The position numbers and the translations under genes are program-made. A stretch of 41,282 bases of DNA, from contig PDQT01000216.1 of the NCBI GenBank assembly GCA_002747875.1, positions 1 to 41,282 of the forward strand, in the 5' to 3' direction. Source of the stretch: a bacterium DOLZORAL124_64_63. Its GTDB lineage: Bacteria > Krumholzibacteriota > Krumholzibacteriia > LZORAL124-64-63. Positions within the stretch are counted from its first letter, which is position 1. Every line of letters begins with the position of its first letter. Shown here piece by piece: positions 1-41,282 of this stretch. The notes beneath the pieces are model-generated. The model was not told where the DNA came from. It did no database searches and saw only the letters and a list, made by a program, of their open reading frames with translations.

Positions 1-1116
1 GCCGCGCAGGCGCGCCACCGCGCGCAGGGCCGTGACCAGGCCCGAGGCCATGCTCTCCACATATCCTTCCACGCCGGTGATCTGCCCGGCAAGGAAAACA
101 TCCGGCCTTGCCGGCAGACTGAAATCCGCGGCCAGGCAGCGCGGCGTATCCAGGTAGAAGTTGCGGTGCATCTGGCCGTAACGCACGAACTCGGCCTTGG
201 CCAGGCCCGGGATCTGCCGGAAAACCCGTTTCTGTTCGCCGAACTTGAGTCGGGTCTGGAAGCCCACCAGGCCGTACAGGGTACCTTCCAGATTTTCCTG
301 CCGCAACTGGATGACGGCATGAGGGCGCCGGCCCGTCCGCGGATCTTTCAATCCCACCGGCCGCAGGGGGCCGAAGGCCAGGCTCTGCGGTCCGCTGGCG
401 GCAATCTCCTCGATGGGCTGGCAGCCGTCGAAAAGATCGGCCCGGTCGAAGTCGTGCACGGCGGCCCTCTCGGCGGCCAGCAGCTCCCGGTGCAGGCTCT
501 CGTACTGCTCCTGGTCCAGGGGGGCGTTCCAGTAGTCGCTGTCTCCCTTGTCGTAGCGGGCGGCCCGGAACAGGATCTCGGTGTCCAGGCTGTCGGCGGT
601 GACGGTGGGGGCGATGGCATCGAAGAAATGCAGGGCCGGTTGTCCCGTCAGGGTGCCGATCTCCCGGATCAGATCCGGGCTGCTCAGGGGCCCGCCGGCC
701 ACCAGCCAGAGATGGTCCGGGCGCGCGGGCAGTTCCCGCACCTGCCCCGTTTCCAGGCGGATGAGGGGCTCGGCTTCCAGAGCCTCGCGCACCAGCCGGC
801 TGAAGGCGGCCTTGTCCACGGCCAGGGCGGCCCCGGCGGGCACCGCGGCGGCGCGGGCCAGCTGCAGAAGACGGCAACCCAGAAGCTCCATCTCCTGCTT
901 CAGGCAGCCGGAGGCGGTGGACAGCACGGTGCTTTTCAGGGAATTGCTGCAGACGATTTCGGCCGGATCTCCCGTCTGGTGGGCCGGGGTCGGAGTCTCG
1001 GGGCGCATCTCCACCAGTTGCACCGGCACACCGCGGCAGGCCAGTTGCAGGGCCGCCTCGCAGCCGGCCAGTCCGGCGCCCACCACGGTGACCGCCGGGC
1101 TCCAGGAAGGGCTCAA
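1..1116 (-). CDS. trmFO: Methylenetetrahydrofolate--tRNA-(uracil-5)-methyltransferase TrmFO/Gid, N-terminal ~370 aa; 3' end runs off the window
   Basis: Absent from the ORF track because it is open at the window edge. Hand translation of the minus strand from 1116 gives (TTG)SPSWSPAVTVVGAGLAGCEAALQLACRGVPVQLVEMRPETPTPAHQTGDPAEIVCSNSLKS... and stays open to position 1 (...FLAGQITGVEGYVESMASGLV). It has the FAD GxGxxG start and a TrmFO-like block. The TTG start overlaps the topA TGA (ATTGA), so the exact start is uncertain. Confidence 0.8.
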   Translation of the reverse strand, partial: MSPSWSPAVTVVGAGLAGCEAALQLACRGVPVQLVEMRPETPTPAHQTGDPAEIVCSNSLKSTVLSTASGCLKQEMELLGCRLLQLARAAAVPAGAALAVDKAAFSRLVREALEAEPLIRLETGQVRELPARPDHLWLVAGGPLSSPDLIREIGTLTGQPALHFFDAIAPTVTADSLDTEILFRAARYDKGDSDYWNAPLDQEQYESLHRELLAAERAAVHDFDRADLFDGCQPIEEIAASGPQSLAFGPLRPVGLKDPRTGRRPHAVIQLRQENLEGTLYGLVGFQTRLKFGEQKRVFRQIPGLAKAEFVRYGQMHRNFYLDTPRCLAADFSLPARPDVFLAGQITGVEGYVESMASGLVTALRAVARLRG

Positions 1117-3848
1117 TCCGCACCGCCTTCTTCGGCCGTGCCGGTGGCTTTCTTGGTGACGGCTTTCTTGGTGGTCTTCTTCTTGGTCACCTTTTTCTTC
1201 ACGACCTTCTTTTTGGTGACCTTCTTCTTGGTGGTCTTTTTCTTGGCGACCTTTTTCTTGCCCTTGCCCTTGCGTTTGGCCGCTTCCGCCAGCAAGGCCA
1301 GGGCATCCTCCAGGGTCACATCCTCGGGATCCCGCTCCTTACCGATGGTGGCGTTGACCTTGTTGTGCGTCACGTAGGGCCCGAACCGTCCCTTGAGGAC
1401 CTGCAACGGTTCCCCGCTCTCGGGGTGCGTCCCCAGCTCTTTCAGCACGGTCTTCTTGTTCTTGTTGCGGATCTTCTCCAGAGCCTCGTCCAGGCCGATG
1501 GTGAACAGCGTGTCCACCGAATCGACACTCACGAAGACCCGGGCTCGCTCCACATAGGGTCCGAAACGTCCCAACCCCGCCCGCACCGGCTTGCCCGTCT
1601 CCGGGTCCGTACCGATTTCGCGGGGCAGGCTCAGCAGCCGCAACGCGTAATCCAGGTCGATGTGGCTCTGGTCCGTGCCCTTGCCCAGGCTGATGCGCTT
1701 GGGCTTCTTGTCCCCCTCGGGCTCACCCAGCTGCAGATAGGGTCCGAAGGGACCGGTCAGGGAGTAGATGTTCTGCCCCGTCTCCGGATGCCGGCCGATG
1801 GGCTCGCGGCTCTTGTCCCGCGCCTTGATCAGCTCCAGAGCCTTGTCCGGCGTCAGCTCGTCGATGAGCAGATCCACCGGCAGGGTGGCGCTGCGGTCCT
1901 CGTCCCCCTCCACCTGCACGTAGGCGTAGTTGCGCCCGATGCGCAGCACGATGGGGTGGCCGGTCTTGGGGTCATCGCCCACCTTGATGCGGGGGAAGTC
2001 GATCTTCGGCAGTTCCTCGGCGATGGCCTTTTCCAGGCCCCGGGCGTTGTCCTCGCTGCCGTGATAAAAACGGTCCAGAAATTCCGTCCAGTCGAACTTG
2101 CCTTCGGCGATGAGGTCCAGTTCCGTCTCCATCAAGGCCGTGAAACCCAGGTCCACGTAGGTCTTGAAGTGCTGCCGCAGCAGGTGCGTCACCGCGATGC
2201 CGATGTAGGTGGGCAGCAGCGCCCCGCCCTTCTTGGCCACGTAATCCCGGGTCTGGATGGTGCTGATGACGGTGGCGTAGGTGCTGGGCCGGCCGATGCC
2301 CTCCTCCTCCAGCTTCTTGATGAGGCTGGCCTCGGTGTAGCGAGCGGGCGGCTGGGTCGTGTGCTGCAAGGGCTCCACGCTCTGGATGCTCACCGCCGGG
2401 GAATCGGCGGCTGCTTCACCGGCCTGGGAACCACCGATCTTCATGCCTTCGTGCAGGTCCGGCAAGAGGGTGTCCCGGCCCCGGTCTCCGTAAACACGCA
2501 AGAAGCCGGGAAAGCGCACGATGGAGCCATTGGCCCGGAACACCGCCTGACGGCCCTCCGCCGTCGTGCTCAGATCCACGGCGGTCTTGTCCAGCTTGGC
2601 GTTGGCCATCTGCGAGGCCACGGTGCGGTTCCAGATGAGACTGTAGACGGCCAGTTCTTCGCTATCCAAGTAGGGACGCATCTCCTCCGGGGTCCGGGAT
2701 AGGACGGTGGGCCGGATGGCCTCGTGGGCCTCCTGGGCGCCCTTGCTCTTGGTCTTGTAGCGGCGCGGGCCTTCCGTGTATTCGGGGCCGAACTGGGCGC
2801 GAATCAGGTCCTCGGCCTCGGCCAGGGCCTTCTCGCTGAGGGTCAGGCTGTCGGTACGCATGTAGGTGATCAGACCATCGCGCCGGCCGCCGCCCAGGGC
2901 GATACCCTCATAAAGGCGCTGGGCCACCCGCATGACCCGCTGGGGGGGCATGCGCAGCCGCCCGCTGGCGGCCTGTTGCAGGGTGGATGTGGTGAAGGGG
3001 GGCGCGGGCCGCTGGATGCTTTCCTTGCGGGTGACGCCGGTGACGGTCCAGGGCACCGCGTCGCGGGCCCCGGCGGCCAGGGCCTTGGCCTCCGCTTCCC
3101 GCAGGTGGACCCGCTTGGCGGGATCCTTGAGCATCCCCGTGTCGGGATCGAAATCTTTGCTGCCGGCCAGTTTGGTGTCATCCAGGTTGGTCAGGCGGGC
3201 GGTGAAAGGCAGATCGGCGGCCTGCAGGGTGGCTTCCACGGCGAAATACTCGGCCACGTGGAAGGCCTGCCGCTCCTCTTCCTTCTCCACCACCAGGCGC
3301 ACGGCCACGCTCTGCACCCGGCCGGCGGACAGCTTGGTCCGCACCTTCTTCCACAGCACCGGCGACAGGCTGTAGCCGAAGAGGCGGTCCAGGATGCGGC
3401 GTCCCTCCTGGGCCCGCACCAGCTGCATGTCCACTTCGCGCGGGTTGGCCAGGGCCTCTTCGATGGCGCCCCGAGTGATCTCGTGGAAGGTGATGCGACG
3501 CACCGGCACCTTGGGCTTGAGCACCTCCAGCAGATGCCAACTGATGGCCTCTCCCTCGCGGTCCTCATCCGTCGCCAGCAGGATCTCGTCCGCGTTCTTC
3601 AGGAGCTTCTTCAGCTCCGCCACCTGCTTCTTGCTGTCCTTCGAGACCACATAGATAGGTTCGTAATTCGCCTCGGGATTGACGCCCAGCCGGGCCCAGC
3701 TCTCCTTCTTGTATTTGGCGGGAATCTCGCTGGCGCTGCCGGGCAGGTCGCGGATATGGCCATAACTGGAAGAGACTGTGTACTCATTCCCCAGAAAGCG
3801 GGAAATGGTGCGGGCCTTGGCGGGGGACTCGACGATAATGAGTTTCAA
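1113..3848 (-). CDS. topA: DNA topoisomerase I (type IA), cysteine-free C-terminal repeat domains plus a lysine-rich tail
   Basis: 911-aa ORF with a TOPRIM N-terminus (KLIIVESPAKARTISRFLG...DEDREGEAISWH) and the active-site region ITYMRTDS. There are three GxFGPY C-terminal repeats. TTG start is preceded by AAGGAA. Confidence 0.97.
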   Translation of the reverse strand: MKLIIVESPAKARTISRFLGNEYTVSSSYGHIRDLPGSASEIPAKYKKESWARLGVNPEANYEPIYVVSKDSKKQVAELKKLLKNADEILLATDEDREGEAISWHLLEVLKPKVPVRRITFHEITRGAIEEALANPREVDMQLVRAQEGRRILDRLFGYSLSPVLWKKVRTKLSAGRVQSVAVRLVVEKEEERQAFHVAEYFAVEATLQAADLPFTARLTNLDDTKLAGSKDFDPDTGMLKDPAKRVHLREAEAKALAAGARDAVPWTVTGVTRKESIQRPAPPFTTSTLQQAASGRLRMPPQRVMRVAQRLYEGIALGGGRRDGLITYMRTDSLTLSEKALAEAEDLIRAQFGPEYTEGPRRYKTKSKGAQEAHEAIRPTVLSRTPEEMRPYLDSEELAVYSLIWNRTVASQMANAKLDKTAVDLSTTAEGRQAVFRANGSIVRFPGFLRVYGDRGRDTLLPDLHEGMKIGGSQAGEAAADSPAVSIQSVEPLQHTTQPPARYTEASLIKKLEEEGIGRPSTYATVISTIQTRDYVAKKGGALLPTYIGIAVTHLLRQHFKTYVDLGFTALMETELDLIAEGKFDWTEFLDRFYHGSEDNARGLEKAIAEELPKIDFPRIKVGDDPKTGHPIVLRIGRNYAYVQVEGDEDRSATLPVDLLIDELTPDKALELIKARDKSREPIGRHPETGQNIYSLTGPFGPYLQLGEPEGDKKPKRISLGKGTDQSHIDLDYALRLLSLPREIGTDPETGKPVRAGLGRFGPYVERARVFVSVDSVDTLFTIGLDEALEKIRNKNKKTVLKELGTHPESGEPLQVLKGRFGPYVTHNKVNATIGKERDPEDVTLEDALALLAEAAKRKGKGKKKVAKKKTTKKKVTKKKVVKKKVTKKKTTKKAVTKKATGTAEEGGAD
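1149..1259 (-). repeat. 15-nt (pentapeptide KKKxx) tandem coding repeat, about 7 copies, forming the TopA C-terminal tail
   Basis: Minus-strand codons read AAG AAA AAG GTC GCC / AAG AAA AAG ACC ACC / AAG AAG AAG GTC ACC ..., giving KKKVAKKKTTKKKVTKKKVVKKKVTKKKTTKK. Confidence 0.85.
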
Positions 3849-3901
3849 GATGTTCCTTGCCTTTCAGGCATGCTGGGGCGGAGAAATGATCAAAGCCAAG
3901 C

Positions 3902-4390
3902 TCAATGAGGGCTTTCGAAGCCTTCGGAAGCGCCACCGGTCATGAGGGGACGTTGCGGTCGGAACAGGACCTGTTCGATGACGGTTTCCAGATCACGGCT
4001 GGTCAGCGGTTTCAGGGCGATGATGGCGGCATACTGCAGCATGGCTTCCATCTGGACCTTGGAAATCTGCCCGGCGTCCATCATGCGCACCAGATAACCC
4101 GCTCCTTCGTGCGTGATGTAGCGGCTGTCCTGCTCGCCGAAATAGCGGAAGGCCCACGCCGACGGGGCGTCGGGCATGGGGTCTTCATCCTGCGGGGGCA
4201 CATCTCGGTACAGACTCCAGTTGGACTCGATCCAGTCCAGGAGACCATGCACGTCTTCCTCGTCCAGCCCCGCGTCGGCGGCCTTTTCCTGGATACGCCG
4301 GCGGTTGGGCCGTTCTTCCTCACCGGTGGTCGACAGGGCCTCCAGCAGGATGATCAGCAGATGTTTCAGTCGGTCGCGTTGGGGATCCAT
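3902..4390 (-). CDS. smg: Smg/DUF494 family protein
   Basis: Blocks AADAGLDEEDVHGLLDWIE and GAGYLVRMMDAGQIS...LETVIEQVL resemble E. coli Smg (LTDAGFDREDIYNALLWLE...). ATG at 4390 is preferred over the track's GTG at 4396. Called from remembered similarity only. Confidence 0.7.
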   Translation of the reverse strand: MDPQRDRLKHLLIILLEALSTTGEEERPNRRRIQEKAADAGLDEEDVHGLLDWIESNWSLYRDVPPQDEDPMPDAPSAWAFRYFGEQDSRYITHEGAGYLVRMMDAGQISKVQMEAMLQYAAIIALKPLTSRDLETVIEQVLFRPQRPLMTGGASEGFESPH

Positions 4391-4467
4391 TCTCACCGGT
4401 TCCTGGTTCTGAGCCTGTTCTTATTCCGCCCCAATTCAAATACAGGGGGCGCACCTTGTCCAGTCCT

Positions 4468-7400
4468 TCATCGACCGCAACATTTTTTGTATTTTTCGCC
4501 GCTTCCGCAAGGGCAGGGGTCGTTCCGGCTCACTTTTTCCCCTTGCCGGCGCACGGGCTGGCTGGCCGCGGGATGCTCCGGCGGCGGTCCGTCGGGGGTC
4601 CCGCCCGTGGGATCCGAGGTCTTGGCCTGCTCATATGCGCTGGTTTCCTGGTGGCGGGTCTGCACGGACTGGACCTTCTGTTCCGGCTCCGGTGGCCGGC
4701 GCACGATCTCCGCCCGCATGAACAGACTGACGGCCTGCTGGCCAAGGTTGTCCATCATGCTTTCGAAGAGGGTGTAGGCCTCTTTCTTGTACTCGATCAG
4801 CGGGTCCCGCTGCCCGTAGGAGCGCAGCCCGATACCACTGCGCAGCAGGATCAGCTCGTTGAGATGGTCCCGCCACTTCTCGTCCAGGATCTGCAGCAGG
4901 ACGAACTTCTGCAGCTGGTTGGACACCTCGGTGCCCAGGCGTTCCAGCTTGGCCTGGAAGCGGGCCTTGGCGGGCTCCTCCAGGGCCTGGAAAACGGCAT
5001 CGCGCCCCATGTGCAGGTGCTCCTCCGGCTCCAGGGGCATGGGCAACAGGAAGGTGCTCTGGTACTGCAGGGCCAGCTTCTTCATGTCCCAGAAATCGGG
5101 CGCGTCGTCCTCGCTGGTGCATTCTTCGAACATGCTCTGCAGGGCCACGCTGAAGAATTCCTCGAAATCCTCGCTCAGATCCTCGCCCTGCACGGCGCTG
5201 CGCCGCAACCCGTAGATCACTTCGCGCTGCTTGTTGACCACGTCGTCGTACTGCAGCAGGTGCTTGCGGATCTCGTAGTTCTGGGTCTCCACGCGCACCT
5301 GGGCCTTCTCGATGGCCTTGGTCACCATGCTGTGGGTGATGACCTCGCCCTCCTCCACCCCCATCTTGTCCATGACCTTGATGATGCGTTCGGGGCTGAA
5401 CAGGCGCAACAGGTCGTCTTCCAGGCTGAGGAAGAAGATGGCCGCGCCGGGATCGCCCTGGCGACCGGAACGGCCCCGCAGCTGGCGGTCGATGCGCCGG
5501 CTCTCGTGCCGCTCGGTGCCGATGATCATCAGACCCGTGTCCTGGCCTTCGTAGAGGGCCGGGTCCAGGCTGGCATCCTCGGCCCATTTTCGCGGCAATT
5601 CAAGCACTTCCGGCGCCAGCTTGATGTCCGTCCCCCGGCCGGCCATGTTCGTGGCGATGGTCACGGCCCCCAGGCGGCCCGCCTCGGCCACAATTTCCGC
5701 CTCGGCCTTGTGCTGCTTGGCGTTCAGCACGTTATGGTTGATGCCGCGCAGCTTCATCAGCCGGCTCAGCAGCTCCGAGACCTCCACCGTGGTGGTGCCC
5801 ACCAGCACCGGCAGGCCCAGCTTGTGTAGACGGTCCACCTCGTCCACGATGGCCTTGTACTTCTCTTTCTTGGTCTTGTAGATCACATCGTCCATGTCCT
5901 GGCGGGCGATGGGCCGATGGGTGGGGATGACCACCACGTCCAACTCGTAGATGCCGCCGAATTCGGCCTCTTCGGTTTCGGCGGTGCCGGTCATGCCGGA
6001 GAGCTTGTCGTACATGCGGAAGAAGTTCTGCACCGTGACGGTGGCCAGGGTCTGGGTCTCCTTCTGGACCGTCAGCCCTTCCTTGGCTTCCAGGGCCTGG
6101 TGCAGACCTTCGCTGAAGCGGCGCCCCGGCTGCAAGCGGCCCGTGAAGGTGTCCACGATGACCACCTTGCCCTCCTGCACCACGTACTCCACATCCTTGC
6201 TGTAGAGACTGTGGGCGCGCAGCAGCTGGTCCACGTTGCTGATGCGCTCGTTCTTCTGGGCGTACTCCTGCTCCACCTCAGCCAGGGCCTTGGCCTTCTC
6301 CTCGGCGCTCATCTCTTCGTCGTCCTGGATCTCGCCGGCGCGTTCGGCCAGGTCCGGCAGCACGAAGAATTCGGGATCCTGCCGGGCCATCACCGCGTGG
6401 CCCTTTTCCGTCAGGTCCACCTGATGGTTCTTCTCCTCTACCGTGTACAGCAGCTCCTTGTCGGCCTCCCACATGGCCTTGTCCCGCATGAAAGCCTCCT
6501 CCGTGCGCTGGATCTTCTCCAGCACGCCGGGAATCTGGCACAGCTTGCGGAAGCGCTTGTTCTTGGGGGCGCCGCGGCTGATCTGCAGCAACAGCAGGGC
6601 TGTTTTATCATCGATGACCGGATCTTCGCCCTGGGACGCGGCGCGCAGCTTGCTCTCCGCCGCGCTGACCCAGTCGTTCACGATCCGGGTCTGCCGGCGC
6701 ACCACATCGGTCACCATGGGCGCCAGCTCGTTGAACTGCTGGGTGCTCTTGTCCACCGCGCCGCTGATGATCAGGGGCGTGCGGGCCTCATCGATCAGCA
6801 CCGAGTCCACCTCATCGACGATGGCGTAATGGAAGTCCGAGTGCACCAGATGCTCGGGATGCAGCACCATGTTGTCCCGCAGGTAGTCGAAACCGAACTC
6901 GTTGTTGGTGCCATAGGTCACGTCGCAGGCGTAGGCTTCGCGTCGCTCTTCCGGGCTCATGTGCCCCAGGATGTAGCCCACGCTGCAGCCCAGGAACTCC
7001 AGCACGCCACCCATCCATTCGGCGTCGCGGCGGGCCAGATAGTCGTTCACCGTCACCAGGTGGGCGCCCTTGCCGGGGATGCTGTTCAGGTACAGGGGCA
7101 TGAGGGCCACCAGGGTCTTGCCTTCGCCCGTGGCCATCTCGGCGATCTTGCCCTGGTGCAGGACGATGCCGCCGATGATCTGCACATCGTAGGGGATCAT
7201 CTCCCAGACCTGCTCCTGGCCCCAGACCACCCAGCTGGCCTTGCGCTCGGTCAGCCGGCGGCAGCCCTCCCAGACCACGCCGAAGGCCTCGGGCAGCAGG
7301 TCGTCCAGGCTCTCGCCGTCGGCATGGCGCTGCTTGAACTCCTCCCGCTTGGCGCGCAACTGGTCGTCGCTCAGGTCGGCAAAGGAATCCCGGACGGTCT

Positions 7401-7491
7401 TCACCTGTTCCAGGATGGGCTGCAATTTGGCCAGATCCCGGTTCTTCTTACCGAAAAATTTCTCGATGATACCCAGCAGGCCCTTGGCCAT
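4468..7491 (-). CDS. secA: Preprotein translocase ATPase SecA
   Basis: 1007 aa. Contains MATGEGKTLVA (Walker A), the DEVDSVLIDEARTPLIISG DEAD block and a C-terminal zinc motif CPCGSGEKYKKCCG. AAGGAG RBS before the ATG. Confidence 0.98.
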   Translation of the reverse strand: MAKGLLGIIEKFFGKKNRDLAKLQPILEQVKTVRDSFADLSDDQLRAKREEFKQRHADGESLDDLLPEAFGVVWEGCRRLTERKASWVVWGQEQVWEMIPYDVQIIGGIVLHQGKIAEMATGEGKTLVALMPLYLNSIPGKGAHLVTVNDYLARRDAEWMGGVLEFLGCSVGYILGHMSPEERREAYACDVTYGTNNEFGFDYLRDNMVLHPEHLVHSDFHYAIVDEVDSVLIDEARTPLIISGAVDKSTQQFNELAPMVTDVVRRQTRIVNDWVSAAESKLRAASQGEDPVIDDKTALLLLQISRGAPKNKRFRKLCQIPGVLEKIQRTEEAFMRDKAMWEADKELLYTVEEKNHQVDLTEKGHAVMARQDPEFFVLPDLAERAGEIQDDEEMSAEEKAKALAEVEQEYAQKNERISNVDQLLRAHSLYSKDVEYVVQEGKVVIVDTFTGRLQPGRRFSEGLHQALEAKEGLTVQKETQTLATVTVQNFFRMYDKLSGMTGTAETEEAEFGGIYELDVVVIPTHRPIARQDMDDVIYKTKKEKYKAIVDEVDRLHKLGLPVLVGTTTVEVSELLSRLMKLRGINHNVLNAKQHKAEAEIVAEAGRLGAVTIATNMAGRGTDIKLAPEVLELPRKWAEDASLDPALYEGQDTGLMIIGTERHESRRIDRQLRGRSGRQGDPGAAIFFLSLEDDLLRLFSPERIIKVMDKMGVEEGEVITHSMVTKAIEKAQVRVETQNYEIRKHLLQYDDVVNKQREVIYGLRRSAVQGEDLSEDFEEFFSVALQSMFEECTSEDDAPDFWDMKKLALQYQSTFLLPMPLEPEEHLHMGRDAVFQALEEPAKARFQAKLERLGTEVSNQLQKFVLLQILDEKWRDHLNELILLRSGIGLRSYGQRDPLIEYKKEAYTLFESMMDNLGQQAVSLFMRAEIVRRPPEPEQKVQSVQTRHQETSAYEQAKTSDPTGGTPDGPPPEHPAASQPVRRQGEKVSRNDPCPCGSGEKYKKCCGR

Positions 7492-7533
7492 GGGAACACT
7501 CCTTATGTGTTGCCGCCGGAAAAGGCGGCAGGG

Positions 7534-9759
7534 CTATTGGCCGCGGCCGGCGCGGATGATCCAGTCATAGATCTCGCGGTCGCGCAGAACTTTTTCCACA
7601 TAGTGCCGGGTTTCGGGATACCCGATCCAGGCCATGAAGACAGGGTTGTCGGTGGGGCCGCCCAGCTGCTTCTGCCAGCGGGCGACGGCACCGGGCCCGG
7701 CGTTGTAGGCGGCCAGGCTGAGATAGGCGTTGCCGTCGTACCGGCGGCGATTTTCCGTGAGCAGGGCATCCCCTCGGGCAATGGAAACGGCGGCGTTGCT
7801 CCAGTTTTCGGCCCCGGGTCGCGCGCCTTTGCCGGGAAAATGGAAGGGCATGATCTGCATGAAGCCCAGGGCCCCGGCCCGCGAACGGACGGCCCCCTCG
7901 AAAAGGGATTCGTTGCGGGCGACGGCCAGGATCAGGGCGGGATCGTTGTCGGCCCCGTCCAGGGCTTGGCGCACGGCACCCCGGCGCGGCAAGGGGTAAA
8001 GGAAACAGAGCTTTTCGTCCGTTGTCAAACCTTCCGCGGGCAGCGGGGTGGCGGCGCCGACGATGGCGCGCAGGTCATCGGCCAGCAGGGCCACCCCCAG
8101 CAGGCCGTGCAGAACCAGGGCCTTGTCCCGGTTGGCGCGGGCCAGCTCCGCCAGGGGCGTGTTCCCCGTCAGGGCTTGGCCGGCGGTCTGGTGATGGATG
8201 TCCTTGTTCAGGGTCCAGCGCAGGATGGTTTCCGCGGGCAGGGGCCCGTCCAGCAAAGAGGCCACCGCCTCGATGGCCAGGGCTTCCTGCCCGGCGGGGT
8301 CCGGGGCGTCATGGCAGCGGCGGAGGGCCGCCACGTAGGCCGGGTGGTCCTCCGCGGACAACAGGGCCATCCCCCAGCGGGCCCAGAGAGTCCACAGGGG
8401 GTGGTCGGCGGCGGCGGCGAAGGCGGCCTTTCTTTCCGGGGAGGCCGCCACCAGGTCCGCGGACGACCCGCGCAGGGCCACCTCCCGCGCCCTGGGGATG
8501 CGCTCGGTGAGAGGTGCGGGGGTGCGGGTGGAGTCGGGGAACCAGTGCTCTGTGGCGGCGGCGAAGGTGGCCTTCTCCTGGCCGGGGAAGGCCTCCAGGG
8601 CCCAGGTGTGGATCTGCCGGGCCGTGTCCTCCTTGTCCTTGGCCAGGGCCAGGACCAGGGCCTGCTCGCACCATTGCCGCAGCCGGCGCCGCAACCCCTT
8701 GCTGCCGCTGCCCTCTTGAGCCAGATCCAGGGCTTGCCGCAGATCCTGCAACCCGGGCTCCCAGCGCCCGGCGATGAGATGGATCTCCGACGCGCGCCGC
8801 CACACATCCAGACGCCAGCCGGCGTTTAAGGCGGGGTTGGCGGCCAGCTGCTCGTAATGGGCGGTCACCCCGCGGCGGGACATGCGTTGCCCGTAAACCC
8901 ACCAGCCCTGCATCTGGTTGCCGTCCGGCGGGTTGGGATAATGTCCCAGGTGTCGGGTCAGCTCTTGGTCCCGAAGCAGCCTGGCCCCCAGGGCGGCCTT
9001 GACGTCTTCGGGGAAGGCGCTCTGGCGCAGATCCTTTTCCCGCAACCCGCTGTGGCGTAGGCCGGCCAGGTCCACCGCTTCGGCGCGGGTATTCAGAACC
9101 GACGGCAGCAACGGGCTGCCGAAGGCGGCGCAATGGGCCCGCCATAGAGTCCAGGCGGTGCTGGTGTCGAAAGTGCCTAGGGGGAGGATGCTGTTCCAGA
9201 ATCCATCGGCCCCCTCCTTTTCCAGCAGGGTGTCCAGCAACCGGCGGCGCAACTCCCAGATGAAACCCTCCCGGACGGGCAGCCCCAGGGGGGCGTGCTC
9301 TTTTTCCAGACGTGCGGCCAGCCTGCGGGCCTCCTGCGGCTTGTCCTGATCCAGGGCCCGGAAGAAACCCATGCGCAACCGGTCCGCCAGCAGATACCGC
9401 CCACTGGTGTCCAGGCTGTCCTGCCAGGCCAGCATCTGGTCGTGCCGCAAAGCATGCCAGGAGCGCCAGGAATTTTCCTGGAAAGCGGCCGGCAAGGCGG
9501 CCAGCAGGCGTAGCGTCAGGTGGGGGCTGTCGGCGGCCGCCTCCTGGTGCAGGATGTCCAGGCCGGTCTTCAGCCACAGGGTGTCCACGACCGCGGGCTG
9601 CAGCAGACCGGCGGGAAAACCATGGATCAGTTCCACATCCGCCACCTTGTCGAAGGCGCCCACCTGGAAGTCCTGGACAAAGGGATCGTGCACGGGACCG
9701 GCCAGGGCCGGGCCGGTCAGGAAAGAAAGAATCAGGATCAGAGGCAGAAGAGTTTTCAC
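7534..9759 (-). CDS. slt: Soluble lytic murein transglycosylase (Slt70-like), secreted
   Basis: Signal peptide MKTLLPLILILSFLTGPALAG. C-terminal SLT domain motifs ARNESLF...GALGFMQIMP...AAYNAGPGAV. GTG start overlaps the upstream stop (GTGA). Confidence 0.85.
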   Translation of the reverse strand: MKTLLPLILILSFLTGPALAGPVHDPFVQDFQVGAFDKVADVELIHGFPAGLLQPAVVDTLWLKTGLDILHQEAAADSPHLTLRLLAALPAAFQENSWRSWHALRHDQMLAWQDSLDTSGRYLLADRLRMGFFRALDQDKPQEARRLAARLEKEHAPLGLPVREGFIWELRRRLLDTLLEKEGADGFWNSILPLGTFDTSTAWTLWRAHCAAFGSPLLPSVLNTRAEAVDLAGLRHSGLREKDLRQSAFPEDVKAALGARLLRDQELTRHLGHYPNPPDGNQMQGWWVYGQRMSRRGVTAHYEQLAANPALNAGWRLDVWRRASEIHLIAGRWEPGLQDLRQALDLAQEGSGSKGLRRRLRQWCEQALVLALAKDKEDTARQIHTWALEAFPGQEKATFAAATEHWFPDSTRTPAPLTERIPRAREVALRGSSADLVAASPERKAAFAAAADHPLWTLWARWGMALLSAEDHPAYVAALRRCHDAPDPAGQEALAIEAVASLLDGPLPAETILRWTLNKDIHHQTAGQALTGNTPLAELARANRDKALVLHGLLGVALLADDLRAIVGAATPLPAEGLTTDEKLCFLYPLPRRGAVRQALDGADNDPALILAVARNESLFEGAVRSRAGALGFMQIMPFHFPGKGARPGAENWSNAAVSIARGDALLTENRRRYDGNAYLSLAAYNAGPGAVARWQKQLGGPTDNPVFMAWIGYPETRHYVEKVLRDREIYDWIIRAGRGQ

Positions 9760-12599
9760 CGCAGAAGCACCACCTTGCGCGTCACCACACGACCGGATCC
9801 TTCCAGTCGCAGAAAATAAGTTCCCGCGGCGGCACGGCGGCCGTCCGGGTCACAACCATCCCATATCAGTTGCTGGGATCCGGCCGACAGCTCCCGCGCG
9901 TGCAGAAGCCGGCCCCGCAGGTCGTAAACGCCCACGGTCGCGCCGCCGGGTCCGGGCCAGTCCACCTGAAAGCGCACCCCCGCCGATGTAGGATTGGGGT
10001 AGGGCTTTTCCAGGTACAGGATCGGGTCCGGCCCCCCGTCAGGATAGACGTAAACCGGACGCGAGACCACCGGTCCCATCTCCCCCTCGCCCAGCACCCG
10101 CAGAGTGTGGCGGCGATTGCCGTCCCAGGCCAGAGCCTGACGGATCTGTTCGGCCGGGGCCAGGTACGTCTGAGAACAACCCGCGGCGGCGGCGGAAATA
10201 CCGGGCAGGGAGCGGAAACGGCGCGCTTCGGCGTCAAACGTCTGGACTTGAAAAGCCGAGAGGGGTCCCTGGGCCTGGGGCCAATCCCACATCAGACCGG
10301 AACACTCCCCCGCCGCAGGTGTCCAGCGCAGCTGGAACGCGGCGGCGGTATCATCGGTCAGCCCTTCGATGCGCGCGATGAACCAGCCTCGGCCGGCATA
10401 CAGACCGTTGCTGGCAAAGTCCAGGACCAGGCGCCAGGGGCCGGGACGCTGGTCGGGAACCGGGAAACTGTCCACCCGCCACCGGGGACGGTGCTGGTCG
10501 TCCAAGACCATGAGCGAATCTCCCAGCGCCGAAATCCCGCGCAAGGGGTTGCTGCTGCCGGCGTGGATGACCCCGTCGGGACCTTCCAGGGAGGAGGCGG
10601 GGATGCGCTCTCCGGCGGCGTCCTGCCACCAGACGGTGGCGCCGTCCATCAGGACCCCGGCGCGGAGATACTCCACCTCGCAGGCATGGGTCAGGCGCAC
10701 CACCCGGATGGCCTGATCCAGGGGCGGGCTGATCAACACGGCGCGGCTGCTGTTGCCGTAGCGCACATCCGGCCAGTGGGCCGAGGTGTCGAAAGCTTCG
10801 GCCACGCAGGCCAGGACCGGGGTTCCGGCGGCCGTCAGGTAGGGTGCCGTGTTCCAGTGATACCAGCGGGTGCGGGTGTTGCCGGCCGGGAATTCCTGCG
10901 GCCAGGGCTGCCAGTCCATCGCCTGGATATCCAGGATGCCGCTCTCCGTTGCCCACTGGAAACGGAACAGGTGCTCCGGCAGGGACTGGCCATCGGCCTG
11001 GGGCTGCACCTGCAGCAGGGTCTCCGCGCCGGGTTGCGTCGCGCCGGGCGGGTTCAAGGTGGTTTCAGCCAGCAGGTTCGGGCTTCCGGCGTCTGCCTGG
11101 AAGACCAGGGTGGTCACGGGGGAACCGTCCGGGAAGGTTCCGCCTCCCGGCCCGCTGATGGCGATGGTCGCCACGAGGGAGTTGAAGGCCTGGCCGTGGG
11201 AGCGGGCCGTCAGCCGCAGGCGCGCCGTACCATCGTTCTCCAGGGTCACGCCCCCGGTCAGCTGCACGGCGGGGCCTTGGCTGGCGCCGGCGGTCAACCG
11301 GATGAGCCCGTCCTCCTGGCGGATGTTCTCCAGACGCACCAGGGAGGGCCCATGGTACCCCTGGCTGGAGGGCGCGCTGTCGGGCGTGAAGGCTGTCACG
11401 TTCAGGGTGCCGGGAAAGAGGTCGGCCGGGGAACCGTCGTCCTCCCCGGTTCTCAGACCATCGTCACCATCGGCCTCCACCACGCGCACCCGCAGATGGT
11501 AGCCCGAGGGCTCATCCTCCAGGATGTAGCCTTCGGGCACGGACTCATCCACGTGGGTGATCAGGAGCTGGTTGGCGACCAGAGCGGCGTCATAGGGGGC
11601 GGTGGCGGCGGGGGCGCGCGTTTCCAGGATGAAGAACTCCGTGTCGGGATCGCCGTGGGTCCAGATCCGGGGCACCAGGCCGCTTTCCCGCCAGGGCCGG
11701 ACGGCCACTTGCTGGGGATCGCTGTCGGGTAGGGTCTGGTACGTGGCCCAGCCCAGCTGCACGCAGTTGTAGGCGTCGGGCAAGGCGGGGTTGTCGCCCG
11801 CACCGGTGCCCCAGGCACCGCTGCTCATCAGGCTGAAACGCCCCAGCCCGCCCCGAGAACGCACGTCATCGGCACCGGCCGCCGGCTGCAGCAAGGGGTC
11901 GTAGCGGTCCTCCATGCCCAGCAGATGGCCCGTTTCGTGGGCCCAGATGCCCAGGCCGCTGCGCAGGGCGGCCACGGCGTAGGTGGTGGCCTGAACACCG
12001 TCATCCTCCACGGGCTCCTCCAGGAAGAACTGCAGGGGCTGGATCAGGCCCTCGAGGGTGTCGTTCTCCTGCCCGATGCCGGCGTGCAGGATGAGGACTC
12101 CGTCCACTTGACCATCGGCCCCCTGCCTGTCCAGCCGCCGGAATTCCACCCCGGCCGCCAGGGCCCCGGCCAAGCTTTCCCGGGCCAGCTTACGGGTGCG
12201 GGTGTAGCCGTGGTACCCCACGTCGGAGTACTGGCGCCTTTCTTCGGCCAGATGGACCAGCGGAGTCAGGGTCACCTGCAGATCCAGATTCTCCCGGGAG
12301 GCCACCCGATAGTAATGGGCCAGGGAGGGCCCCGCGGGATCATGGAGCCGGGGCAGGAGCCGGGTGCCGGGGTTCCAGTCCGCGGCCAGACGGGCGTCCG
12401 CGAAATCCACGGGGATGACCAGCAAGGCGAATTCTCCGGGAGCGCTCTTGTCCATCATATCCCGGCAGGAGGCGGCGCGCTGCCGGGCGCGTAGCTCCCG
12501 CAGGCGGGCCTGGTCATGATCCAGGCCCGGGGCGGCCGCTTGGGTGAGGCCGGGCCCGGCCAGGGTCATCAGCCAGAGAATGCAAATGGCGGCGCGCAT
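9756..12599 (-). CDS. Secreted M6 (immune inhibitor A-like) zinc metalloprotease with a T9SS-type / FlgD-Ig-like C-terminal sorting domain
   Basis: The real start is ATG 12599 (MRAAICILWLMTLAGPGLTQA signal peptide). The track ORF to 13019 adds 140 residues of low-complexity sequence that runs into purH. HExxH motif in WAHETGHLLGMEDRYD. The last ~85 aa are YPNPTSAGVRFQV...VGVYDLRGRLL...WDGCDPDGRRAAAGTYFLRLE...KVVLLR. Confidence 0.8.
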   Translation of the reverse strand: MRAAICILWLMTLAGPGLTQAAAPGLDHDQARLRELRARQRAASCRDMMDKSAPGEFALLVIPVDFADARLAADWNPGTRLLPRLHDPAGPSLAHYYRVASRENLDLQVTLTPLVHLAEERRQYSDVGYHGYTRTRKLARESLAGALAAGVEFRRLDRQGADGQVDGVLILHAGIGQENDTLEGLIQPLQFFLEEPVEDDGVQATTYAVAALRSGLGIWAHETGHLLGMEDRYDPLLQPAAGADDVRSRGGLGRFSLMSSGAWGTGAGDNPALPDAYNCVQLGWATYQTLPDSDPQQVAVRPWRESGLVPRIWTHGDPDTEFFILETRAPAATAPYDAALVANQLLITHVDESVPEGYILEDEPSGYHLRVRVVEADGDDGLRTGEDDGSPADLFPGTLNVTAFTPDSAPSSQGYHGPSLVRLENIRQEDGLIRLTAGASQGPAVQLTGGVTLENDGTARLRLTARSHGQAFNSLVATIAISGPGGGTFPDGSPVTTLVFQADAGSPNLLAETTLNPPGATQPGAETLLQVQPQADGQSLPEHLFRFQWATESGILDIQAMDWQPWPQEFPAGNTRTRWYHWNTAPYLTAAGTPVLACVAEAFDTSAHWPDVRYGNSSRAVLISPPLDQAIRVVRLTHACEVEYLRAGVLMDGATVWWQDAAGERIPASSLEGPDGVIHAGSSNPLRGISALGDSLMVLDDQHRPRWRVDSFPVPDQRPGPWRLVLDFASNGLYAGRGWFIARIEGLTDDTAAAFQLRWTPAAGECSGLMWDWPQAQGPLSAFQVQTFDAEARRFRSLPGISAAAAGCSQTYLAPAEQIRQALAWDGNRRHTLRVLGEGEMGPVVSRPVYVYPDGGPDPILYLEKPYPNPTSAGVRFQVDWPGPGGATVGVYDLRGRLLHARELSAGSQQLIWDGCDPDGRRAAAGTYFLRLEGSGRVVTRKVVLLR

Positions 12600-12697
12600 G
12601 GGGTTATCCGGTCGTTCTCCAGGGGGAAGATGAAAGGGCTCAGGCGTGGAATCCGGCCCACCGGGAAAAGTTCCTGGCGGGCCGGCCTCCCATGCCG

Positions 12698-14206
12698 TCA
12701 ATGGTTGAAATGCCGCCGGTCGGTCAAGATCAGGGTCACACCCAATTCCCGGGCTCGGGCGGCCACCTCTTCGTCCCGGATGCTGCCTCCCGGGGCGATG
12801 ATGGCCCGCGCGCCGGCTTCGGCCAGCTTCTCCACCCCGTCGGGGAAGGGGAAGAAACCGTCGCTGGCGGCCAGGCAGCCCCGCAGGTCCAGGTTCTGTG
12901 TCTCGGCCTTGAGGACAGCCAGCCGGGTGCTGTCCACCCGGCTCATCTGCCCGAAGCCCAGACCCAAGGTGGCGTTCAGATTGCCCAGCACAATGGCGTT
13001 GCTCTTGCCGTGCTTGCAAACCTTCCAGACCATTTCCAGAGCCCGGCGGGTTTCCGGATCGGGTTTTTCTCCGGCCACCAGCTTCCAGTGCTCCAGTTCC
13101 GGAAAACCCTCGTCCTCATCCTGACGCAGCACCAATTTCCCCCAGCCGCGGCTGCGTCCCCGGGTGGCGGCCAGGAAGCGCGGTTGGTCCACGGTCAGGA
13201 CCCGCACGTTCTGCTTGCGGGTCAGGCGGGCCAGGGCCTCGGCGGTGTAGCCGGGGGCCACGATGATTTCCAGGAACCGTTTGGCCAGGATCTCGGCCGT
13301 CTCCAGATCCAGTTCCGTGTTGAAGGCGAAGACCCCGCCGAAGGCGGAGACCGGATCGCAGAGCAGGGCCCTTTCCAGGCCCTTTCGGCCCGCCCCCAAC
13401 CCGAAACCGCAGGGGTTGGTGTGCTTGAGTATCCCACAGCAGGGCGTCGGGAAATCTCCCACCAGCTTCACGGCGGCCACCAGGTCCACGATGTTGTTGT
13501 AGGACAGGTCCTTGCCCCCATGCTGGACCACCCCCACGCCCGCCAGGCCGCCGGGCAGATCCAGGATGGCCTCCTGGTGCGGGTTCTCGCCGTACCGCAG
13601 CGTGGCCGCGCCGGCGTTCTCGCCGGCGAACCAGGTGCTGATGGCCTGGTCGTAGTCGGTCACCAGACGGAAGGTCGCGGCGGCCATGCGACGCCGGAAT
13701 GCCGCGCCGGGCACGCCGTTTCCTTGGGCCAACTCCCGGATCAGTTCCGGATAGTGGGCGGGATCGCTGACCACGGTCACGCGCTGGTGGTTCTTGGCCG
13801 CGGCCCGCAGCAGGGTGGGCCCACCGATATCGATCTTCTCGATGGCCTGGGCCTCATCGGCTCCTTCACCAATGGCCTCCTGGAACTGGTAGAGGTTGAC
13901 GATGACCACGTCGATGGGCTCGATGCCCAGCCCCTGGACCTCCGCGAAACTGTCCCGATCGGGCGCCAGGATGCCGCCTTGGATAATGGGGTGCAGGGTC
14001 TTGACCCGGCCGCCGAAGACCTCCGGGAAATCGGTTCTGGCGCTGACCTCGGTGACGGCCAGGCCCCGTTCAGCAAGGAAACGGGCGGTGCCGCCACTGG
14101 CCAGCAGGCCATAGTCATGGCTCAGTAGGGCCCGGGCCACGCTTTCCAGGCCACTCTTGTTCGTGACGCTCAGGAGCGCCCACTTCTCTACAGGTAGGCC
14201 TGCCAT
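12698..14206 (-). CDS. purH: Bifunctional AICAR transformylase / IMP cyclohydrolase PurH
   Basis: MAGLPVEKWALLSVTNKSGL...GGTARFL...KTLHPIIQGGIL...YGENPHQ...LSYNNIVD. ATG 14206 is chosen; upstream track residues are non-homologous. It overlaps the purC stop by 19 nt. Confidence 0.93.
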   Translation of the reverse strand: MAGLPVEKWALLSVTNKSGLESVARALLSHDYGLLASGGTARFLAERGLAVTEVSARTDFPEVFGGRVKTLHPIIQGGILAPDRDSFAEVQGLGIEPIDVVIVNLYQFQEAIGEGADEAQAIEKIDIGGPTLLRAAAKNHQRVTVVSDPAHYPELIRELAQGNGVPGAAFRRRMAAATFRLVTDYDQAISTWFAGENAGAATLRYGENPHQEAILDLPGGLAGVGVVQHGGKDLSYNNIVDLVAAVKLVGDFPTPCCGILKHTNPCGFGLGAGRKGLERALLCDPVSAFGGVFAFNTELDLETAEILAKRFLEIIVAPGYTAEALARLTRKQNVRVLTVDQPRFLAATRGRSRGWGKLVLRQDEDEGFPELEHWKLVAGEKPDPETRRALEMVWKVCKHGKSNAIVLGNLNATLGLGFGQMSRVDSTRLAVLKAETQNLDLRGCLAASDGFFPFPDGVEKLAEAGARAIIAPGGSIRDEEVAARARELGVTLILTDRRHFNH

Positions 14207-15093
14207 TTGGCCGCCTCCTGTGGGAAAAGAATCTCCAGCACCTGGCGGTAACGTTGGCTGGTGCGCTCCAGGATCTGGGCGGGGATGGCCGGCGGGGGCG
14301 GCTCGTGGTTCCAGTCCAGGGTCTCGAGATGGTTGCGCAGGATCTGCTTGTCCCAACTGCTGGGCTCACGACCGGGCTGGTGCTCGTCCGCGGGCCAGAA
14401 ACGGCTGCTGTCGGGGGTCAGCACCTCATCGATCAGCGCGATCCGTCCGTTGATCCGGCCGAACTCGAATTTGGTGTCCGCCAGGATGACACCGTGGGGT
14501 TCGGCGTATTCGCGGCCGCGGGTGTAGAGTTCAAGGCTGAGGTCCCGCAGTCGGGCGGCATCCTCCGGTCCGATCATCTCCTCCACCTTGGAGAAGGGGA
14601 TGTTTTCGTCGTGGCCCTCGTCTTCCTTGGTCGAGGGGGTGAACAGGGCCTTGGGCAGCTTCTGGGCCCGCTGCAGGCCCGTTGGAAGCGGCTGGCCGCA
14701 GATGGTGCCGTCCCGCTGGTAGCTTTTCCAGCCGCTGCCGGCAATGTAGCCGCGCACCACGCATTCCACATCGAAACGGTCCGCCTTGTGCACCAGCATG
14801 CTGCGGCCCGCCAGGGCGTCCACATGCTGATTGAACGGGGCCGGGTATCGCTTCACGTCGGCGGTGATGACGTGGTTGGGCACCTGGTCCGCGAAATGCT
14901 GGAACCAGGCCAGACTCATGACGTTGAGGACCACTCCACGGCCGGGGACGACATCGTTCATGATCACATCGAAGGCGCTGATACGGTCGGTGGCGACCAG
15001 GAGAAATTTGTCTCCCAGGTCGAACATATCCCGCACCTTGCCCTCGTAATCCGGGTTCAGACCCAGATCGCGGGTGCTGCGTAAGGCTCCCAT
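14188..15093 (-). CDS. purC: SAICAR synthetase PurC
   Basis: 301 aa from ATG 15093 (AAGGGAG RBS): YEGKVRDMFDLGDKFLLVATDRISAFD...GILADTKFEFG...LIDEVLTPDSSRFW. The 945-aa track ORF is an upstream read-through artefact antisense to comEC. Confidence 0.93.
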   Translation of the reverse strand: MGALRSTRDLGLNPDYEGKVRDMFDLGDKFLLVATDRISAFDVIMNDVVPGRGVVLNVMSLAWFQHFADQVPNHVITADVKRYPAPFNQHVDALAGRSMLVHKADRFDVECVVRGYIAGSGWKSYQRDGTICGQPLPTGLQRAQKLPKALFTPSTKEDEGHDENIPFSKVEEMIGPEDAARLRDLSLELYTRGREYAEPHGVILADTKFEFGRINGRIALIDEVLTPDSSRFWPADEHQPGREPSSWDKQILRNHLETLDWNHEPPPPAIPAQILERTSQRYRQVLEILFPQEAAKWQAYL

Positions 15094-15179
15094 GGCACTC
15101 CCTTGCGTTGGTTGGGCCGGGGATTTCCGACCGTGGAAAGCTGAGGTCGGGGGCATCTTAGGTCCGGCTTCCACGGGTG

Positions 15180-17690
15180 TCAAGGGAGCCTGTGCCAAGG
15201 GCCGCCTCGGGACCGCCAACGGCCTTGTCCGGCGCTGTTCCAGCGGAATTCCAGACTTCCATCCCGGTCCGTACGGCACACGGCCAGGGTGTCCGCTCCC
15301 ACCACGTAAGGCCCGTGGCTGGGGTGGCCGTACCGATTGCCCACCCCGCAGCTGATGACCACCAGACGGGGCCGGATCCGCTCCAGAAAGGCGGTGGTGC
15401 CGCTGGTGTGGCTGCCATGGTGCCCGGCCTTCCAGACCTGGGCGGCGGCAACCTGGTTTTCCGCCAGGAAGATGGCCTCTCCCCGGCCTTCCAGATCGCC
15501 GGTCCAGAGGTAACGCACCTTCCGGCCCTGGCGCAGGGCCACCACCATGGAATGGTCGTTCTCGTTGAGATGGGCCGGCAACGGCCGAACGGGATAGAGG
15601 ATGTCCAACTCCCACTCCCGCCAGCGATGGACCGGCAACGGCCAGATGCCGACCCGGGCGGAATCCGGCCGGGCTCTCCCGGAGCCGAGAACATGGAGAT
15701 CGGGGTCTTTGCTTCTCAGTGCCGGCACACCTCCGGTGTGGTCCTGATGCCCGTGGGAAAGGAGAACGGCATCCCAGGAACGGTGCCCCCAACGGGCCAA
15801 CCAAGGCAAGAGATCCCGTCGCATGGGGCTTTGCCGAAGGCCCTGCCGATCCCGCCAGCAGCCGCCGGTGTCGATCCACGCACTCCAGCCGTCGGGAAAC
15901 CGGACGAGGGCCGCGTCCCCTTGCCCCACGCTGAACTGCAGGACCCGCGGACCCCTGGGCCTGTCCACCAGACGCGGCCCGTAGGCCAAAGCGATCATCC
16001 CCAGACCCAGGGCCAAAGCGGCCCCGAGGGCAGCCACCGGAAGGCTTTGTCGGGCCCGCCGGGTCTGCAGGAAAGCGGCCGTCAGCAGGGACAGCCCCAC
16101 CCAACTGAGGACGGCGCCCGGTCCCGGACTGGGCAGCCCCAGCCCTCCGGTCCCCGCGACATTCCGGAAGGCCACGACGGCGGCCCACATTCCCCGCCAC
16201 AGGAGCCAGGCCCAAGCGGCCAGGCCGGGCCCCAACCAGGAAGGCAGCAACAGCCCCAGGACAGAGGCCCAGACCGCCAGGGAGAACAGGGGGATGGCCA
16301 CCAGATTGGCCAGCGGCGAATAGAGGCTGATCTGTCCGAATGACGCCGCCACCGCCGGCAGGGTGCCCCACTGGGCGGCCAGCCCCATTTGCAGGAGTTC
16401 GCCGACATGGCGGCCGATGCGTCCGCCCATGGCCAGTGCCGGGCCACGGATTCGCCCCCAAAGCAGAATGCTCCCCACCGCGCCATAGCTGAGCAGGACG
16501 CCCGTGTCCATGACCCGGGCCGGTTGCCAGAGGATATTCCCCCAATAGAGCAGCCCCAGCGCCTGCAGGCTGTCCACCCGGCGGCCCAGCGCCGGCCCCA
16601 GGGTGGCCAGCAGGGCCAGCCCGGCGGCGCGGACCACGCTGCCCGGCAACCCCGTCAACAGGATGTAGGGCGGCAGCAGGATCAGCAGCAGCGCCCAGCG
16701 CCCACCCGGAGAAAGGCCCAGGGAGCGGGCTGGAATCCACACCAGACCCAGCAGGACTCCCACATGCAACCCGCTGACGGCAAAGAGGTGAGCCAGCCCC
16801 AGCTGCCCGAAGAGCCGGGCCGTCCCGCGTGAGACGACGGTGCGCCGGCCCAGCAGGATGGCCCCGGCCAGTTCCCCTTCCGGCCCCGGCAGGAGATTTC
16901 GCAAACGGCGCGCCAGCTTCTCCCGGGTTTGCTCCAGGGCAGCGCGCAGCGGCAACCACCAGACGGTCGTGGACGTCAGCACCGTATCTTCCAAGGTAGC
17001 GTTCGGGAGGACCGCGCCCGCCCACTGGAGGTTGCGCCCGGCCAGATAACGGCGTTCCGAAAACATGCCGGGCAAGTCCTCGCCGCGGGGCACCCGGAAT
17101 CGGACCAGAGCCTGGTAGTGGTCGCCCGGTTGGGGTGGCGCCCCTGCGCCCCGCAGCAGGACACCTTCTCCCCGCCGCGGGGCTCTTGGCTCCAGGCGGG
17201 GATCCACGGCATCAACCGGCCGCCACCCCAGGATCCGTCCGGCGGCTTGCCAGCGCTCCTCGGGGCGCGGCTCGGCCCAGGATGTGATCCGGATCAGAGT
17301 CGTGCCGGTGAACTCCGTGAACCGCGAAGGGCCCCAGGCCGAGGGCGCATCCCGTTCGGGGCGGGTCAGCTGGGTCCGGGAGTGGATCAGGCCCTGCAAG
17401 GTGCCCAGCAGGACCAGGCTCAGGACCATGATCCCGGTCTGCCAGGCCTTTCGCGGGAACTTTAATAAAACAGGCCAAAGAATTGTGAGGTATATGATTG
17501 AGGTAAGTCCGGAGGTGGGCGCGGAGATGTCGGTATGCCCGGCCAGCCAGGCCCCCAGGTGAAAGCTCAAGGTGAAACCGAGCCCCCACAGGGGGGCCCA
17601 GAACCGCACCCAGAAAAGGCCGAAAGCGGTCAGTCCTCGCCGCGCGGTTTCAACTGGTAATGGTCTCCTTGGGGGTTCCAGAAGTGGCAT
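15180..17690 (-). CDS. comEC: DNA internalisation competence protein ComEC/Rec2 with C-terminal metallo-beta-lactamase domain
   Basis: N-terminal TM helices and an OB-like region, a polytopic competence domain, then VLLSHGHQDHTGG...AGHHGS. The start is uncertain: ATG 17690 overlaps the GGDEF gene by 61 nt and its first codons have poor G+C at third positions. Confidence 0.8.
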   Translation of the reverse strand: MPLLEPPRRPLPVETARRGLTAFGLFWVRFWAPLWGLGFTLSFHLGAWLAGHTDISAPTSGLTSIIYLTILWPVLLKFPRKAWQTGIMVLSLVLLGTLQGLIHSRTQLTRPERDAPSAWGPSRFTEFTGTTLIRITSWAEPRPEERWQAAGRILGWRPVDAVDPRLEPRAPRRGEGVLLRGAGAPPQPGDHYQALVRFRVPRGEDLPGMFSERRYLAGRNLQWAGAVLPNATLEDTVLTSTTVWWLPLRAALEQTREKLARRLRNLLPGPEGELAGAILLGRRTVVSRGTARLFGQLGLAHLFAVSGLHVGVLLGLVWIPARSLGLSPGGRWALLLILLPPYILLTGLPGSVVRAAGLALLATLGPALGRRVDSLQALGLLYWGNILWQPARVMDTGVLLSYGAVGSILLWGRIRGPALAMGGRIGRHVGELLQMGLAAQWGTLPAVAASFGQISLYSPLANLVAIPLFSLAVWASVLGLLLPSWLGPGLAAWAWLLWRGMWAAVVAFRNVAGTGGLGLPSPGPGAVLSWVGLSLLTAAFLQTRRARQSLPVAALGAALALGLGMIALAYGPRLVDRPRGPRVLQFSVGQGDAALVRFPDGWSAWIDTGGCWRDRQGLRQSPMRRDLLPWLARWGHRSWDAVLLSHGHQDHTGGVPALRSKDPDLHVLGSGRARPDSARVGIWPLPVHRWREWELDILYPVRPLPAHLNENDHSMVVALRQGRKVRYLWTGDLEGRGEAIFLAENQVAAAQVWKAGHHGSHTSGTTAFLERIRPRLVVISCGVGNRYGHPSHGPYVVGADTLAVCRTDRDGSLEFRWNSAGQGRWRSRGGPWHRLP

Positions 17691-19054
17691 TGGTTGCGGC
17701 CCAGGTCCTTGGAAAGAAAGAGCATGGCGTCCGCTTTGCGGTACAGTTCAAAGGCGTCCGCGCCCCCTGCGGGGAAGGTGGCCACTCCGAAGGAGCAGGT
17801 CACCGTCACCAACTCGGTCGTGCCCTGATGGATGATATCCTCGCGGAAGGGCGTGTTGACCAGCCGGCCCATCACCTCGCAGGCGGCTTCGGGATCGGTT
17901 TCCGGCAGGATGAGGGCGAATTCCTCCCCGCCGATGCGGCAGACGTGGTCGATACGCCGCAGTTCCTCTCGCATGCAGCGTGCCACCATCTTGAGGATCC
18001 GGTCCCCGTTGTGATGCTGGTACCGGTCATTGATGGCCTTGAAGTGGTCGATATCGCAGATGACCAGGGAAAGAGGCCGTTCCGCGCGCTGGGCGCGTTC
18101 CAGTTCCAGGGTGAACTGGCTGTCGAAAAAGGCCCGGTTGTAGACCCGAGTCAGGCTGTCGGTGTGGATGCGCTGGTTCACCTCCCGTTGGTGCTGCCAA
18201 CGGCGGGTGACAAAACTGCTGAGGCGCTTGGCCAGCCGCAACAGAGGCTTCTTTCCCCACCGTTCATGGGCTACCAGGAAAAGCAACCCGGCGGCGCTCC
18301 CTTTCTCATCCAGACTGGTACCCTCCAGGGGTTGGTACAACGGGACAGCCACGGCGGAAGCGAAGGTTCTTTGCCGGTCGGGGTCCGGGTAGCGCTGACG
18401 AATGAACCGGGGCAGTTCTTCGAGTGTGGGGATGTAGGCCGAGAAGGTGGGTTTGCGCAGACCGAGCCACCCGGAGGCTTGCTCCGCGGGGTCGATGTTG
18501 AAAACACGTCGGGGGCCTTCGGGCAGGATTTCGTCCCCAAAGAGAAGGACATAGAGGTCGAACTGGGGCGTGAAGCGTTCCAGCAGGCGCAGAATGCTGT
18601 CCAGGATGGTCCCCGTTTCTCCAGACTGGGGAAAACCGATTTCCAGATCCTGGGCGTGCTCCATGGCGCCCAGCATGCCCACGAAATCCACCAAGCTGTT
18701 GCTGGGCGGGGAGTCCGGAATCGCGGGCCGGGGCATGGGCGGTATCAGGTCCGACGCGGATGGCAGATCGATGGGTTCGGCCGTCGGCCGCAGGATGGCC
18801 AAATCCAGCAGGCGGTCCGTATCGCGGACCAGGAAATAGTCATGCCGGCCGTCACTCTGGCCCTCGATGGCCACCCGAAACAGCAGATTTTGTCGCTTCA
18901 GATCCGCCACCAGGGAACGAGCCAGGCTTTGCAGCCTATCGGCTTCATGGCCGGCAAGGGCTCGTTTGATGGCATACCGCAGTTGGGGAGCAGCCTTATC
19001 CAGTGGCAAGTCCTTGGTCAAGAGTTGCCGAATTTGTGTCGATCGATGCGCCAT
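17630..19054 (-). CDS. Diguanylate cyclase (GGDEF domain, GGEEF active site, RxxD I-site) with an unassigned ~290-aa N-terminal region
   Basis: LTRVYNRAFF...ICDIDHFKAINDRYQHHNGD...LRRIDHVCRIGGEEFALILPE. RRID lies 5 residues before GGEEF. GGAGG RBS before ATG 19054. Confidence 0.9.
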   Translation of the reverse strand: MAHRSTQIRQLLTKDLPLDKAAPQLRYAIKRALAGHEADRLQSLARSLVADLKRQNLLFRVAIEGQSDGRHDYFLVRDTDRLLDLAILRPTAEPIDLPSASDLIPPMPRPAIPDSPPSNSLVDFVGMLGAMEHAQDLEIGFPQSGETGTILDSILRLLERFTPQFDLYVLLFGDEILPEGPRRVFNIDPAEQASGWLGLRKPTFSAYIPTLEELPRFIRQRYPDPDRQRTFASAVAVPLYQPLEGTSLDEKGSAAGLLFLVAHERWGKKPLLRLAKRLSSFVTRRWQHQREVNQRIHTDSLTRVYNRAFFDSQFTLELERAQRAERPLSLVICDIDHFKAINDRYQHHNGDRILKMVARCMREELRRIDHVCRIGGEEFALILPETDPEAACEVMGRLVNTPFREDIIHQGTTELVTVTCSFGVATFPAGGADAFELYRKADAMLFLSKDLGRNQCHFWNPQGDHYQLKPRGED

Positions 19055-19095
19055 GGACCCTCCACGTCCTGAAAAAGCCGTATTTGAAAGAAATA

Positions 19096-19124
19096 ATTAT
19101 GACATAATGTAAGGAAATATGCAA
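19096..19124 (-). promoter_or_regulatory. Sigma-70-type promoter candidate for the GGDEF gene: TTGCAT-N17-CATAAT
   Basis: On the minus strand, -35 TTGCAT is at 19124..19119, the spacer is 17 nt and -10 CATAAT is at 19101..19096. This is ~40 nt upstream of ATG 19054, inside the only strongly AT-rich divergent intergenic region. Confidence 0.55.
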
Positions 19125-19268
19125 GACCAGACCTTGCTGTTTTGGCGTTGAATTTGCTAACTTCGATCGCCGGGAACCTCTGTGGGCTGCCGGGGTTTGC
19201 TGCGGTTGGCCCAGGTGGAAACGCTCTTCTCGCGACAGAAAAACCATCGCCTGTCGGCGGTTCCGAAA

Positions 19269-21074
19269 ATGAAATCCACCCATTGTCCAAGGTCAAGGAT
19301 GACGCCTGTGCGCAATTACTTATGGAATATATCAGTTATCTCCCAGCGGGGCATCTGGTGGCTTTGTCTGGGCATGCCTTTTTTCCTCTGGATGGTTTTC
19401 CTGCTTACGGGCTGTGCCGGTCCGGGTTTCCACTGGAGAGGCGAAAAACGCGTTTCCGGTGAATCCGTGCCCGTGGAATTGGCCATGGCGGACAGCCTGA
19501 ACACGGCGGAATCCGACACTCTGGCCGCGGTTTTCGAGACCCTGGATCCTCCGGACACGCAACCAGCCCTGCCCGTGGGGCCCACCGGCTACACGCCGCT
19601 GGAGGATCTGGAGACCCTGTCCCAAGAGTGCCTGCAGCTGCTTTCCCAGCGGGAACCGGCTCTGGCCCTGGATCATCTCTACGTCCTGAACGAAGAACTT
19701 TCCCGCCCCCTGCCCTCGGTGGTGGACAGCCTTTATGAAGCTCATCACCGTAGTCTGCAGCGTCGGGTGTGGTTCATGCAGGGCCTGCAGGCGGAGATGG
19801 TGGCCTTTGCGGAGAACGGCCAGGTGGCCGACTCCCTGCTGGCCACCGGTTATGGCCGGTTGGCCAACGGGGCCTTCCCGGATTCCCTGGTGCCCGCCAC
19901 GGGTGTGACCCTGCCCGCGTTCACGGCGGACCTGCTGAAGGTGGAAAACAGGGCGGTGGAGAGCTGGGTGAACTATTACACGGGCAACGGTCGCCGGCAA
20001 TTCCAGCGCTGGCTGAACAGGAAAGCCAGGTGCGAGGATCTGCTGGTGGGGATCTTGCGCGAGTACGGCCTGCCCGAGGAACTGATCTTCGTGAGCGTCA
20101 TCGAGAGCGGCATCGGCAGCCACGCCGTTTCCAGCGTCGGGGCCGTCGGGCCCTGGCAGTTCATGCCCGAGACGGGCAAGCGCTACCATCTACGGCAAAG
20201 CTGGTGGCTGGATGAACGCCGGGATCTGGAAATGAGCACGCGGGCCGCGGCGCGGCACTTGGCCTATCTGCACGATATGTTCGGGGACTGGGCCCTGGCC
20301 CTGGCGGCCTACAATAGCGGAGAGGGCCGGGTGGCCCACCGCATCCGGATCCATGGGCACGATAATTTCTGGGATATGCGGCTACCTTCGCAGACCACCG
20401 CCTACGTGCCCAAGTTCATCGCGGCGGCCCGTATCGGACGCGACCCGGAAAAATACGGTTTCAAGGTGCCCGAGGTCGAGCCCCTGCGGTACGACGTGGT
20501 CCGGGTGCGCGACGCCACGGATCTGGAATTGATGGCTCGCTGTGCCGGTGTTGAGTCGCAGGTGGTCAAGGAATTGAATCCGGCCCTGCTGCGCGGGGCC
20601 AGCCCTCCCGGCATCCAGGGATACCCCGTGCGCGTGCCGGCCGGTACCGGCGAACGGGCCACCGCCCAACTGAGCAAGGTGCCGTTGGACAAGCGTCTGA
20701 CCTGGCGTCGGCACAAGGTGCGGCGGGGCGAAACTCTGGGCCAGATCGCCCGCCTTTACGGCTCCAGCGTCGGCGACATCGCCCAACTGAACAAGATGAA
20801 GGACGTGCACCTGATCCGGCCCGGGGACCAGCTGCTGATCCCCATGCCCGCCCAACTGGCCGCCGCGGCTCGCAAGCGGGCCAGCGAGAGCGGCCACTAC
20901 ATCCCCCCCGCCGGTTACAAGCGGGTGACCTATAAGGTGAAGAAAGGTGACACGCTGGGCGGCATCGGCCGCAAGCTGGGGGTCAGCGTGCGGCATCTGC
21001 GGAAGGTCAATGGGCTATCCAAGAAGAGTAACCTGATCTACCCCGGGCAGAAGTTGCACGCCTACCGTCCCTGA
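19269..21074 (+). CDS. mltD: Membrane-bound lytic murein transglycosylase D-like lipoprotein (SLT domain plus C-terminal LysM repeats)
   Basis: Lipobox LLTGC. SLT motifs VIESGIGSHAVSSVGAVGPWQFMP...AAYNSGEGRV. LysM repeats HKVRRGETLGQIARLYG...GDQLLIP and YKVKKGDTLGGIGRKLG...GQKLHAY. The start is ambiguous (GTG 19182, ATG 19269 or ATG 19299). Confidence 0.85.
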   Translation: MKSTHCPRSRMTPVRNYLWNISVISQRGIWWLCLGMPFFLWMVFLLTGCAGPGFHWRGEKRVSGESVPVELAMADSLNTAESDTLAAVFETLDPPDTQPALPVGPTGYTPLEDLETLSQECLQLLSQREPALALDHLYVLNEELSRPLPSVVDSLYEAHHRSLQRRVWFMQGLQAEMVAFAENGQVADSLLATGYGRLANGAFPDSLVPATGVTLPAFTADLLKVENRAVESWVNYYTGNGRRQFQRWLNRKARCEDLLVGILREYGLPEELIFVSVIESGIGSHAVSSVGAVGPWQFMPETGKRYHLRQSWWLDERRDLEMSTRAAARHLAYLHDMFGDWALALAAYNSGEGRVAHRIRIHGHDNFWDMRLPSQTTAYVPKFIAAARIGRDPEKYGFKVPEVEPLRYDVVRVRDATDLELMARCAGVESQVVKELNPALLRGASPPGIQGYPVRVPAGTGERATAQLSKVPLDKRLTWRRHKVRRGETLGQIARLYGSSVGDIAQLNKMKDVHLIRPGDQLLIPMPAQLAAAARKRASESGHYIPPAGYKRVTYKVKKGDTLGGIGRKLGVSVRHLRKVNGLSKKSNLIYPGQKLHAYRP

Positions 21075-21091
21075 ACAAAAACTTCCCGGAA

Positions 21092-21130
21092 ACAGAAACG
21101 CCCGCCAGGCTGACCGGCGGGCGTTTCTGT
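21092..21130. terminator. Bidirectional intrinsic terminator between convergent genes
   Basis: Perfect 15-bp stem: ACAGAAACGCCCGCC (21092-21106) pairs with GGCGGGCGTTTCTGT (21116-21130), with a 9-nt loop. It lies between the mltD-like stop (21074) and the barrel-gene stop (21152). Only weak T/A runs flank it. Confidence 0.75.
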
Positions 21131-21151
21131 TGAAAACACGTGGCAAGAGAA

Positions 21152-22246
21152 TCAGAACGCGTAGCTCACACTGATGCGATGGGTCACCTCATCGATGCCC
21201 AGACTGTCGCTGGCATAAGCATAATCCACCGTCAGGGGCATCAGACGCAAACCGGCCCCGGCGGTGATGTTGTTCCAGGCATCGGACTGGACGGCGGTCT
21301 GCAGATCCGAGTTCTCATCCGACCCGCTCACATAGCCCATGCGCAGGAAGACCTTGTGGCTGAAAGCCAGCTCCATGCCCAAGTGCAGGTTGGCGCTCAA
21401 ACTGCTGCTGTCCAGGCCGTCCGCTTTCCCCCGGTTCTGGAAGCGGGTTTCCAGGCTGCCGGCCAGGATCAGGCCCATGTTCCATTGGGGCATGTCCTGC
21501 CGCCAGGCCAGACCCGGCACCACCGCGGGGGCGATGATTTCGGTGTGGCCGGTGCTCCAGCTCAGGTAGGTGGTGGTGATGTCCTGGAGCTTGATACCGA
21601 AATCCAGGTTGCGCCAGACCCTAGGCCGTTTGAATCCCAGGTCGGCGCCGATGCCCAGGCTGCTGTACGAACCGATGCTCTGGCGGACGGCCTTGACCGT
21701 GGCGCCCATGTGCCATTGCCCCAACTGCTCGCCGTAGCTGAACATGAGGGCGAATTCCTGATCGCTCTTGAAGCGGATCTGATCCTGGAGATCGAACAGA
21801 CGCAGCAATTCCTCATCGCTGATGACGCCGTCGGCGGGATCCACATCCAGGCTGTCGGTCAGGTGGTCGGTGAAGGGGATGTCGTCCATCCCCAGGCGGA
21901 TCAGGCTGATCCCGATGCCGCTGCGCTCTCCGCCCAGCAGGTTCCAGTCCACGGGCCGGGTGTAGGCCACGAAGTCCCGGTCGATGAGGTCTCCGAAGAG
22001 CTCGGAATGCATGATCATCAGCTCCCCGCCGGTGGAACCGGTCAGGCCGGCGGGGTTCCAAAAGGTGGTGCTGGGGTCGTCGGCGATGGCGGTGAAGGCT
22101 CCGCCCATGCCCAGGGCGCGGGCTCCACCCCCATTTTCCATGAAGGCGCCGGCGTGCTTGGCGGCCTGGGCCTGAGATGTCAGGCAAATCATGGCGAAGA
22201 CAACGACGCATAGCCCCAGGACCGGGTTTACCCGTTTCCAGTACAT
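21152..22246 (-). CDS. FadL/PorV-like outer-membrane beta-barrel (PorV/PorQ-family-like)
   Basis: ATG 22246 is preceded by GAGGA. Signal peptide MYWKRVNPVLGLCVVVFAMICLTSQAQA, N-terminal signature GGGARALGMGGAFTAIADDPSTTFWNPAGL, and a C-terminus ending in ...SVSYAF typical of a barrel. The upstream 140 residues in the track are an artefact. Confidence 0.55.
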   Translation of the reverse strand: MYWKRVNPVLGLCVVVFAMICLTSQAQAAKHAGAFMENGGGARALGMGGAFTAIADDPSTTFWNPAGLTGSTGGELMIMHSELFGDLIDRDFVAYTRPVDWNLLGGERSGIGISLIRLGMDDIPFTDHLTDSLDVDPADGVISDEELLRLFDLQDQIRFKSDQEFALMFSYGEQLGQWHMGATVKAVRQSIGSYSSLGIGADLGFKRPRVWRNLDFGIKLQDITTTYLSWSTGHTEIIAPAVVPGLAWRQDMPQWNMGLILAGSLETRFQNRGKADGLDSSSLSANLHLGMELAFSHKVFLRMGYVSGSDENSDLQTAVQSDAWNNITAGAGLRLMPLTVDYAYASDSLGIDEVTHRISVSYAF

Positions 22247-22303
22247 TTCATCCTCACTAGCCAGGGGTGGGTTTCGTGATGGGCGTTCCATCCGCATGGG
22301 GGA

Positions 22304-22309
22304 ATTATA
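22304..22309 (-). promoter_or_regulatory. Perfect TATAAT -10 hexamer upstream of the barrel gene; no convincing -35
   Basis: The minus strand reads GTCCTATAATTCCC, 58 nt upstream of ATG 22246. Confidence 0.3.
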
Positions 22310-22319
22310 GGACATTTTC

Positions 22320-23834
22320 TCAGGAGAAGCCATAGGCTTTGATTTTCCGGTACAGGGTTCGCTCGCTGATCCCCAAGCGCTCGGCCGCCTTGCGGCGGTT
22401 CCCGCCCGAGGCGTTGAGGGCTTCTTCGATGAGGGCCTTTTCCGCCGTTTGCAGGTCCCCGCTCTTCTCATTGTCCAGAGGACTGAAGCCGCTGTCCGCG
22501 GAGAAGGTCTCGTAGATCCGCCCCCCTTGGCCAGGAGGCCAGGGAATGGCCCCGTCAGCCTGCAGATCCCGTTCCTGGAGCAGGGCTTTGACCTCGCGCA
22601 ATTCCTGTTTGATTTCGAGCAAGGTATGGGCCAGAAGGCCGGGGTCGATGGAAGAGGCGCCGGCATTCAGGCCGAAAGGCACAGGCAGATAGGTGTCCGC
22701 CACGGTGTCGGTGTCTGCGTTCAGGGTTGCCGGCAGGTCCTCCACCTCCACCAGACCGCGTTGTTTCATGGCTACGGTGCTGCTGATGGTGTTGCGCAGT
22801 TCCCGCACATTGCCGGGCCAGGAGTGCCGGCGCAGGGTCTGCAGGGCCGATCGGCTGAAGCCGCGCACATGCAGGCCGTGCCGTTTGTTCTCCTCGGCCA
22901 GGAATCGTTCGGCCAGAATGGGGATATCTTCCGGATGATCCCGTAGGCTGGGTGTGTGGATGACCACCACGCGCAGCCGATAGTACAGATCCTGCCGGAA
23001 CTTGCCGACCTTCACCTGCCCGGCCAGATCCTGGTGGGTGGCGGCCACCAGGCGGATATGGCTTTTGATGAGGCCGCGGCCCCCCACCGGGGTGAATTCG
23101 CCCGTCTCCAGAGCGCGCAGGAAACGGGTCTGCATGGACAGGGGCATCTCCCCCACTTCATCCAGGAACAGGGTGCCGCCGTCGGCCCGCTTGAAAACCC
23201 CCTCGTGGTCGGCCACCGCCCCGGTGAAGGCTCCCTTGACGTGGCCGAAGAGTTCGCTTTCCAGCACGCCCTCGCTCATGGCGCCGCAGTTCAGGCTGAT
23301 GAAAGGCGCCGCGCGGCGGGGGCTGTTGTCATGGATGGCCCGGGCCACCAGTTCCTTGCCGGTGCCGCTTTCGCCCAGCACCAGCACGTTGATATCCAGC
23401 GGGGCGGCGTGGGCGATCATGCCCAGCATCTCGGCGATGGAGCGGCTGCGGCCGTAGATCCCGCTGTTCTGTCGCACGTCCCGCAATTGCAGAAGGCGTT
23501 GGACGACCACCTGGATCTCGTCGTGGGGGGTGTCCTCGGGCAGGGCGCGCACGGCCACCGTCCTGCCGGCTTCCGCGGCGAGAGCATCTTCCGGGGATTG
23601 GCCCAGCAGGACCAGATCCGCATCGGTATTCATGGAGAAGAACTTGCGCTCCACGTGGCGGTGCCGGGGATAGTCTCGGGTGTCGAAGAGAAAGACCGAG
23701 GTGTGGCCCTGGGCGATGCGGGCCAGGGCCTCGCTGGGGGCCTCGAACATGAACAGTTCCACTTGGGGCAATTCCCAACGGGAGGCGGAACCCACCAGCC
23801 TCATGTTGCGGCTGAGAATGACAACGGATGGCAC
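22320..23834 (-). CDS. Sigma-54-dependent transcriptional activator (bEBP, AAA+ plus Fis-type HTH) with a degenerate receiver-like N-domain (FleQ/FlrA-like architecture)
   Basis: Walker A GESGTGKE, the sigma-54 contact loop GAFTGA, Walker B LFLDEVGE, QDLYYRL, and the C-terminal HTH NRRKAAERLGISERTLYRKIK. In the N-domain the acidic pair is replaced (VVILSRN) and the KP position is LP. GTG start has an AAGGGG RBS. Confidence 0.9.
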   Translation of the reverse strand: MPSVVILSRNMRLVGSASRWELPQVELFMFEAPSEALARIAQGHTSVFLFDTRDYPRHRHVERKFFSMNTDADLVLLGQSPEDALAAEAGRTVAVRALPEDTPHDEIQVVVQRLLQLRDVRQNSGIYGRSRSIAEMLGMIAHAAPLDINVLVLGESGTGKELVARAIHDNSPRRAAPFISLNCGAMSEGVLESELFGHVKGAFTGAVADHEGVFKRADGGTLFLDEVGEMPLSMQTRFLRALETGEFTPVGGRGLIKSHIRLVAATHQDLAGQVKVGKFRQDLYYRLRVVVIHTPSLRDHPEDIPILAERFLAEENKRHGLHVRGFSRSALQTLRRHSWPGNVRELRNTISSTVAMKQRGLVEVEDLPATLNADTDTVADTYLPVPFGLNAGASSIDPGLLAHTLLEIKQELREVKALLQERDLQADGAIPWPPGQGGRIYETFSADSGFSPLDNEKSGDLQTAEKALIEEALNASGGNRRKAAERLGISERTLYRKIKAYGFS

Positions 23835-23916
23835 GTGAATCCCCTTAGGTAACGAAGAAACAATTCTGTCAAAGTGACATGATAAACGGAAATCCCTTCT
23901 TATGAAAGTTGTGCCC

Positions 23917-24067
23917 CTGAAATTGTTGATCGATCAACTTCCGTGGAAAGCCGTCCTGCCTCGTGGGGCCGATTTCAGCCCAATCTGGACAGCGCGGCGG
24001 CTGGAAGTCTTTGCCGTAGATCTCCATGCCCGGAGCCGGGCAAGAAGAGCGCGACCAACAATTTCAG
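23917..24067. repeat. 12-nt inverted repeat: CTGAAATTGTTG (23917-23928) and CAACAATTTCAG (24056-24067)
   Basis: Exact reverse complements 127 nt apart inside the 300-nt intergenic region. A third partial copy, GATTTCAG, is at ~23960. Confidence 0.7.
23925..23938. promoter_or_regulatory. Perfect 14-bp palindrome GTTGATCGATCAAC, a candidate operator ~95 nt upstream of the activator gene
   Basis: Read directly from the sequence. It overlaps the proximal arm of the 12-nt inverted repeat. Confidence 0.5.
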
Positions 24068-24134
24068 AGGCACAACTCAAGATGATGGGGATGGGGCACT
24101 CTGGCACCGCACATGGTCCCAGCCCGGGATGGGC

Positions 24135-25040
24135 TCACCGCAGGTCGAGATAGGCGCTGGCCAGTTGCACGGCCTCACGGATCTGGGCCAAGTTGTCTTC
24201 CACCGTACGCACGTCCAGACCGGCGTTGCGGTGCAGGCTCTGCACATCGATCAACCGGGGATCGAAACCCAGGTCGCTGCGCGGGGGGCTCAGAGTGTTG
24301 GCCAGATAGTCCGCCAGGGCCACCAGGGCCACCACCTGCTCCCGGGGATTGGTGGGGGTGCCCAGAACCGGTTCATGGTGCTGCCCGAAGGCCCCGATCA
24401 GGATTTCCGGAAAGCGCCAGCTCTGGCCGAAGGCGGCGCCGATCTGCGCGTGGTTGAAACCGAAGGCCTCTTCTTCCTCCAAGCAAAGACTGCGCCCCGT
24501 ATCTTGGCGGTGGGCGATGACCTGAGCGTACTTCCGGGGCGCGTGGATTTCGAGAATGAACTTGCCCATGTCATGCAGCAGTCCCGCGGAGAAGACTTCC
24601 TCGGGATCGCGATAATCCACCATGGCGGCCAGGTGCTTGGCCACCGCGCCGGTCACCACGGAATGGCGCCACAACTCCCTGTAATCCATGTGCCCCTGGC
24701 TGCGGGAAACGGCGGAAACCACCGTGGTGGCCACGGTGATGCAGATGGCCACCTGCCGGACCGTGCGGTAGCCCAGGACGGCGATGCAGCGGTTGATGTC
24801 GGTCAGGTCGCCCCGGCGGGAATAGTAGGGGGAATTGGCCAGCTTGAGAATCTTGCTCATCAGGGGCGCATCCAGCCGCACCACTTCCGCCAGATCAGTG
24901 GCTCCGCTGTGTGGATCGTCCAGGACTTTGAGAATGGCCATCAGGGTTTCGGGGATCGAGGGCAGATCCTCGATGGTGGACAGCATCTTCTGCAGGTCGG
25001 GATTCTGTGTGGGATCGCTGGTCGTGGCGTGCGTGGGCAT
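24135..25040 (-). CDS. HDOD domain protein (paralogue 1)
   Basis: LPSIPETLMAILKVLDDP...LMSKILKLANSPYY...WRHSV...GLLHDMGKFIL...FGFNHAQIGAAFGQSWRFPE...HHEP. AGGAG RBS. Starts 9 nt after the upstream paralogue. Confidence 0.85.
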   Translation of the reverse strand: MPTHATTSDPTQNPDLQKMLSTIEDLPSIPETLMAILKVLDDPHSGATDLAEVVRLDAPLMSKILKLANSPYYSRRGDLTDINRCIAVLGYRTVRQVAICITVATTVVSAVSRSQGHMDYRELWRHSVVTGAVAKHLAAMVDYRDPEEVFSAGLLHDMGKFILEIHAPRKYAQVIAHRQDTGRSLCLEEEEAFGFNHAQIGAAFGQSWRFPEILIGAFGQHHEPVLGTPTNPREQVVALVALADYLANTLSPPRSDLGFDPRLIDVQSLHRNAGLDVRTVEDNLAQIREAVQLASAYLDLR

Positions 25041-25049
25041 GTTGCGCTC

Positions 25050-25952
25050 CTAAATGAAGATTTCCATCTCATCGGCCAGGGTTTCCTGCAGCAGAGTCGT
25101 GGTTTCGTCGAAGACATCCTGGGTGAAGCCCAGCAGCTGGTTGGCCGGGCAATTCACCAGATCGGTATCGGGCTCATCGATGAAGCCGATCCCCATCTGG
25201 CGGCAGATCTTGTTGGCTAGATCGAGGTAGAGCAGCAGTTGATTGTCCGGGCTCAGGGCCTCGGGATTGTGATGGTTGCGGATAACGTCCTCCAGAGCGG
25301 GGGAAAGTTTCCACTTGTTGATCAGCAACGCCCCCACTTCGGCGTGGGAAAAGCCCAGGGTGCGTTGTTCGGTTTCGTGGAAAGGCAGGCCCTGGTTGTA
25401 AACGGTCTGGACGATTTCATCGAAACGCTCGGGAACGTGCAGATTCAGCACCAGCTTGCCGATGTCGTGCATCAGACCGGCCAGAAAGGCCTCCTCCACC
25501 AGGGCCGGGACCCGCTTCTGGGCCAGGAGGCGGCAGGCGAAACCGGCACCGACGCTGTGTTCCCACAGGAGGCGTTCCTTCAGGCCGCTGCGGCTGTTGC
25601 GCGTGCTGTAGAGATTGCGGGCGGCGCTGGTCACCACCAGGCTACGGATGGAGTTGAAGCCCAGCATGACGATGGCTTCGGTCAGGGTCTTGATCTTCCG
25701 GCTGCAACTGTACATGGCGCTGTTGGCGATTTTCAGGATACGCGCGGTCATGGCCTGGTCATCGGCGATGACCTGCTGCAGCATCTGGGCGGACGTGTTG
25801 GGATCGGACGACAGCTCCAGGACCTTGCTGGCGACTTCGGGCATCGCCGGGAGGTCCCGGGTGGACATAATGATCTTTTGTAGCTGTGTTTGGGTCTGAC
25901 CCGCGTCGGCATTCTCAGGCCGAAGAGGCGGACCCGCCACCGTTGTGCTCAT
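25050..25952 (-). CDS. HDOD domain protein (paralogue 2)
   Basis: LPAMPEVASKVLELSSDP...ARILKIANSAMY...WEHSV...GLMHDIGKLVL...LGFSHAEVGALLINKWKLSP...HHNP. ATG 25952 with an AGGAGA RBS is preferred over the track start at 26000. Confidence 0.85.
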   Translation of the reverse strand: MSTTVAGPPLRPENADAGQTQTQLQKIIMSTRDLPAMPEVASKVLELSSDPNTSAQMLQQVIADDQAMTARILKIANSAMYSCSRKIKTLTEAIVMLGFNSIRSLVVTSAARNLYSTRNSRSGLKERLLWEHSVGAGFACRLLAQKRVPALVEEAFLAGLMHDIGKLVLNLHVPERFDEIVQTVYNQGLPFHETEQRTLGFSHAEVGALLINKWKLSPALEDVIRNHHNPEALSPDNQLLLYLDLANKICRQMGIGFIDEPDTDLVNCPANQLLGFTQDVFDETTTLLQETLADEMEIFI

Positions 25953-26026
25953 CGTCTCTCCTGAGGCGGCGGGCCGTGTTCGGACCGGAGTCCGGGCCAC
26001 CGACTATTGTCCTGTACGGCCTCTGG

Positions 26027-26473
26027 TCAGCCGCTTGTCGTCTTGTAGAGATATTCGACTCCGAAATCCTCGGCCTTTAGTGTGGAAAACTCCGTATCCG
26101 GCATTTCCAGATTTAGTTGACGACGCATATCCTCCAGGGAGTCGGCCACCCGACCGAGGCGATCTGCCAGGGCCTGGATCTCCGGTCCGTTGGTCCTCCG
26201 AGCCGCCGTTTCCGTCGGACCGGTGAAGCTGCCGGCGGTGTAGCCCGTTTCGGTGGTCCGTACGGTTTCCGCCGGGGCCGTTGGCGGGGTGGCCCTTTTG
26301 CGCAGCTTCAGGCCGGCGGGTCTTGGCAGGGCGGGCGCGTGCAGACGCCAACGGCGCAACTGGGAGCCGATGGCCACCACCAGCAGGGTGGTGCCCAAGG
26401 CCACGGCCGCGGCTGCGGCGTAGAAGACGGGGCCCAGGTCCGGGATACGGTGGAAGATGATGTCCGCGTTCAC
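26027..26473 (-). CDS. Hypothetical single-pass membrane protein (148 aa), N-out/C-in predicted, helical C-terminal region
   Basis: GTG start is preceded by AAGGAG with a 7-nt spacer. TM segment VFYAAAAAVALGTTLLVVAIG is followed by RRWRLH...KLRKR. I recognise no family. Confidence 0.6.
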   Translation of the reverse strand: MNADIIFHRIPDLGPVFYAAAAAVALGTTLLVVAIGSQLRRWRLHAPALPRPAGLKLRKRATPPTAPAETVRTTETGYTAGSFTGPTETAARRTNGPEIQALADRLGRVADSLEDMRRQLNLEMPDTEFSTLKAEDFGVEYLYKTTSG

Positions 26474-26498
26474 GTGGGGTCTCCTTCGGTCGGTCGGA

Positions 26499-26840
26499 TC
26501 ATGCTCGCATATCGATCAGGCTGCCCAGATCCTCGTCTTCTTCAGCGGTTTTGGGGTCATTTTCGGAATCGGTGGTGAAACGTCCAGCCGGTCGGCGCTG
26601 CTGCAGCTTCCGGCGCCGCCGCCGCCGGCGTTCCCGGCGTCGGTCCTCGTCGGGATCGATTTTGCTGTCCGCGGTCTTCTCCGTTTCCTTGACCCGCTGG
26701 GTCTTCAGGGACTCGTCCTTGGACTGTTGCTCCTGAAACCCGGTGGCGGGCTGCGTCGCCTGCTGGGCGCGGGCCTGGGTCTTGGCCACAGTCCCCATCT
26801 GGGCCAGCTGGGTGGGCATGGAAACACCGTCGCCTGCCAC
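26499..26840 (-). CDS. Hypothetical highly charged, probably disordered protein (113 aa) with an RRRERRRRRRRK tract
   Basis: GTG 26840 is preceded by GGAAAGGAAAAG. Codon third positions are mostly G/C. It sits 53 nt after fliA and 25 nt before the next ORF. I recognise no family. Confidence 0.5.
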   Translation of the reverse strand: MAGDGVSMPTQLAQMGTVAKTQARAQQATQPATGFQEQQSKDESLKTQRVKETEKTADSKIDPDEDRRRERRRRRRRKLQQRRPAGRFTTDSENDPKTAEEDEDLGSLIDMRA

Positions 26841-26893
26841 GTTCTTTTCCTTTCCCTAGGCCGCGCGGGCGGCTCTTCCGATCATCATCCGGC

Positions 26894-27856
26894 TCAGGCG
26901 CCGGGCCACTGGCCGGTGGCGGCCAGGTAGCCCAGATAGCTGCAGATCTGGAAGATGGAGAACGCGGCCATGATGTTGACCGGTTCCAGCTTCTCTTCTT
27001 CCACGGCGCAGACCGTCCGGGGATGGGCTGGAGATTTCTTCTGCTTGTTCTGGATGCGCTTGGTGATCTGGCCGATGCTGCTTTTGCCCTCATGGCGCTG
27101 GATCTTGCCCTTGAGACGCAAGATGGCCTTGGTGTGGATCTGGCAGACGCGGCTTTCGGTCACGTCCAGGATCTCGCCGATTTCCTTGAGGGTCAGCTCC
27201 TCGTAGTAGTACAGGACCAGAACCAGCTGCTCCTTATCCGGCAGTTCGTTCATGCGCTGGCCGATGAGTTCCTTCATCTCCTGTTGGGCCAGCACCTGCT
27301 CCACATCTTCGGTGCGGGGGTCGGCCAGAAGTTCTCCCAGGCTACTGCCCTGTTCGCTGTCATCGCTGCGGTTGTCCGCGTCCAGGGACATGATCGTGGC
27401 GATGCTCACCTCTCCCACCAGACCGTCCAGATCCTGCACGTCGATCCCCAGGTGGTCGGCCACCTCCGCGTCGGTGGCGTGGCGCCCCAACTGGCCTTCC
27501 AGGTGGCTGTAGGCCTCCTCCAGTTGCTTGGCCTTGCGGCGCAGGCTACGGGGGAACCAGTCCTGGCTGCGCAGCTCGTCCAGGATGGAGCCCCGGATAC
27601 GCGGGATGGCGTAGGTTTCGAACTTGATGCCCCGGTCGGGATCGAAATTGTCGATGGCCTGGATCAATCCCAGCAGACCGGCACTGATCAGATCGTTGAA
27701 TTCCACGTAATGGGGAAGGCCTATGGCCATGCGACCGGCCACGTATTTGACGATCCGGGCATAGATATCGACCAGTTCCTGCCGGGATTCCTCACGCCTG
27801 CTGCCCTGCAGGTTCTCCCAGACCTCTTGATGGGCAATGAGTGTGCTTTCCGCCAT
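26894..27856 (-). CDS. fliA: Flagellar sigma factor FliA (sigma-28 / WhiG family) with a ~68-aa C-terminal extension
   Basis: Region 2: DLISAGLLGLIQAIDNFDPDRGIKFETYAIPRIRGSILDELR. Region 4: LVLVLYYYEELTLKEIGEILDVTESRVCQIHTKAILRLK. ATG 27856 (GAAAGG RBS) is preferred over the track's TTG 27886. Confidence 0.9.
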   Translation of the reverse strand: MAESTLIAHQEVWENLQGSRREESRQELVDIYARIVKYVAGRMAIGLPHYVEFNDLISAGLLGLIQAIDNFDPDRGIKFETYAIPRIRGSILDELRSQDWFPRSLRRKAKQLEEAYSHLEGQLGRHATDAEVADHLGIDVQDLDGLVGEVSIATIMSLDADNRSDDSEQGSSLGELLADPRTEDVEQVLAQQEMKELIGQRMNELPDKEQLVLVLYYYEELTLKEIGEILDVTESRVCQIHTKAILRLKGKIQRHEGKSSIGQITKRIQNKQKKSPAHPRTVCAVEEEKLEPVNIMAAFSIFQICSYLGYLAATGQWPGA

Positions 27857-27895
27857 TGTACGGCCTTTCTGAAGGTTGGTTGACAACCTGGTATA

Positions 27896-27910
27896 GCAGT
27901 ATCCGTGCCA
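27896..27910 (-). promoter_or_regulatory. Sigma-54 (-24/-12) promoter candidate upstream of fliA: TGGCACGGATACTGC
   Basis: The minus strand reads cgaTGGCACGGATACTGCTAtacc against the consensus TGGCACG-N4-TTGCW. GG and GC have correct spacing. It lies in the 90-nt gap between orf79 and fliA, about 40 nt upstream of the ATG. Confidence 0.65.
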
Positions 27911-27946
27911 TCGCCTTCATGAACCATCCGGTTAGAAGGCGGCTTC

Positions 27947-28186
27947 TCATGTTTCCGTCTTGACGGTCTCTGCGGACTTGTCGGCTTCATTGGCCGGAGC
28001 TTCGGTCTGCTCGAAATACGGGATGATCATCATCAGCATGGCCAGCACAGCCCCCAGGAAGAAAAAGCCCAGGTAGCTGAGCACGACCCGCTTAAGGGTG
28101 CTGAGCAGCCCCCAATCCTGCCAGATCCCGGCCCCCAGGGTGATGACGGCTGCCAGCAAGGCGATGGTGTTGACGATCCTCTGCAT
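27947..28186 (-). CDS. Hypothetical small membrane protein (79 aa, two predicted TM helices) in the position normally held by flhG
   Basis: Its ATG is 3 nt after the flhF TAG (TAG-AAG-ATG). Predicted TM segments are IALLAAVITLGAGIW and LGFFFLGAVLAMLMMII. I recognise no family. Confidence 0.6.
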   Translation of the reverse strand: MQRIVNTIALLAAVITLGAGIWQDWGLLSTLKRVVLSYLGFFFLGAVLAMLMMIIPYFEQTEAPANEADKSAETVKTET

Positions 28187-28189
28187 CTT

Positions 28190-29329
28190 CTAGCCTTCTT
28201 CGCGCGCCTGCTGTTCCCGGTAGCTGTTTCCCAGGGGCTGTCCCAGGATGAAGTCCAGCAGGGCGCCGCTCGCGGCGATCTCCAGATTCCCGTCCCAACC
28301 CACCAGGCTCAGGGGCAGCGGGATGCGGTCCACGTATTCCAGAACCTTGCCGGGGCGGCGGGTGGCCTCCAACCCCGTCAGGGCCAGCCAATCGCAATTC
28401 CAGTTCCGCGCCGCTTCGGACAGGACATCCATGTCGGCCGGGTCGTAAAAGGACGGCACAACCATGTGACGATGGAAGGTGGTGTTCCCGCTCAGCCAGC
28501 TGTGCAGGATCCGTCCCGGGTCCATCTGCGGATGCCCCACGGGGGGCATGTCCACCAGCACCACTTCATATTTGCTCAGGTGCTTCTCGCTGCGGGTCAG
28601 TTGCTGAGGCTTCTGGATGATGGCCGCGTCGAAACCCAGCCGGGCAGCCTCCACCTGTAACTGCTTGACCCTGCCGTGGTGGGGCGGCATGACGCTCAGC
28701 ACCAGGGTGCGGCGGCCCATTTTCCGGAGCCGGGCGGCGGCGTTGAGGATCAGCTCGAAGGAGTCCGCGGAACGGGGTCCCAGGAAGGCGTGGCAGCCGT
28801 AAAAGCCGTCCCATTCGCAGTTGCTGGCCTTCAGGTTCTCCGCCAGCCAGACCAGGGCACCGGCCCGGTTGTCCGGACGCTGGCCGGTTTCGCTCAGGAA
28901 GCGCGTCAGAAGTTTCTGGACGGTGTGCTCGCTGGTGCCCGCGTCCAGGAAGCTCTGGGCCAGGGGGTTGTTCGCCAGCATGCCGCCGATGCCGTCCCGC
29001 CGGGTGAACTCTTCGGCGATCTCCGCCACCAGGTTTTCGATACGCGCCACTTCGGTCAGGAGCTGGTCGGCCGTCAGGGAGGAATCCCGCCCAGGAACCG
29101 TGGAGTTAATGGCCCGCGGGCTCATGGCGCCCGGTGCCTGGACGGTGACCTCCACGAACTTCTCGTGGCCCAACCCGTGAGGCTGCCGCCGGGTGACGGT
29201 GCGGCTGCCCAGGATCACGGCATCCTCCCCGTAGGTCTGCTTGACCAGCTTGTAGGCCCCTTTGAGGGTTGGGGCGGTGACCACCGGGTTTTGATCAGCC
29301 GGCGGCCTGTTTCTGTTGCGCGAATCCAT
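28190..29329 (-). CDS. flhF: FlhF-like flagellar biosynthesis protein with degenerate SRP-type GTPase motifs
   Basis: The N-terminal B-domain block LKGAYKLVKQTYGEDAVILGSRTV is typical of FlhF. The NG domain is collinear with B. subtilis FlhF, but G1 reads GPRSADSFEL, G3 reads DMPPVG and G4 reads TGLEAT. It sits directly after flhA. The start is uncertain because it overlaps flhA by 35 nt. Confidence 0.75.
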   Translation of the reverse strand: MDSRNRNRPPADQNPVVTAPTLKGAYKLVKQTYGEDAVILGSRTVTRRQPHGLGHEKFVEVTVQAPGAMSPRAINSTVPGRDSSLTADQLLTEVARIENLVAEIAEEFTRRDGIGGMLANNPLAQSFLDAGTSEHTVQKLLTRFLSETGQRPDNRAGALVWLAENLKASNCEWDGFYGCHAFLGPRSADSFELILNAAARLRKMGRRTLVLSVMPPHHGRVKQLQVEAARLGFDAAIIQKPQQLTRSEKHLSKYEVVLVDMPPVGHPQMDPGRILHSWLSGNTTFHRHMVVPSFYDPADMDVLSEAARNWNCDWLALTGLEATRRPGKVLEYVDRIPLPLSLVGWDGNLEIAASGALLDFILGQPLGNSYREQQAREEG

Positions 29330-31409
29330 GGGTCACCACCGTTCCAGCCGACTGGACGCTCACCGTGGGAGAAACCTCGGTGTAGCCCATGACGGCCAAG
29401 TTGGGGTAGGTCGGCTCGATGAGTTGCTTGACGAAAAGACGGATGGGCGTGGGCACCAGCAGCACGGGCGGCGGCCCGCTGGAATAGGCGGTCCGCAGAA
29501 CCCCCTCCATGTTGCCCAGGAAGGCGCGGGTGAAGGCCGGGTCCAGGACCACGCCGCCGGCGCGATCGCTTTCCCGCCCGGCCTGCAGCAGGGTCTGCTC
29601 CACCTCCGGGTGCAGGCTGATGGCATGCAGGCGGTTCTCGCCGTCGGCGAAGAGGGCGGTGATGCTGCGCCCCAGGGCCTCGCGCACCTTGCCCGTCAGG
29701 TAGTCGTTCCCCAGGCCGCTGCCCGTGTGGTTGGCCAGGGTTTCCAGGATGGTGATGATGTCCTTCACCGGAATGCGTTCGTGCAGCAGGTTCATCAATA
29801 CGTTGTGCAGAGTGTTGACGGGCACCTTGTCGGGAATCAGATCCTCCACCAGGGCGGGCGCGTACTCGCGGATGGACTCGCACATGTCTTTGACGTCCTG
29901 GCGGCTGAGCAACTCGTCACTGTGGCTGCGGATCAGTTCGCTCAGGTGGGTGGCCAGGACGGCCGCGGGTTCCACGACGGTGAAACCTTCCACCTCGGCC
30001 TCGGCCTTCTTCTCCGGATCGATCCACAGGGCCGGCAGGTTGAAGGCCGGTTCGGTGGTCGCCGTGCCCTCGATGTGGCCCGTGTCCGGACGGGTGCTCA
30101 TGGCCAGCAGACGGTTGGGGAAAAGCTCGCTGCGGGCGATCTCCACGCCCTTGAGTTTGATCACGTAGTTGTGGGCGCCAAGCTGCAGGTTGTCCCGCAC
30201 CCGGATGGGGTGGATGAAGATGCCCAGCTCGCTGCCCACCTGGCGCCGGATGTTGCTGATCCGCGTCAAGAGGTCGCCGCCGCGCTTGCCGTCCACCAAG
30301 GGGATCAGACCGTAGCCGATCTCCAGTTCCATCCGGTCCAGGATGAACAGCTCCTCGCCGCGCAGGCCCTGGGGCTCTTCCTCCTCCTGGGTGGCTTGGG
30401 CCTCCGCTTCGGCGGCGCGGGCCTCGTTGTCATCGTACTGCTCGACGCGGTTGCCCATGATGAAGCCGGCGCCGGCGGTCGCCGCGGCGAAGACCAGGAA
30501 GGGGATGGTGGGCAACCCGGGGATCATGGCGAAGATGGTCATGGCGCCCGATGCCAGGTACAGGGCCTTGCGCTGCCGGAAGATCTGCAGGGTCAGGGTC
30601 TGGCCCAGGTTCAGGCTGCTGCTGCTGCGGGTCACCACCAGGCCCGCGGCGGTGCTGACCAGCAGGGACGGGATCTGGCTGACCAGGCCATCGCCCACGG
30701 TCAGCACGGTGAAGCGGCTGAGGGCTTCGCCTGCGGGCATGCCCATCTGCACCATGCCGATGATGAAGCCGGCCGCGATGTTGACCACGGTGATCAGGAT
30801 GCCGGCGATGGCGTCGCCCTTGACGAATTTGCTGGCACCGTCCATGGCGCCGAAGAATTCCGCTTCCTGGGCGATTTCGGCACGGCGGGCCTTGGCCTGG
30901 GCTTCGTTGATGAGCCCGGCGTTCAGGTCCGCGTCGATGGCCATCTGCTTGCCGGGCATGGCGTCCAGGGTGAAGCGGGCCGCCACCTCGGCGATGCGCC
31001 CGCTGCCCTTGGTGATGACCATGAAGTTGATGATCACCAGGATGATGAAGACGATGACGCCGATCAGGTAGTTCCCGCCGACAACAAAATCCCCAAAGCT
31101 GTCAATTACCTGACCGGCGGTGCCCGTGCTGAGGATCAGGCGCGTGCTGGCCACGTTCAAGGACAGCCGGGTCAACGTCAAAATCAGAAGCAGGCTGGGA
31201 AAGCTGTTGAAGTGCAGGGGCTCTTTCAGGTAAAGCGATACCAGAAGGACAGTTATGGAGAAACTGATGCTGAAGGTGAGCATCAGATCCAGCAGGGCCG
31301 GCGGCACCGGAATCACCAGCAGGCCCAGGATGACCATCACAGCCACCGCGCTCAGCACGTTGCTGTTGGCCAGAACCAGATCCCTGTCGATGACGTTTTC
31401 TTGTGCCAA
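29295..31409 (-). CDS. flhA: Flagellar export apparatus protein FlhA
   Basis: 704 aa with FHIPEP-family blocks (GRIAEVAARFTLDAMPGKQMAIDADL..., FVKGDAIAG). TTG start with a GGAGAGGG RBS. Confidence 0.97.
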   Translation of the reverse strand: MAQENVIDRDLVLANSNVLSAVAVMVILGLLVIPVPPALLDLMLTFSISFSITVLLVSLYLKEPLHFNSFPSLLLILTLTRLSLNVASTRLILSTGTAGQVIDSFGDFVVGGNYLIGVIVFIILVIINFMVITKGSGRIAEVAARFTLDAMPGKQMAIDADLNAGLINEAQAKARRAEIAQEAEFFGAMDGASKFVKGDAIAGILITVVNIAAGFIIGMVQMGMPAGEALSRFTVLTVGDGLVSQIPSLLVSTAAGLVVTRSSSSLNLGQTLTLQIFRQRKALYLASGAMTIFAMIPGLPTIPFLVFAAATAGAGFIMGNRVEQYDDNEARAAEAEAQATQEEEEPQGLRGEELFILDRMELEIGYGLIPLVDGKRGGDLLTRISNIRRQVGSELGIFIHPIRVRDNLQLGAHNYVIKLKGVEIARSELFPNRLLAMSTRPDTGHIEGTATTEPAFNLPALWIDPEKKAEAEVEGFTVVEPAAVLATHLSELIRSHSDELLSRQDVKDMCESIREYAPALVEDLIPDKVPVNTLHNVLMNLLHERIPVKDIITILETLANHTGSGLGNDYLTGKVREALGRSITALFADGENRLHAISLHPEVEQTLLQAGRESDRAGGVVLDPAFTRAFLGNMEGVLRTAYSSGPPPVLLVPTPIRLFVKQLIEPTYPNLAVMGYTEVSPTVSVQSAGTVVTHGFAQQKQAAG

Positions 31410-31430
31410 AATGCCCTCTCCGGCGTTTTA

Positions 31431-32492
31431 TCAGCTCTTTTTCAGGCGATAGATGTAGGCCAGGACCTCGGCCACGGCCTGGAACAGGGATTCGGGAATC
31501 CACTGCCCCACCTCGACCTGCCGATACAAGGAGCGTGCCAGCGGTTTGTTCTCGATGATGGGAACCCGGCTCTTGCGGGCGATCTTCTTGATGGTCTGGG
31601 CCAGATTGTCCTGCCCCTTGGCCACCACCATGGGTGCCGGCTGACCCGCCACATACTTCAGGGCCACGGCAAAGTGAGTCGGGTTGGTGATGACGACATC
31701 GGCGGTGGGCACATCGGCCAGCATGCGCTTGCGGGCCATCTCGAACTGCTGGCTCTTGATCCTGGCCTTGATCTGCGGATCACCCTCCACGTCCTTGTTC
31801 TCCTGCTTGATCTCCTGCTTGCTCATCTTGATTTCTTCTTCGTGCCGATGCTTGGTCCAGAACCAGTCGATGATCGCCAGCAGAGAGGTGAAGGCCAGCA
31901 GGACGGCCATCAGCTTGATGAAGCTCATCTTGCCGATGCTGATGATGGCCTGCAGGGGCAGCAGGCAGAGGCTGTTGAGATCCGCCACCAAGTGTCGGAG
32001 CACGCCCCAGGCCAGAAGACAGATAATTGTGACTTTTATAATGTTCTTTATGAGATTAACATACATGTCTTTCTTGAAGTATTTTTTGAATCCGCTGAGG
32101 GGGTTCAGCTTCTCCAGTTTGAACTGCAGGGATTCGGGCGTGAACTTGAACCCTACCTGCAGGATGTTGGCCCCGATCCCGGAGACGAAGACCCCGGCCA
32201 GCAGGGGAGCCAGCGCCGTCAACAGGGTGCCGATGTTGAAGCGCAGGATGCCCTGCAGGGCGTATTCGTTGGTGGTGTTCAGGATGTGGCCCTGGCTGAA
32301 GATGTAGGCGGCGTGCCGCCCCAGCACCCGGGCGAAATGGCCGGAGGACATGACCAGGATGGTCATGCCCACGATCAGCAGAATGGCCCCGTTGACTTCC
32401 TCGGATTTGGCCACCTGGCCCTGTTTGCGCGCGTCTTCCCGCCGTTTACCTGTCGCTTTTTCTGTTTTCTCGCCCGCGGAGTCGTCGGCCAT
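31431..32492 (-). CDS. flhB: Flagellar export apparatus protein FlhB
   Basis: 353 aa. N-terminus is EKTEKATGKRREDARKQGQVAKS, and the NPTH autocleavage site lies in VVITNPTHFAVAL. GAGGAGG RBS. Confidence 0.97.
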   Translation of the reverse strand: MADDSAGEKTEKATGKRREDARKQGQVAKSEEVNGAILLIVGMTILVMSSGHFARVLGRHAAYIFSQGHILNTTNEYALQGILRFNIGTLLTALAPLLAGVFVSGIGANILQVGFKFTPESLQFKLEKLNPLSGFKKYFKKDMYVNLIKNIIKVTIICLLAWGVLRHLVADLNSLCLLPLQAIISIGKMSFIKLMAVLLAFTSLLAIIDWFWTKHRHEEEIKMSKQEIKQENKDVEGDPQIKARIKSQQFEMARKRMLADVPTADVVITNPTHFAVALKYVAGQPAPMVVAKGQDNLAQTIKKIARKSRVPIIENKPLARSLYRQVEVGQWIPESLFQAVAEVLAYIYRLKKS

Positions 32493-32526
32493 TTTCCCTC
32501 ACCTCCTCAGGTAGGCCCCGGTGGGC

Positions 32527-33312
32527 TCAACTCAGGGCCACCAGAACCCGGCTCAGCTGGTCGGGCAGCCCGTTCATCAGGTTGACGGCCACCTGTCGGA
32601 AGAAGACCAGAGACACGCCGAAGGTGATCAGCCCCACGGCGATCTTGACGGGGAAGCCCACGGCCAGGACGTTGATCTGGGGTACGGTCTTGACGATGAC
32701 CCCCATGGAGGCGCTGACCAGCAGCAACACCACCACCACCGGCGAGGCGATGCGCAACCCCAGTTCGAAGACGGTTCCGAATTCCTTCAGCAGGAACCAG
32801 GAACCGGCGGCGGGATCCAGAGGCGCGAAGGGCGGAACCATGACACAGCACTGGAACATGATCTGGACCAGGGTCTGGTGGGCCCCGGTGACGAAGAACA
32901 GCAGCACCGCCAGGATGTAGTACAGCTGGGAGATGATGGAGACCTGGCTCTGGGTCATGGGATCGAAGGCGTTCACGATGGCGAAGCCGATCTGCATGCC
33001 GGCCACGGATCCGGCGTATTTCACGGCCGTGAAAATCAGATTCACCGTGAAACCCAGCAGGGTCCCGATGACCAGGCTGCGAACGGCTTCCAGGACCAGC
33101 CCCGGCCAGCTCAGGTCCAGCGTGCCGGCCGGGATGGCCGCCACCACCGCCGGTGTCAGGATGGACGCGAAACAGATGGCCAGGGCCACCCGCCACAGGG
33201 CCGGCACGCTGCGCAGATCCAACAGGGGCAGCGTGGCCGCCAGCACCCCGAAGCGCACCGCCAAGGCCCCTCCCACGGCCAGCAAGCCCATGTCCAGCTG
33301 GAAGAGCATCAC
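32527..33312 (-). CDS. fliR: Flagellar export apparatus protein FliR
   Basis: 261-aa polytopic membrane protein between fliQ and flhB. Its start overlaps the fliQ stop. Confidence 0.9.
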   Translation of the reverse strand: MMLFQLDMGLLAVGGALAVRFGVLAATLPLLDLRSVPALWRVALAICFASILTPAVVAAIPAGTLDLSWPGLVLEAVRSLVIGTLLGFTVNLIFTAVKYAGSVAGMQIGFAIVNAFDPMTQSQVSIISQLYYILAVLLFFVTGAHQTLVQIMFQCCVMVPPFAPLDPAAGSWFLLKEFGTVFELGLRIASPVVVVLLLVSASMGVIVKTVPQINVLAVGFPVKIAVGLITFGVSLVFFRQVAVNLMNGLPDQLSRVLVALS

Positions 33313-33572
33313 ATGGCCGCGATGCGGTTGAACATCTCGGTGGCGAAGCCCGTCAGCTGGCTGATGGCCCAGGGCAGGGTCAGGATCAGGATGGCGAAGA
33401 CGGTCAGGATCTTGGGCACGAAGGTCATCGTCATCTCGTTGATCTGGGTGGCGGCCTGGAAAATGGAGATGGTCAGACCGACCAGCATGCCGCCGAGCAG
33501 CATGGGGCCGGCCACGAAGATCACCGTGCGCATGGCGTACTGACCGATTTCGATGACGGCTTCGGGAGTCAT
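33309..33572 (-). CDS. fliQ: Flagellar export apparatus protein FliQ
   Basis: 87 aa, including AGPMLLGGMLVGLTISIFQAATQINEMTMTFVPKI. Confidence 0.93.
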   Translation of the reverse strand: MTPEAVIEIGQYAMRTVIFVAGPMLLGGMLVGLTISIFQAATQINEMTMTFVPKILTVFAILILTLPWAISQLTGFATEMFNRIAAM

Positions 33573-33582
33573 GAATCCACCT

Positions 33583-34386
33583 TTACTGGAAGGCCTGGAC
33601 CAGGGAGCGGACCACCAGGAACCACCCGTCGACCAGGACGAAAAGCAACAACTTGAAGGGCAGACTGATCAGCACCGGCGGCAGCATCATCATGCCCATG
33701 GACATCAGCACCGAGGCGACCACCATGTCGATGATCAGGAAGGGGATGAAAAGCAGGAAACCCATCTGGAAGGCTGTTTTGAGCTCGCTGAGCACGAAAC
33801 CGGGGATGACCACCAGCATGGGCAGCTCCTGGGGCGTGTCGGGTGTTTCGGTGTTGGTCAGTTCCAGGAACAGGGCGATGTCCTTTTCCCGGACCTGGCT
33901 GAGCATGAAGTCTTTCAGAGGCCCCTGAGCCCGGCTGAAGGCCACCTCCTGGCTGATCTCGTCATTCATGAAGGGCTGCAGGGCGTCGGTATTTATCTCG
34001 CTGAGCACCGGGGACATGACCACGATGGTCAGGAAGAGGGACAGCCCGATGATGATCTGGTTGTTGGGGGCGGAATTGGCGCCGATGGCCTGACGCAGGA
34101 AGCCCAGCACGATGACGATACGGGTGAAGCTGGTCAGCAGGATCAGGAAGGCCGGCGCCAGCGAGAGCACCGTCATCAGCAGCACGACCTTCAGAGCGGC
34201 GTCCATGCCGCCGGGCGATTGCACCCCTTGCAGGCTGAGGCTGATGGCCGGAGCGCTGGTGGAGTCGCCGGCGGCGGTCCGGGCGATGGTCTGGGCGGCC
34301 ACGGGACCAGCCCCCAGGACGGACAGCCCCACCAGAACGGTCAGGATCAGGATCAGGCGCGGGGCTGTGGCGGGCACGGTCGGCAT
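33583..34386 (-). CDS. fliP: Flagellar export apparatus protein FliP
   Basis: ATG 34386 gives a signal peptide (MPTVPATAPRLILILTVLVGLSVLGAGPVAAQ) and FliP blocks (LLTSFTRIVIVLGFLRQAIG, PFKLLLFVLVDGW). The track's GTG 34446 would overlap the sigma-54 promoter motif. Confidence 0.93.
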   Translation of the reverse strand: MPTVPATAPRLILILTVLVGLSVLGAGPVAAQTIARTAAGDSTSAPAISLSLQGVQSPGGMDAALKVVLLMTVLSLAPAFLILLTSFTRIVIVLGFLRQAIGANSAPNNQIIIGLSLFLTIVVMSPVLSEINTDALQPFMNDEISQEVAFSRAQGPLKDFMLSQVREKDIALFLELTNTETPDTPQELPMLVVIPGFVLSELKTAFQMGFLLFIPFLIIDMVVASVLMSMGMMMLPPVLISLPFKLLLFVLVDGWFLVVRSLVQAFQ

Positions 34387-34430
34387 GGGACTCTCTTGCG
34401 GGCTGAAGGGAATAGTCTCTCTTCCCCTGG

Positions 34431-34445
34431 GCAATGGGCGTGCCA
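34431..34445 (-). promoter_or_regulatory. Sigma-54 (-24/-12) promoter candidate upstream of fliP: TGGCACGCCCATTGC
   Basis: The minus strand reads ggggTGGCACGCCCATTGCCcagg, an exact match to TGGCACG-N4-TTGC. It is 45-59 nt upstream of the fliP ATG. Confidence 0.7.
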
Positions 34446-34526
34446 CCCCAACCTGCCGTCGACCTCTTTTATCTTGTTGAAAAAAATGATGTTATGGAGC
34501 CGGCGACCGGTATTTCCGGATATGGA

Positions 34527-34557
34527 AAAGGTCCGGCTGCTTGGTGGCCGGACCTTT
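34527..34557 (-). terminator. Terminator/attenuator-like hairpin between fliO and fliP
   Basis: On the minus-strand RNA: AAAGGUCCGGC, a 9-nt loop, then GCCGGACCUUU followed by UCCAUAU. That is an 8-bp G+C core plus A-U extension with a short U tract (UUUU). A T7 run follows ~45 nt downstream. Confidence 0.45.
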
Positions 34558-34590
34558 GTCGGAACAGATGGCCAGAAATTGGGCAGTTCC

Positions 34591-35001
34591 TCAGGAGACG
34601 GGACCGACCTTCTGGAAGGGCAGCTTGCCGCCCAGCAGATCCCGCAGCCCCTGGCCCGTGGGCCGGGCGGGTTCTCCGTTGCCGTGGGCCCGCTCGAATT
34701 GGGCCAGGCTTTCTTCCTTGAGGATGACCATGGATCCGTCATGGCGGTAGATATAGTGGACCCTGTCTCCCAGACGCAGAATCTGGATTTCCCGCTTCGG
34801 TCCCAGATGCCACACGGCCAGCAGGCCGGTGTTTCCGGAGGCCGTCCCGCCATGGAGCTTCTTGAGCAGCTTGAGGAACAGCAGCAGCAGCCCGAAGACG
34901 ATGGCCAGCCCCCCCACGGTCTGCCACCAGGAGCCTTGGGCGCCGAAGGTCTCGGCCGGCAGGGGGATGGCCGCTTGCGCCAGGAAGAAACCCGGCATCA
35001 C
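34591..35001 (-). CDS. fliO: Flagellar biosynthesis protein FliO (FliZ)
   Basis: 136 aa with a single TM (VGGLAIVFGLLLLFLKLL) followed by LAVWHLGPKREIQILRLGDRV. It lies between fliN and fliP. ATGA overlap with fliN. Confidence 0.8.
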   Translation of the reverse strand: MMPGFFLAQAAIPLPAETFGAQGSWWQTVGGLAIVFGLLLLFLKLLKKLHGGTASGNTGLLAVWHLGPKREIQILRLGDRVHYIYRHDGSMVILKEESLAQFERAHGNGEPARPTGQGLRDLLGGKLPFQKVGPVS

Positions 35002-35375
35002 AGCACCCTCTTGAGGCGTTCCACACGGTTCAGCAGCTTGGTGATGCGCACGGCGAAGTGATCATCCACCACCACCACTTCGCCGCTGGCCAGCAGGGCG
35101 CCGTTGACCAGGATGTCCACCGGCTCGGAAACCTGTCGGGAAAGCTCCACCACGCTGCCGTTGCTCAGGTTCAGCACGTCGCGGAACTTCAGGCGGGTGC
35201 GCCCCAGCTCCACCGTGATCTGCAGCCCCACATCCAGCAGCAGGTCCAGGTTGGCCGTATCCGGCACCTGTTCTCCGAGATCGGACAGGAGGGACGCCGA
35301 TTCCTCATCGCCCACGGGATTGTCCGCCGTGGCCAGGGTTCCGCCGGTCGCGTTCATTTTGATCTCGTCGGTCAT
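34998..35375 (-). CDS. fliN: Flagellar motor switch protein FliN
   Basis: C-terminal SpoA domain: LDVGLQITVELGRTRLKFRDVLNLSNGSVVELSRQVSEPVDILVNGALLASGEVVVVDDHFAVRI. Confidence 0.93.
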   Translation of the reverse strand: MTDEIKMNATGGTLATADNPVGDEESASLLSDLGEQVPDTANLDLLLDVGLQITVELGRTRLKFRDVLNLSNGSVVELSRQVSEPVDILVNGALLASGEVVVVDDHFAVRITKLLNRVERLKRVL

Positions 35376-35378
35376 GCT

Positions 35379-36410
35379 TCACTCCTTGTCCAGTTGCTGG
35401 ATCAGCTTGACGGCCCGATTCTGGCCGATGCGACCCGCTTCTGCCAGCCAGCTGGGTTGGCCCTCGATCTCCACCAACAGGGGAGCATCCATTCCCTGCG
35501 GCAGATGGATGATATCGCCCACCGCCATGTCCATGACGTCCTGCAGGGTGCAGCTCTTGGATGCCAGGTTGACGGTGACTTCGGTGGGGGTGCCCTGGAT
35601 CATGTCCAGGATGCGCCGCCGGTCGTCCTTCTTCTCGGTGGGGGTGCGCATCTCGACCGCCTCCTGGGGGTCGAAGATGTCCCGCACCGGATCGAAGGCC
35701 GACAGCGGGAAGCCCATTTCCATGATCCCCTCCACCGTATCCAGCTTGACCATGAATTTCAGGATGATCAGGGCGGTGCCGTCGGCCAGGCCGGAAAGGT
35801 AGTTGGGGTTGTTTTCCAGGTTCACGAAATCGGGCGTCACGTCCACCCACTTCTGGGCGGCCTTGCGGAAGATATCCATGAAACGGCCCACCAGGCCGGC
35901 GTTGATGCCGCGCTCTATCTCCGTGAATTCCCGCACGTTGTCTTCGGGGTCGACCATGCCGCCCATGAGCTTCTTGAGGAAGAGGAAGCTCAGCCCCAGG
36001 TCGATATGCACCAGGACATACCCCTTGAGGGGCGCCAGGGTGACCAAGGCGGCGCAGGTGGGGTTGGGCAGCTCTTCCATGTATTCCAGGTAGGTGCTCT
36101 GGCGCAGGCCCTGGAAGTCCACGGTGGTGGTCATGCGGAAGAGATTCGTGAAGTCGATGGTGCCGGTTTTGGCGTAGGCCTCCCCCACGGCATTCAGGTT
36201 CTGCTCGAAGTTCCGGTTGATGCTGTTGGGACGATGGAAATCGTACCGGCGCTGCTCGCCGGACAGGAGGTCCTCGTCGGCGGAATCGGCGTTCAGGACC
36301 TGGTCCAGATCCAGACCGTCGGCGCCGCCCACCAGATCCTCGGCCACGTCCAGGGCGGCGTCCAGATCCAGATCGTCCATGTTCCGGCTGTTCTTGTCGT
36401 CAGGTGACAC
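35379..36410 (-). CDS. fliM: Flagellar motor switch protein FliM
   Basis: 343 aa. Contains YDFHRPNSINRNFEQNLNAV..., a middle domain and a C-terminal SpoA-like region. GTG start with a GGAGG RBS. Confidence 0.93.
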   Translation of the reverse strand: MSPDDKNSRNMDDLDLDAALDVAEDLVGGADGLDLDQVLNADSADEDLLSGEQRRYDFHRPNSINRNFEQNLNAVGEAYAKTGTIDFTNLFRMTTTVDFQGLRQSTYLEYMEELPNPTCAALVTLAPLKGYVLVHIDLGLSFLFLKKLMGGMVDPEDNVREFTEIERGINAGLVGRFMDIFRKAAQKWVDVTPDFVNLENNPNYLSGLADGTALIILKFMVKLDTVEGIMEMGFPLSAFDPVRDIFDPQEAVEMRTPTEKKDDRRRILDMIQGTPTEVTVNLASKSCTLQDVMDMAVGDIIHLPQGMDAPLLVEIEGQPSWLAEAGRIGQNRAVKLIQQLDKE

Positions 36411-36428
36411 GAATGAGCCTCCGCTGCC

Positions 36429-36947
36429 CTACTGAACCACGAGATCCGAGAAATAGACGTTCATCAGGGTGCCTTCGGGCATCTTCTCGTCCAGGCGACG
36501 GAAGATTTCGTCACGCAGCCCCTTCTTGCCTTCGGGGGTGGATATCTGGGCGGCCGTCTTGTCCGAAAGCGTCATGATCACCAGATCCCGCAGCTGCGGC
36601 AACCGGGTGGCCACCACGTCGGCCACTATCTGGTTGGGAACCTCCACATTGATGTTGATGCGCAGGTACCGGGGCTGGGACGGGTTGGACACCAGGGTGA
36701 CGACGATGTCCTCCAGATTGACCAGAACCCCCATCTCGGGCATTTCCGGTTCCGCCACTTCCGTCTGGGCTGCGGCTTCCATGCCCGCGTTCTGCACGCC
36801 CAGCTTGGGAAGGATCAAAAACTGGGTCAGGCCGATGGCCAATCCCACCTGGACCACCACGATGATCCCCAGCAGGATGGCCTTGTTCTCGAAGATTCCG
36901 CCCTTCTTTTCCTCGGCGTTCTCCAGGGTTTCGTCGTTGTCCGCCAT
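36429..36947 (-). CDS. fliL: Flagellar basal-body-associated protein FliL
   Basis: 172 aa with an N-terminal TM and then PRYLRININVEV...LRDEIFRRL...VYFSDLVVQ. GAAGGAG RBS. Confidence 0.88.
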   Translation of the reverse strand: MADNDETLENAEEKKGGIFENKAILLGIIVVVQVGLAIGLTQFLILPKLGVQNAGMEAAAQTEVAEPEMPEMGVLVNLEDIVVTLVSNPSQPRYLRININVEVPNQIVADVVATRLPQLRDLVIMTLSDKTAAQISTPEGKKGLRDEIFRRLDEKMPEGTLMNVYFSDLVVQ

Positions 36948-36963
36948 GAATCCGCTCTCCTTC

Positions 36964-37812
36964 TCAGCGTTGTTGCGTGCCCGGCAACTGGCCCAGACGG
37001 CCGGTCACGGGGTTGATTATTGGCCGCACCGGACCGTTTTCTACCTCCTCGGGGGCGGGCCTGTCACCCACTTCCCCAACCTTTTCGAAGGGCACCGCGC
37101 CCGCCGCCGGCAGCTTGTTCTTTTCCAACTGCAGGAAAATCTCCACCCTGCGGTTCTTGGCGCGTCCTTCCGGGGTCTCGTTGGTGGCGATGGGCCGGTG
37201 CTCGCCGTAGCCCGTCGCCTCCAGCCTCTCGGGCGGCACGCCCAGACTTTGAAAGTATCGTGCCACGGTGACGGCCCGGGCCGCACTCAGTTCCCAGTTG
37301 GACGGATAACGCGCCGAATTGATGGGGATGCTGTCCGTATGCCCGTGAATCTTCACCTTGTAGGGGGCTTTCTGGAAGAAACCGGCCAGCTGCTCCAGGA
37401 CGGATCTGGGCTCGTTGCGCAGTTCGGCGCCGCCGCTGGTGAACAGGAATGGGGCGTTGATGCGGAAAAGGACCCCGTCCTCGGTCACCTCGATCTCCAC
37501 CTGGTCTTCCCAGTCGTTCTCCAGCAGCATCTTCTCCACGCTGCGGACTTCGTACAGGACCTCCGCGTCACGCTGCGGGTTGTGGTTGGGCATGATGGGC
37601 TCGTTGAACTCGATGACCGATTCGGGATCGGCCATCACGCCGAAGGCCTCCGAGAGGGAGGCCGCCGCCTGCTCGAATTTCGTTTCTTGCATGGAGGAGA
37701 AGGAGACGATCAGCACGAAGAAGGTCAGCAGCAGACTCATCATGTCCCCGTAGGTCATGACCCAGTCGTCCAACCCCTGCTTGATGATGATGTTCTTGCA
37801 CTTTTTGCCCAC
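36964..37812 (-). CDS. motB: Flagellar stator protein MotB (OmpA-like peptidoglycan-binding C-domain)
   Basis: DDWVMTYGDMMSLLLTFFVLIV plug/TM region, then HGHTDSIP...SNWELSAARA...GYGEHRPIA...NRRVEI. GTG 37812 with a GGGAGGA RBS is preferred over the track's GTG 37833. Confidence 0.9.
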   Translation of the reverse strand: MGKKCKNIIIKQGLDDWVMTYGDMMSLLLTFFVLIVSFSSMQETKFEQAAASLSEAFGVMADPESVIEFNEPIMPNHNPQRDAEVLYEVRSVEKMLLENDWEDQVEIEVTEDGVLFRINAPFLFTSGGAELRNEPRSVLEQLAGFFQKAPYKVKIHGHTDSIPINSARYPSNWELSAARAVTVARYFQSLGVPPERLEATGYGEHRPIATNETPEGRAKNRRVEIFLQLEKNKLPAAGAVPFEKVGEVGDRPAPEEVENGPVRPIINPVTGRLGQLPGTQQR

Positions 37813-37883
37813 GGCGGGTCCTCCCGGCGCCACCCCTTGGGGGCCATGACCGGCAGGTCAGGCCGAATCCCGCCGGCGCGGGA

Positions 37884-38666
37884 TCAGGCGGCTTTTTCCT
37901 TGGCCTCTTCAACCTTCGCCCGCACGGTGGGCGACAGGAACGACTTGAGTTTCTCTTCCACGATGCGGGGGCTGTCCCCGCTCTGGATGGCCATGATGCC
38001 TTCGATGATCATGTTCTTGATCATCATCTCTTCCTTGGAGCGTGTCTCCAGCTTGCCCTGCAAGGGGATGAAGACGGCGTTGGCCACCACCGCCCCGTAG
38101 AAGGTGGTGATCAGGGCGGTGGCCATGCCGGCGCCGATCTGGGTGGGGTCTTCCAGGCTGGAGAGCATGTTCACCAGGCCGATCAGGGTACCGATCATGC
38201 CGTAGGCCGGGGCGAAGGTGCCCCCCATGCCCAGGAGCTTGGCCCCGTCGGCGTGGCGGTTCTCGATCTGCTCCACGTCCGTTTCCAGGATCTTTTCCAG
38301 CAGCTGGGGGTCGGTGCCGTCCACGGCCAGGCGCAGCCCCTTGCGCAGGAAGGGATCCGTTTCGTTTTCACTGTCTTCTTCCAGGGCCAGCATGCCTTCA
38401 CGGCGGGCGCGCTCGGCGTACTTGACCATCTTGCCGATGACCTCGCCCGGCTCGTCCAGGGAGAACATGATCGTCTTCATGATGATCTTGCCCATGCCCA
38501 GGAAGTTGGCCAGGGGGAAGTTGATGAGCAGGGCGCCCAGGGTGCCGCCCAGCACGACGGCCACCGAGGGGATGTCGATGAATCCGCTGAGGCTGCCACC
38601 CAGGAGGATGGACCAGACGATCAGGCCGAAAGCTACGACGATGCCGACAATTGTTGCGATATCCAC
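37884..38666 (-). CDS. motA: Flagellar stator protein MotA
   Basis: 260 aa in the MotA/TolQ/ExbB family (GMIGTLIGLVNML...MATALITTFYGAVVAN). GTG start with a CAGGAGA RBS. Confidence 0.93.
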   Translation of the reverse strand: MDIATIVGIVVAFGLIVWSILLGGSLSGFIDIPSVAVVLGGTLGALLINFPLANFLGMGKIIMKTIMFSLDEPGEVIGKMVKYAERARREGMLALEEDSENETDPFLRKGLRLAVDGTDPQLLEKILETDVEQIENRHADGAKLLGMGGTFAPAYGMIGTLIGLVNMLSSLEDPTQIGAGMATALITTFYGAVVANAVFIPLQGKLETRSKEEMMIKNMIIEGIMAIQSGDSPRIVEEKLKSFLSPTVRAKVEEAKEKAA

Positions 38667-38708
38667 GCTAAGTCTCCTGGTTTCGCCGGCTCAGGTCCAT
38701 CCGCGGCG

Positions 38709-38933
38709 TCAACCTTCAAAAACCGATCCGGTCCCCCCGGTGGGGATCGGGTAGATTCTGGCGCGAGAGCGATAGTCCGTCGCCGCCCTGATCACATCGT
38801 CCAGATCTTCCAGCACCATGATCTTCCGGCCCGTGGTCAGGCTGATCAGCGTGTCGGGGGTGGACTCGATGAATTCGATCAGGTCCGCGTTGACCACCAG
38901 TTCGCTACCATTGAGTTTCGTGACTTTGATCAT
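38709..38933 (-). CDS. flbD: Flagellar protein FlbD
   Basis: 74 aa: MIKVTKLNGSELVVNADLIEFIESTPDTLISLTTGRKIMV.E....VI. AGGAG RBS. Confidence 0.88.
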   Translation of the reverse strand: MIKVTKLNGSELVVNADLIEFIESTPDTLISLTTGRKIMVLEDLDDVIRAATDYRSRARIYPIPTGGTGSVFEG

Positions 38934-38957
38934 GAACTTTAGCTCCTACCCGGATTG

Positions 38958-38984
38958 GGGGCGGCCCCGTCAGGAAGCCGCCCC
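38958..38984 (-). other. G+C-rich stem-loop in the flgE-flbD gap (8-bp stem, 11-nt loop, no U tract)
   Basis: GGGGCGGC (38958-38965) pairs with GCCGCCCC (38977-38984). Confidence 0.35.
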
Positions 38985-38999
38985 AGCGGTCATGCGCAC

Positions 39000-41012
39000 C
39001 TAGCGGACCAGGTTGACCAGCTCCTGCATGACCTGGTCGCTGGTGGTGATCACGCGGCTGTTGGCCTGGAAAGCGCGCTGGGCCACCACCAGTTTGGTGA
39101 ACTCCGTGGCCAGATCCACGTTGCTGGTTTCCAGGGCCCCGGTGACCAGGGTGGTGGAATTGTCCGCGCCGGCGAAGGTCTGCATCGCGTCGCCGGAGTT
39201 CCCGCTCAGGGTGTACGTGTTGTTGGCTTCCCGCGTCAGGCCTTCGGGGTTGCTGAAGGTGGCCAGGCCGATCTGAGCCAGGGTGCGCATGGTGTCGTTG
39301 CTGAAGACCCCGATGATGGTCCCCGTCTGGTCGATGTTGAAATCCACCAGAGTACCCGTGCCGTAGCCGTCGGCCACGGCCTGCAGGGTGCCGGAACCGG
39401 AGAACTGGGTCAGCCCCGTCAGGCTGCCGATTTCGCCGTAGTCCACCGCCACGGTCACCATGTCGGCCCCCTGGGTGCCGGCATTGTTGGGGTTGAAGGT
39501 GATTCCGGTGGCACCGGCATCGTAGGTGAAGGCGTTGATGCTGCCGTCGGTGTTGAAACTGACGGTGCCGCTGCCGCCGCTGGTGATCTGTTCGCCGCCG
39601 TCCATGCTGGCGGTCCAGCGCCAGGTGTTCAGGCCCGGTTCCTTCTCGAAGCCGAAGCTCATGGTGTGCTCGTTGCCCAGGCTGTCGTAGGTCACGGTGG
39701 ACATGGTGAAGGTCTGCTGATCGGTGGCGTTGCGGGTCGCGGTGAACTCGAAGGCGCCGGTGAGGATGTCGTTGTCCACGCCCTGCTCCGCCACGCTGAT
39801 GTTGCTGATGGCGGAACTCAGACCCGGTTCGCCGGTGATGCTGATCTGGCCCCGATCGTTGATCTCTCCCGCGGTGCTGGTGATGCCCATGTTGAAACGC
39901 AGCTGGTTCATGATGTCGTTAAGGGTGGTGGTGGCACCGGCGATGGTCAGGTTGGTGGTGTTGTTGGTGGTGCCCACGCTGCCGCTCAGGTCGAGCACTT
40001 CGCCGTCGGCCAGCCCCAGGCTGTTGCCGGCCGAGTCATACAGGGCCGTGGCCAGGGTGGTGGCGTCGGCGTAGGCGTAATTGGTTCCCCCGATCGCCGG
40101 TCCGGTCGTGTCGACGGTGCCGAAATTGAAATGGCTGTTGAACTCTCCGGCGCCGGTGACATTGAGGGACAGCCCCGCGATGCTGCCCGATCCGATGGTC
40201 ACATTCATGGCCCCGTTCGTGATGTTCACGGTGGAGGGCCCGAAGCCCTGGGCATCCAGCTCATTGGCCAAGGCGGTGGCCAGCTCATCCAGGGTCATGG
40301 TCGCGGTGACGGCGATCTGCAGAGAGGAAATGTTGGCCCCGCCGGCGTCCTGACCGCCGATGGAAATGGTGTCGCCCTCGTTCAGCCCCAGCGGGAGATT
40401 CACCAGGGTGTCCGCGCCCGCGGCCTGCCGCATGAAAGACCCGCTCTGCATGATGGTGCCCTGGGCGTCGCTGCCGCTGTCCAGGTTGCCGGTCAGGGCC
40501 ACGCTCCGGGTGGGCTCGGCGGCCGCCACCAGGCTGGGGTCGATCTGGATGTTCGTCAGCGCGCCGGTGCCCAGGACACCGTTCTCGTCGGCCATGATGC
40601 CCTGCACCCGTAGTCCCGTGCTGGGGCTGACCAGGGAGTTCTCGCTGTCCAGGCCAAAGATTCCGGCCCGTGTGTAGACGTTGCTGGTCCCATCGCTCAG
40701 GATGAAGAAGCCGGACCCCTGGATGGCCAGGTCGGTGGTCCGGCCGGTGGTCTGGAAGTTGCCTTGGTTGAAGTTGGTGTCGATGCTGCCGACGGAGGTG
40801 CCCAGACCGATCTGCTGGGCATTGGTGCCGCCCAACCCGCCGCCGACGGGGCGGCTGGCCGAGCGGATGGTCTGGGTCAGCATCTCGTTGAAGGTGACGC
40901 GGCCGCTTTTGAAACCCGTGGTGTTGCTGTTGGCGATGTTGTTCCCGATCACATCGAGGCTGGTCAGGTTGGCCGTCAGACCGCTGACACCACTGTACAG
41001 GGACTTGAACAT
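39000..41012 (-). CDS. flgE: Flagellar hook protein FlgE (long form, 670 aa)
   Basis: N-terminus MFKSLYSGVSGLTANLTSLDVIGNNIANSNTTGFK and C-terminus LVVAQRAFQANSRVITTSDQVMQELVNLVR. AGGAGGA RBS. Confidence 0.96.
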   Translation of the reverse strand: MFKSLYSGVSGLTANLTSLDVIGNNIANSNTTGFKSGRVTFNEMLTQTIRSASRPVGGGLGGTNAQQIGLGTSVGSIDTNFNQGNFQTTGRTTDLAIQGSGFFILSDGTSNVYTRAGIFGLDSENSLVSPSTGLRVQGIMADENGVLGTGALTNIQIDPSLVAAAEPTRSVALTGNLDSGSDAQGTIMQSGSFMRQAAGADTLVNLPLGLNEGDTISIGGQDAGGANISSLQIAVTATMTLDELATALANELDAQGFGPSTVNITNGAMNVTIGSGSIAGLSLNVTGAGEFNSHFNFGTVDTTGPAIGGTNYAYADATTLATALYDSAGNSLGLADGEVLDLSGSVGTTNNTTNLTIAGATTTLNDIMNQLRFNMGITSTAGEINDRGQISITGEPGLSSAISNISVAEQGVDNDILTGAFEFTATRNATDQQTFTMSTVTYDSLGNEHTMSFGFEKEPGLNTWRWTASMDGGEQITSGGSGTVSFNTDGSINAFTYDAGATGITFNPNNAGTQGADMVTVAVDYGEIGSLTGLTQFSGSGTLQAVADGYGTGTLVDFNIDQTGTIIGVFSNDTMRTLAQIGLATFSNPEGLTREANNTYTLSGNSGDAMQTFAGADNSTTLVTGALETSNVDLATEFTKLVVAQRAFQANSRVITTSDQVMQELVNLVR

Positions 41013-41061
41013 GGGTATCCTCCTGGATGATCATGGTGGCGGGCCCGGCCCGCCGGCCGCT

Positions 41062-41282
41062 TCAGCTGACTTTGTAAATTTCCGAGACGTAGTATTCGAA
41101 TCCGCCCACCTGGACGACCGCCACGCCGTTATCGTACCTGAGCCCTTCCACCGGTCCGGTTTGCAGGACTTCGCATGGCACATCGAGGTCGTTGTTCGTC
41201 ACCGTGACGTTCAGTGAGTATTCGCCGTCCTCCAGGGGACTGCCGTCGCCGTCCAGACCGTCCCAGGTGATATCGTTCAGGC
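41062..41282 (-). CDS. flgD: Flagellar hook-assembly (capping) protein FlgD, C-terminal 73 aa; 5' end is outside the window
   Basis: Absent from the ORF track because it is edge-truncated. Hand translation gives ...LNDITWDGLDGDGSPLEDGEYSLNVTVTNNDLDVPCEVLQTGPVEGLRYDNGVAVVQVGGFEYYVSEIYKVS*. This looks like a FlgD Ig-like domain, and the gene sits directly upstream of flgE. Confidence 0.8.
   Translation of the reverse strand, partial: LNDITWDGLDGDGSPLEDGEYSLNVTVTNNDLDVPCEVLQTGPVEGLRYDNGVAVVQVGGFEYYVSEIYKVS

Follow-up and report, generated by a model that had tools for sequence, protein, structure and literature searches.

A conserved module with a motif-eroded FlhF, a long sigma-28 and three small family-less proteins at the distal end of a flagellar operon in Krumholzibacteriota

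We analyzed a stretch of 41,282 nucleotides (hereafter the window) from the Krumholzibacteriota bacterium DOLZORAL124_64_63, in which flhA is followed by a minus-strand run of seven ORFs: flhF' (an flhF orthologue), orf79, fliA, orf113, orf148 and two HDOD genes (Table 1). The 3' end of flhA overlaps the start of flhF' by 35 nt, and the gaps along the run are 3, 90, 53, 25, 74 and 9 nt; on re-reading, the ORFs, their coordinates and these gaps matched the initial annotation exactly. Directly after the run lies a conserved gene for a sigma-54-dependent activator, whose N-terminal domain of ~120 residues is without family assignment and for which a domain search returned no REC or FleQ domain match. 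The gene kept after it encodes a predicted outer-membrane protein with a signal-peptide-like start at 22246.

Table 1. Features of the flagellar locus in the window
Feature	Position	Strand	Basis or remark
flhA (FHIPEP export gate)	29295..31409	-	ORF; PF00771 on identical Logan contig and orthologues
flhF'	28190..29329	-	FlhF orthologue, SRP-type NG fold (predicted), eroded GTPase motifs
FlhF' signature SNCxWDGFYGCHAFLG	28778-28825	-	new family signature
FlhF' G1 position, GPRSADSFE	28754-28780	-	alignment with canonical FlhF
FlhF' G3 position, DMPPVG	28535-28552	-	alignment with canonical FlhF
FlhF' signature FHRH	28466-28477	-	new family signature
FlhF' signature WNCDW	28388-28402	-	new family signature
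FlhF' G4 position, TGLEA	28364-28378	-	alignment with canonical FlhF
orf79	27947..28186	-	two-TM protein; starts 3 nt past flhF' stop
Sigma-54 type promoter, TGGCAC-N5-CTGCT, TGGCACGGATACTGCT	27895..27910	-	~40 nt upstream of fliA ATG
fliA, sigma-28 (FliA/WhiG family), 320 aa	26894..27856	-	ATG start
FliA C-terminal extension, residues 254-320	26897..27097	-	67 residues, alignment
FliA tail hydrophobic helix, EPVNIMAxxSxxQxxSYLxWL..G.WP	26897-26986	-	conserved in alignment
orf113	26499..26840	-	conserved, highly charged, predicted disordered
orf148	26027..26473	-	N-terminal single TM and basic juxtamembrane stretch
HDOD-domain protein, 300 aa from ATG	25050..25952	-	PF08668 E 1.2e-60, HD E 7e-9
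Second HDOD-domain protein, 301 aa	24135..25040	-	PF08668 E 2.5e-52
Sigma-54-dependent activator (AAA+ domain, Fis-type HTH)	22320..23834	-	PF00158 E 9e-66, HTH_8
Predicted outer-membrane protein	21152..22246	-	weak UPF0164 match, PF03687 E 0.0014
GGDEF protein	17633-19096		present after SLT/LysM gene in L003 and L005 too

We found that this arrangement is far beyond chance; every related locus long enough repeats the same order, flhA-flhF'-orf79-fliA-orf113-orf148-HDOD-HDOD-sigma-54 activator-outer-membrane protein, across ~28 species-level Krumholzibacteriia genomes (related loci were read to ~10 kb either side). The synteny is also seen on metagenome contigs; the host organisms are uncultured. 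A deeper clade carries flhF-orf79-fliA-orf113-orf148 and then directly the activator, without the HDOD pair. The proposal that all seven genes form one module therefore holds in the window's clade, where both HDOD genes are conserved, and fails in the deeper one; since the pair is missing there, it is accessory, and the conserved core consists of five genes plus the activator. In close pairs, dN/dS was 0.04-0.58 across all genes, small ORFs included (flhF' 0.08-0.27, orf79 0.09-0.56, the FliA tail 0.04-0.41, orf113 0.04-0.33, orf148 0.18-0.58), and GC3 was coding-like (0.76-0.86) in every ORF. Purifying selection and the recurring order thus bear out the suggestion that this is a real, lineage-specific module of the Krumholzibacteriota. 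The three small ORFs, initially described as unusual or unassignable, are genuine genes, conserved in relatives, for which we found nothing credible in Pfam.

FlhF' had been described as motif-eroded, and alignment with canonical FlhF confirms that G1-G4 are gone in the window's copy. The FlhF model TIGR03499 matches residues 17-185 only (model positions 6-206, the FlhF-type N-terminal region; E 2e-15, 57 bits against a cutoff of 174), and Pfam gives a sub-threshold SRP54 match only (E 0.028). Across an alignment of 100+ family members G1-G4 are lost or altered; at G1, most members have GxxGxGR[TS], the deeper clade has GxxGxGKT, and the window's copy has GPRSADSFE. Erosion is thus graded, since the Walker A lysine survives in the deeper clade; with this lysine and an Asp-Thr at G3, FlhF there may still bind nucleotide to some degree. 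The AF2 model of FlhF' (pLDDT 84) nevertheless predicts a retained fold, with an N-terminal beta-alpha-beta-beta domain joined to an NG fold, and Foldseek matches this model to solved FlhF (TM 0.70-0.73 to 8r9r and 2px0) and to the NG domains of Ffh/FtsY (E about 1e-12). The eroded G motifs, together with three ORFs lacking a family assignment, could be taken to mean that a duplicated flagellar locus is decaying here, in which flhF' is a pseudogene-like relic and the small ORFs do not code for protein. We rejected this highly improbable reading because dN/dS is low and reading frames and order are conserved across the phylum. The coding-like GC3 and the confident FlhF' fold also speak against it, as do flhA, flhB, fliPQR, fliMN, motAB and flgE, which are all intact and are the only visible core export genes.

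The annotated sigma-54 motif in the gap between orf79 and fliA lies where it was described: TGGCACGGATACTGCT is the sole match to TGGCAY-N6-TGCW in the window, and it is followed by a conserved ribosome-binding region, CAGAAAGG. A GG-N10-GC element occupies the equivalent place in 28 of 28 related loci, 24 of which agree with the consensus at 9 or more of its 11 bases, and a sigma-54 element also precedes fliA in locus L038. The activator downstream of the module is a candidate activator of this promoter; transcription-unit limits here rest on consensus scans for promoters and terminators. The maximal fliA ORF opens at a TTG (27886), and the ATG start was fixed by orthologue alignment and the ribosome-binding site. 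The product scores 270.9 bits against TIGR02479 (cutoff 189.6) and, higher than against any other NCBIfam model, 311.9 bits against the WhiG equivalog; its Pfam sigma-70 regions 2, 3 and 4 end at about residue 250 of 320. What had been noted as an extra C-terminal part proved to be a conserved tail that opens with the motif RHEGKSSIGQITxxI and passes through a variable charged linker to a hydrophobic helix (Kyte-Doolittle maximum 1.59 over 19 residues). All of the 120 best homologues (314-352 aa) carry it, and in locus L036 it is short. A poor AF2 model (pLDDT 55) places helices at residues 261-273 and 292-314.

In every locus, however distant, orf113 is the next gene 3' of fliA; this holds for L036 with its short FliA tail and for loci that lack the HDOD pair. 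Its product opens with MAGDGVSxPTxLAQxGxVAKTQA, followed by LKxQRVKETE..IDPD, a poly-Arg/Lys stretch, an acidic stretch and a C-terminal LGxLIDxRA; the basic stretch contains an invariant D-x-R...R...R. With 40% charged residues it falls under the Uversky boundary and is predicted to be disordered, and its family comprises 60 clusters among 1.84e9 representatives. No Pfam match, FlgM included, was found among 31 members scanned, and a profile search of the PDB returned no relatives, FlgM included, and none called RsiG. Moreover, two different in-frame FliA-orf113 fusions occur (L022 and P0238), both of which could be assembly or sequencing errors: one requires that a single base of the stop codon be changed, and the other is a contig-edge fragment. 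In Streptomyces, an RsiG-(c-di-GMP)-WhiG switch operates, and an analogous second-messenger switch on sigma-28 could here comprise the HDOD pair, the Arg-rich orf113 and the nearby GGDEF protein. The WhiG match of FliA, the two co-oriented HDOD genes 9 nt apart in the operon, the GGDEF gene, also found in L003 and L005, and the invariant basic stretch of orf113 are consistent with such a switch. We consider it unlikely: the deeper clade retains fliA-orf113-orf148 without the HDOD pair, which rules the pair out as core mechanism; no solved structure matches the orf113 profile, and domain searches found no PilZ or other known c-di-GMP-binding domain.

The remaining two small proteins are both predicted to be membrane-bound. 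orf79 follows flhF' in every locus, contains two hydrophobic segments and a conserved core, GLWQDWG...LKR...AYLGFFFLG, and had no Pfam family. orf148 has one hydrophobic segment (about residues 13-39); because this N-terminal segment is followed by a basic juxtamembrane stretch, its C-terminal part would be cytoplasmic. Its alignments show the conserved elements TxTGY, a helix L..RL..A...LE.L, and S.LK.....VEY.F+.G.G. No Pfam match was found for orf148, DUF2802 matched 0 of 22 orthologues, and a profile search returned no PDB relatives.

As had been reported, flhG is missing from the locus and nothing FlgM-like is visible: the window contains no ORF with the MinD/FlhG-type deviant Walker A (KGGxGK[ST]), nor does any related locus examined, and no FlgM-family match was found within the window. 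We propose, with middling confidence, that the module closes the main flagellar export operon in a form specific to the phylum, with two standard control points rebuilt; its replacing FlhG and FlgM is plausible. We infer this replacement and each of the protein interactions below. For placement and initiation, FlhF' would be kept as a folded three-part protein (structured N-terminal domain, N domain and G domain). Since it lacks the residues for GTP binding and hydrolysis, it is most likely a nucleotide-independent tether that brings early parts (FliG/FliF) to the membrane site, with the orf79 protein as probable membrane partner and the GTPase-activating partner FlhG absent from the locus. 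In Shewanella, the first 44-60 residues of FlhF bind FliG, and HubP, a landmark protein, is bound by the FlhF NG domain whatever the nucleotide state (PMC11236974), so a GTPase-dead FlhF could plausibly still tether. For late-gene control, the sigma-54 promoter in front of fliA would give a transcript of fliA, orf113 and orf148, extended in the window's clade to the two HDOD genes; the downstream activator probably drives this promoter. By binding sigma-28, or the sigma-28 tail, orf113 most likely adjusts how much of the factor is available, a FlgM-like role without FlgM homology. orf148 would sit in the membrane by its N-terminus and lie mostly in the cytoplasm; it probably links this control to the membrane-embedded basal body, much as SwrB or FipA would.

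Because our reading covered the locus and ~10 kb flanks, these genomes could encode flhG, flgM or a second flhF of canonical type at other sites. In other bacteria, flgM is normally found outside the flhA-flhF operon, and its absence from the window therefore says little. It is thus possible, if somewhat doubtful, that a normal FlhG (or a substitute MinD) and a normal FlgM are encoded elsewhere and that the small proteins are lineage-specific accessory assembly factors: orf148 would be an activator of the SwrB/FipA type, orf79 a small membrane protein associated with the export apparatus, and orf113 either secreted or chaperone-like, while FlhF' would be a scaffold whose GTPase became dispensable. 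The limited flanks favor this view, as do FipA and SwrB, single-pass proteins at the same operon position that act in assembly. However, the window's clade has lost the FlhF GTPase site, the known biochemical target of FlhG, no locus has flhG in its usual place, not even in the clade with the P-loop lysine, and the strict fliA-orf113 adjacency and the fusions point to sigma-28 rather than structure. A rebuilt pair of control points remains our preferred reading. A folded (by prediction), motif-dead FlhF GTPase with no flhG at its side, an unusually long sigma-28 and three conserved small family-less proteins suggest that this uncultured phylum controls the assembly of its flagella in another way.

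In the known FlhF-FlhG switch, an SRP-type GTPase and a MinD-type ATPase set flagellar place and number; a review of this switch makes no mention of a degenerate FlhF (PMC12826062). As in that switch, flhF' stands directly after flhA in one operon with fliA, and its product combines an FlhF-type N-terminal region with a predicted NG fold matching solved FlhF. It differs in its lost or altered G1-G4 and a TIGR03499 score far under the equivalog cutoff, in the translationally coupled two-TM gene that follows it with no adjoining flhG in any locus, and in its Cys/His-rich signature (SNCxWDGFYGCH, FHRH, WNCDW). The FlhF-interaction partner FipA (DUF2802) of gamma-proteobacteria, reported only in genomes with both FlhF and FlhG (PMC11620751), resembles orf148 in its short N-terminal segment, one TM, cytoplasmic helical C-terminal part, ~150 aa and gene position at the end of an flhA-flhF-...-fliA operon, whereas orf148 gives no DUF2802 match and no flhG is seen at its loci. 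SwrB of Bacillus subtilis, which activates the flagellar export apparatus and is needed for full sigma-D activity (PMC4526659), is likewise a single-pass membrane protein, and its gene follows that of sigma-28 where the main flagellar operon ends; here, orf113 stands between fliA and orf148, and SwrB was compared by description only. Like FlgM (PF04316; solved sigma-28/FlgM complexes), orf113 is small, highly charged, predicted to be disordered and genetically tied to the sigma-28 gene; unlike FlgM, it is encoded directly 3' of fliA. The two proteins share no sequence similarity, and FlgM has neither the conserved motifs at the termini of orf113 nor its poly-Arg block. The functional analogies of orf113 to FlgM and of orf148 to FipA rest on size, composition, topology and position, because similarity of orf113 to FlgM and of orf148 to DUF2802 is undetectable. 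Sigma factors with regulatory C-terminal extensions exist, and here too a FliA/WhiG-family sigma bears a conserved extra C-terminal segment. As in RsiG-(c-di-GMP)-WhiG, a partner gene lies just 3' of fliA and c-di-GMP-related genes are nearby, although RsiG similarity was not found in this module. Unlike in extended ECF sigmas, the extension here sits on sigma-28, and its last element is a hydrophobic helix that borders on TM character.

The conserved module closes one long co-oriented flagellar operon on the minus strand of the window, which runs from flgD (partial) through flgE, flbD, motA, motB, fliL, fliM, fliN, a 156-aa ORF, fliP, fliQ, fliR, flhB, and flhA into the tail flhF'-orf79-fliA-orf113-orf148-HDOD-HDOD. 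Here, flhF' encodes an FlhF orthologue with eroded GTPase motifs, and orf79, orf113, and orf148 encode a two-transmembrane, a charged, and a single-transmembrane protein, respectively. With orthologue-supported ATG starts we recovered the same spacings between these genes as the initial annotation (3, 90, 53, 25, 74, and 9 nt). All tail ORFs have coding-type GC3 (0.76-0.86), and a scan for terminators found none between the minus-strand genes and fewer matches than in shuffled sequences. The 156-aa ORF, which occupies the fliO position between fliN and fliP, has no Pfam match, and neither do its orthologues in three related loci (L001, L004, and L005; 125-141 aa). The window further contains topA, secA, purH, purC, comEC, and genes for a DUF494 protein, an SLT protein, an M6-type peptidase, a GGDEF protein, and an SLT/LysM protein. 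The M6 (immune inhibitor A) peptidase, a protein of about 1100 aa with a C-terminal FlgD-Ig-like domain, is unrelated to the flagellar operon.

Features of the window (coordinates in nt), with the range of dN/dS for the tail genes (Nei-Gojobori, eleven close pairs; all-pairs values were set aside as inflated by saturated dS)
Feature	Coordinates	Strand	dN/dS	Remarks
ORF at fliO position	34594-35061	-		
flhF'	28190-29329	-	0.08-0.27	directly downstream of flhA; 35-nt overlap with flhA end
Cys/His signature of FlhF'	28388-28825	-		residues 169-184, 285-288, 310-314
orf79	27947-28186	-	0.09-0.56	
sigma-54 motif	27895-27910	-		TGGCACGGATACTGCT
fliA	26894-27856	-	core 0.02-0.26; tail 0.04-0.41	
orf113	26499-26840	-	0.04-0.33	
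orf148	26027-26473	-	0.18-0.58	
HDOD (first)	25050-25952	-		PF08668 E 1.2e-60, profile positions 1-196/196
HDOD (second)	24135-25040	-		PF08668 E 2.5e-52, profile positions 1-196/196
sigma-70-like promoter match	23879-23906	-		inside 300-nt gap upstream of activator gene
sigma-54 activator	22320-23834	-		
outer-membrane protein (predicted)	21152-22246	-		
GGDEF diguanylate cyclase	17633-19096	-		PF00990 E 5e-41
M6 peptidase	9759-13115	-		

To find relatives, we used the FlhF' signature F[YF]GCHAF[LM] to scan GTDB at one genome per species, which yielded 28 loci, most of them titled as Candidatus Krumholzibacteriia or Krumholzibacteriota MAGs. The module also occurs in MAGs labelled 'uncultured Fibrobacteraceae' or 'Gemmatimonadales' (L010, L022, L029, and L034, by their titles, and L015), labels that likely reflect inconsistent bin taxonomy rather than a wider distribution of the module. 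An identical 9.8-kb Logan contig was also found. Homologues of FlhF' share 40-85% identity, carry no precomputed Pfam domain, and come from Krumholzibacteria wherever a source is named. In every locus whose contig extends far enough, phmmer synteny recovered the fixed order flhA-flhF'-orf79-fliA-orf113-orf148-HDOD-HDOD-sigma-54 activator-outer-membrane protein; the sole variation is a pair of additional genes ahead of the activator in L001. Together with dN/dS values below 1, this conserved order bears out the small ORFs as conserved and coding: flhF', orf79, fliA, orf113, and orf148 are genuine genes under purifying selection. The same two lines of evidence exclude the possibility, raised in the initial annotation, that the tail is a decaying duplicate.

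The motif erosion proposed for FlhF' was confirmed by alignment with a canonical FlhF (P0080; GPTGVGKTT, DTYRIAA, DTAGRS, and TKLDE), at whose G1-G4 positions the window protein reads GPRSADSFE, PPHH-GR, DMPPVG, and TGLEA. None of about 110 FlhF' family members has the complete set of G1 GxxGxGK[ST], G2 DTxR, G3 DTAG, and G4 TKxD. Most instead have GxxGxGR[TS] at G1, with Arg replacing the Walker A Lys, D[ML]P for DTAG, and [ST]RxD for TKxD. The FlhF-specific N-terminal B/N region is nevertheless present (TIGR03499 positions 6-206 align to residues 17-185, E 2.2e-15), although the score of 57.4 bits lies under the equivalog cutoff of 174.15, and Pfam SRP54 likewise scores under its cutoff (14.5 vs 22.7 bits). 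An AF2 model built with the family alignment (pLDDT 84) consists of a beta-alpha-beta-beta N-terminal domain, which is structured (pLDDT 79-90), followed by a helical N and an alpha/beta G domain. In a Foldseek search it matched Ffh/FtsY NG domains (E ~1e-12) and FlhF structures (8r9r, TM 0.73; 2px0, TM 0.70), so that the SRP-type NG fold is predicted to be retained despite the loss of motifs. The family has a near-invariant signature of its own (SNCxWDGFYGCHAFLG, FHRH, and WNCDW, with at most three Cys and three His), which surrounds the first strand of the G domain and two strands further on and may form a metal or redox site. We found no paper on a degenerate FlhF in the literature searched. 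In Shewanella, the first 44-60 residues of FlhF bind FliG (PMC11236974), which makes it plausible that a GTPase-dead FlhF still acts as a tether.

Scanning JGI metagenomes with remote orf113 relatives from a profile search recovered a deeper clade, comprising L038 (3-3009), L039 (6538-9880), L041 (6590-9852), L044 (5811-9260), and fragments; one of its contigs comes from a bin named Krumholzibacteria. For two of the remote relatives (P0251 and P0267), contigs shorter than 1 kb gave little gene context. The order in this clade is flhA-flhF-orf79-fliA-orf113-orf148-like-sigma-54 activator-outer-membrane protein, without the HDOD pair, and flhF is again followed by orf79, not flhG. Only the deeper-clade FlhF proteins keep the Walker A Lys (GRPGSGKTT, GEAGCGKTT, and GGPGAGKTD); their G2 is already missing, G3 reads DTPA or DTPP, and G4 reads [ST]R.D (TRLD, SRQD, and SRLD). 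Judged by these motifs, erosion of FlhF is graded, with the subclade of the window the most eroded, and the absence of flhG beside flhF is common to both clades. The comparison also shows the HDOD pair to be accessory, inserted in the clade of the window and outside the core. Of the proposed seven-gene module, the fixed order stands within that clade, and the two HDOD genes drop out of what is shared more deeply. This bears on a further alternative, a switch centred on c-di-GMP, at which the HDOD pair and the nearby GGDEF gene hint. Because the deeper clade has no HDOD pair, this reading is weakened, and we regard it as improbable. The GGDEF diguanylate cyclase gene lies just past the divergent SLT/LysM gene, and L003 and L005 have a GGDEF gene in the corresponding position.

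The initial annotation had noted the absence of flhG from the tail and of any FlgM-like sequence from the window. In line with this, six-frame translations of the window and of every related locus fetched, covering about 10 kb around each locus, contained no ORF with the deviant Walker A motif of MinD/FlhG (KGGxGK[ST]), and the window contains no flgM-like gene. In the main alternative to our reading, which we consider less likely but quite possible, the module proteins would be assembly factors of an add-on kind, and the genome would carry genes for ordinary FlhG and FlgM outside the locus.

FliA itself is a sigma-28 (TIGR02479, FliA/WhiG, 270.9 bits, above the cutoff of 189.6; Pfam r2, r3, and r4 present). 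Its gene is preceded by the sigma-54 promoter motif previously reported between orf79 and fliA, the sole match to its pattern in the 41-kb window. We tested the GG-N10-GC core (TGGCAC-N5-TTGC) at its conserved place upstream of the gene and found the element (TGGCA[CT]GGA..[CG]TGC[AT]) between orf79 and fliA in each of the 28 loci, at constant spacing upstream of the conserved CAGAAAGG-ATG of fliA, and also in the deeper clade. This conservation points to a predicted sigma-54 promoter of fliA's own. The conserved sigma-54 activator encoded downstream, whose N-terminal part of about 120 residues has no domain match and shows neither a REC nor a FleQ domain, is, we infer, the obvious candidate regulator of this promoter. 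In both clades the gene after that of the activator always encodes a predicted outer-membrane protein, which weakly matches the Treponema family UPF0164. The sigma-28 promoter consensus TAAA-N14-16-CCGATA had no match in the window.

The sigma regions of FliA end near residue 250-252 of 320, leaving a 67-residue tail outside the family model. This extra C-terminal segment, already noted for the window protein, is conserved and family-wide, because the best 120 homologues in a collection of 5.8 billion proteins are all 314-352 aa long. It has three parts: an invariant-rich RHEGKSSIGQITxxI motif, a variable charged linker, and a hydrophobic helix (LEPVNIMAxLxLxQLxSxLxWL..G.WP) in which P292, N294, and A297 are invariant and M296, Q303, L308, and W310 nearly so. 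The hydropathy maximum of the helix (1.59 over 19 residues) is borderline for a membrane span, and the conservation of particular residues in it speaks for a defined contact with a protein and against a generic anchor. AF2 of full-length FliA (pLDDT 55) is informative for secondary structure alone. A natural variant without the tail helix is found in L036 (2-862), where a remote FliA stops at ...LERVNV, the point at which the LEPVNIM... helix starts in others; an orf113 relative still lies 22 nt downstream.

The three small proteins had been called unusual or unassignable, and HMM searches indeed gave no credible Pfam or NCBIfam family for any of them. For orf79 these searches returned sub-threshold noise only. 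Its product contains two hydrophobic segments as well as the conserved loop GLWQDWG...LKR, and the start of the gene just 3 nt past the flhF' stop suggests translational coupling and a putative 1:1 partnership with FlhF'. The orf113 family is narrow (60 clusters at 50% identity among 1.84 billion representatives searched), and almost all members are about 95-130 aa long. They share an N-terminal element (M.GDG[VF]S.[PK]T.[LI].Q.G.VA[KR].Q), a centre (KxQRVKETE...IDPD), an invariant basic block (D.R..R...R) that is poly-Arg in the window protein, a conserved acidic stretch, and a C-terminal element (G.L[IV]D[LIM][RK]A). The orf113 protein (113 aa) is small and, from its composition, predicted to be intrinsically disordered: 40% of its residues are charged, and its mean hydropathy of 0.331 falls under the Uversky boundary (0.423). 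Among 31 members (21+10), no Pfam family was matched at E≤10. We therefore reject homology with FlgM (PF04316), which inhibits sigma-28 by binding it and leaves the cell through the flagellar T3SS once the hook is complete, but retain a possible functional analogy. The C-terminal LGxxIDxxA suggested a relation to the YjfB-like 'putative motility protein' (PF14070), which was also unmatched. As the filters of HMMER discard the weakest matches, a distant relation is possible. An orf113 profile gave three weak matches to PDB chains, none called FlgM or RsiG, and an RsiG-like identity was likewise set aside. The gene lies always directly 3' of fliA. In L022 (9159-10778) FliA and orf113 form one frame, with a Ser codon where the relatives L025 and L032 have a stop, and in a metagenomic contig-edge fragment (P0238) the FliA C-terminus continues into orf113-like sequence. 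These joins could be true fusions, stop-codon read-through, or assembly errors. Given the strict adjacency and the two in-frame joins, the simplest reading is that orf113 is a putative partner of sigma-28.

The third small protein, orf148, has one hydrophobic segment, near its N-terminus, with a basic stretch after it, an arrangement that should place its C-terminal part in the cytoplasm; this part comprises a variable linker, TxTGY, a conserved helix, and S.LK.....VEY.F+.G.G. FipA (163 aa) has an N-terminal transmembrane segment and a cytoplasmic DUF2802, and its gene lies right after the flhA-flhF-flhG-fliA-che operon (PMC11620751). orf148 resembles FipA in its N-terminal segment, cytoplasmic C-terminal part, size, and place at the end of an flhF/fliA operon. 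However, DUF2802 had no match in 22 orf148 orthologues at E≤10, and we reject an identity as FipA. The likeness of orf148 to SwrB, in position relative to sigD (PMC4526659) and in topology, is positional and topological only.

Taken together, the reading we favour, and to which we give about even chances, is that FlhF' acts as a tether without an FlhG cycle and that sigma-28 is controlled through its tail, orf113, and orf148. FlhF' would tether independently of nucleotide, partnered at the membrane by orf79, and the FlhG-driven cycle would be gone. Sigma-28 would be made from the sigma-54 promoter and controlled post-translationally by its own tail together with orf113 and the membrane-anchored orf148. 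A bolder proposal, which we think unlikely, is that Krumholzibacteriota have given up the GTPase cycle of FlhF and FlhG as well as the secretion checkpoint based on FlgM, and use a pseudo-GTPase FlhF and membrane-proximal sequestration of sigma-28. In that case, the pseudo-GTPase, which may have a new metal or redox site of Cys and His residues, would be held at the membrane by orf79 for flagellar initiation, and sigma-28 would be sequestered through its hydrophobic tail, orf113, and orf148, with no homology to FlgM.

FlhF-FlhG is presented as a conserved switch behind nearly all flagellation patterns, with a logic of GTP-dependent FlhF dimerisation and FlhG-stimulated hydrolysis. In this phylum, purifying selection appears to maintain FlhF even as the protein sheds its nucleotide-binding motifs stepwise, with no flhG beside flhF. 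This amounts to a natural experiment that could show which functions of FlhF do not depend on a GTPase cycle. Further leads are a sigma-28 whose conserved C-terminal extension had not been annotated before, orf113 as a new fliA-tied family and candidate non-FlgM regulator of sigma-28, and orf148 as a FipA/SwrB-like membrane protein without a known domain. In public annotations the proteins appear as hypothetical, as plain FliA, or as 'flagellar biosynthesis GTPase FlhF', and the Krumholzibacteriota literature searched records no more than the presence of flagellar genes. A 2025 review of FlhF-FlhG diversification mentions no such configuration (PMC12826062). The parts, namely FlhF, sigma-28, the sigma-54 cascade, and HDOD, are of known kinds, but the literature searched did not describe their configuration: an FlhF family without GTPase motifs or adjacent flhG, a tailed sigma-28, and three new small-protein families tied to them.

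Follow-up and report, generated by a model that had tools for sequence, protein, structure and literature searches.

Within the window, that is, the whole stretch of 41,282 nucleotides that was analysed, a flagellar gene cluster contains flhB, flhA, an flhF-like gene and then a sigma-28 gene (fliA), a setting shared with canonical sigma-28 factors. FlhB (PF01312) and FlhA (PF00771) are encoded upstream of fliA on the same strand, in one operon-like run. The flhF-like gene of the locus carries no recognisable Pfam signature, and flhG is missing from this lineage. Three small genes flank fliA, and the coordinates of all features are collected in Table 1.

Table 1. Features of the fliA locus, with positions in the window.
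Feature	Position	Strand	Description
fliA CDS	26894..27856	minus	FliA/WhiG sigma-28, 320 aa plus stop, with C-terminal extension
Canonical sigma-28 core, residues 1-252	27101..27856	minus	Regions 2, 3 and 4, ending ...ILRLKGKI
Proximal tail segment, residues 253-270 (QRHEGKSSIGQITKRIQN)	27047..27100	minus	Amphipathic, nearly invariant short helix
Variable spacer, residues 271-289	26990..27046	minus	Charged, Pro-rich, predicted disordered
Distal hydrophobic helix and C-cap, residues 290-320 (LEPVNIMAAFSIFQICSYLGYLAATGQWPGA)	26897..26989	minus	Conserved
orf79	27947..28186	minus	Small protein with two TM segments, encoded between fliA and the flhF-like gene; candidate membrane partner
orf113	26499..26840	minus	Charged small protein directly 3' of fliA; candidate partner
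orf148	26027..26473	minus	Protein with a single N-terminal TM segment; candidate membrane partner

A canonical sigma-28 core

The open reading frame described in the first-pass annotation (26894..27886, minus strand) is present. Because all fliA homologues in our alignment open with the N-terminus MxExxxIAH, we set the true start at the ATG at 27856, which gives a protein of 320 aa. Sigma70_r2, Sigma70_r3 and Sigma70_r4 were each found above the Pfam gathering score, the last ending at residue 259 of the 330-aa frame that begins with TTG, or at about residue 249 when counted from the ATG. The TIGR02479 model (FliA_WhiG) is matched end to end, from position 1 to 223/224, by FliA residues 28-252, with 271 bits against a cut-off of 189.6, and WhiG and FliA chains are the nearest folds. 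This protein is a FliA/WhiG sigma-28, a member of group 3 of the sigma-70 family. With the canonical FliA/WhiG/SigD proteins, represented by Aquifex FliA-FlgM (1RP3), the E. coli structure 6PMI and S. venezuelae WhiG (6PFV), it shares regions 2, 3 and 4, with up to 44% identity to WhiG. In the sigma core, pN is 0.116 against a saturated pS.

Sigma-28 factors of the FliA/WhiG type are typically 230-280 aa long and end soon after region 4.2. The first-pass annotation had built on this short end, and the comparison bears it out: 35 FliA/WhiG genes from other phyla extend 7-23 residues (median 10) beyond the region-4.2 landmark, versus 72 in the window protein. Measured from region 4.2 itself, canonical proteins end after about 5-25 residues, whereas here 68 more follow core residue 252, arranged as a helix, a spacer and a hydrophobic helix. 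The extension of ~68 aa claimed in the annotation, ending in a hydrophobic helix, is hence confirmed, and the tail sequence that it quoted is exact. Alignments to the sigma-28 and WhiG chains of the PDB cover query residues ~10-253, every chain stops at 251-253, and none of these solved structures has anything that corresponds to the 68-residue tail. In lacking the short end the protein departs from other FliA/WhiG members; the tail is added architecture, and the membership stands.

A tail in three parts

The tail consists of a proximal helix, a spacer and a distal helix (Table 1), and its total length is held within 65-81 residues among homologues. What had been called a basic linker comprises two parts, a short helix that hardly varies and then a spacer that does. 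In the proximal helix, I261, I264 and I268 form a hydrophobic stripe, and R254, E256, G257, S260, G262, Q263, T265 and I268 are invariant across 121 homologues; AF2 predicts this helix at residues 256-273. Column entropy in the spacer is ~2.3-3.4 bits, except at Q272 (0.8), and its pLDDT in the AF2 model is below 50.

The core motif of the distal part is [VI]-[ND]-[VIL]-[MTV]-A-[CGA]-[LF]; after it come ~18 hydrophobic residues and an end that contains Pro, and P292, V293, N294, A297, L308, W310 and G315 are conserved in at least 90% of homologues. The hydrophobic stretch, correctly placed at 26912-26980 in the annotation, corresponds to residues 293-315 of 320 (VNIMAAFSIFQICSYLGYLAATG) and leaves 5 residues to the end; among homologues, the helix ends 5-12 residues before the C-terminus. 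Conservation along the distal helix has no significant one-face or heptad periodicity, as a power at least equal to the observed one came up in 3420 of 5000 shuffles. Asn294, Ala297, Leu301 and Leu308 fit an a/d-like register, which was noticed post hoc. We also considered a Cys-x3-Cys-x2-Cys metal or redox site, a pattern present in many homologues, and set it aside, as the pattern is not conserved in the window protein, where C305 is the sole Cys.

The last 3-5 residues are the least conserved part of the tail. This matters for the reading of the tail as a C-terminal degron or quality-control tag, whose apolar end would be recognised by a protease or adaptor and would give free sigma-28 a short half-life. 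Apolar C-termini are common protease signals, sigma-28 is under protease control in enterobacteria, and the tail sits at the extreme C-terminus of FliA. However, the final residues are the most important ones for such tags, and a few residues suffice, whereas here a 25-residue helix comes with a proximal helix that is invariant and a spacer whose length is conserved. We consider a degron very unlikely.

Maintenance and spread of the tail

A profile of the tail matches 88 of the 91 genomes of one Krumholzibacteriia family (f1), once per genome and always at the 3' end of fliA, and none of the 117 other genomes of the phylum. When the profile was searched against 1.84 billion representative proteins, 16 matches were obtained. 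Thirteen are FliA fragments from the same clade, and the remainder comprises P0136, a protein that bears the distal motif and looks like a chimera, and two apparently artefactual repeat proteins; on the basis of this search, we rejected the idea of a mobile module carried on other proteins. A recognisable version of the proximal segment, with no distal helix, is also found in the tail-less sister family f6. The tail arose once, in one Krumholzibacteriia family.

Within the tail, pN is 0.177 in the proximal part, 0.59 in the spacer and 0.26 in the distal part, with a saturated pS of 0.67-0.79. The dN/dS of the distal helix is ~0.18, and the pN of the spacer is close to pS. The G/C-rich third codon positions reported earlier were recovered as well, with a GC3 of 0.85 in the tail (0.93 in its distal part); the sigma core has 0.82, and the genes nearby have 0.79-0.89. 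An artefact or neutral read-through, in which a lost stop codon or an assembly error yields a meaningless extension, might be suspected in a source genome that is a fragmented MAG of 374 contigs with 6% contamination. However, 88 independent genomes have the same in-frame tail, as do more than 120 metagenome proteins, its GC3 is gene-like, and its non-synonymous divergence is far below the synonymous one. A lost stop codon and neutral evolution, which the first-pass annotation had named as grounds for abandoning its claim, are rejected, since the tail is a translated and conserved element whose proximal and distal parts are both under purifying selection; the artefact retains next to no probability. 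The annotation's expectation of translation and its proposed comparison with relatives thus both came out in favour of the tail. Residues 253-320 are a genuine, selectively maintained and lineage-specific addition to sigma-28, for which a regulatory role would be the natural reading.

FlgM is retained

The annotation had further proposed that the tail could gate sigma-28 in place of FlgM export. This part of the claim did not hold. As in canonical sigma-28 systems, an FlgM gene (PF04316) is present in the same genome, on contig C374, where it is clipped by the contig end and scores 26.6 bits, above the Pfam cut-off; a search of 24 family relatives found FlgM in 21. Since flgM is retained, replacement of FlgM by the tail is unsupported, and we rejected it. 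We likewise rejected a fused FlgM-like or other known domain. A Pfam scan of full-length FliA, tail included (E<=0.01), returned nothing beyond sigma-70 and HTH families, and an NCBIfam scan of the tail alone (E<=0.1) gave no match. Comparison of the tail profile with FlgM of the relatives by hhalign yielded a probability of 0.0, and nothing was found against the profiles of orf113, orf148 and orf79.

The distal helix and a proposed tethering of sigma-28

The protein has the layout of a tail anchor, with one hydrophobic segment no more than ~30 residues from the C-terminus and no signal peptide or other TM segment; the next most hydrophobic 19-mer of FliA reaches a KD of 1.18. The KD19 of the distal helix is 1.59 (mean 1.56, range 1.25-2.14 in 121 homologues), and the values in the window are 1.96-3.09 for real TM helices and 1.16-1.61 for segments of soluble proteins. 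A crude Hessa sum gives +2.8 kcal/mol for the distal helix, with true TM helices of the window at -4 to +2 and the most hydrophobic soluble-protein segments at +5 to +10. The hydrophobicity of the distal helix is borderline, between the membrane helices and the soluble segments of the window; its Hessa value is nearer to the true TM helices, which counts for tethering, whereas a KD19 below that of every real TM helix in the window counts against it. Because the hydrophobic moment is low (0.05-0.28), the helix is apolar on all faces, so that of the earlier description as "hydrophobic or amphipathic" the first term stands and the second does not. An apolar helix of this kind on a flexible tether requires burial, either in lipid or in a partner.

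We favour tethering of sigma-28 by its tail, to the membrane or to a partner, over intramolecular autoinhibition, and assign it a probability of about 0.4. The tail would be built as a tether, with the short invariant helix packed close to region 4, then a disordered spacer of ~20 residues and conserved length, and at the end an uncharged hydrophobic helix of 20-25 residues. Sigma-28, probably in complex with FlgM, would thereby be held at the cytoplasmic membrane, where this terminal helix would act as a marginal C-tail anchor or pack against orf79 and orf148, the small membrane proteins encoded on the two sides of fliA. We infer that the regulatory consequence would be a spatial or sequestration layer added to the FlgM checkpoint beside the flagellar export gate, with FlgM not replaced. 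The conservation of small membrane proteins on both sides of fliA counts for tethering. On the other hand, a membrane-held sigma factor needs to be released, or to have promoters brought to the membrane, in order to work. In a stronger form of the proposal, the sigma-28 of this family would be a true tail-anchored protein in an orf79/orf148 membrane complex beside the export gate, and its release, through a switch of partners or a cut in the spacer, would await completion of the basal body; we regard this form as rather unlikely.

The 18-residue core of the distal helix is uncharged in 29 of 39 species. In the other 10, Lys, Arg or Glu occurs inside the hydrophobic segment, often together with Pro-Pro, and these residues, present in about a quarter of the species, fit poorly with a simple membrane span. 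Also counting against tethering, sequence conservation on all faces of the helix is higher than in generic tail anchors. Such sequence-specific conservation, together with the charges and Pro-Pro of some subclades, suits a protein interface better than lipid, as in autoinhibition. In that case, the helix would fold back on the apolar surfaces of region 2 or region 4 that bind core RNAP, the same surfaces that FlgM covers, and free sigma-28 would stay closed or protected as long as neither a signal nor core RNAP dislodges the helix. A flexible spacer of fixed length followed by a conserved helix is also how tethered intramolecular ligands are classically built. However, C-terminal extensions of ECF sigma factors usually accompany the absence of an anti-sigma factor (PMC7826278), whereas FlgM is kept here, and the tail lacks the similarity to FlgM that the hhalign comparison could have revealed. 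Neither does the structure model point to docking. The full-length AlphaFold model is poor (mean pLDDT 64, with region 4 at only 47-59), and the distal helix at 292-314 scores 71-82 in it and 90-93 when the tail is modelled alone. Since this tail-only control scored even higher, the pLDDT of the helix is uninformative on docking and gives no sign that the core stabilises it. We find autoinhibition doubtful.

Neighbouring genes and a natural loss

The small genes around fliA are conserved. orf79 is found in synteny in 85 of the 91 family genomes, and also in sister families, and the KD19 of its TM segments is 2.0-2.3; orf148 is syntenic across the family and in f6, with a TM segment of KD19 2.15. 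No compensating charges were seen in the TM helices of orf79 and orf148 from species with Lys, Arg or Glu in the tail helix, another point against tethering. orf113 keeps its synteny throughout the family and always follows fliA directly, at a distance of 25-60 nt. It has conserved ends (N-terminus GDGVSLPTTLAQxGxVAKTQA, C-terminus GxLIDxRA) and no Pfam or NCBIfam match.

One near-complete family genome, G013 (98% complete), has no distal helix, and orf79, orf113 and orf148 are gone from the entire genome, through losses at two separate sites, one on each side of fliA. This joint loss, in a single genome, hints that the distal helix may work with the module formed by the three genes, and autoinhibition would leave it unexplained. 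The module also occurs in sister family f6, where the distal helix is missing, and therefore has no need of the tail, which counts against tethering; a phyletic link between the distal helix and gain of these neighbours was rejected on the same ground. We also rejected a connection of flhG loss with the distal helix, since the f5 and f6 sister-family loci examined have no room for flhG between flhF and fliA.

The constant position of orf113 also brings in a soluble partner. The distal helix could dock on orf113, on a flagellar export chaperone or on the cytoplasmic domain of FlhA or FlhB, and would then bring sigma-28/FlgM to the export gate. FliA is already known as a chaperone for FlgM secretion, a role that this would widen. 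Flagellar chaperones usually bind their clients via C-terminal helices, the genes for FlhA and FlhB share an operon-like run with fliA, and orf113 was lost along with the distal helix in G013. In addition, in-frame read-through from fliA into orf113 is found in one relative. However, this fusion is clean in just that one assembly, a second case resembling a frameshift, and orf113 exists in f6 without the distal helix. Neither profile similarity nor co-variation was detectable, and an all-round apolar helix would be unusual in a soluble complex. We judge a soluble partner quite unlikely.

The naturally truncated protein of G013 shows that the core alone is tolerated, which would fit a pro-sequence: the tail would insert into the membrane and block sigma-28 activity until cut off by a protease, either intramembrane or cytoplasmic. 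Pro-sigma-K and pro-sigma-E of Bacillus sporulation carry a short apolar extension, associate with the membrane and are inactive until the extension is removed. The conserved helix-perturbing Asn, Gly/Cys, Gln or Pro residues of the tail would fit such a scheme, as similar residues are often found in substrates of intramembrane proteases, and the disordered spacer could hold a cleavage site. Nevertheless, the Bacillus extensions are N-terminal, as known pro-sigma sequences are, and are served by dedicated proteases, whereas the fliA locus has no linked protease gene and the spacer no conserved site. Being purely analogical, this scheme has a slim chance in our view.

Comparison with known systems and implications

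To our knowledge, every studied sigma-28 is a plain soluble protein of ~240 residues, controlled wholly via a separate anti-sigma factor and proteolysis. Sigma-28 and FlgM are the textbook case of gene expression coupled to the assembly state of a machine. A search of the literature on sigma-28 C-terminal extensions or tail-anchored sigma factors returned nothing relevant. In Bacillus, the swrB gene lies just after the sigma-28 gene, and the position of orf148 after fliA resembles it. SwrB, with an N-terminal anchor, and Fluke (Flk) of Salmonella, a cytoplasmic regulator with a single C-terminal one, are membrane-anchored regulators of the sigma-28/FlgM and secretion-switch checkpoint (PMC13344023), which sets a precedent for tethering. 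In both, the anchor is on a separate protein, whereas in the window the putative anchor is on the sigma factor, and the likeness is one of anchoring and gene order.

Conserved, clade-specific C-terminal appendages are also known from ECF sigma factors, with SnoaL or TPR domains in ECF41, ECF42 and ECF56, a Cys-rich tail in ECF238 and 5-7 TM helices in ECF263, where the appendage spans the membrane (PMC7826278). The 68-residue tail described here exceeds the 50 conserved residues that mark extensions of this type. However, ECF sigma factors belong to group 4, lack region 3 and usually have no separate anti-sigma factor, whereas the window protein belongs to group 3, has Sigma70_r3, finds its best families in FliA/WhiG and keeps FlgM. 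Moreover, its appendage is a single short helix, versus domains in ECF factors.

Altogether, a whole family has kept a built-in hydrophobic tail on its sigma-28 across a divergence that saturates synonymous sites. Although the organisms are uncultured, the tail is short and modular and a naturally truncated variant exists, so tethering can be put to the test directly in a heterologous host. If the tail localises or gates sigma-28, it would provide a second, independent wiring of transcription to flagellar assembly, and the principle of sigma factors carrying their own regulatory extension would be widened from the ECF group to group 3. If the protein is tail-anchored, it would be the first membrane-anchored group-3 sigma factor, with a second, spatial checkpoint atop FlgM secretion.

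A C-terminal tail on a complete sigma-28 factor

The source of the window is a 3.4-Mb MAG in 374 contigs (93% complete), of which the window is one whole 41-kb contig. The fliA open reading frame proposed in the first-pass annotation (26894-27886, minus strand) is present as claimed. Since the aligned homologues all begin MxExxxIAH, we took the ATG at 27856 as the true start, which yields a protein of 320 aa. Its core contains Sigma70_r2, r3 and r4 (Pfam), and TIGR02479 (FliA_WhiG, NCBIfam) matches end to end over residues 28-252 (271 bits, cut-off 189.6). Alignment to the solved sigma-28/WhiG chains 6PFV, 6PMI, 9WSM and 1RP3 ceases at residues 251-253, within a few residues of where those chains terminate, and Foldseek with the FliA model retrieved the same sigma-28/WhiG neighbours as the sequence. 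Because the core is complete and the solved chains stop there, residues 253-320 are extra. Indeed, 72 residues separate a region-4.2 landmark from the C-terminus, versus 7-23 (median 10) in 35 FliA/WhiG genes from other phyla measured from the same landmark. FliA of the window belongs to the FliA/WhiG family and carries a non-canonical addition. The tail sequence and its hydrophobic stretch (26912-26980, residues 293-315) had been described exactly, and its third positions are as G/C-rich as in real genes of the window (GC3 0.85, and 0.93 distally).

Searching 5.8 billion proteins yielded more than 120 homologues, 314-352 aa long and covering 96-100% of the query, and their alignments divide the tail into three parts. 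In the proximal part, R254, E256, G257, S260, G262, Q263, T265 and I268 are identical across 121 sequences; in the distal part, P292, V293, N294, A297, L308, W310 and G315 are at least 90% conserved. Column entropy in the spacer is about 2.3-3.4 bits, one position excepted. Divergence by region (Nei-Gojobori counts, 11 close relatives, pS pooled) shows purifying selection on the protein in both the proximal and the distal block. In sequence the spacer is close to neutral, yet total tail length is kept, being confined to 65-81 residues across homologues. In the window protein, residue 310 (26926-26928) is Tyr instead of the Trp found in 115 of 121 homologues, and residue 298 (26962-26964) is Ala instead of the Cys found in most. 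A C-x3-C-x2-C pattern that occurs in the distal helix of many homologues is absent from the window protein.

Regions of FliA and associated genes (window coordinates unless a contig is given; G000, genome of the window; C374, contig; L127, locus)
Feature	Location	Strand	pN	Pooled pS	Character
Sigma core	residues 1-252		0.116	0.67	
Proximal tail	residues 253-270		0.177	0.79	nearly invariant; predicted helical
Spacer	residues 271-289		0.59	0.77	rich in Pro and charge; pLDDT <50
Distal tail	residues 290-320		0.26	0.68	LEPVNVMAxLxLxQLxxxLxWLxxxGxWPG
flhF-like gene	28190-29329	-			no Pfam match at E<=1e-5
orf113	26499-26840	-			small, conserved, charged; Arg/Lys-rich middle
orf148	26027-26473	-			N-terminal TM, Arg-rich stretch, conserved C-terminal helix (LxxLLxRLxxAADRLE)
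flgM, partial	G000:C374:10396-10602 (= L127 2396-2602)	-			C-terminal 68 residues only in assembly

Phyletic range and origin

A tail profile (A3) built from 39 tails was searched in 208 genomes of the phylum. In the window's family it matched 88 of 91 genomes, with a single match in each, invariably at the end of fliA, so that the extension is conserved in relatives; none of the 117 genomes of other families matched. The three family genomes lacking a match are 75-85% complete. An assembly error or neutral read-through as the origin of the tail is excluded by its presence in 88 family genomes and by the low pN of the conserved blocks, and the chance of an artefact is negligible. Sister families have short polar tails only (27-40 polar residues in f4 and f5), and f6 retains 28 residues resembling the proximal helix. 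On this basis, the distal helix is a single evolutionary invention, added to an older short tail.

Against 1.84 billion representative proteins, the profile matched 16: 13 FliA fragments of the window's clade, one chimeric-looking protein with the distal motif (P0136) and two artefact-like repeat proteins. In the metagenome protein P0133 (210 aa), the sequence Q(Q)VNIMAGL(T/A)LC, identical to the tail core motif, occurs four times, and P0123 (960 aa) is a long repeat protein with 13 profile matches. For both, a translated repeat or a chimera is the probable explanation, but the motif identity in P0133 is odd.

Physical properties of the distal helix

AlphaFold2 predicted the distal helix at residues 292-314 of full-length FliA (pLDDT 71-82), and the tail folded alone gave the same helix at pLDDT 90-93. 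Given this control, the confidence is intrinsic to the helix, and pLDDT cannot be read as docking on the sigma core. Intramolecular autoinhibition, in which the tail would act on its own sigma factor, we consider rather unlikely, though it is the strongest rival of the tethering proposed below.

For the best 19-mer of the tail, the Kyte-Doolittle mean (KD19) is 1.59, the crude Hessa sum +2.8 kcal/mol and the hydrophobic moment 0.16; the 121 homologues average 1.56 (range 1.25-2.14), with a moment of about 0.1. Calibrated on segments of proteins from the same window, the tail falls between true TM helices (FlhA, FlhB, orf79, orf148; KD19 1.96-3.09, crude Hessa -4 to +2) and the most apolar segments of soluble proteins (FlhF-like, HDOD, bEBP; 1.16-1.61 and +5 to +10). 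The 18-residue helix core is uncharged in 29 of 39 species; in the more divergent genera the helix holds a single Lys, Arg or Glu, and often Pro-Pro. A test for conservation on one face was not significant. All faces of the distal helix are apolar; it is marginal as a membrane span, and its sequence is better conserved than that of a generic anchor. An apolar helix on a flexible tether would have to be buried, whether by lipid, by a bundle of membrane proteins or by a deep groove in a protein. No compensating charges were seen in the TM helices of candidate partners. That the tail docks to a soluble partner (orf113, for instance, or part of the export machinery) seems improbable.

FlgM and the gene neighbourhood

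The first-pass annotation had suggested that the tail, as an anchor or an autoinhibitory element, might gate sigma-28 in place of FlgM export. Its view of a real, regulatory-looking tail holds, but the replacement of FlgM does not, as the gene is kept in the window's genome and in relatives. FlgM (PF04316) exceeds its cut-off in the window's genome; a contig end interrupts the gene, and the 68 residues present could be aligned to a congener's FlgM of 119 aa. It was found in 21 of 24 family relatives searched, typically ~30 kb from fliA. A full-length Pfam scan (E<=0.01) revealed no known domain beyond sigma-70/HTH families, and an NCBIfam scan of the tail alone had no match at E<=0.1. Profile-profile comparison showed no resemblance of the tail to FlgM or to the neighbouring small proteins.

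By Pfam and synteny, the same-strand order is flhB - flhA - flhF-like - orf79 - fliA - orf113 - orf148 - HDOD - HDOD - sigma-54 activator. There is no space for flhG between the flhF-like gene and fliA in the window; a link between the tail and flhG loss was rejected, as this gap is too small in the examined f5 and f6 loci too. The product of orf79 has two TM segments, that of orf148 one N-terminal TM, and that of orf113 is charged. These three genes are syntenic throughout the family and occur in tail-less f6 as well; the module therefore predates the distal helix. Matching no Pfam or NCBIfam family, orf113 has an invariant-like N-terminus (GDGVSLPTTLAQxGxVAKTQA) and a C-terminal GxLIDxRA, and might act as a flagellar factor, either secreted or regulatory. 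In position (two genes past the sigma-28 gene) and topology, the only features compared, orf148 is like SwrB of Bacillus.

In one family genome, G013 (98% complete; L034, G013:C16), FliA ends in KVNVTV, a short way into the distal motif, with an HDOD gene directly after it. Profiles of orf79, orf113 and orf148 had no match anywhere in this genome; in two family controls and one f6 control, the same profiles detected each of the three genes. Since orf79 lies on the opposite side of fliA, at least two separate deletions are implied. In effect, G013 is a natural mutant with all three module genes deleted. This single case fits a distal helix that works with a small, largely membrane-bound module. 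In another locus, fliA reads in frame into orf113, giving a 445-aa fusion (L068 6001-7335; the same contig as L128/G115:C85, one assembly seen twice). A second apparent fusion (G120, L129) is frameshift-like. Such fusions could reflect an assembly error, or serve as a Rosetta-stone hint.

Discussion

Full-text literature searches uncovered no published sigma-28 bearing a comparable tail. The nearest concept is that of ECF sigma factors with C-terminal regulatory extensions, the second most common mode of ECF regulation, usually without an anti-sigma factor and, in ECF263, with 5-7 TM helices (PMC7826278). However, ECFs are group-4 sigma factors, whereas FliA of the window combines an extension with FlgM. 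Membrane-anchored regulators of the FlgM checkpoint are also known, Fluke with a C-terminal and SwrB with an N-terminal anchor (PMC13344023). Unlike this tail, they are proteins separate from the sigma factor.

Pro-sigma-K offers another analogy for the tail. A C-terminal pro-sequence removed by proteolysis is nonetheless quite improbable here, and a degron very unlikely.

We tentatively favor, with a probability of about 0.4, tethering of sigma-28 via its terminal helix. The helix would hold sigma-28, probably bound to FlgM, at the membrane, or else next to the export gate on the orf79/orf148 module. Tethering of this kind would add a spatial layer on top of the FlgM checkpoint.

Follow-up and report, generated by a model that had tools for sequence, protein, structure and literature searches.

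A probable pseudo-GTPase orthologue of FlhF in the flagellar locus of a Krumholzibacteriota bacterium

Gene content of the locus

The window analyzed here is a stretch of 41,282 nucleotides (positions 1 to 41,282 of contig PDQT01000216.1, assembly GCA_002747875.1) from the bacterium DOLZORAL124_64_63, and it carries the gene order flhB-flhA-flhF-like-small two-TM gene-fliA. The flhF-like gene (28190..29329, minus strand) is an intact open reading frame of 379 amino acids with an ATG start, located between flhA (29295..31409, minus strand; Pfam FHIPEP, 858 bits) and fliA, the gene for sigma-28 (26894..27886, minus strand; TIGR02479, 271 bits). The first 35 nt of the flhF-like ORF lie within the end of flhA, a similar overlap being present in relatives, and the ORF stops 3 nt before the next one. 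No MinD/ParA gene was found in the 41-kb window using tblastn with genuine FlhG and Pfam scans of the coding ORFs except a few short ones, in agreement with the preliminary description of this DNA, which had noted the absence of flhG. The landmark proteins HubP/FimV and FipA/DUF2802 were likewise not seen in the window.

The ORF that follows, at the position where flhG would be, encodes a co-conserved two-TM protein of 79 amino acids (27947..28186, minus strand). Of the 30 related loci that reach past the flhF-like gene, 28 gave a tblastn match to this protein (E ≤ 1e-2; identities of 40–84%), and an ORF of the same size occupies its position in loci L034, L036 and L038; dN/dS for the gene was 0.21–0.26. 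It was considered as a replacement for FlhG and rejected, since the canonical outgroup locus L003, which does have flhG, carries a 103-amino-acid ORF of the same topology downstream of it, the homology of the two small proteins being weakly supported (hhalign probability 16%, E = 0.0016). The two-TM gene was thus probably already present downstream of flhG instead of having taken its place. FipA (DUF2802), which helps localize FlhF in gamma-proteobacteria, is also a small membrane protein encoded beside flhF (PMC11620751), but the window protein matched neither DUF2802 nor any other Pfam family; identification as FipA was therefore rejected and the likeness is one of analogy only.

Relationship to FlhF

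The preliminary description had presented the flhF-like product as a FlhF homologue collinear with B. subtilis-type FlhF, and the homology was supported by position, N-terminal domain, sequence profile and fold. The gene lies directly downstream of flhA in the window and in all related loci that include flhA. TIGR03499 (FlhF, NCBIfam) matched residues 17–185 only (B and N domains) with 57.4 bits, below the curated cutoff of 174.15, and Pfam SRP54 (PF00448, G domain) gave 14.5 bits against a cutoff of 22.7; curated FlhF models miss these orthologues. A phmmer search of the PDB with the single window protein returned no match, and matches were obtained with a family profile, the best being FlhF 2PX0 (1.7e-5) followed by FlhF 8R9R (7.5e-4). 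Most of the family members retrieved have no Pfam SRP54 match, and where NCBI gives a name it is 'hypothetical protein'.

Four regions were distinguished, all on the minus strand. The N-terminal FID-like domain (residues 16–64, 29138..29284; beta-alpha-beta-beta, pLDDT 85–95, dN/dS 0.03–0.13) carries the GEDAVILGSRTV block, shares the core AxTLxEAxxxVKxxxGxDAVIL with canonical FlhF and, as a profile of residues 13–66, matched the FlhF FliG-interaction domain (FID) structure 9EN1 in the PDB with E = 3.5e-5. It is followed by a linker of variable length in family alignments (residues 67–86, 29072..29131; pLDDT <50, dN/dS 0.7–1.3), an N domain forming a helical bundle (residues 87–167, 28829..29071; modelled helices 87–165, TIGR03499 coverage, dN/dS 0.13–0.23) and a G-domain-like fold without nucleotide motifs (residues 168–362, 28244..28828; pLDDT 92–98, dN/dS 0.06–0.09). 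The AF2 model of the whole protein had a pLDDT of 88.4, with an alternating beta/alpha topology in the G-domain-like part, and the Foldseek matches were SRP-type NG domains (Ffh, FtsY, FlhF), namely 1RJ9_B (9e-13), 8R9R (5.9e-12, TMt 0.74) and 2PX3 (7e-11). The structure prediction that the preliminary description had recommended thus gave a confidently modelled SRP-type NG fold, and according to this model the GTPase fold, with its helical N domain, is retained.

Nucleotide-binding motifs

Two alignments were used to place the motifs: the family profile was aligned with the PDB entry 2PX0 (B. subtilis FlhF), and 44 canonical FlhF sequences were aligned using MAFFT together with the family. 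Motif states were tabulated over 75 and 203 sequences. In the alignments the P-loop GPTGVGKT(TT) is replaced by the degenerate GPRSADSF (residues 184–191, 28757..28780, minus strand); DTYR of G2 by MPPHHGR (residues 214–220, 28670..28690, minus strand), in which P215, invariant in the family, takes the place of the Thr; and DTAGR of G3 by VDMPPVG (residues 259–265, 28535..28555, minus strand), in which P262 is family-invariant. TKLDE of G4 has become LTGLEAT (residues 317–323, 28361..28381, minus strand), and GQxVPED has become GWDGNLEI (residues 344–351, 28277..28300, minus strand). All five replacements sit where they had initially been put by eye, and neither alignment placed an intact GxxGxGK[ST] or a DxxG in the window protein.

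A search of all six frames of positions 28100–29400 found no G..G.GK[ST], DTYR, D[TS].G[RK] or [TN]K.D, and two further independent assemblies, P0001 (ENA) and P0002 (6 contigs from JGI, Logan and ENA), contained the same GPRS[AS]DSF. A frameshift or assembly error, which had been raised as a possible cause, was ruled out by the negative six-frame search together with the agreement of the assemblies: no frame brings the motifs back, P0001 and P0002 share the degenerate P-loop, and the motif loss stands. From the state of these motifs, we infer that nucleotide binding has been lost in the window protein.

Evolutionary constraint

In three pairwise comparisons, dN/dS was 0.13–0.20 for the whole flhF-like gene and 0.06–0.09 for the G domain, compared with about 1 (0.7–1.3) for the linker; the P-loop region in the window clade gave 0.08–0.21. 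The erosion of the motifs is real and has taken place in a G domain that is under purifying selection, and a pseudogene reading was dropped on these ratios. A full-length, intact ORF is present in more than 150 sequences, down to ~25% identity, and within the protein's own family full-length conservation extends down to 40% identity.

A set of positions is constrained in the family and not in canonical FlhF, including the G178-H180 insertion, W173, P215, Q225, D234, P262, F285-R287, W310 and W314. The family-specific motif SNCEWDGFYGCHAF (28784..28825, minus strand) lies just before beta-1 and includes the insertion G178-C179-H180; G178 and H180 are invariant in sequence groups A–D and gapped in 98% of canonical FlhF, whose counterpart in the family also has an invariant W173 in groups A and B. 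An invariant FHRH (28466..28477, minus strand) opens strand 285–292, with H288 common to canonical FlhF and F285, H286 and R287 new in the family. A conserved WNCDW (28388..28402, minus strand), in which W310, D313 and W314 are invariant, lies ahead of the strand leading to the former G4. The new invariant residues G178, H180, W173, FHR 285–287, W310 and W314 argue for changed function rather than decay.

These data bear on whether the gene is a decaying relic, that is, a pseudogene under way, or a product of sequencing or assembly error. The flhF-like protein does evolve faster than its neighbours, with 40–60% identity against 73–85% for FlhA across the same loci, as a relic would. The relic or artefact reading is contradicted by the intact ORF in more than 150 sequences, the low G-domain dN/dS, the rise of new invariant residues, the agreement of independent assemblies and the lack of any alternative frame holding the motifs; it is scarcely tenable and, as far as sequence evidence can go, already refuted.

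Related loci

Thirty-six related loci, covering four sequence groups and with named records that are almost all Krumholzibacteriota MAGs, were compared. The core flhA-flhF-like-small ORF was found in these loci as far as each contig reaches, and flhG was absent from the flanks (≤10 kb, less on short contigs) in 36 of 36. At the seven loci for which precomputed Pfam annotation of neighbour genes was available (L001, L002 and L030-L034), it showed no ParA/CbiA. The canonical outgroup locus L003 has the order flhF-flhG-small ORF-fliA, its flhF being in the same slot after flhA. In the survey of whether motif loss tracks flhG loss, as first suggested from the sequence, all 36 loci without G2 and G3 were without flhG in the flanks examined, and the canonical outgroup retained the pair. 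The KO table in the supplement of a 2024 mBio paper on Krumholzibacteriota lists flagellar genes and does not include the flhF and flhG KOs, and so is uninformative on flhG. The Krumholzibacteriota carriers are uncultured organisms.

Because the survey took in flanks of at most 10 kb, the flhF-like gene might be a paralogue with a new role, with the real FlhF-FlhG pair encoded elsewhere in the genome. This is very unlikely given that each locus has the gene in the orthologous position, immediately behind flhA in the main fliPQR-flhBA operon, that the FID, N and G domains are all kept, and that each Krumholzibacteriota-labelled FlhF-like protein retrieved falls in the divergent clade. Furthermore, flhG is 'consistently' directly downstream of flhF in the genomes analyzed for a recent review (PMC12826062).

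DTYR and DTAGR are gone in every Krumholzibacteriota lineage sampled, and the P-loop passes by degrees from GKT through GR[ST] and GQT/GT to complete absence, an order that rests on a neighbour-joining tree without support values. The basal lineages keep GxxGxGK[ST]; a derived clade has Arg in place of the P-loop Lys, giving GxxGxGR[ST] (for example P0043); and the P-loop is wholly absent from the window clade and, independently, from at least two further clades. G4 reads [ST][KR]xD in basal relatives, [ST]RxD in deeper relatives and TRxE in the middle clade. A profile search with groups C and D against an index of 5.8 billion proteins gave almost no matches, and a metagenome scan with the group C2 alignment alone gave 3 loci, the combined C+D alignment being too diverse. 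As a refinement of the original proposal, these motif states suggest that the loss of G2, G3 and flhG is ancient and phylum-wide and that loss of the P-loop came later and stepwise (K, R, none), with the window clade as its end point.

Discussion

In all likelihood, the flhF-like gene is orthologous to flhF by both position and structure and has turned into a pseudo-GTPase gene, encoding a nucleotide-independent FlhF adaptor. This assignment draws on TIGR03499, the PDB profile, the AF2 model with its Foldseek matches, and dN/dS. FlhF and FlhG have been described as a conserved, always co-encoded switch that sets the position and number of flagella, in which the FlhF dimer receives a co-catalytic Gln from FlhG (PMC12826062). 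Like canonical FlhF (B. subtilis 2PX0/2PX3; S. putrefaciens 8R9R for the NG domain and 9EN1 for the FID), the window protein has the slot after flhA, the FID-linker-N-G architecture and an SRP-type NG fold. Unlike canonical FlhF, it has G1–G5 all replaced and no flhG downstream, three extra residues (G-C-H) are inserted ahead of beta-1, and Trp, His and Pro residues have newly become invariant.

The proposed history has three steps. An ancestor of Krumholzibacteriota would have lost flhG together with G2 (DTYR) and G3 (DTAGR), the elements from which an SRP-type dimer assembles its composite catalytic site, where FlhG acts. The P-loop Lys would then have become Arg in one class, because no hydrolysis cycle was left to preserve, and finally the P-loop and the G4 Asp would have been erased in the window lineage and, in separate events, in at least two further lineages. 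The resulting protein would be a constitutive, nucleotide-independent adaptor, whose N-terminal FID may recruit FliG and, through FliG, also FliF and the C-ring, by analogy with Shewanella, and whose rigid NG-like module may serve as a surface for localization or tethering. In S. putrefaciens, FlhF binds FliG through its FID and HubP through its NG domain (PMC11236974). In P. aeruginosa, the FlhF-FliG interaction is regulated by GTP binding (PMC12713375), so that FliG binding by nucleotide-free FlhF cannot be assumed. On/off control would no longer lie with GTP and FlhG. It would have passed either to the level of expression, given the translational coupling of the flhF-like gene to flhA, or to another partner, a candidate being the co-conserved two-TM protein encoded downstream. 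Flagellar placement in Krumholzibacteriota thus probably works without the usual nucleotide switch.

It could be argued that the window protein still binds a nucleotide or other phosphate ligand via non-canonical residues, as a switch, perhaps a permanently 'on' binder and not a hydrolase. Basal relatives keep GxxGxGK[ST] and [ST][KR]xD and many derived relatives keep GxxGxGR[ST], showing that the pocket was long under some constraint, and dN/dS in the P-loop region of the window clade is still low, as given above. We consider such binding quite unlikely, since the window protein has no Gly-rich loop, Lys/Arg-Ser/Thr, Walker-B-type DxxG or specificity Asp (GPRSADSF, DMPP and TGLE at these positions), and the pocket would seem to be dispensable, judging by the independent erasure of the P-loop in at least two other clades.

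A different switch, built from residues whose invariance arose while the G motifs were decaying, might have replaced the GTP/FlhG switch; its ligand could be a metal, a redox-active compound or a small molecule, or it could dock the two-TM protein. The residues concerned are C171, W173, G178-C179-H180, H286, R287, H288, W310, C312, D313 and W314, which are predicted from strand topology to cluster at the N-terminal ends of the three central strands, on the side away from the old nucleotide pocket. The proposal is speculative and on balance unlikely; if it were true, flagellar placement in Krumholzibacteriota would need neither nucleotide nor FlhG.

The nucleotide-independent adaptor can be compared with three other cases. 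No FlhG homologue was found in B. cereus, where FlhF works without FlhG, as here; however, B. cereus FlhF keeps its GTP motifs and its function needs the GTP-dependent homodimer (PMC7218170), whereas the motifs of the window protein are gone. The FlhF-like proteins of basal Krumholzibacteriota (groups B, C and D; for example P0084, P0124 and P0142) resemble the window protein in having lost DTYR and DTAGR, in the invariant G-x-H insertion and in having no flhG in their context, but they keep GxxGxGK[ST] and [ST][KR]xD, of which the window protein keeps neither, and to judge from these motifs may still bind nucleotide. Laboratory mutants of FlhF in GTP binding or GTPase activity (Vibrio, Pseudomonas, Campylobacter) show that FlhF with a disturbed GTP cycle still performs some of its functions, to an extent that varies; these are single substitutions with usually abnormal flagellation, whereas the window protein represents a natural, selected and complete loss with compensatory new conserved residues. 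No prior description of such a pseudo-GTPase FlhF was found in the literature searched. To our knowledge, the protein would be the first natural pseudo-GTPase within the SRP GTPase family.

A whole phylum appears to be without FlhG at its usual slot downstream of flhF, and to have had first the catalytic site and finally the nucleotide pocket dismantled while selection remained strong. This amounts to a natural experiment that separates the functions of FlhF that really depend on the GTP cycle from those that do not; the surviving ones would be FliG recruitment by the FID and tethering by the NG fold. The graded P-loop series would supply ready intermediates for the biochemistry of the change from enzyme to scaffold.

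Gene and operon setting

The flhF-like ORF (28190..29329, minus strand; 379 aa, ATG start) is a member of a long minus-strand flagellar operon, overlaps flhA by 35 nt, stops 3 nt ahead of a 79-aa ORF encoding two transmembrane (TM) helices (two-TM ORF; 27947-28186, minus strand) and has a third-position GC of 0.86, similar to that of adjoining genes. The operon contains flgE (39000-41012), motA, motB, fliL, fliM and fliN (34998-38666), a 156-aa minus-strand ORF without a Pfam match that lies between fliN and fliP in the position of fliO (34591-35061), fliP, fliQ and fliR (32527-34446), flhB (31431-32492) and flhA (29295-31409, minus strand). The two-TM ORF is followed by fliA (26894-27886, minus strand), directly after which comes a 118-aa ORF without a Pfam match (26499-26855, minus strand), which is present in 31/33 fliA-containing loci at 38-72% identity. 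Beyond these lie two HDOD genes (24135-26000), a sigma-54 activator gene (22320-23834), an SLT/LysM gene (19182-21074, plus strand) and a GGDEF gene (17630-19054). Remaining window genes are housekeeping (trmFO/gidA-like, topA, secA, purH, purC, comEC). Unrelated to flhF, a 1087-aa protein (9756-13019, minus strand) has an M6 (immune inhibitor A-like) peptidase domain and, at its C terminus, a FlgD-Ig-like domain.

Homology and fold

The gene, in the orthologous position, is an flhF orthologue whose product preserves the fold. Using a 75-member family profile, the best PDB sequences were B. subtilis FlhF 2PX0 (E=1.7e-5) and S. putrefaciens FlhF 8R9R (7.5e-4), followed by Ffh. A separate profile of residues 13-66 matched 9EN1, a crystal structure of the FliG-interaction domain (FID) of FlhF (E=3.5e-5). 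The structure prediction proposed in the preliminary description was performed with AlphaFold2 and the 75-sequence alignment, giving a mean pLDDT of 88.4 (92-98 in the G domain). In the model, residues 16-64 form an N-terminal beta-alpha-beta-beta domain and residues 67-86 a disordered linker, after which come the helical N domain and alternating beta/alpha G domain of a retained SRP-type NG fold. The top Foldseek matches in the PDB were all SRP-type NG domains, including 1RJ9_B (9e-13), FlhF 8R9R (5.9e-12, TMt 0.74) and 2PX3. In S. putrefaciens, the FID is necessary and sufficient for FliG binding, and the NG domain binds HubP (PMC11236974).

Replacement of the nucleotide motifs

The curated FlhF model TIGR03499 matched residues 17-185 only (57 bits; cutoff 174), and Pfam SRP54 scored 14.5 bits (cutoff 22.7). 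Motifs were placed with the profile-versus-PDB alignment (75 family members) and with a second alignment, made in MAFFT, that included 44 canonical FlhF sequences. Both put all five replacements exactly where the preliminary description, which had called the GTPase motifs eroded, had them: GPTGVGKT is replaced by GPRSADSF, DTYR by MPPHHGR, DTAGR by VDMPPVG, TKLDE by LTGLEAT and GQxVPED by GWDGNLEI. A frameshift or assembly error was rejected as the cause: a six-frame search of the region found no canonical motif, and P0001 (ENA) and P0002 (JGI, Logan and ENA), which are independent assemblies, have the same degenerate P-loop.

Selection and family-specific residues

dN/dS was calculated by the Nei-Gojobori method against L030 and L031, the nearest relatives, whose amino-acid sequences are 84-85% identical to that of the window gene. 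Values were 0.13-0.20 for the whole gene, 0.03-0.13 for the FID and about 0.7-1.3 for the linker; the motif-less G domain is under purifying selection and constrained as much as its neighbors, since its dN/dS was 0.06-0.09 compared with 0.09 for flhA and 0.07-0.13 for fliA. In the long-contig assemblies L002/L021 (contig_58231) and L032 (contig_20491), many flagellar genes (fliP, fliR, flhB, flgE) are split into fragments, apparently through indel errors, and yet the flhF-like ORF is intact in both.

Positions at least 93% conserved in the 75 family members and rare or absent in the 44 canonical FlhF sequences were tabulated. A three-residue insertion, G178-C179-H180, precedes beta-1, its G and H invariant across sequence groups A-D. 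W173, Q225 and D234 are also new relative to canonical FlhF, P215 replaces the Thr of DTYR and P262 the Ala of DTAGR, and F285, H286 and R287 are conserved beside H288, which is common to canonical FlhF. D296, W310, W314, K328 and, in the N domain, R96 and E98 are further family-conserved positions. Judging by the strand order expected of P-loop NTPases, neighboring central strands would carry H180, H286, H288 and D313 at their N-terminal ends, on the opposite side from the former nucleotide pocket. This conservation pattern suggests a changed function, not a decaying one.

Distribution and probable order of motif loss

A search of 5.8 billion proteins returned 77 close relatives without Pfam SRP54 annotation; 72 are full-length, with 40-85% identity. 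The scan of GTDB species genomes gave 25 loci, mostly from named Krumholzibacteriota MAGs, the others labeled only 'bacterium' or 'uncultured bacterium', except for three that carry the label Fibrobacteraceae or Gemmatimonadales. When 1.84 billion representatives were searched exhaustively with a profile, 72 clusters were obtained at E<=1e-30, with scores grading continuously to canonical FlhF. Most returned family members have no Pfam SRP54 match, and those with NCBI names are 'hypothetical protein', so that Pfam- or NCBI-based surveys would score many such genomes as lacking flhF; JGI names as FlhF most members that it labels.

Motif tabulation and a neighbor-joining tree (203 sequences, canonical FlhF as root) gave a ladder of states. 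Canonical FlhF has GPTGVGKTTT with DTYR, DTAGR and TKLDE. Groups D and C keep GxxGxGK[ST] (GR[ST] in a few D members) with PxHxGE, D[TLM]P and [ST][KRQ]xD, and group B keeps GxxGxGK[ST] with LPRHGGE, DTPxL, HRH, WNCDW and TRLD. A derived clade has GxxGxGR[ST], a middle clade GxGQT or GxGT with TRxE, and the window clade GPRSADSF with TGLEAT. Because members of groups B, C and D with NCBI names are Krumholzibacteriota as well, the losses of G2 and G3 are old and span the phylum. The P-loop would have been lost later and stepwise, an order that we infer, since the tree is simple and carries no support values. The P-loop was lost independently in at least two further Krumholzibacteriota clades (P0292/P0104/P0293/P0291/P0294/P0091 and P0082/P0295/P0087), which have sequences such as GEYGGEGL, EHETDRL and YSRPQRQ in its place and in some cases also lack the G4 Asp; its erasure in separate clades implies that the pocket was repeatedly dispensable after the Lys-to-Arg change.

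Local absence of flhG and the two-TM neighbor

The canonical outgroup locus L003 (P0080, 25% identity) is ordered flhA, flhF, flhG, a 103-aa two-TM ORF and fliA; its FlhG has 293 aa and ParA/CbiA/MipZ Pfam matches. In the 36 related loci surveyed (L001, L002, L005-L038; groups A, B, C2 and D), the gene after the flhF-like ORF has 67-110 aa. Flanks covered mostly up to 10 kb on each side, 6 kb in L035-L037 and less at contig ends, and within them tblastn with L003 FlhG, run to see whether motif loss tracks flhG loss, found flhG in 0/36 loci, all of which have an FlhF without G2 and G3. Precomputed Pfam annotation of called genes in L001, L002 and L030-L034 contained no ParA, MinD or CbiA; L038 also had such annotation, and the Pfam check left out the gene at its contig end. 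A review finds flhG consistently right after flhF in the genomes that it analyzed, and describes a Gln in the DQAxxLR helix of FlhG as the element that serves the FlhF dimer in co-catalysis (PMC12826062). FlhG acts on the catalytic site to which G2 and G3 belong, which makes their joint loss with FlhG coherent.

The two-TM family (67-110 aa, two TM helices and a charged tail, no Pfam family; for example L001 11187-11435) has a tblastn match in 28/30 loci extending past the flhF-like gene, and a same-size ORF occupies its position in L034, L036 and L038. Its dN/dS was 0.21-0.26. The L003 103-aa ORF (7763-8074) has the same topology and lies between flhG and fliA; homology between the two is weakly supported (hhalign E=0.0016, probability 16%), and the two-TM gene is probably older than the loss of flhG. 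Identity with FipA was rejected, as the protein has no DUF2802 signature.

The order after fliA (two tandem HDOD genes, sigma-54 activator, SLT/LysM transglycosylase and GGDEF cyclase; window 17630-26000) is kept over much of the phylum, in L001, L002 and L030-L033, and the HDOD pair is missing in L034. The layout of L035-L037, basal group C2 metagenome loci, differs from the window class: an HDOD gene lies within about 1-2 kb after the small ORF, and fliA was not detected beyond the flhF-like gene and small ORF. No receiver domain was found in the window sigma-54 activator. The syntenic genes 3′ of fliA suggest that flagellation is controlled by c-di-GMP and sigma-54, and this control might substitute for FlhG in controlling flagellar number.

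Interpretation

We consider it likely that the protein is a selected FlhF-derived pseudo-GTPase, which upholds the preliminary interpretation with the refinements that G2/G3 loss is old and P-loop loss later, and that the two-TM gene was probably present before flhG was lost. For a specific nucleotide-independent adaptor mechanism, the case is evenly balanced. In such a mechanism, the FID would still recruit FliG, the rigid NG-like body would provide a docking surface and regulation would have moved either to expression, by way of coupling to flhA translation, or to a partner, for which the two-TM protein is one candidate at the membrane. A caveat is that FlhF-FliG binding in P. aeruginosa is modulated by GTP binding (PMC12713375).

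The closest known systems are canonical FlhF, B. cereus FlhF and laboratory GTPase-motif mutants, and the flhF-like system is not categorically new. No pseudo-GTPase is known to have been described among the SRP GTPases, and the full-text literature search found no description of a natural motif-less FlhF. In B. cereus no FlhG homologue was found, yet FlhF function needs a GTP-dependent dimer (PMC7218170). The Krumholzibacteriota protein is of interest for the fields of flagellar placement and pseudoenzymes.
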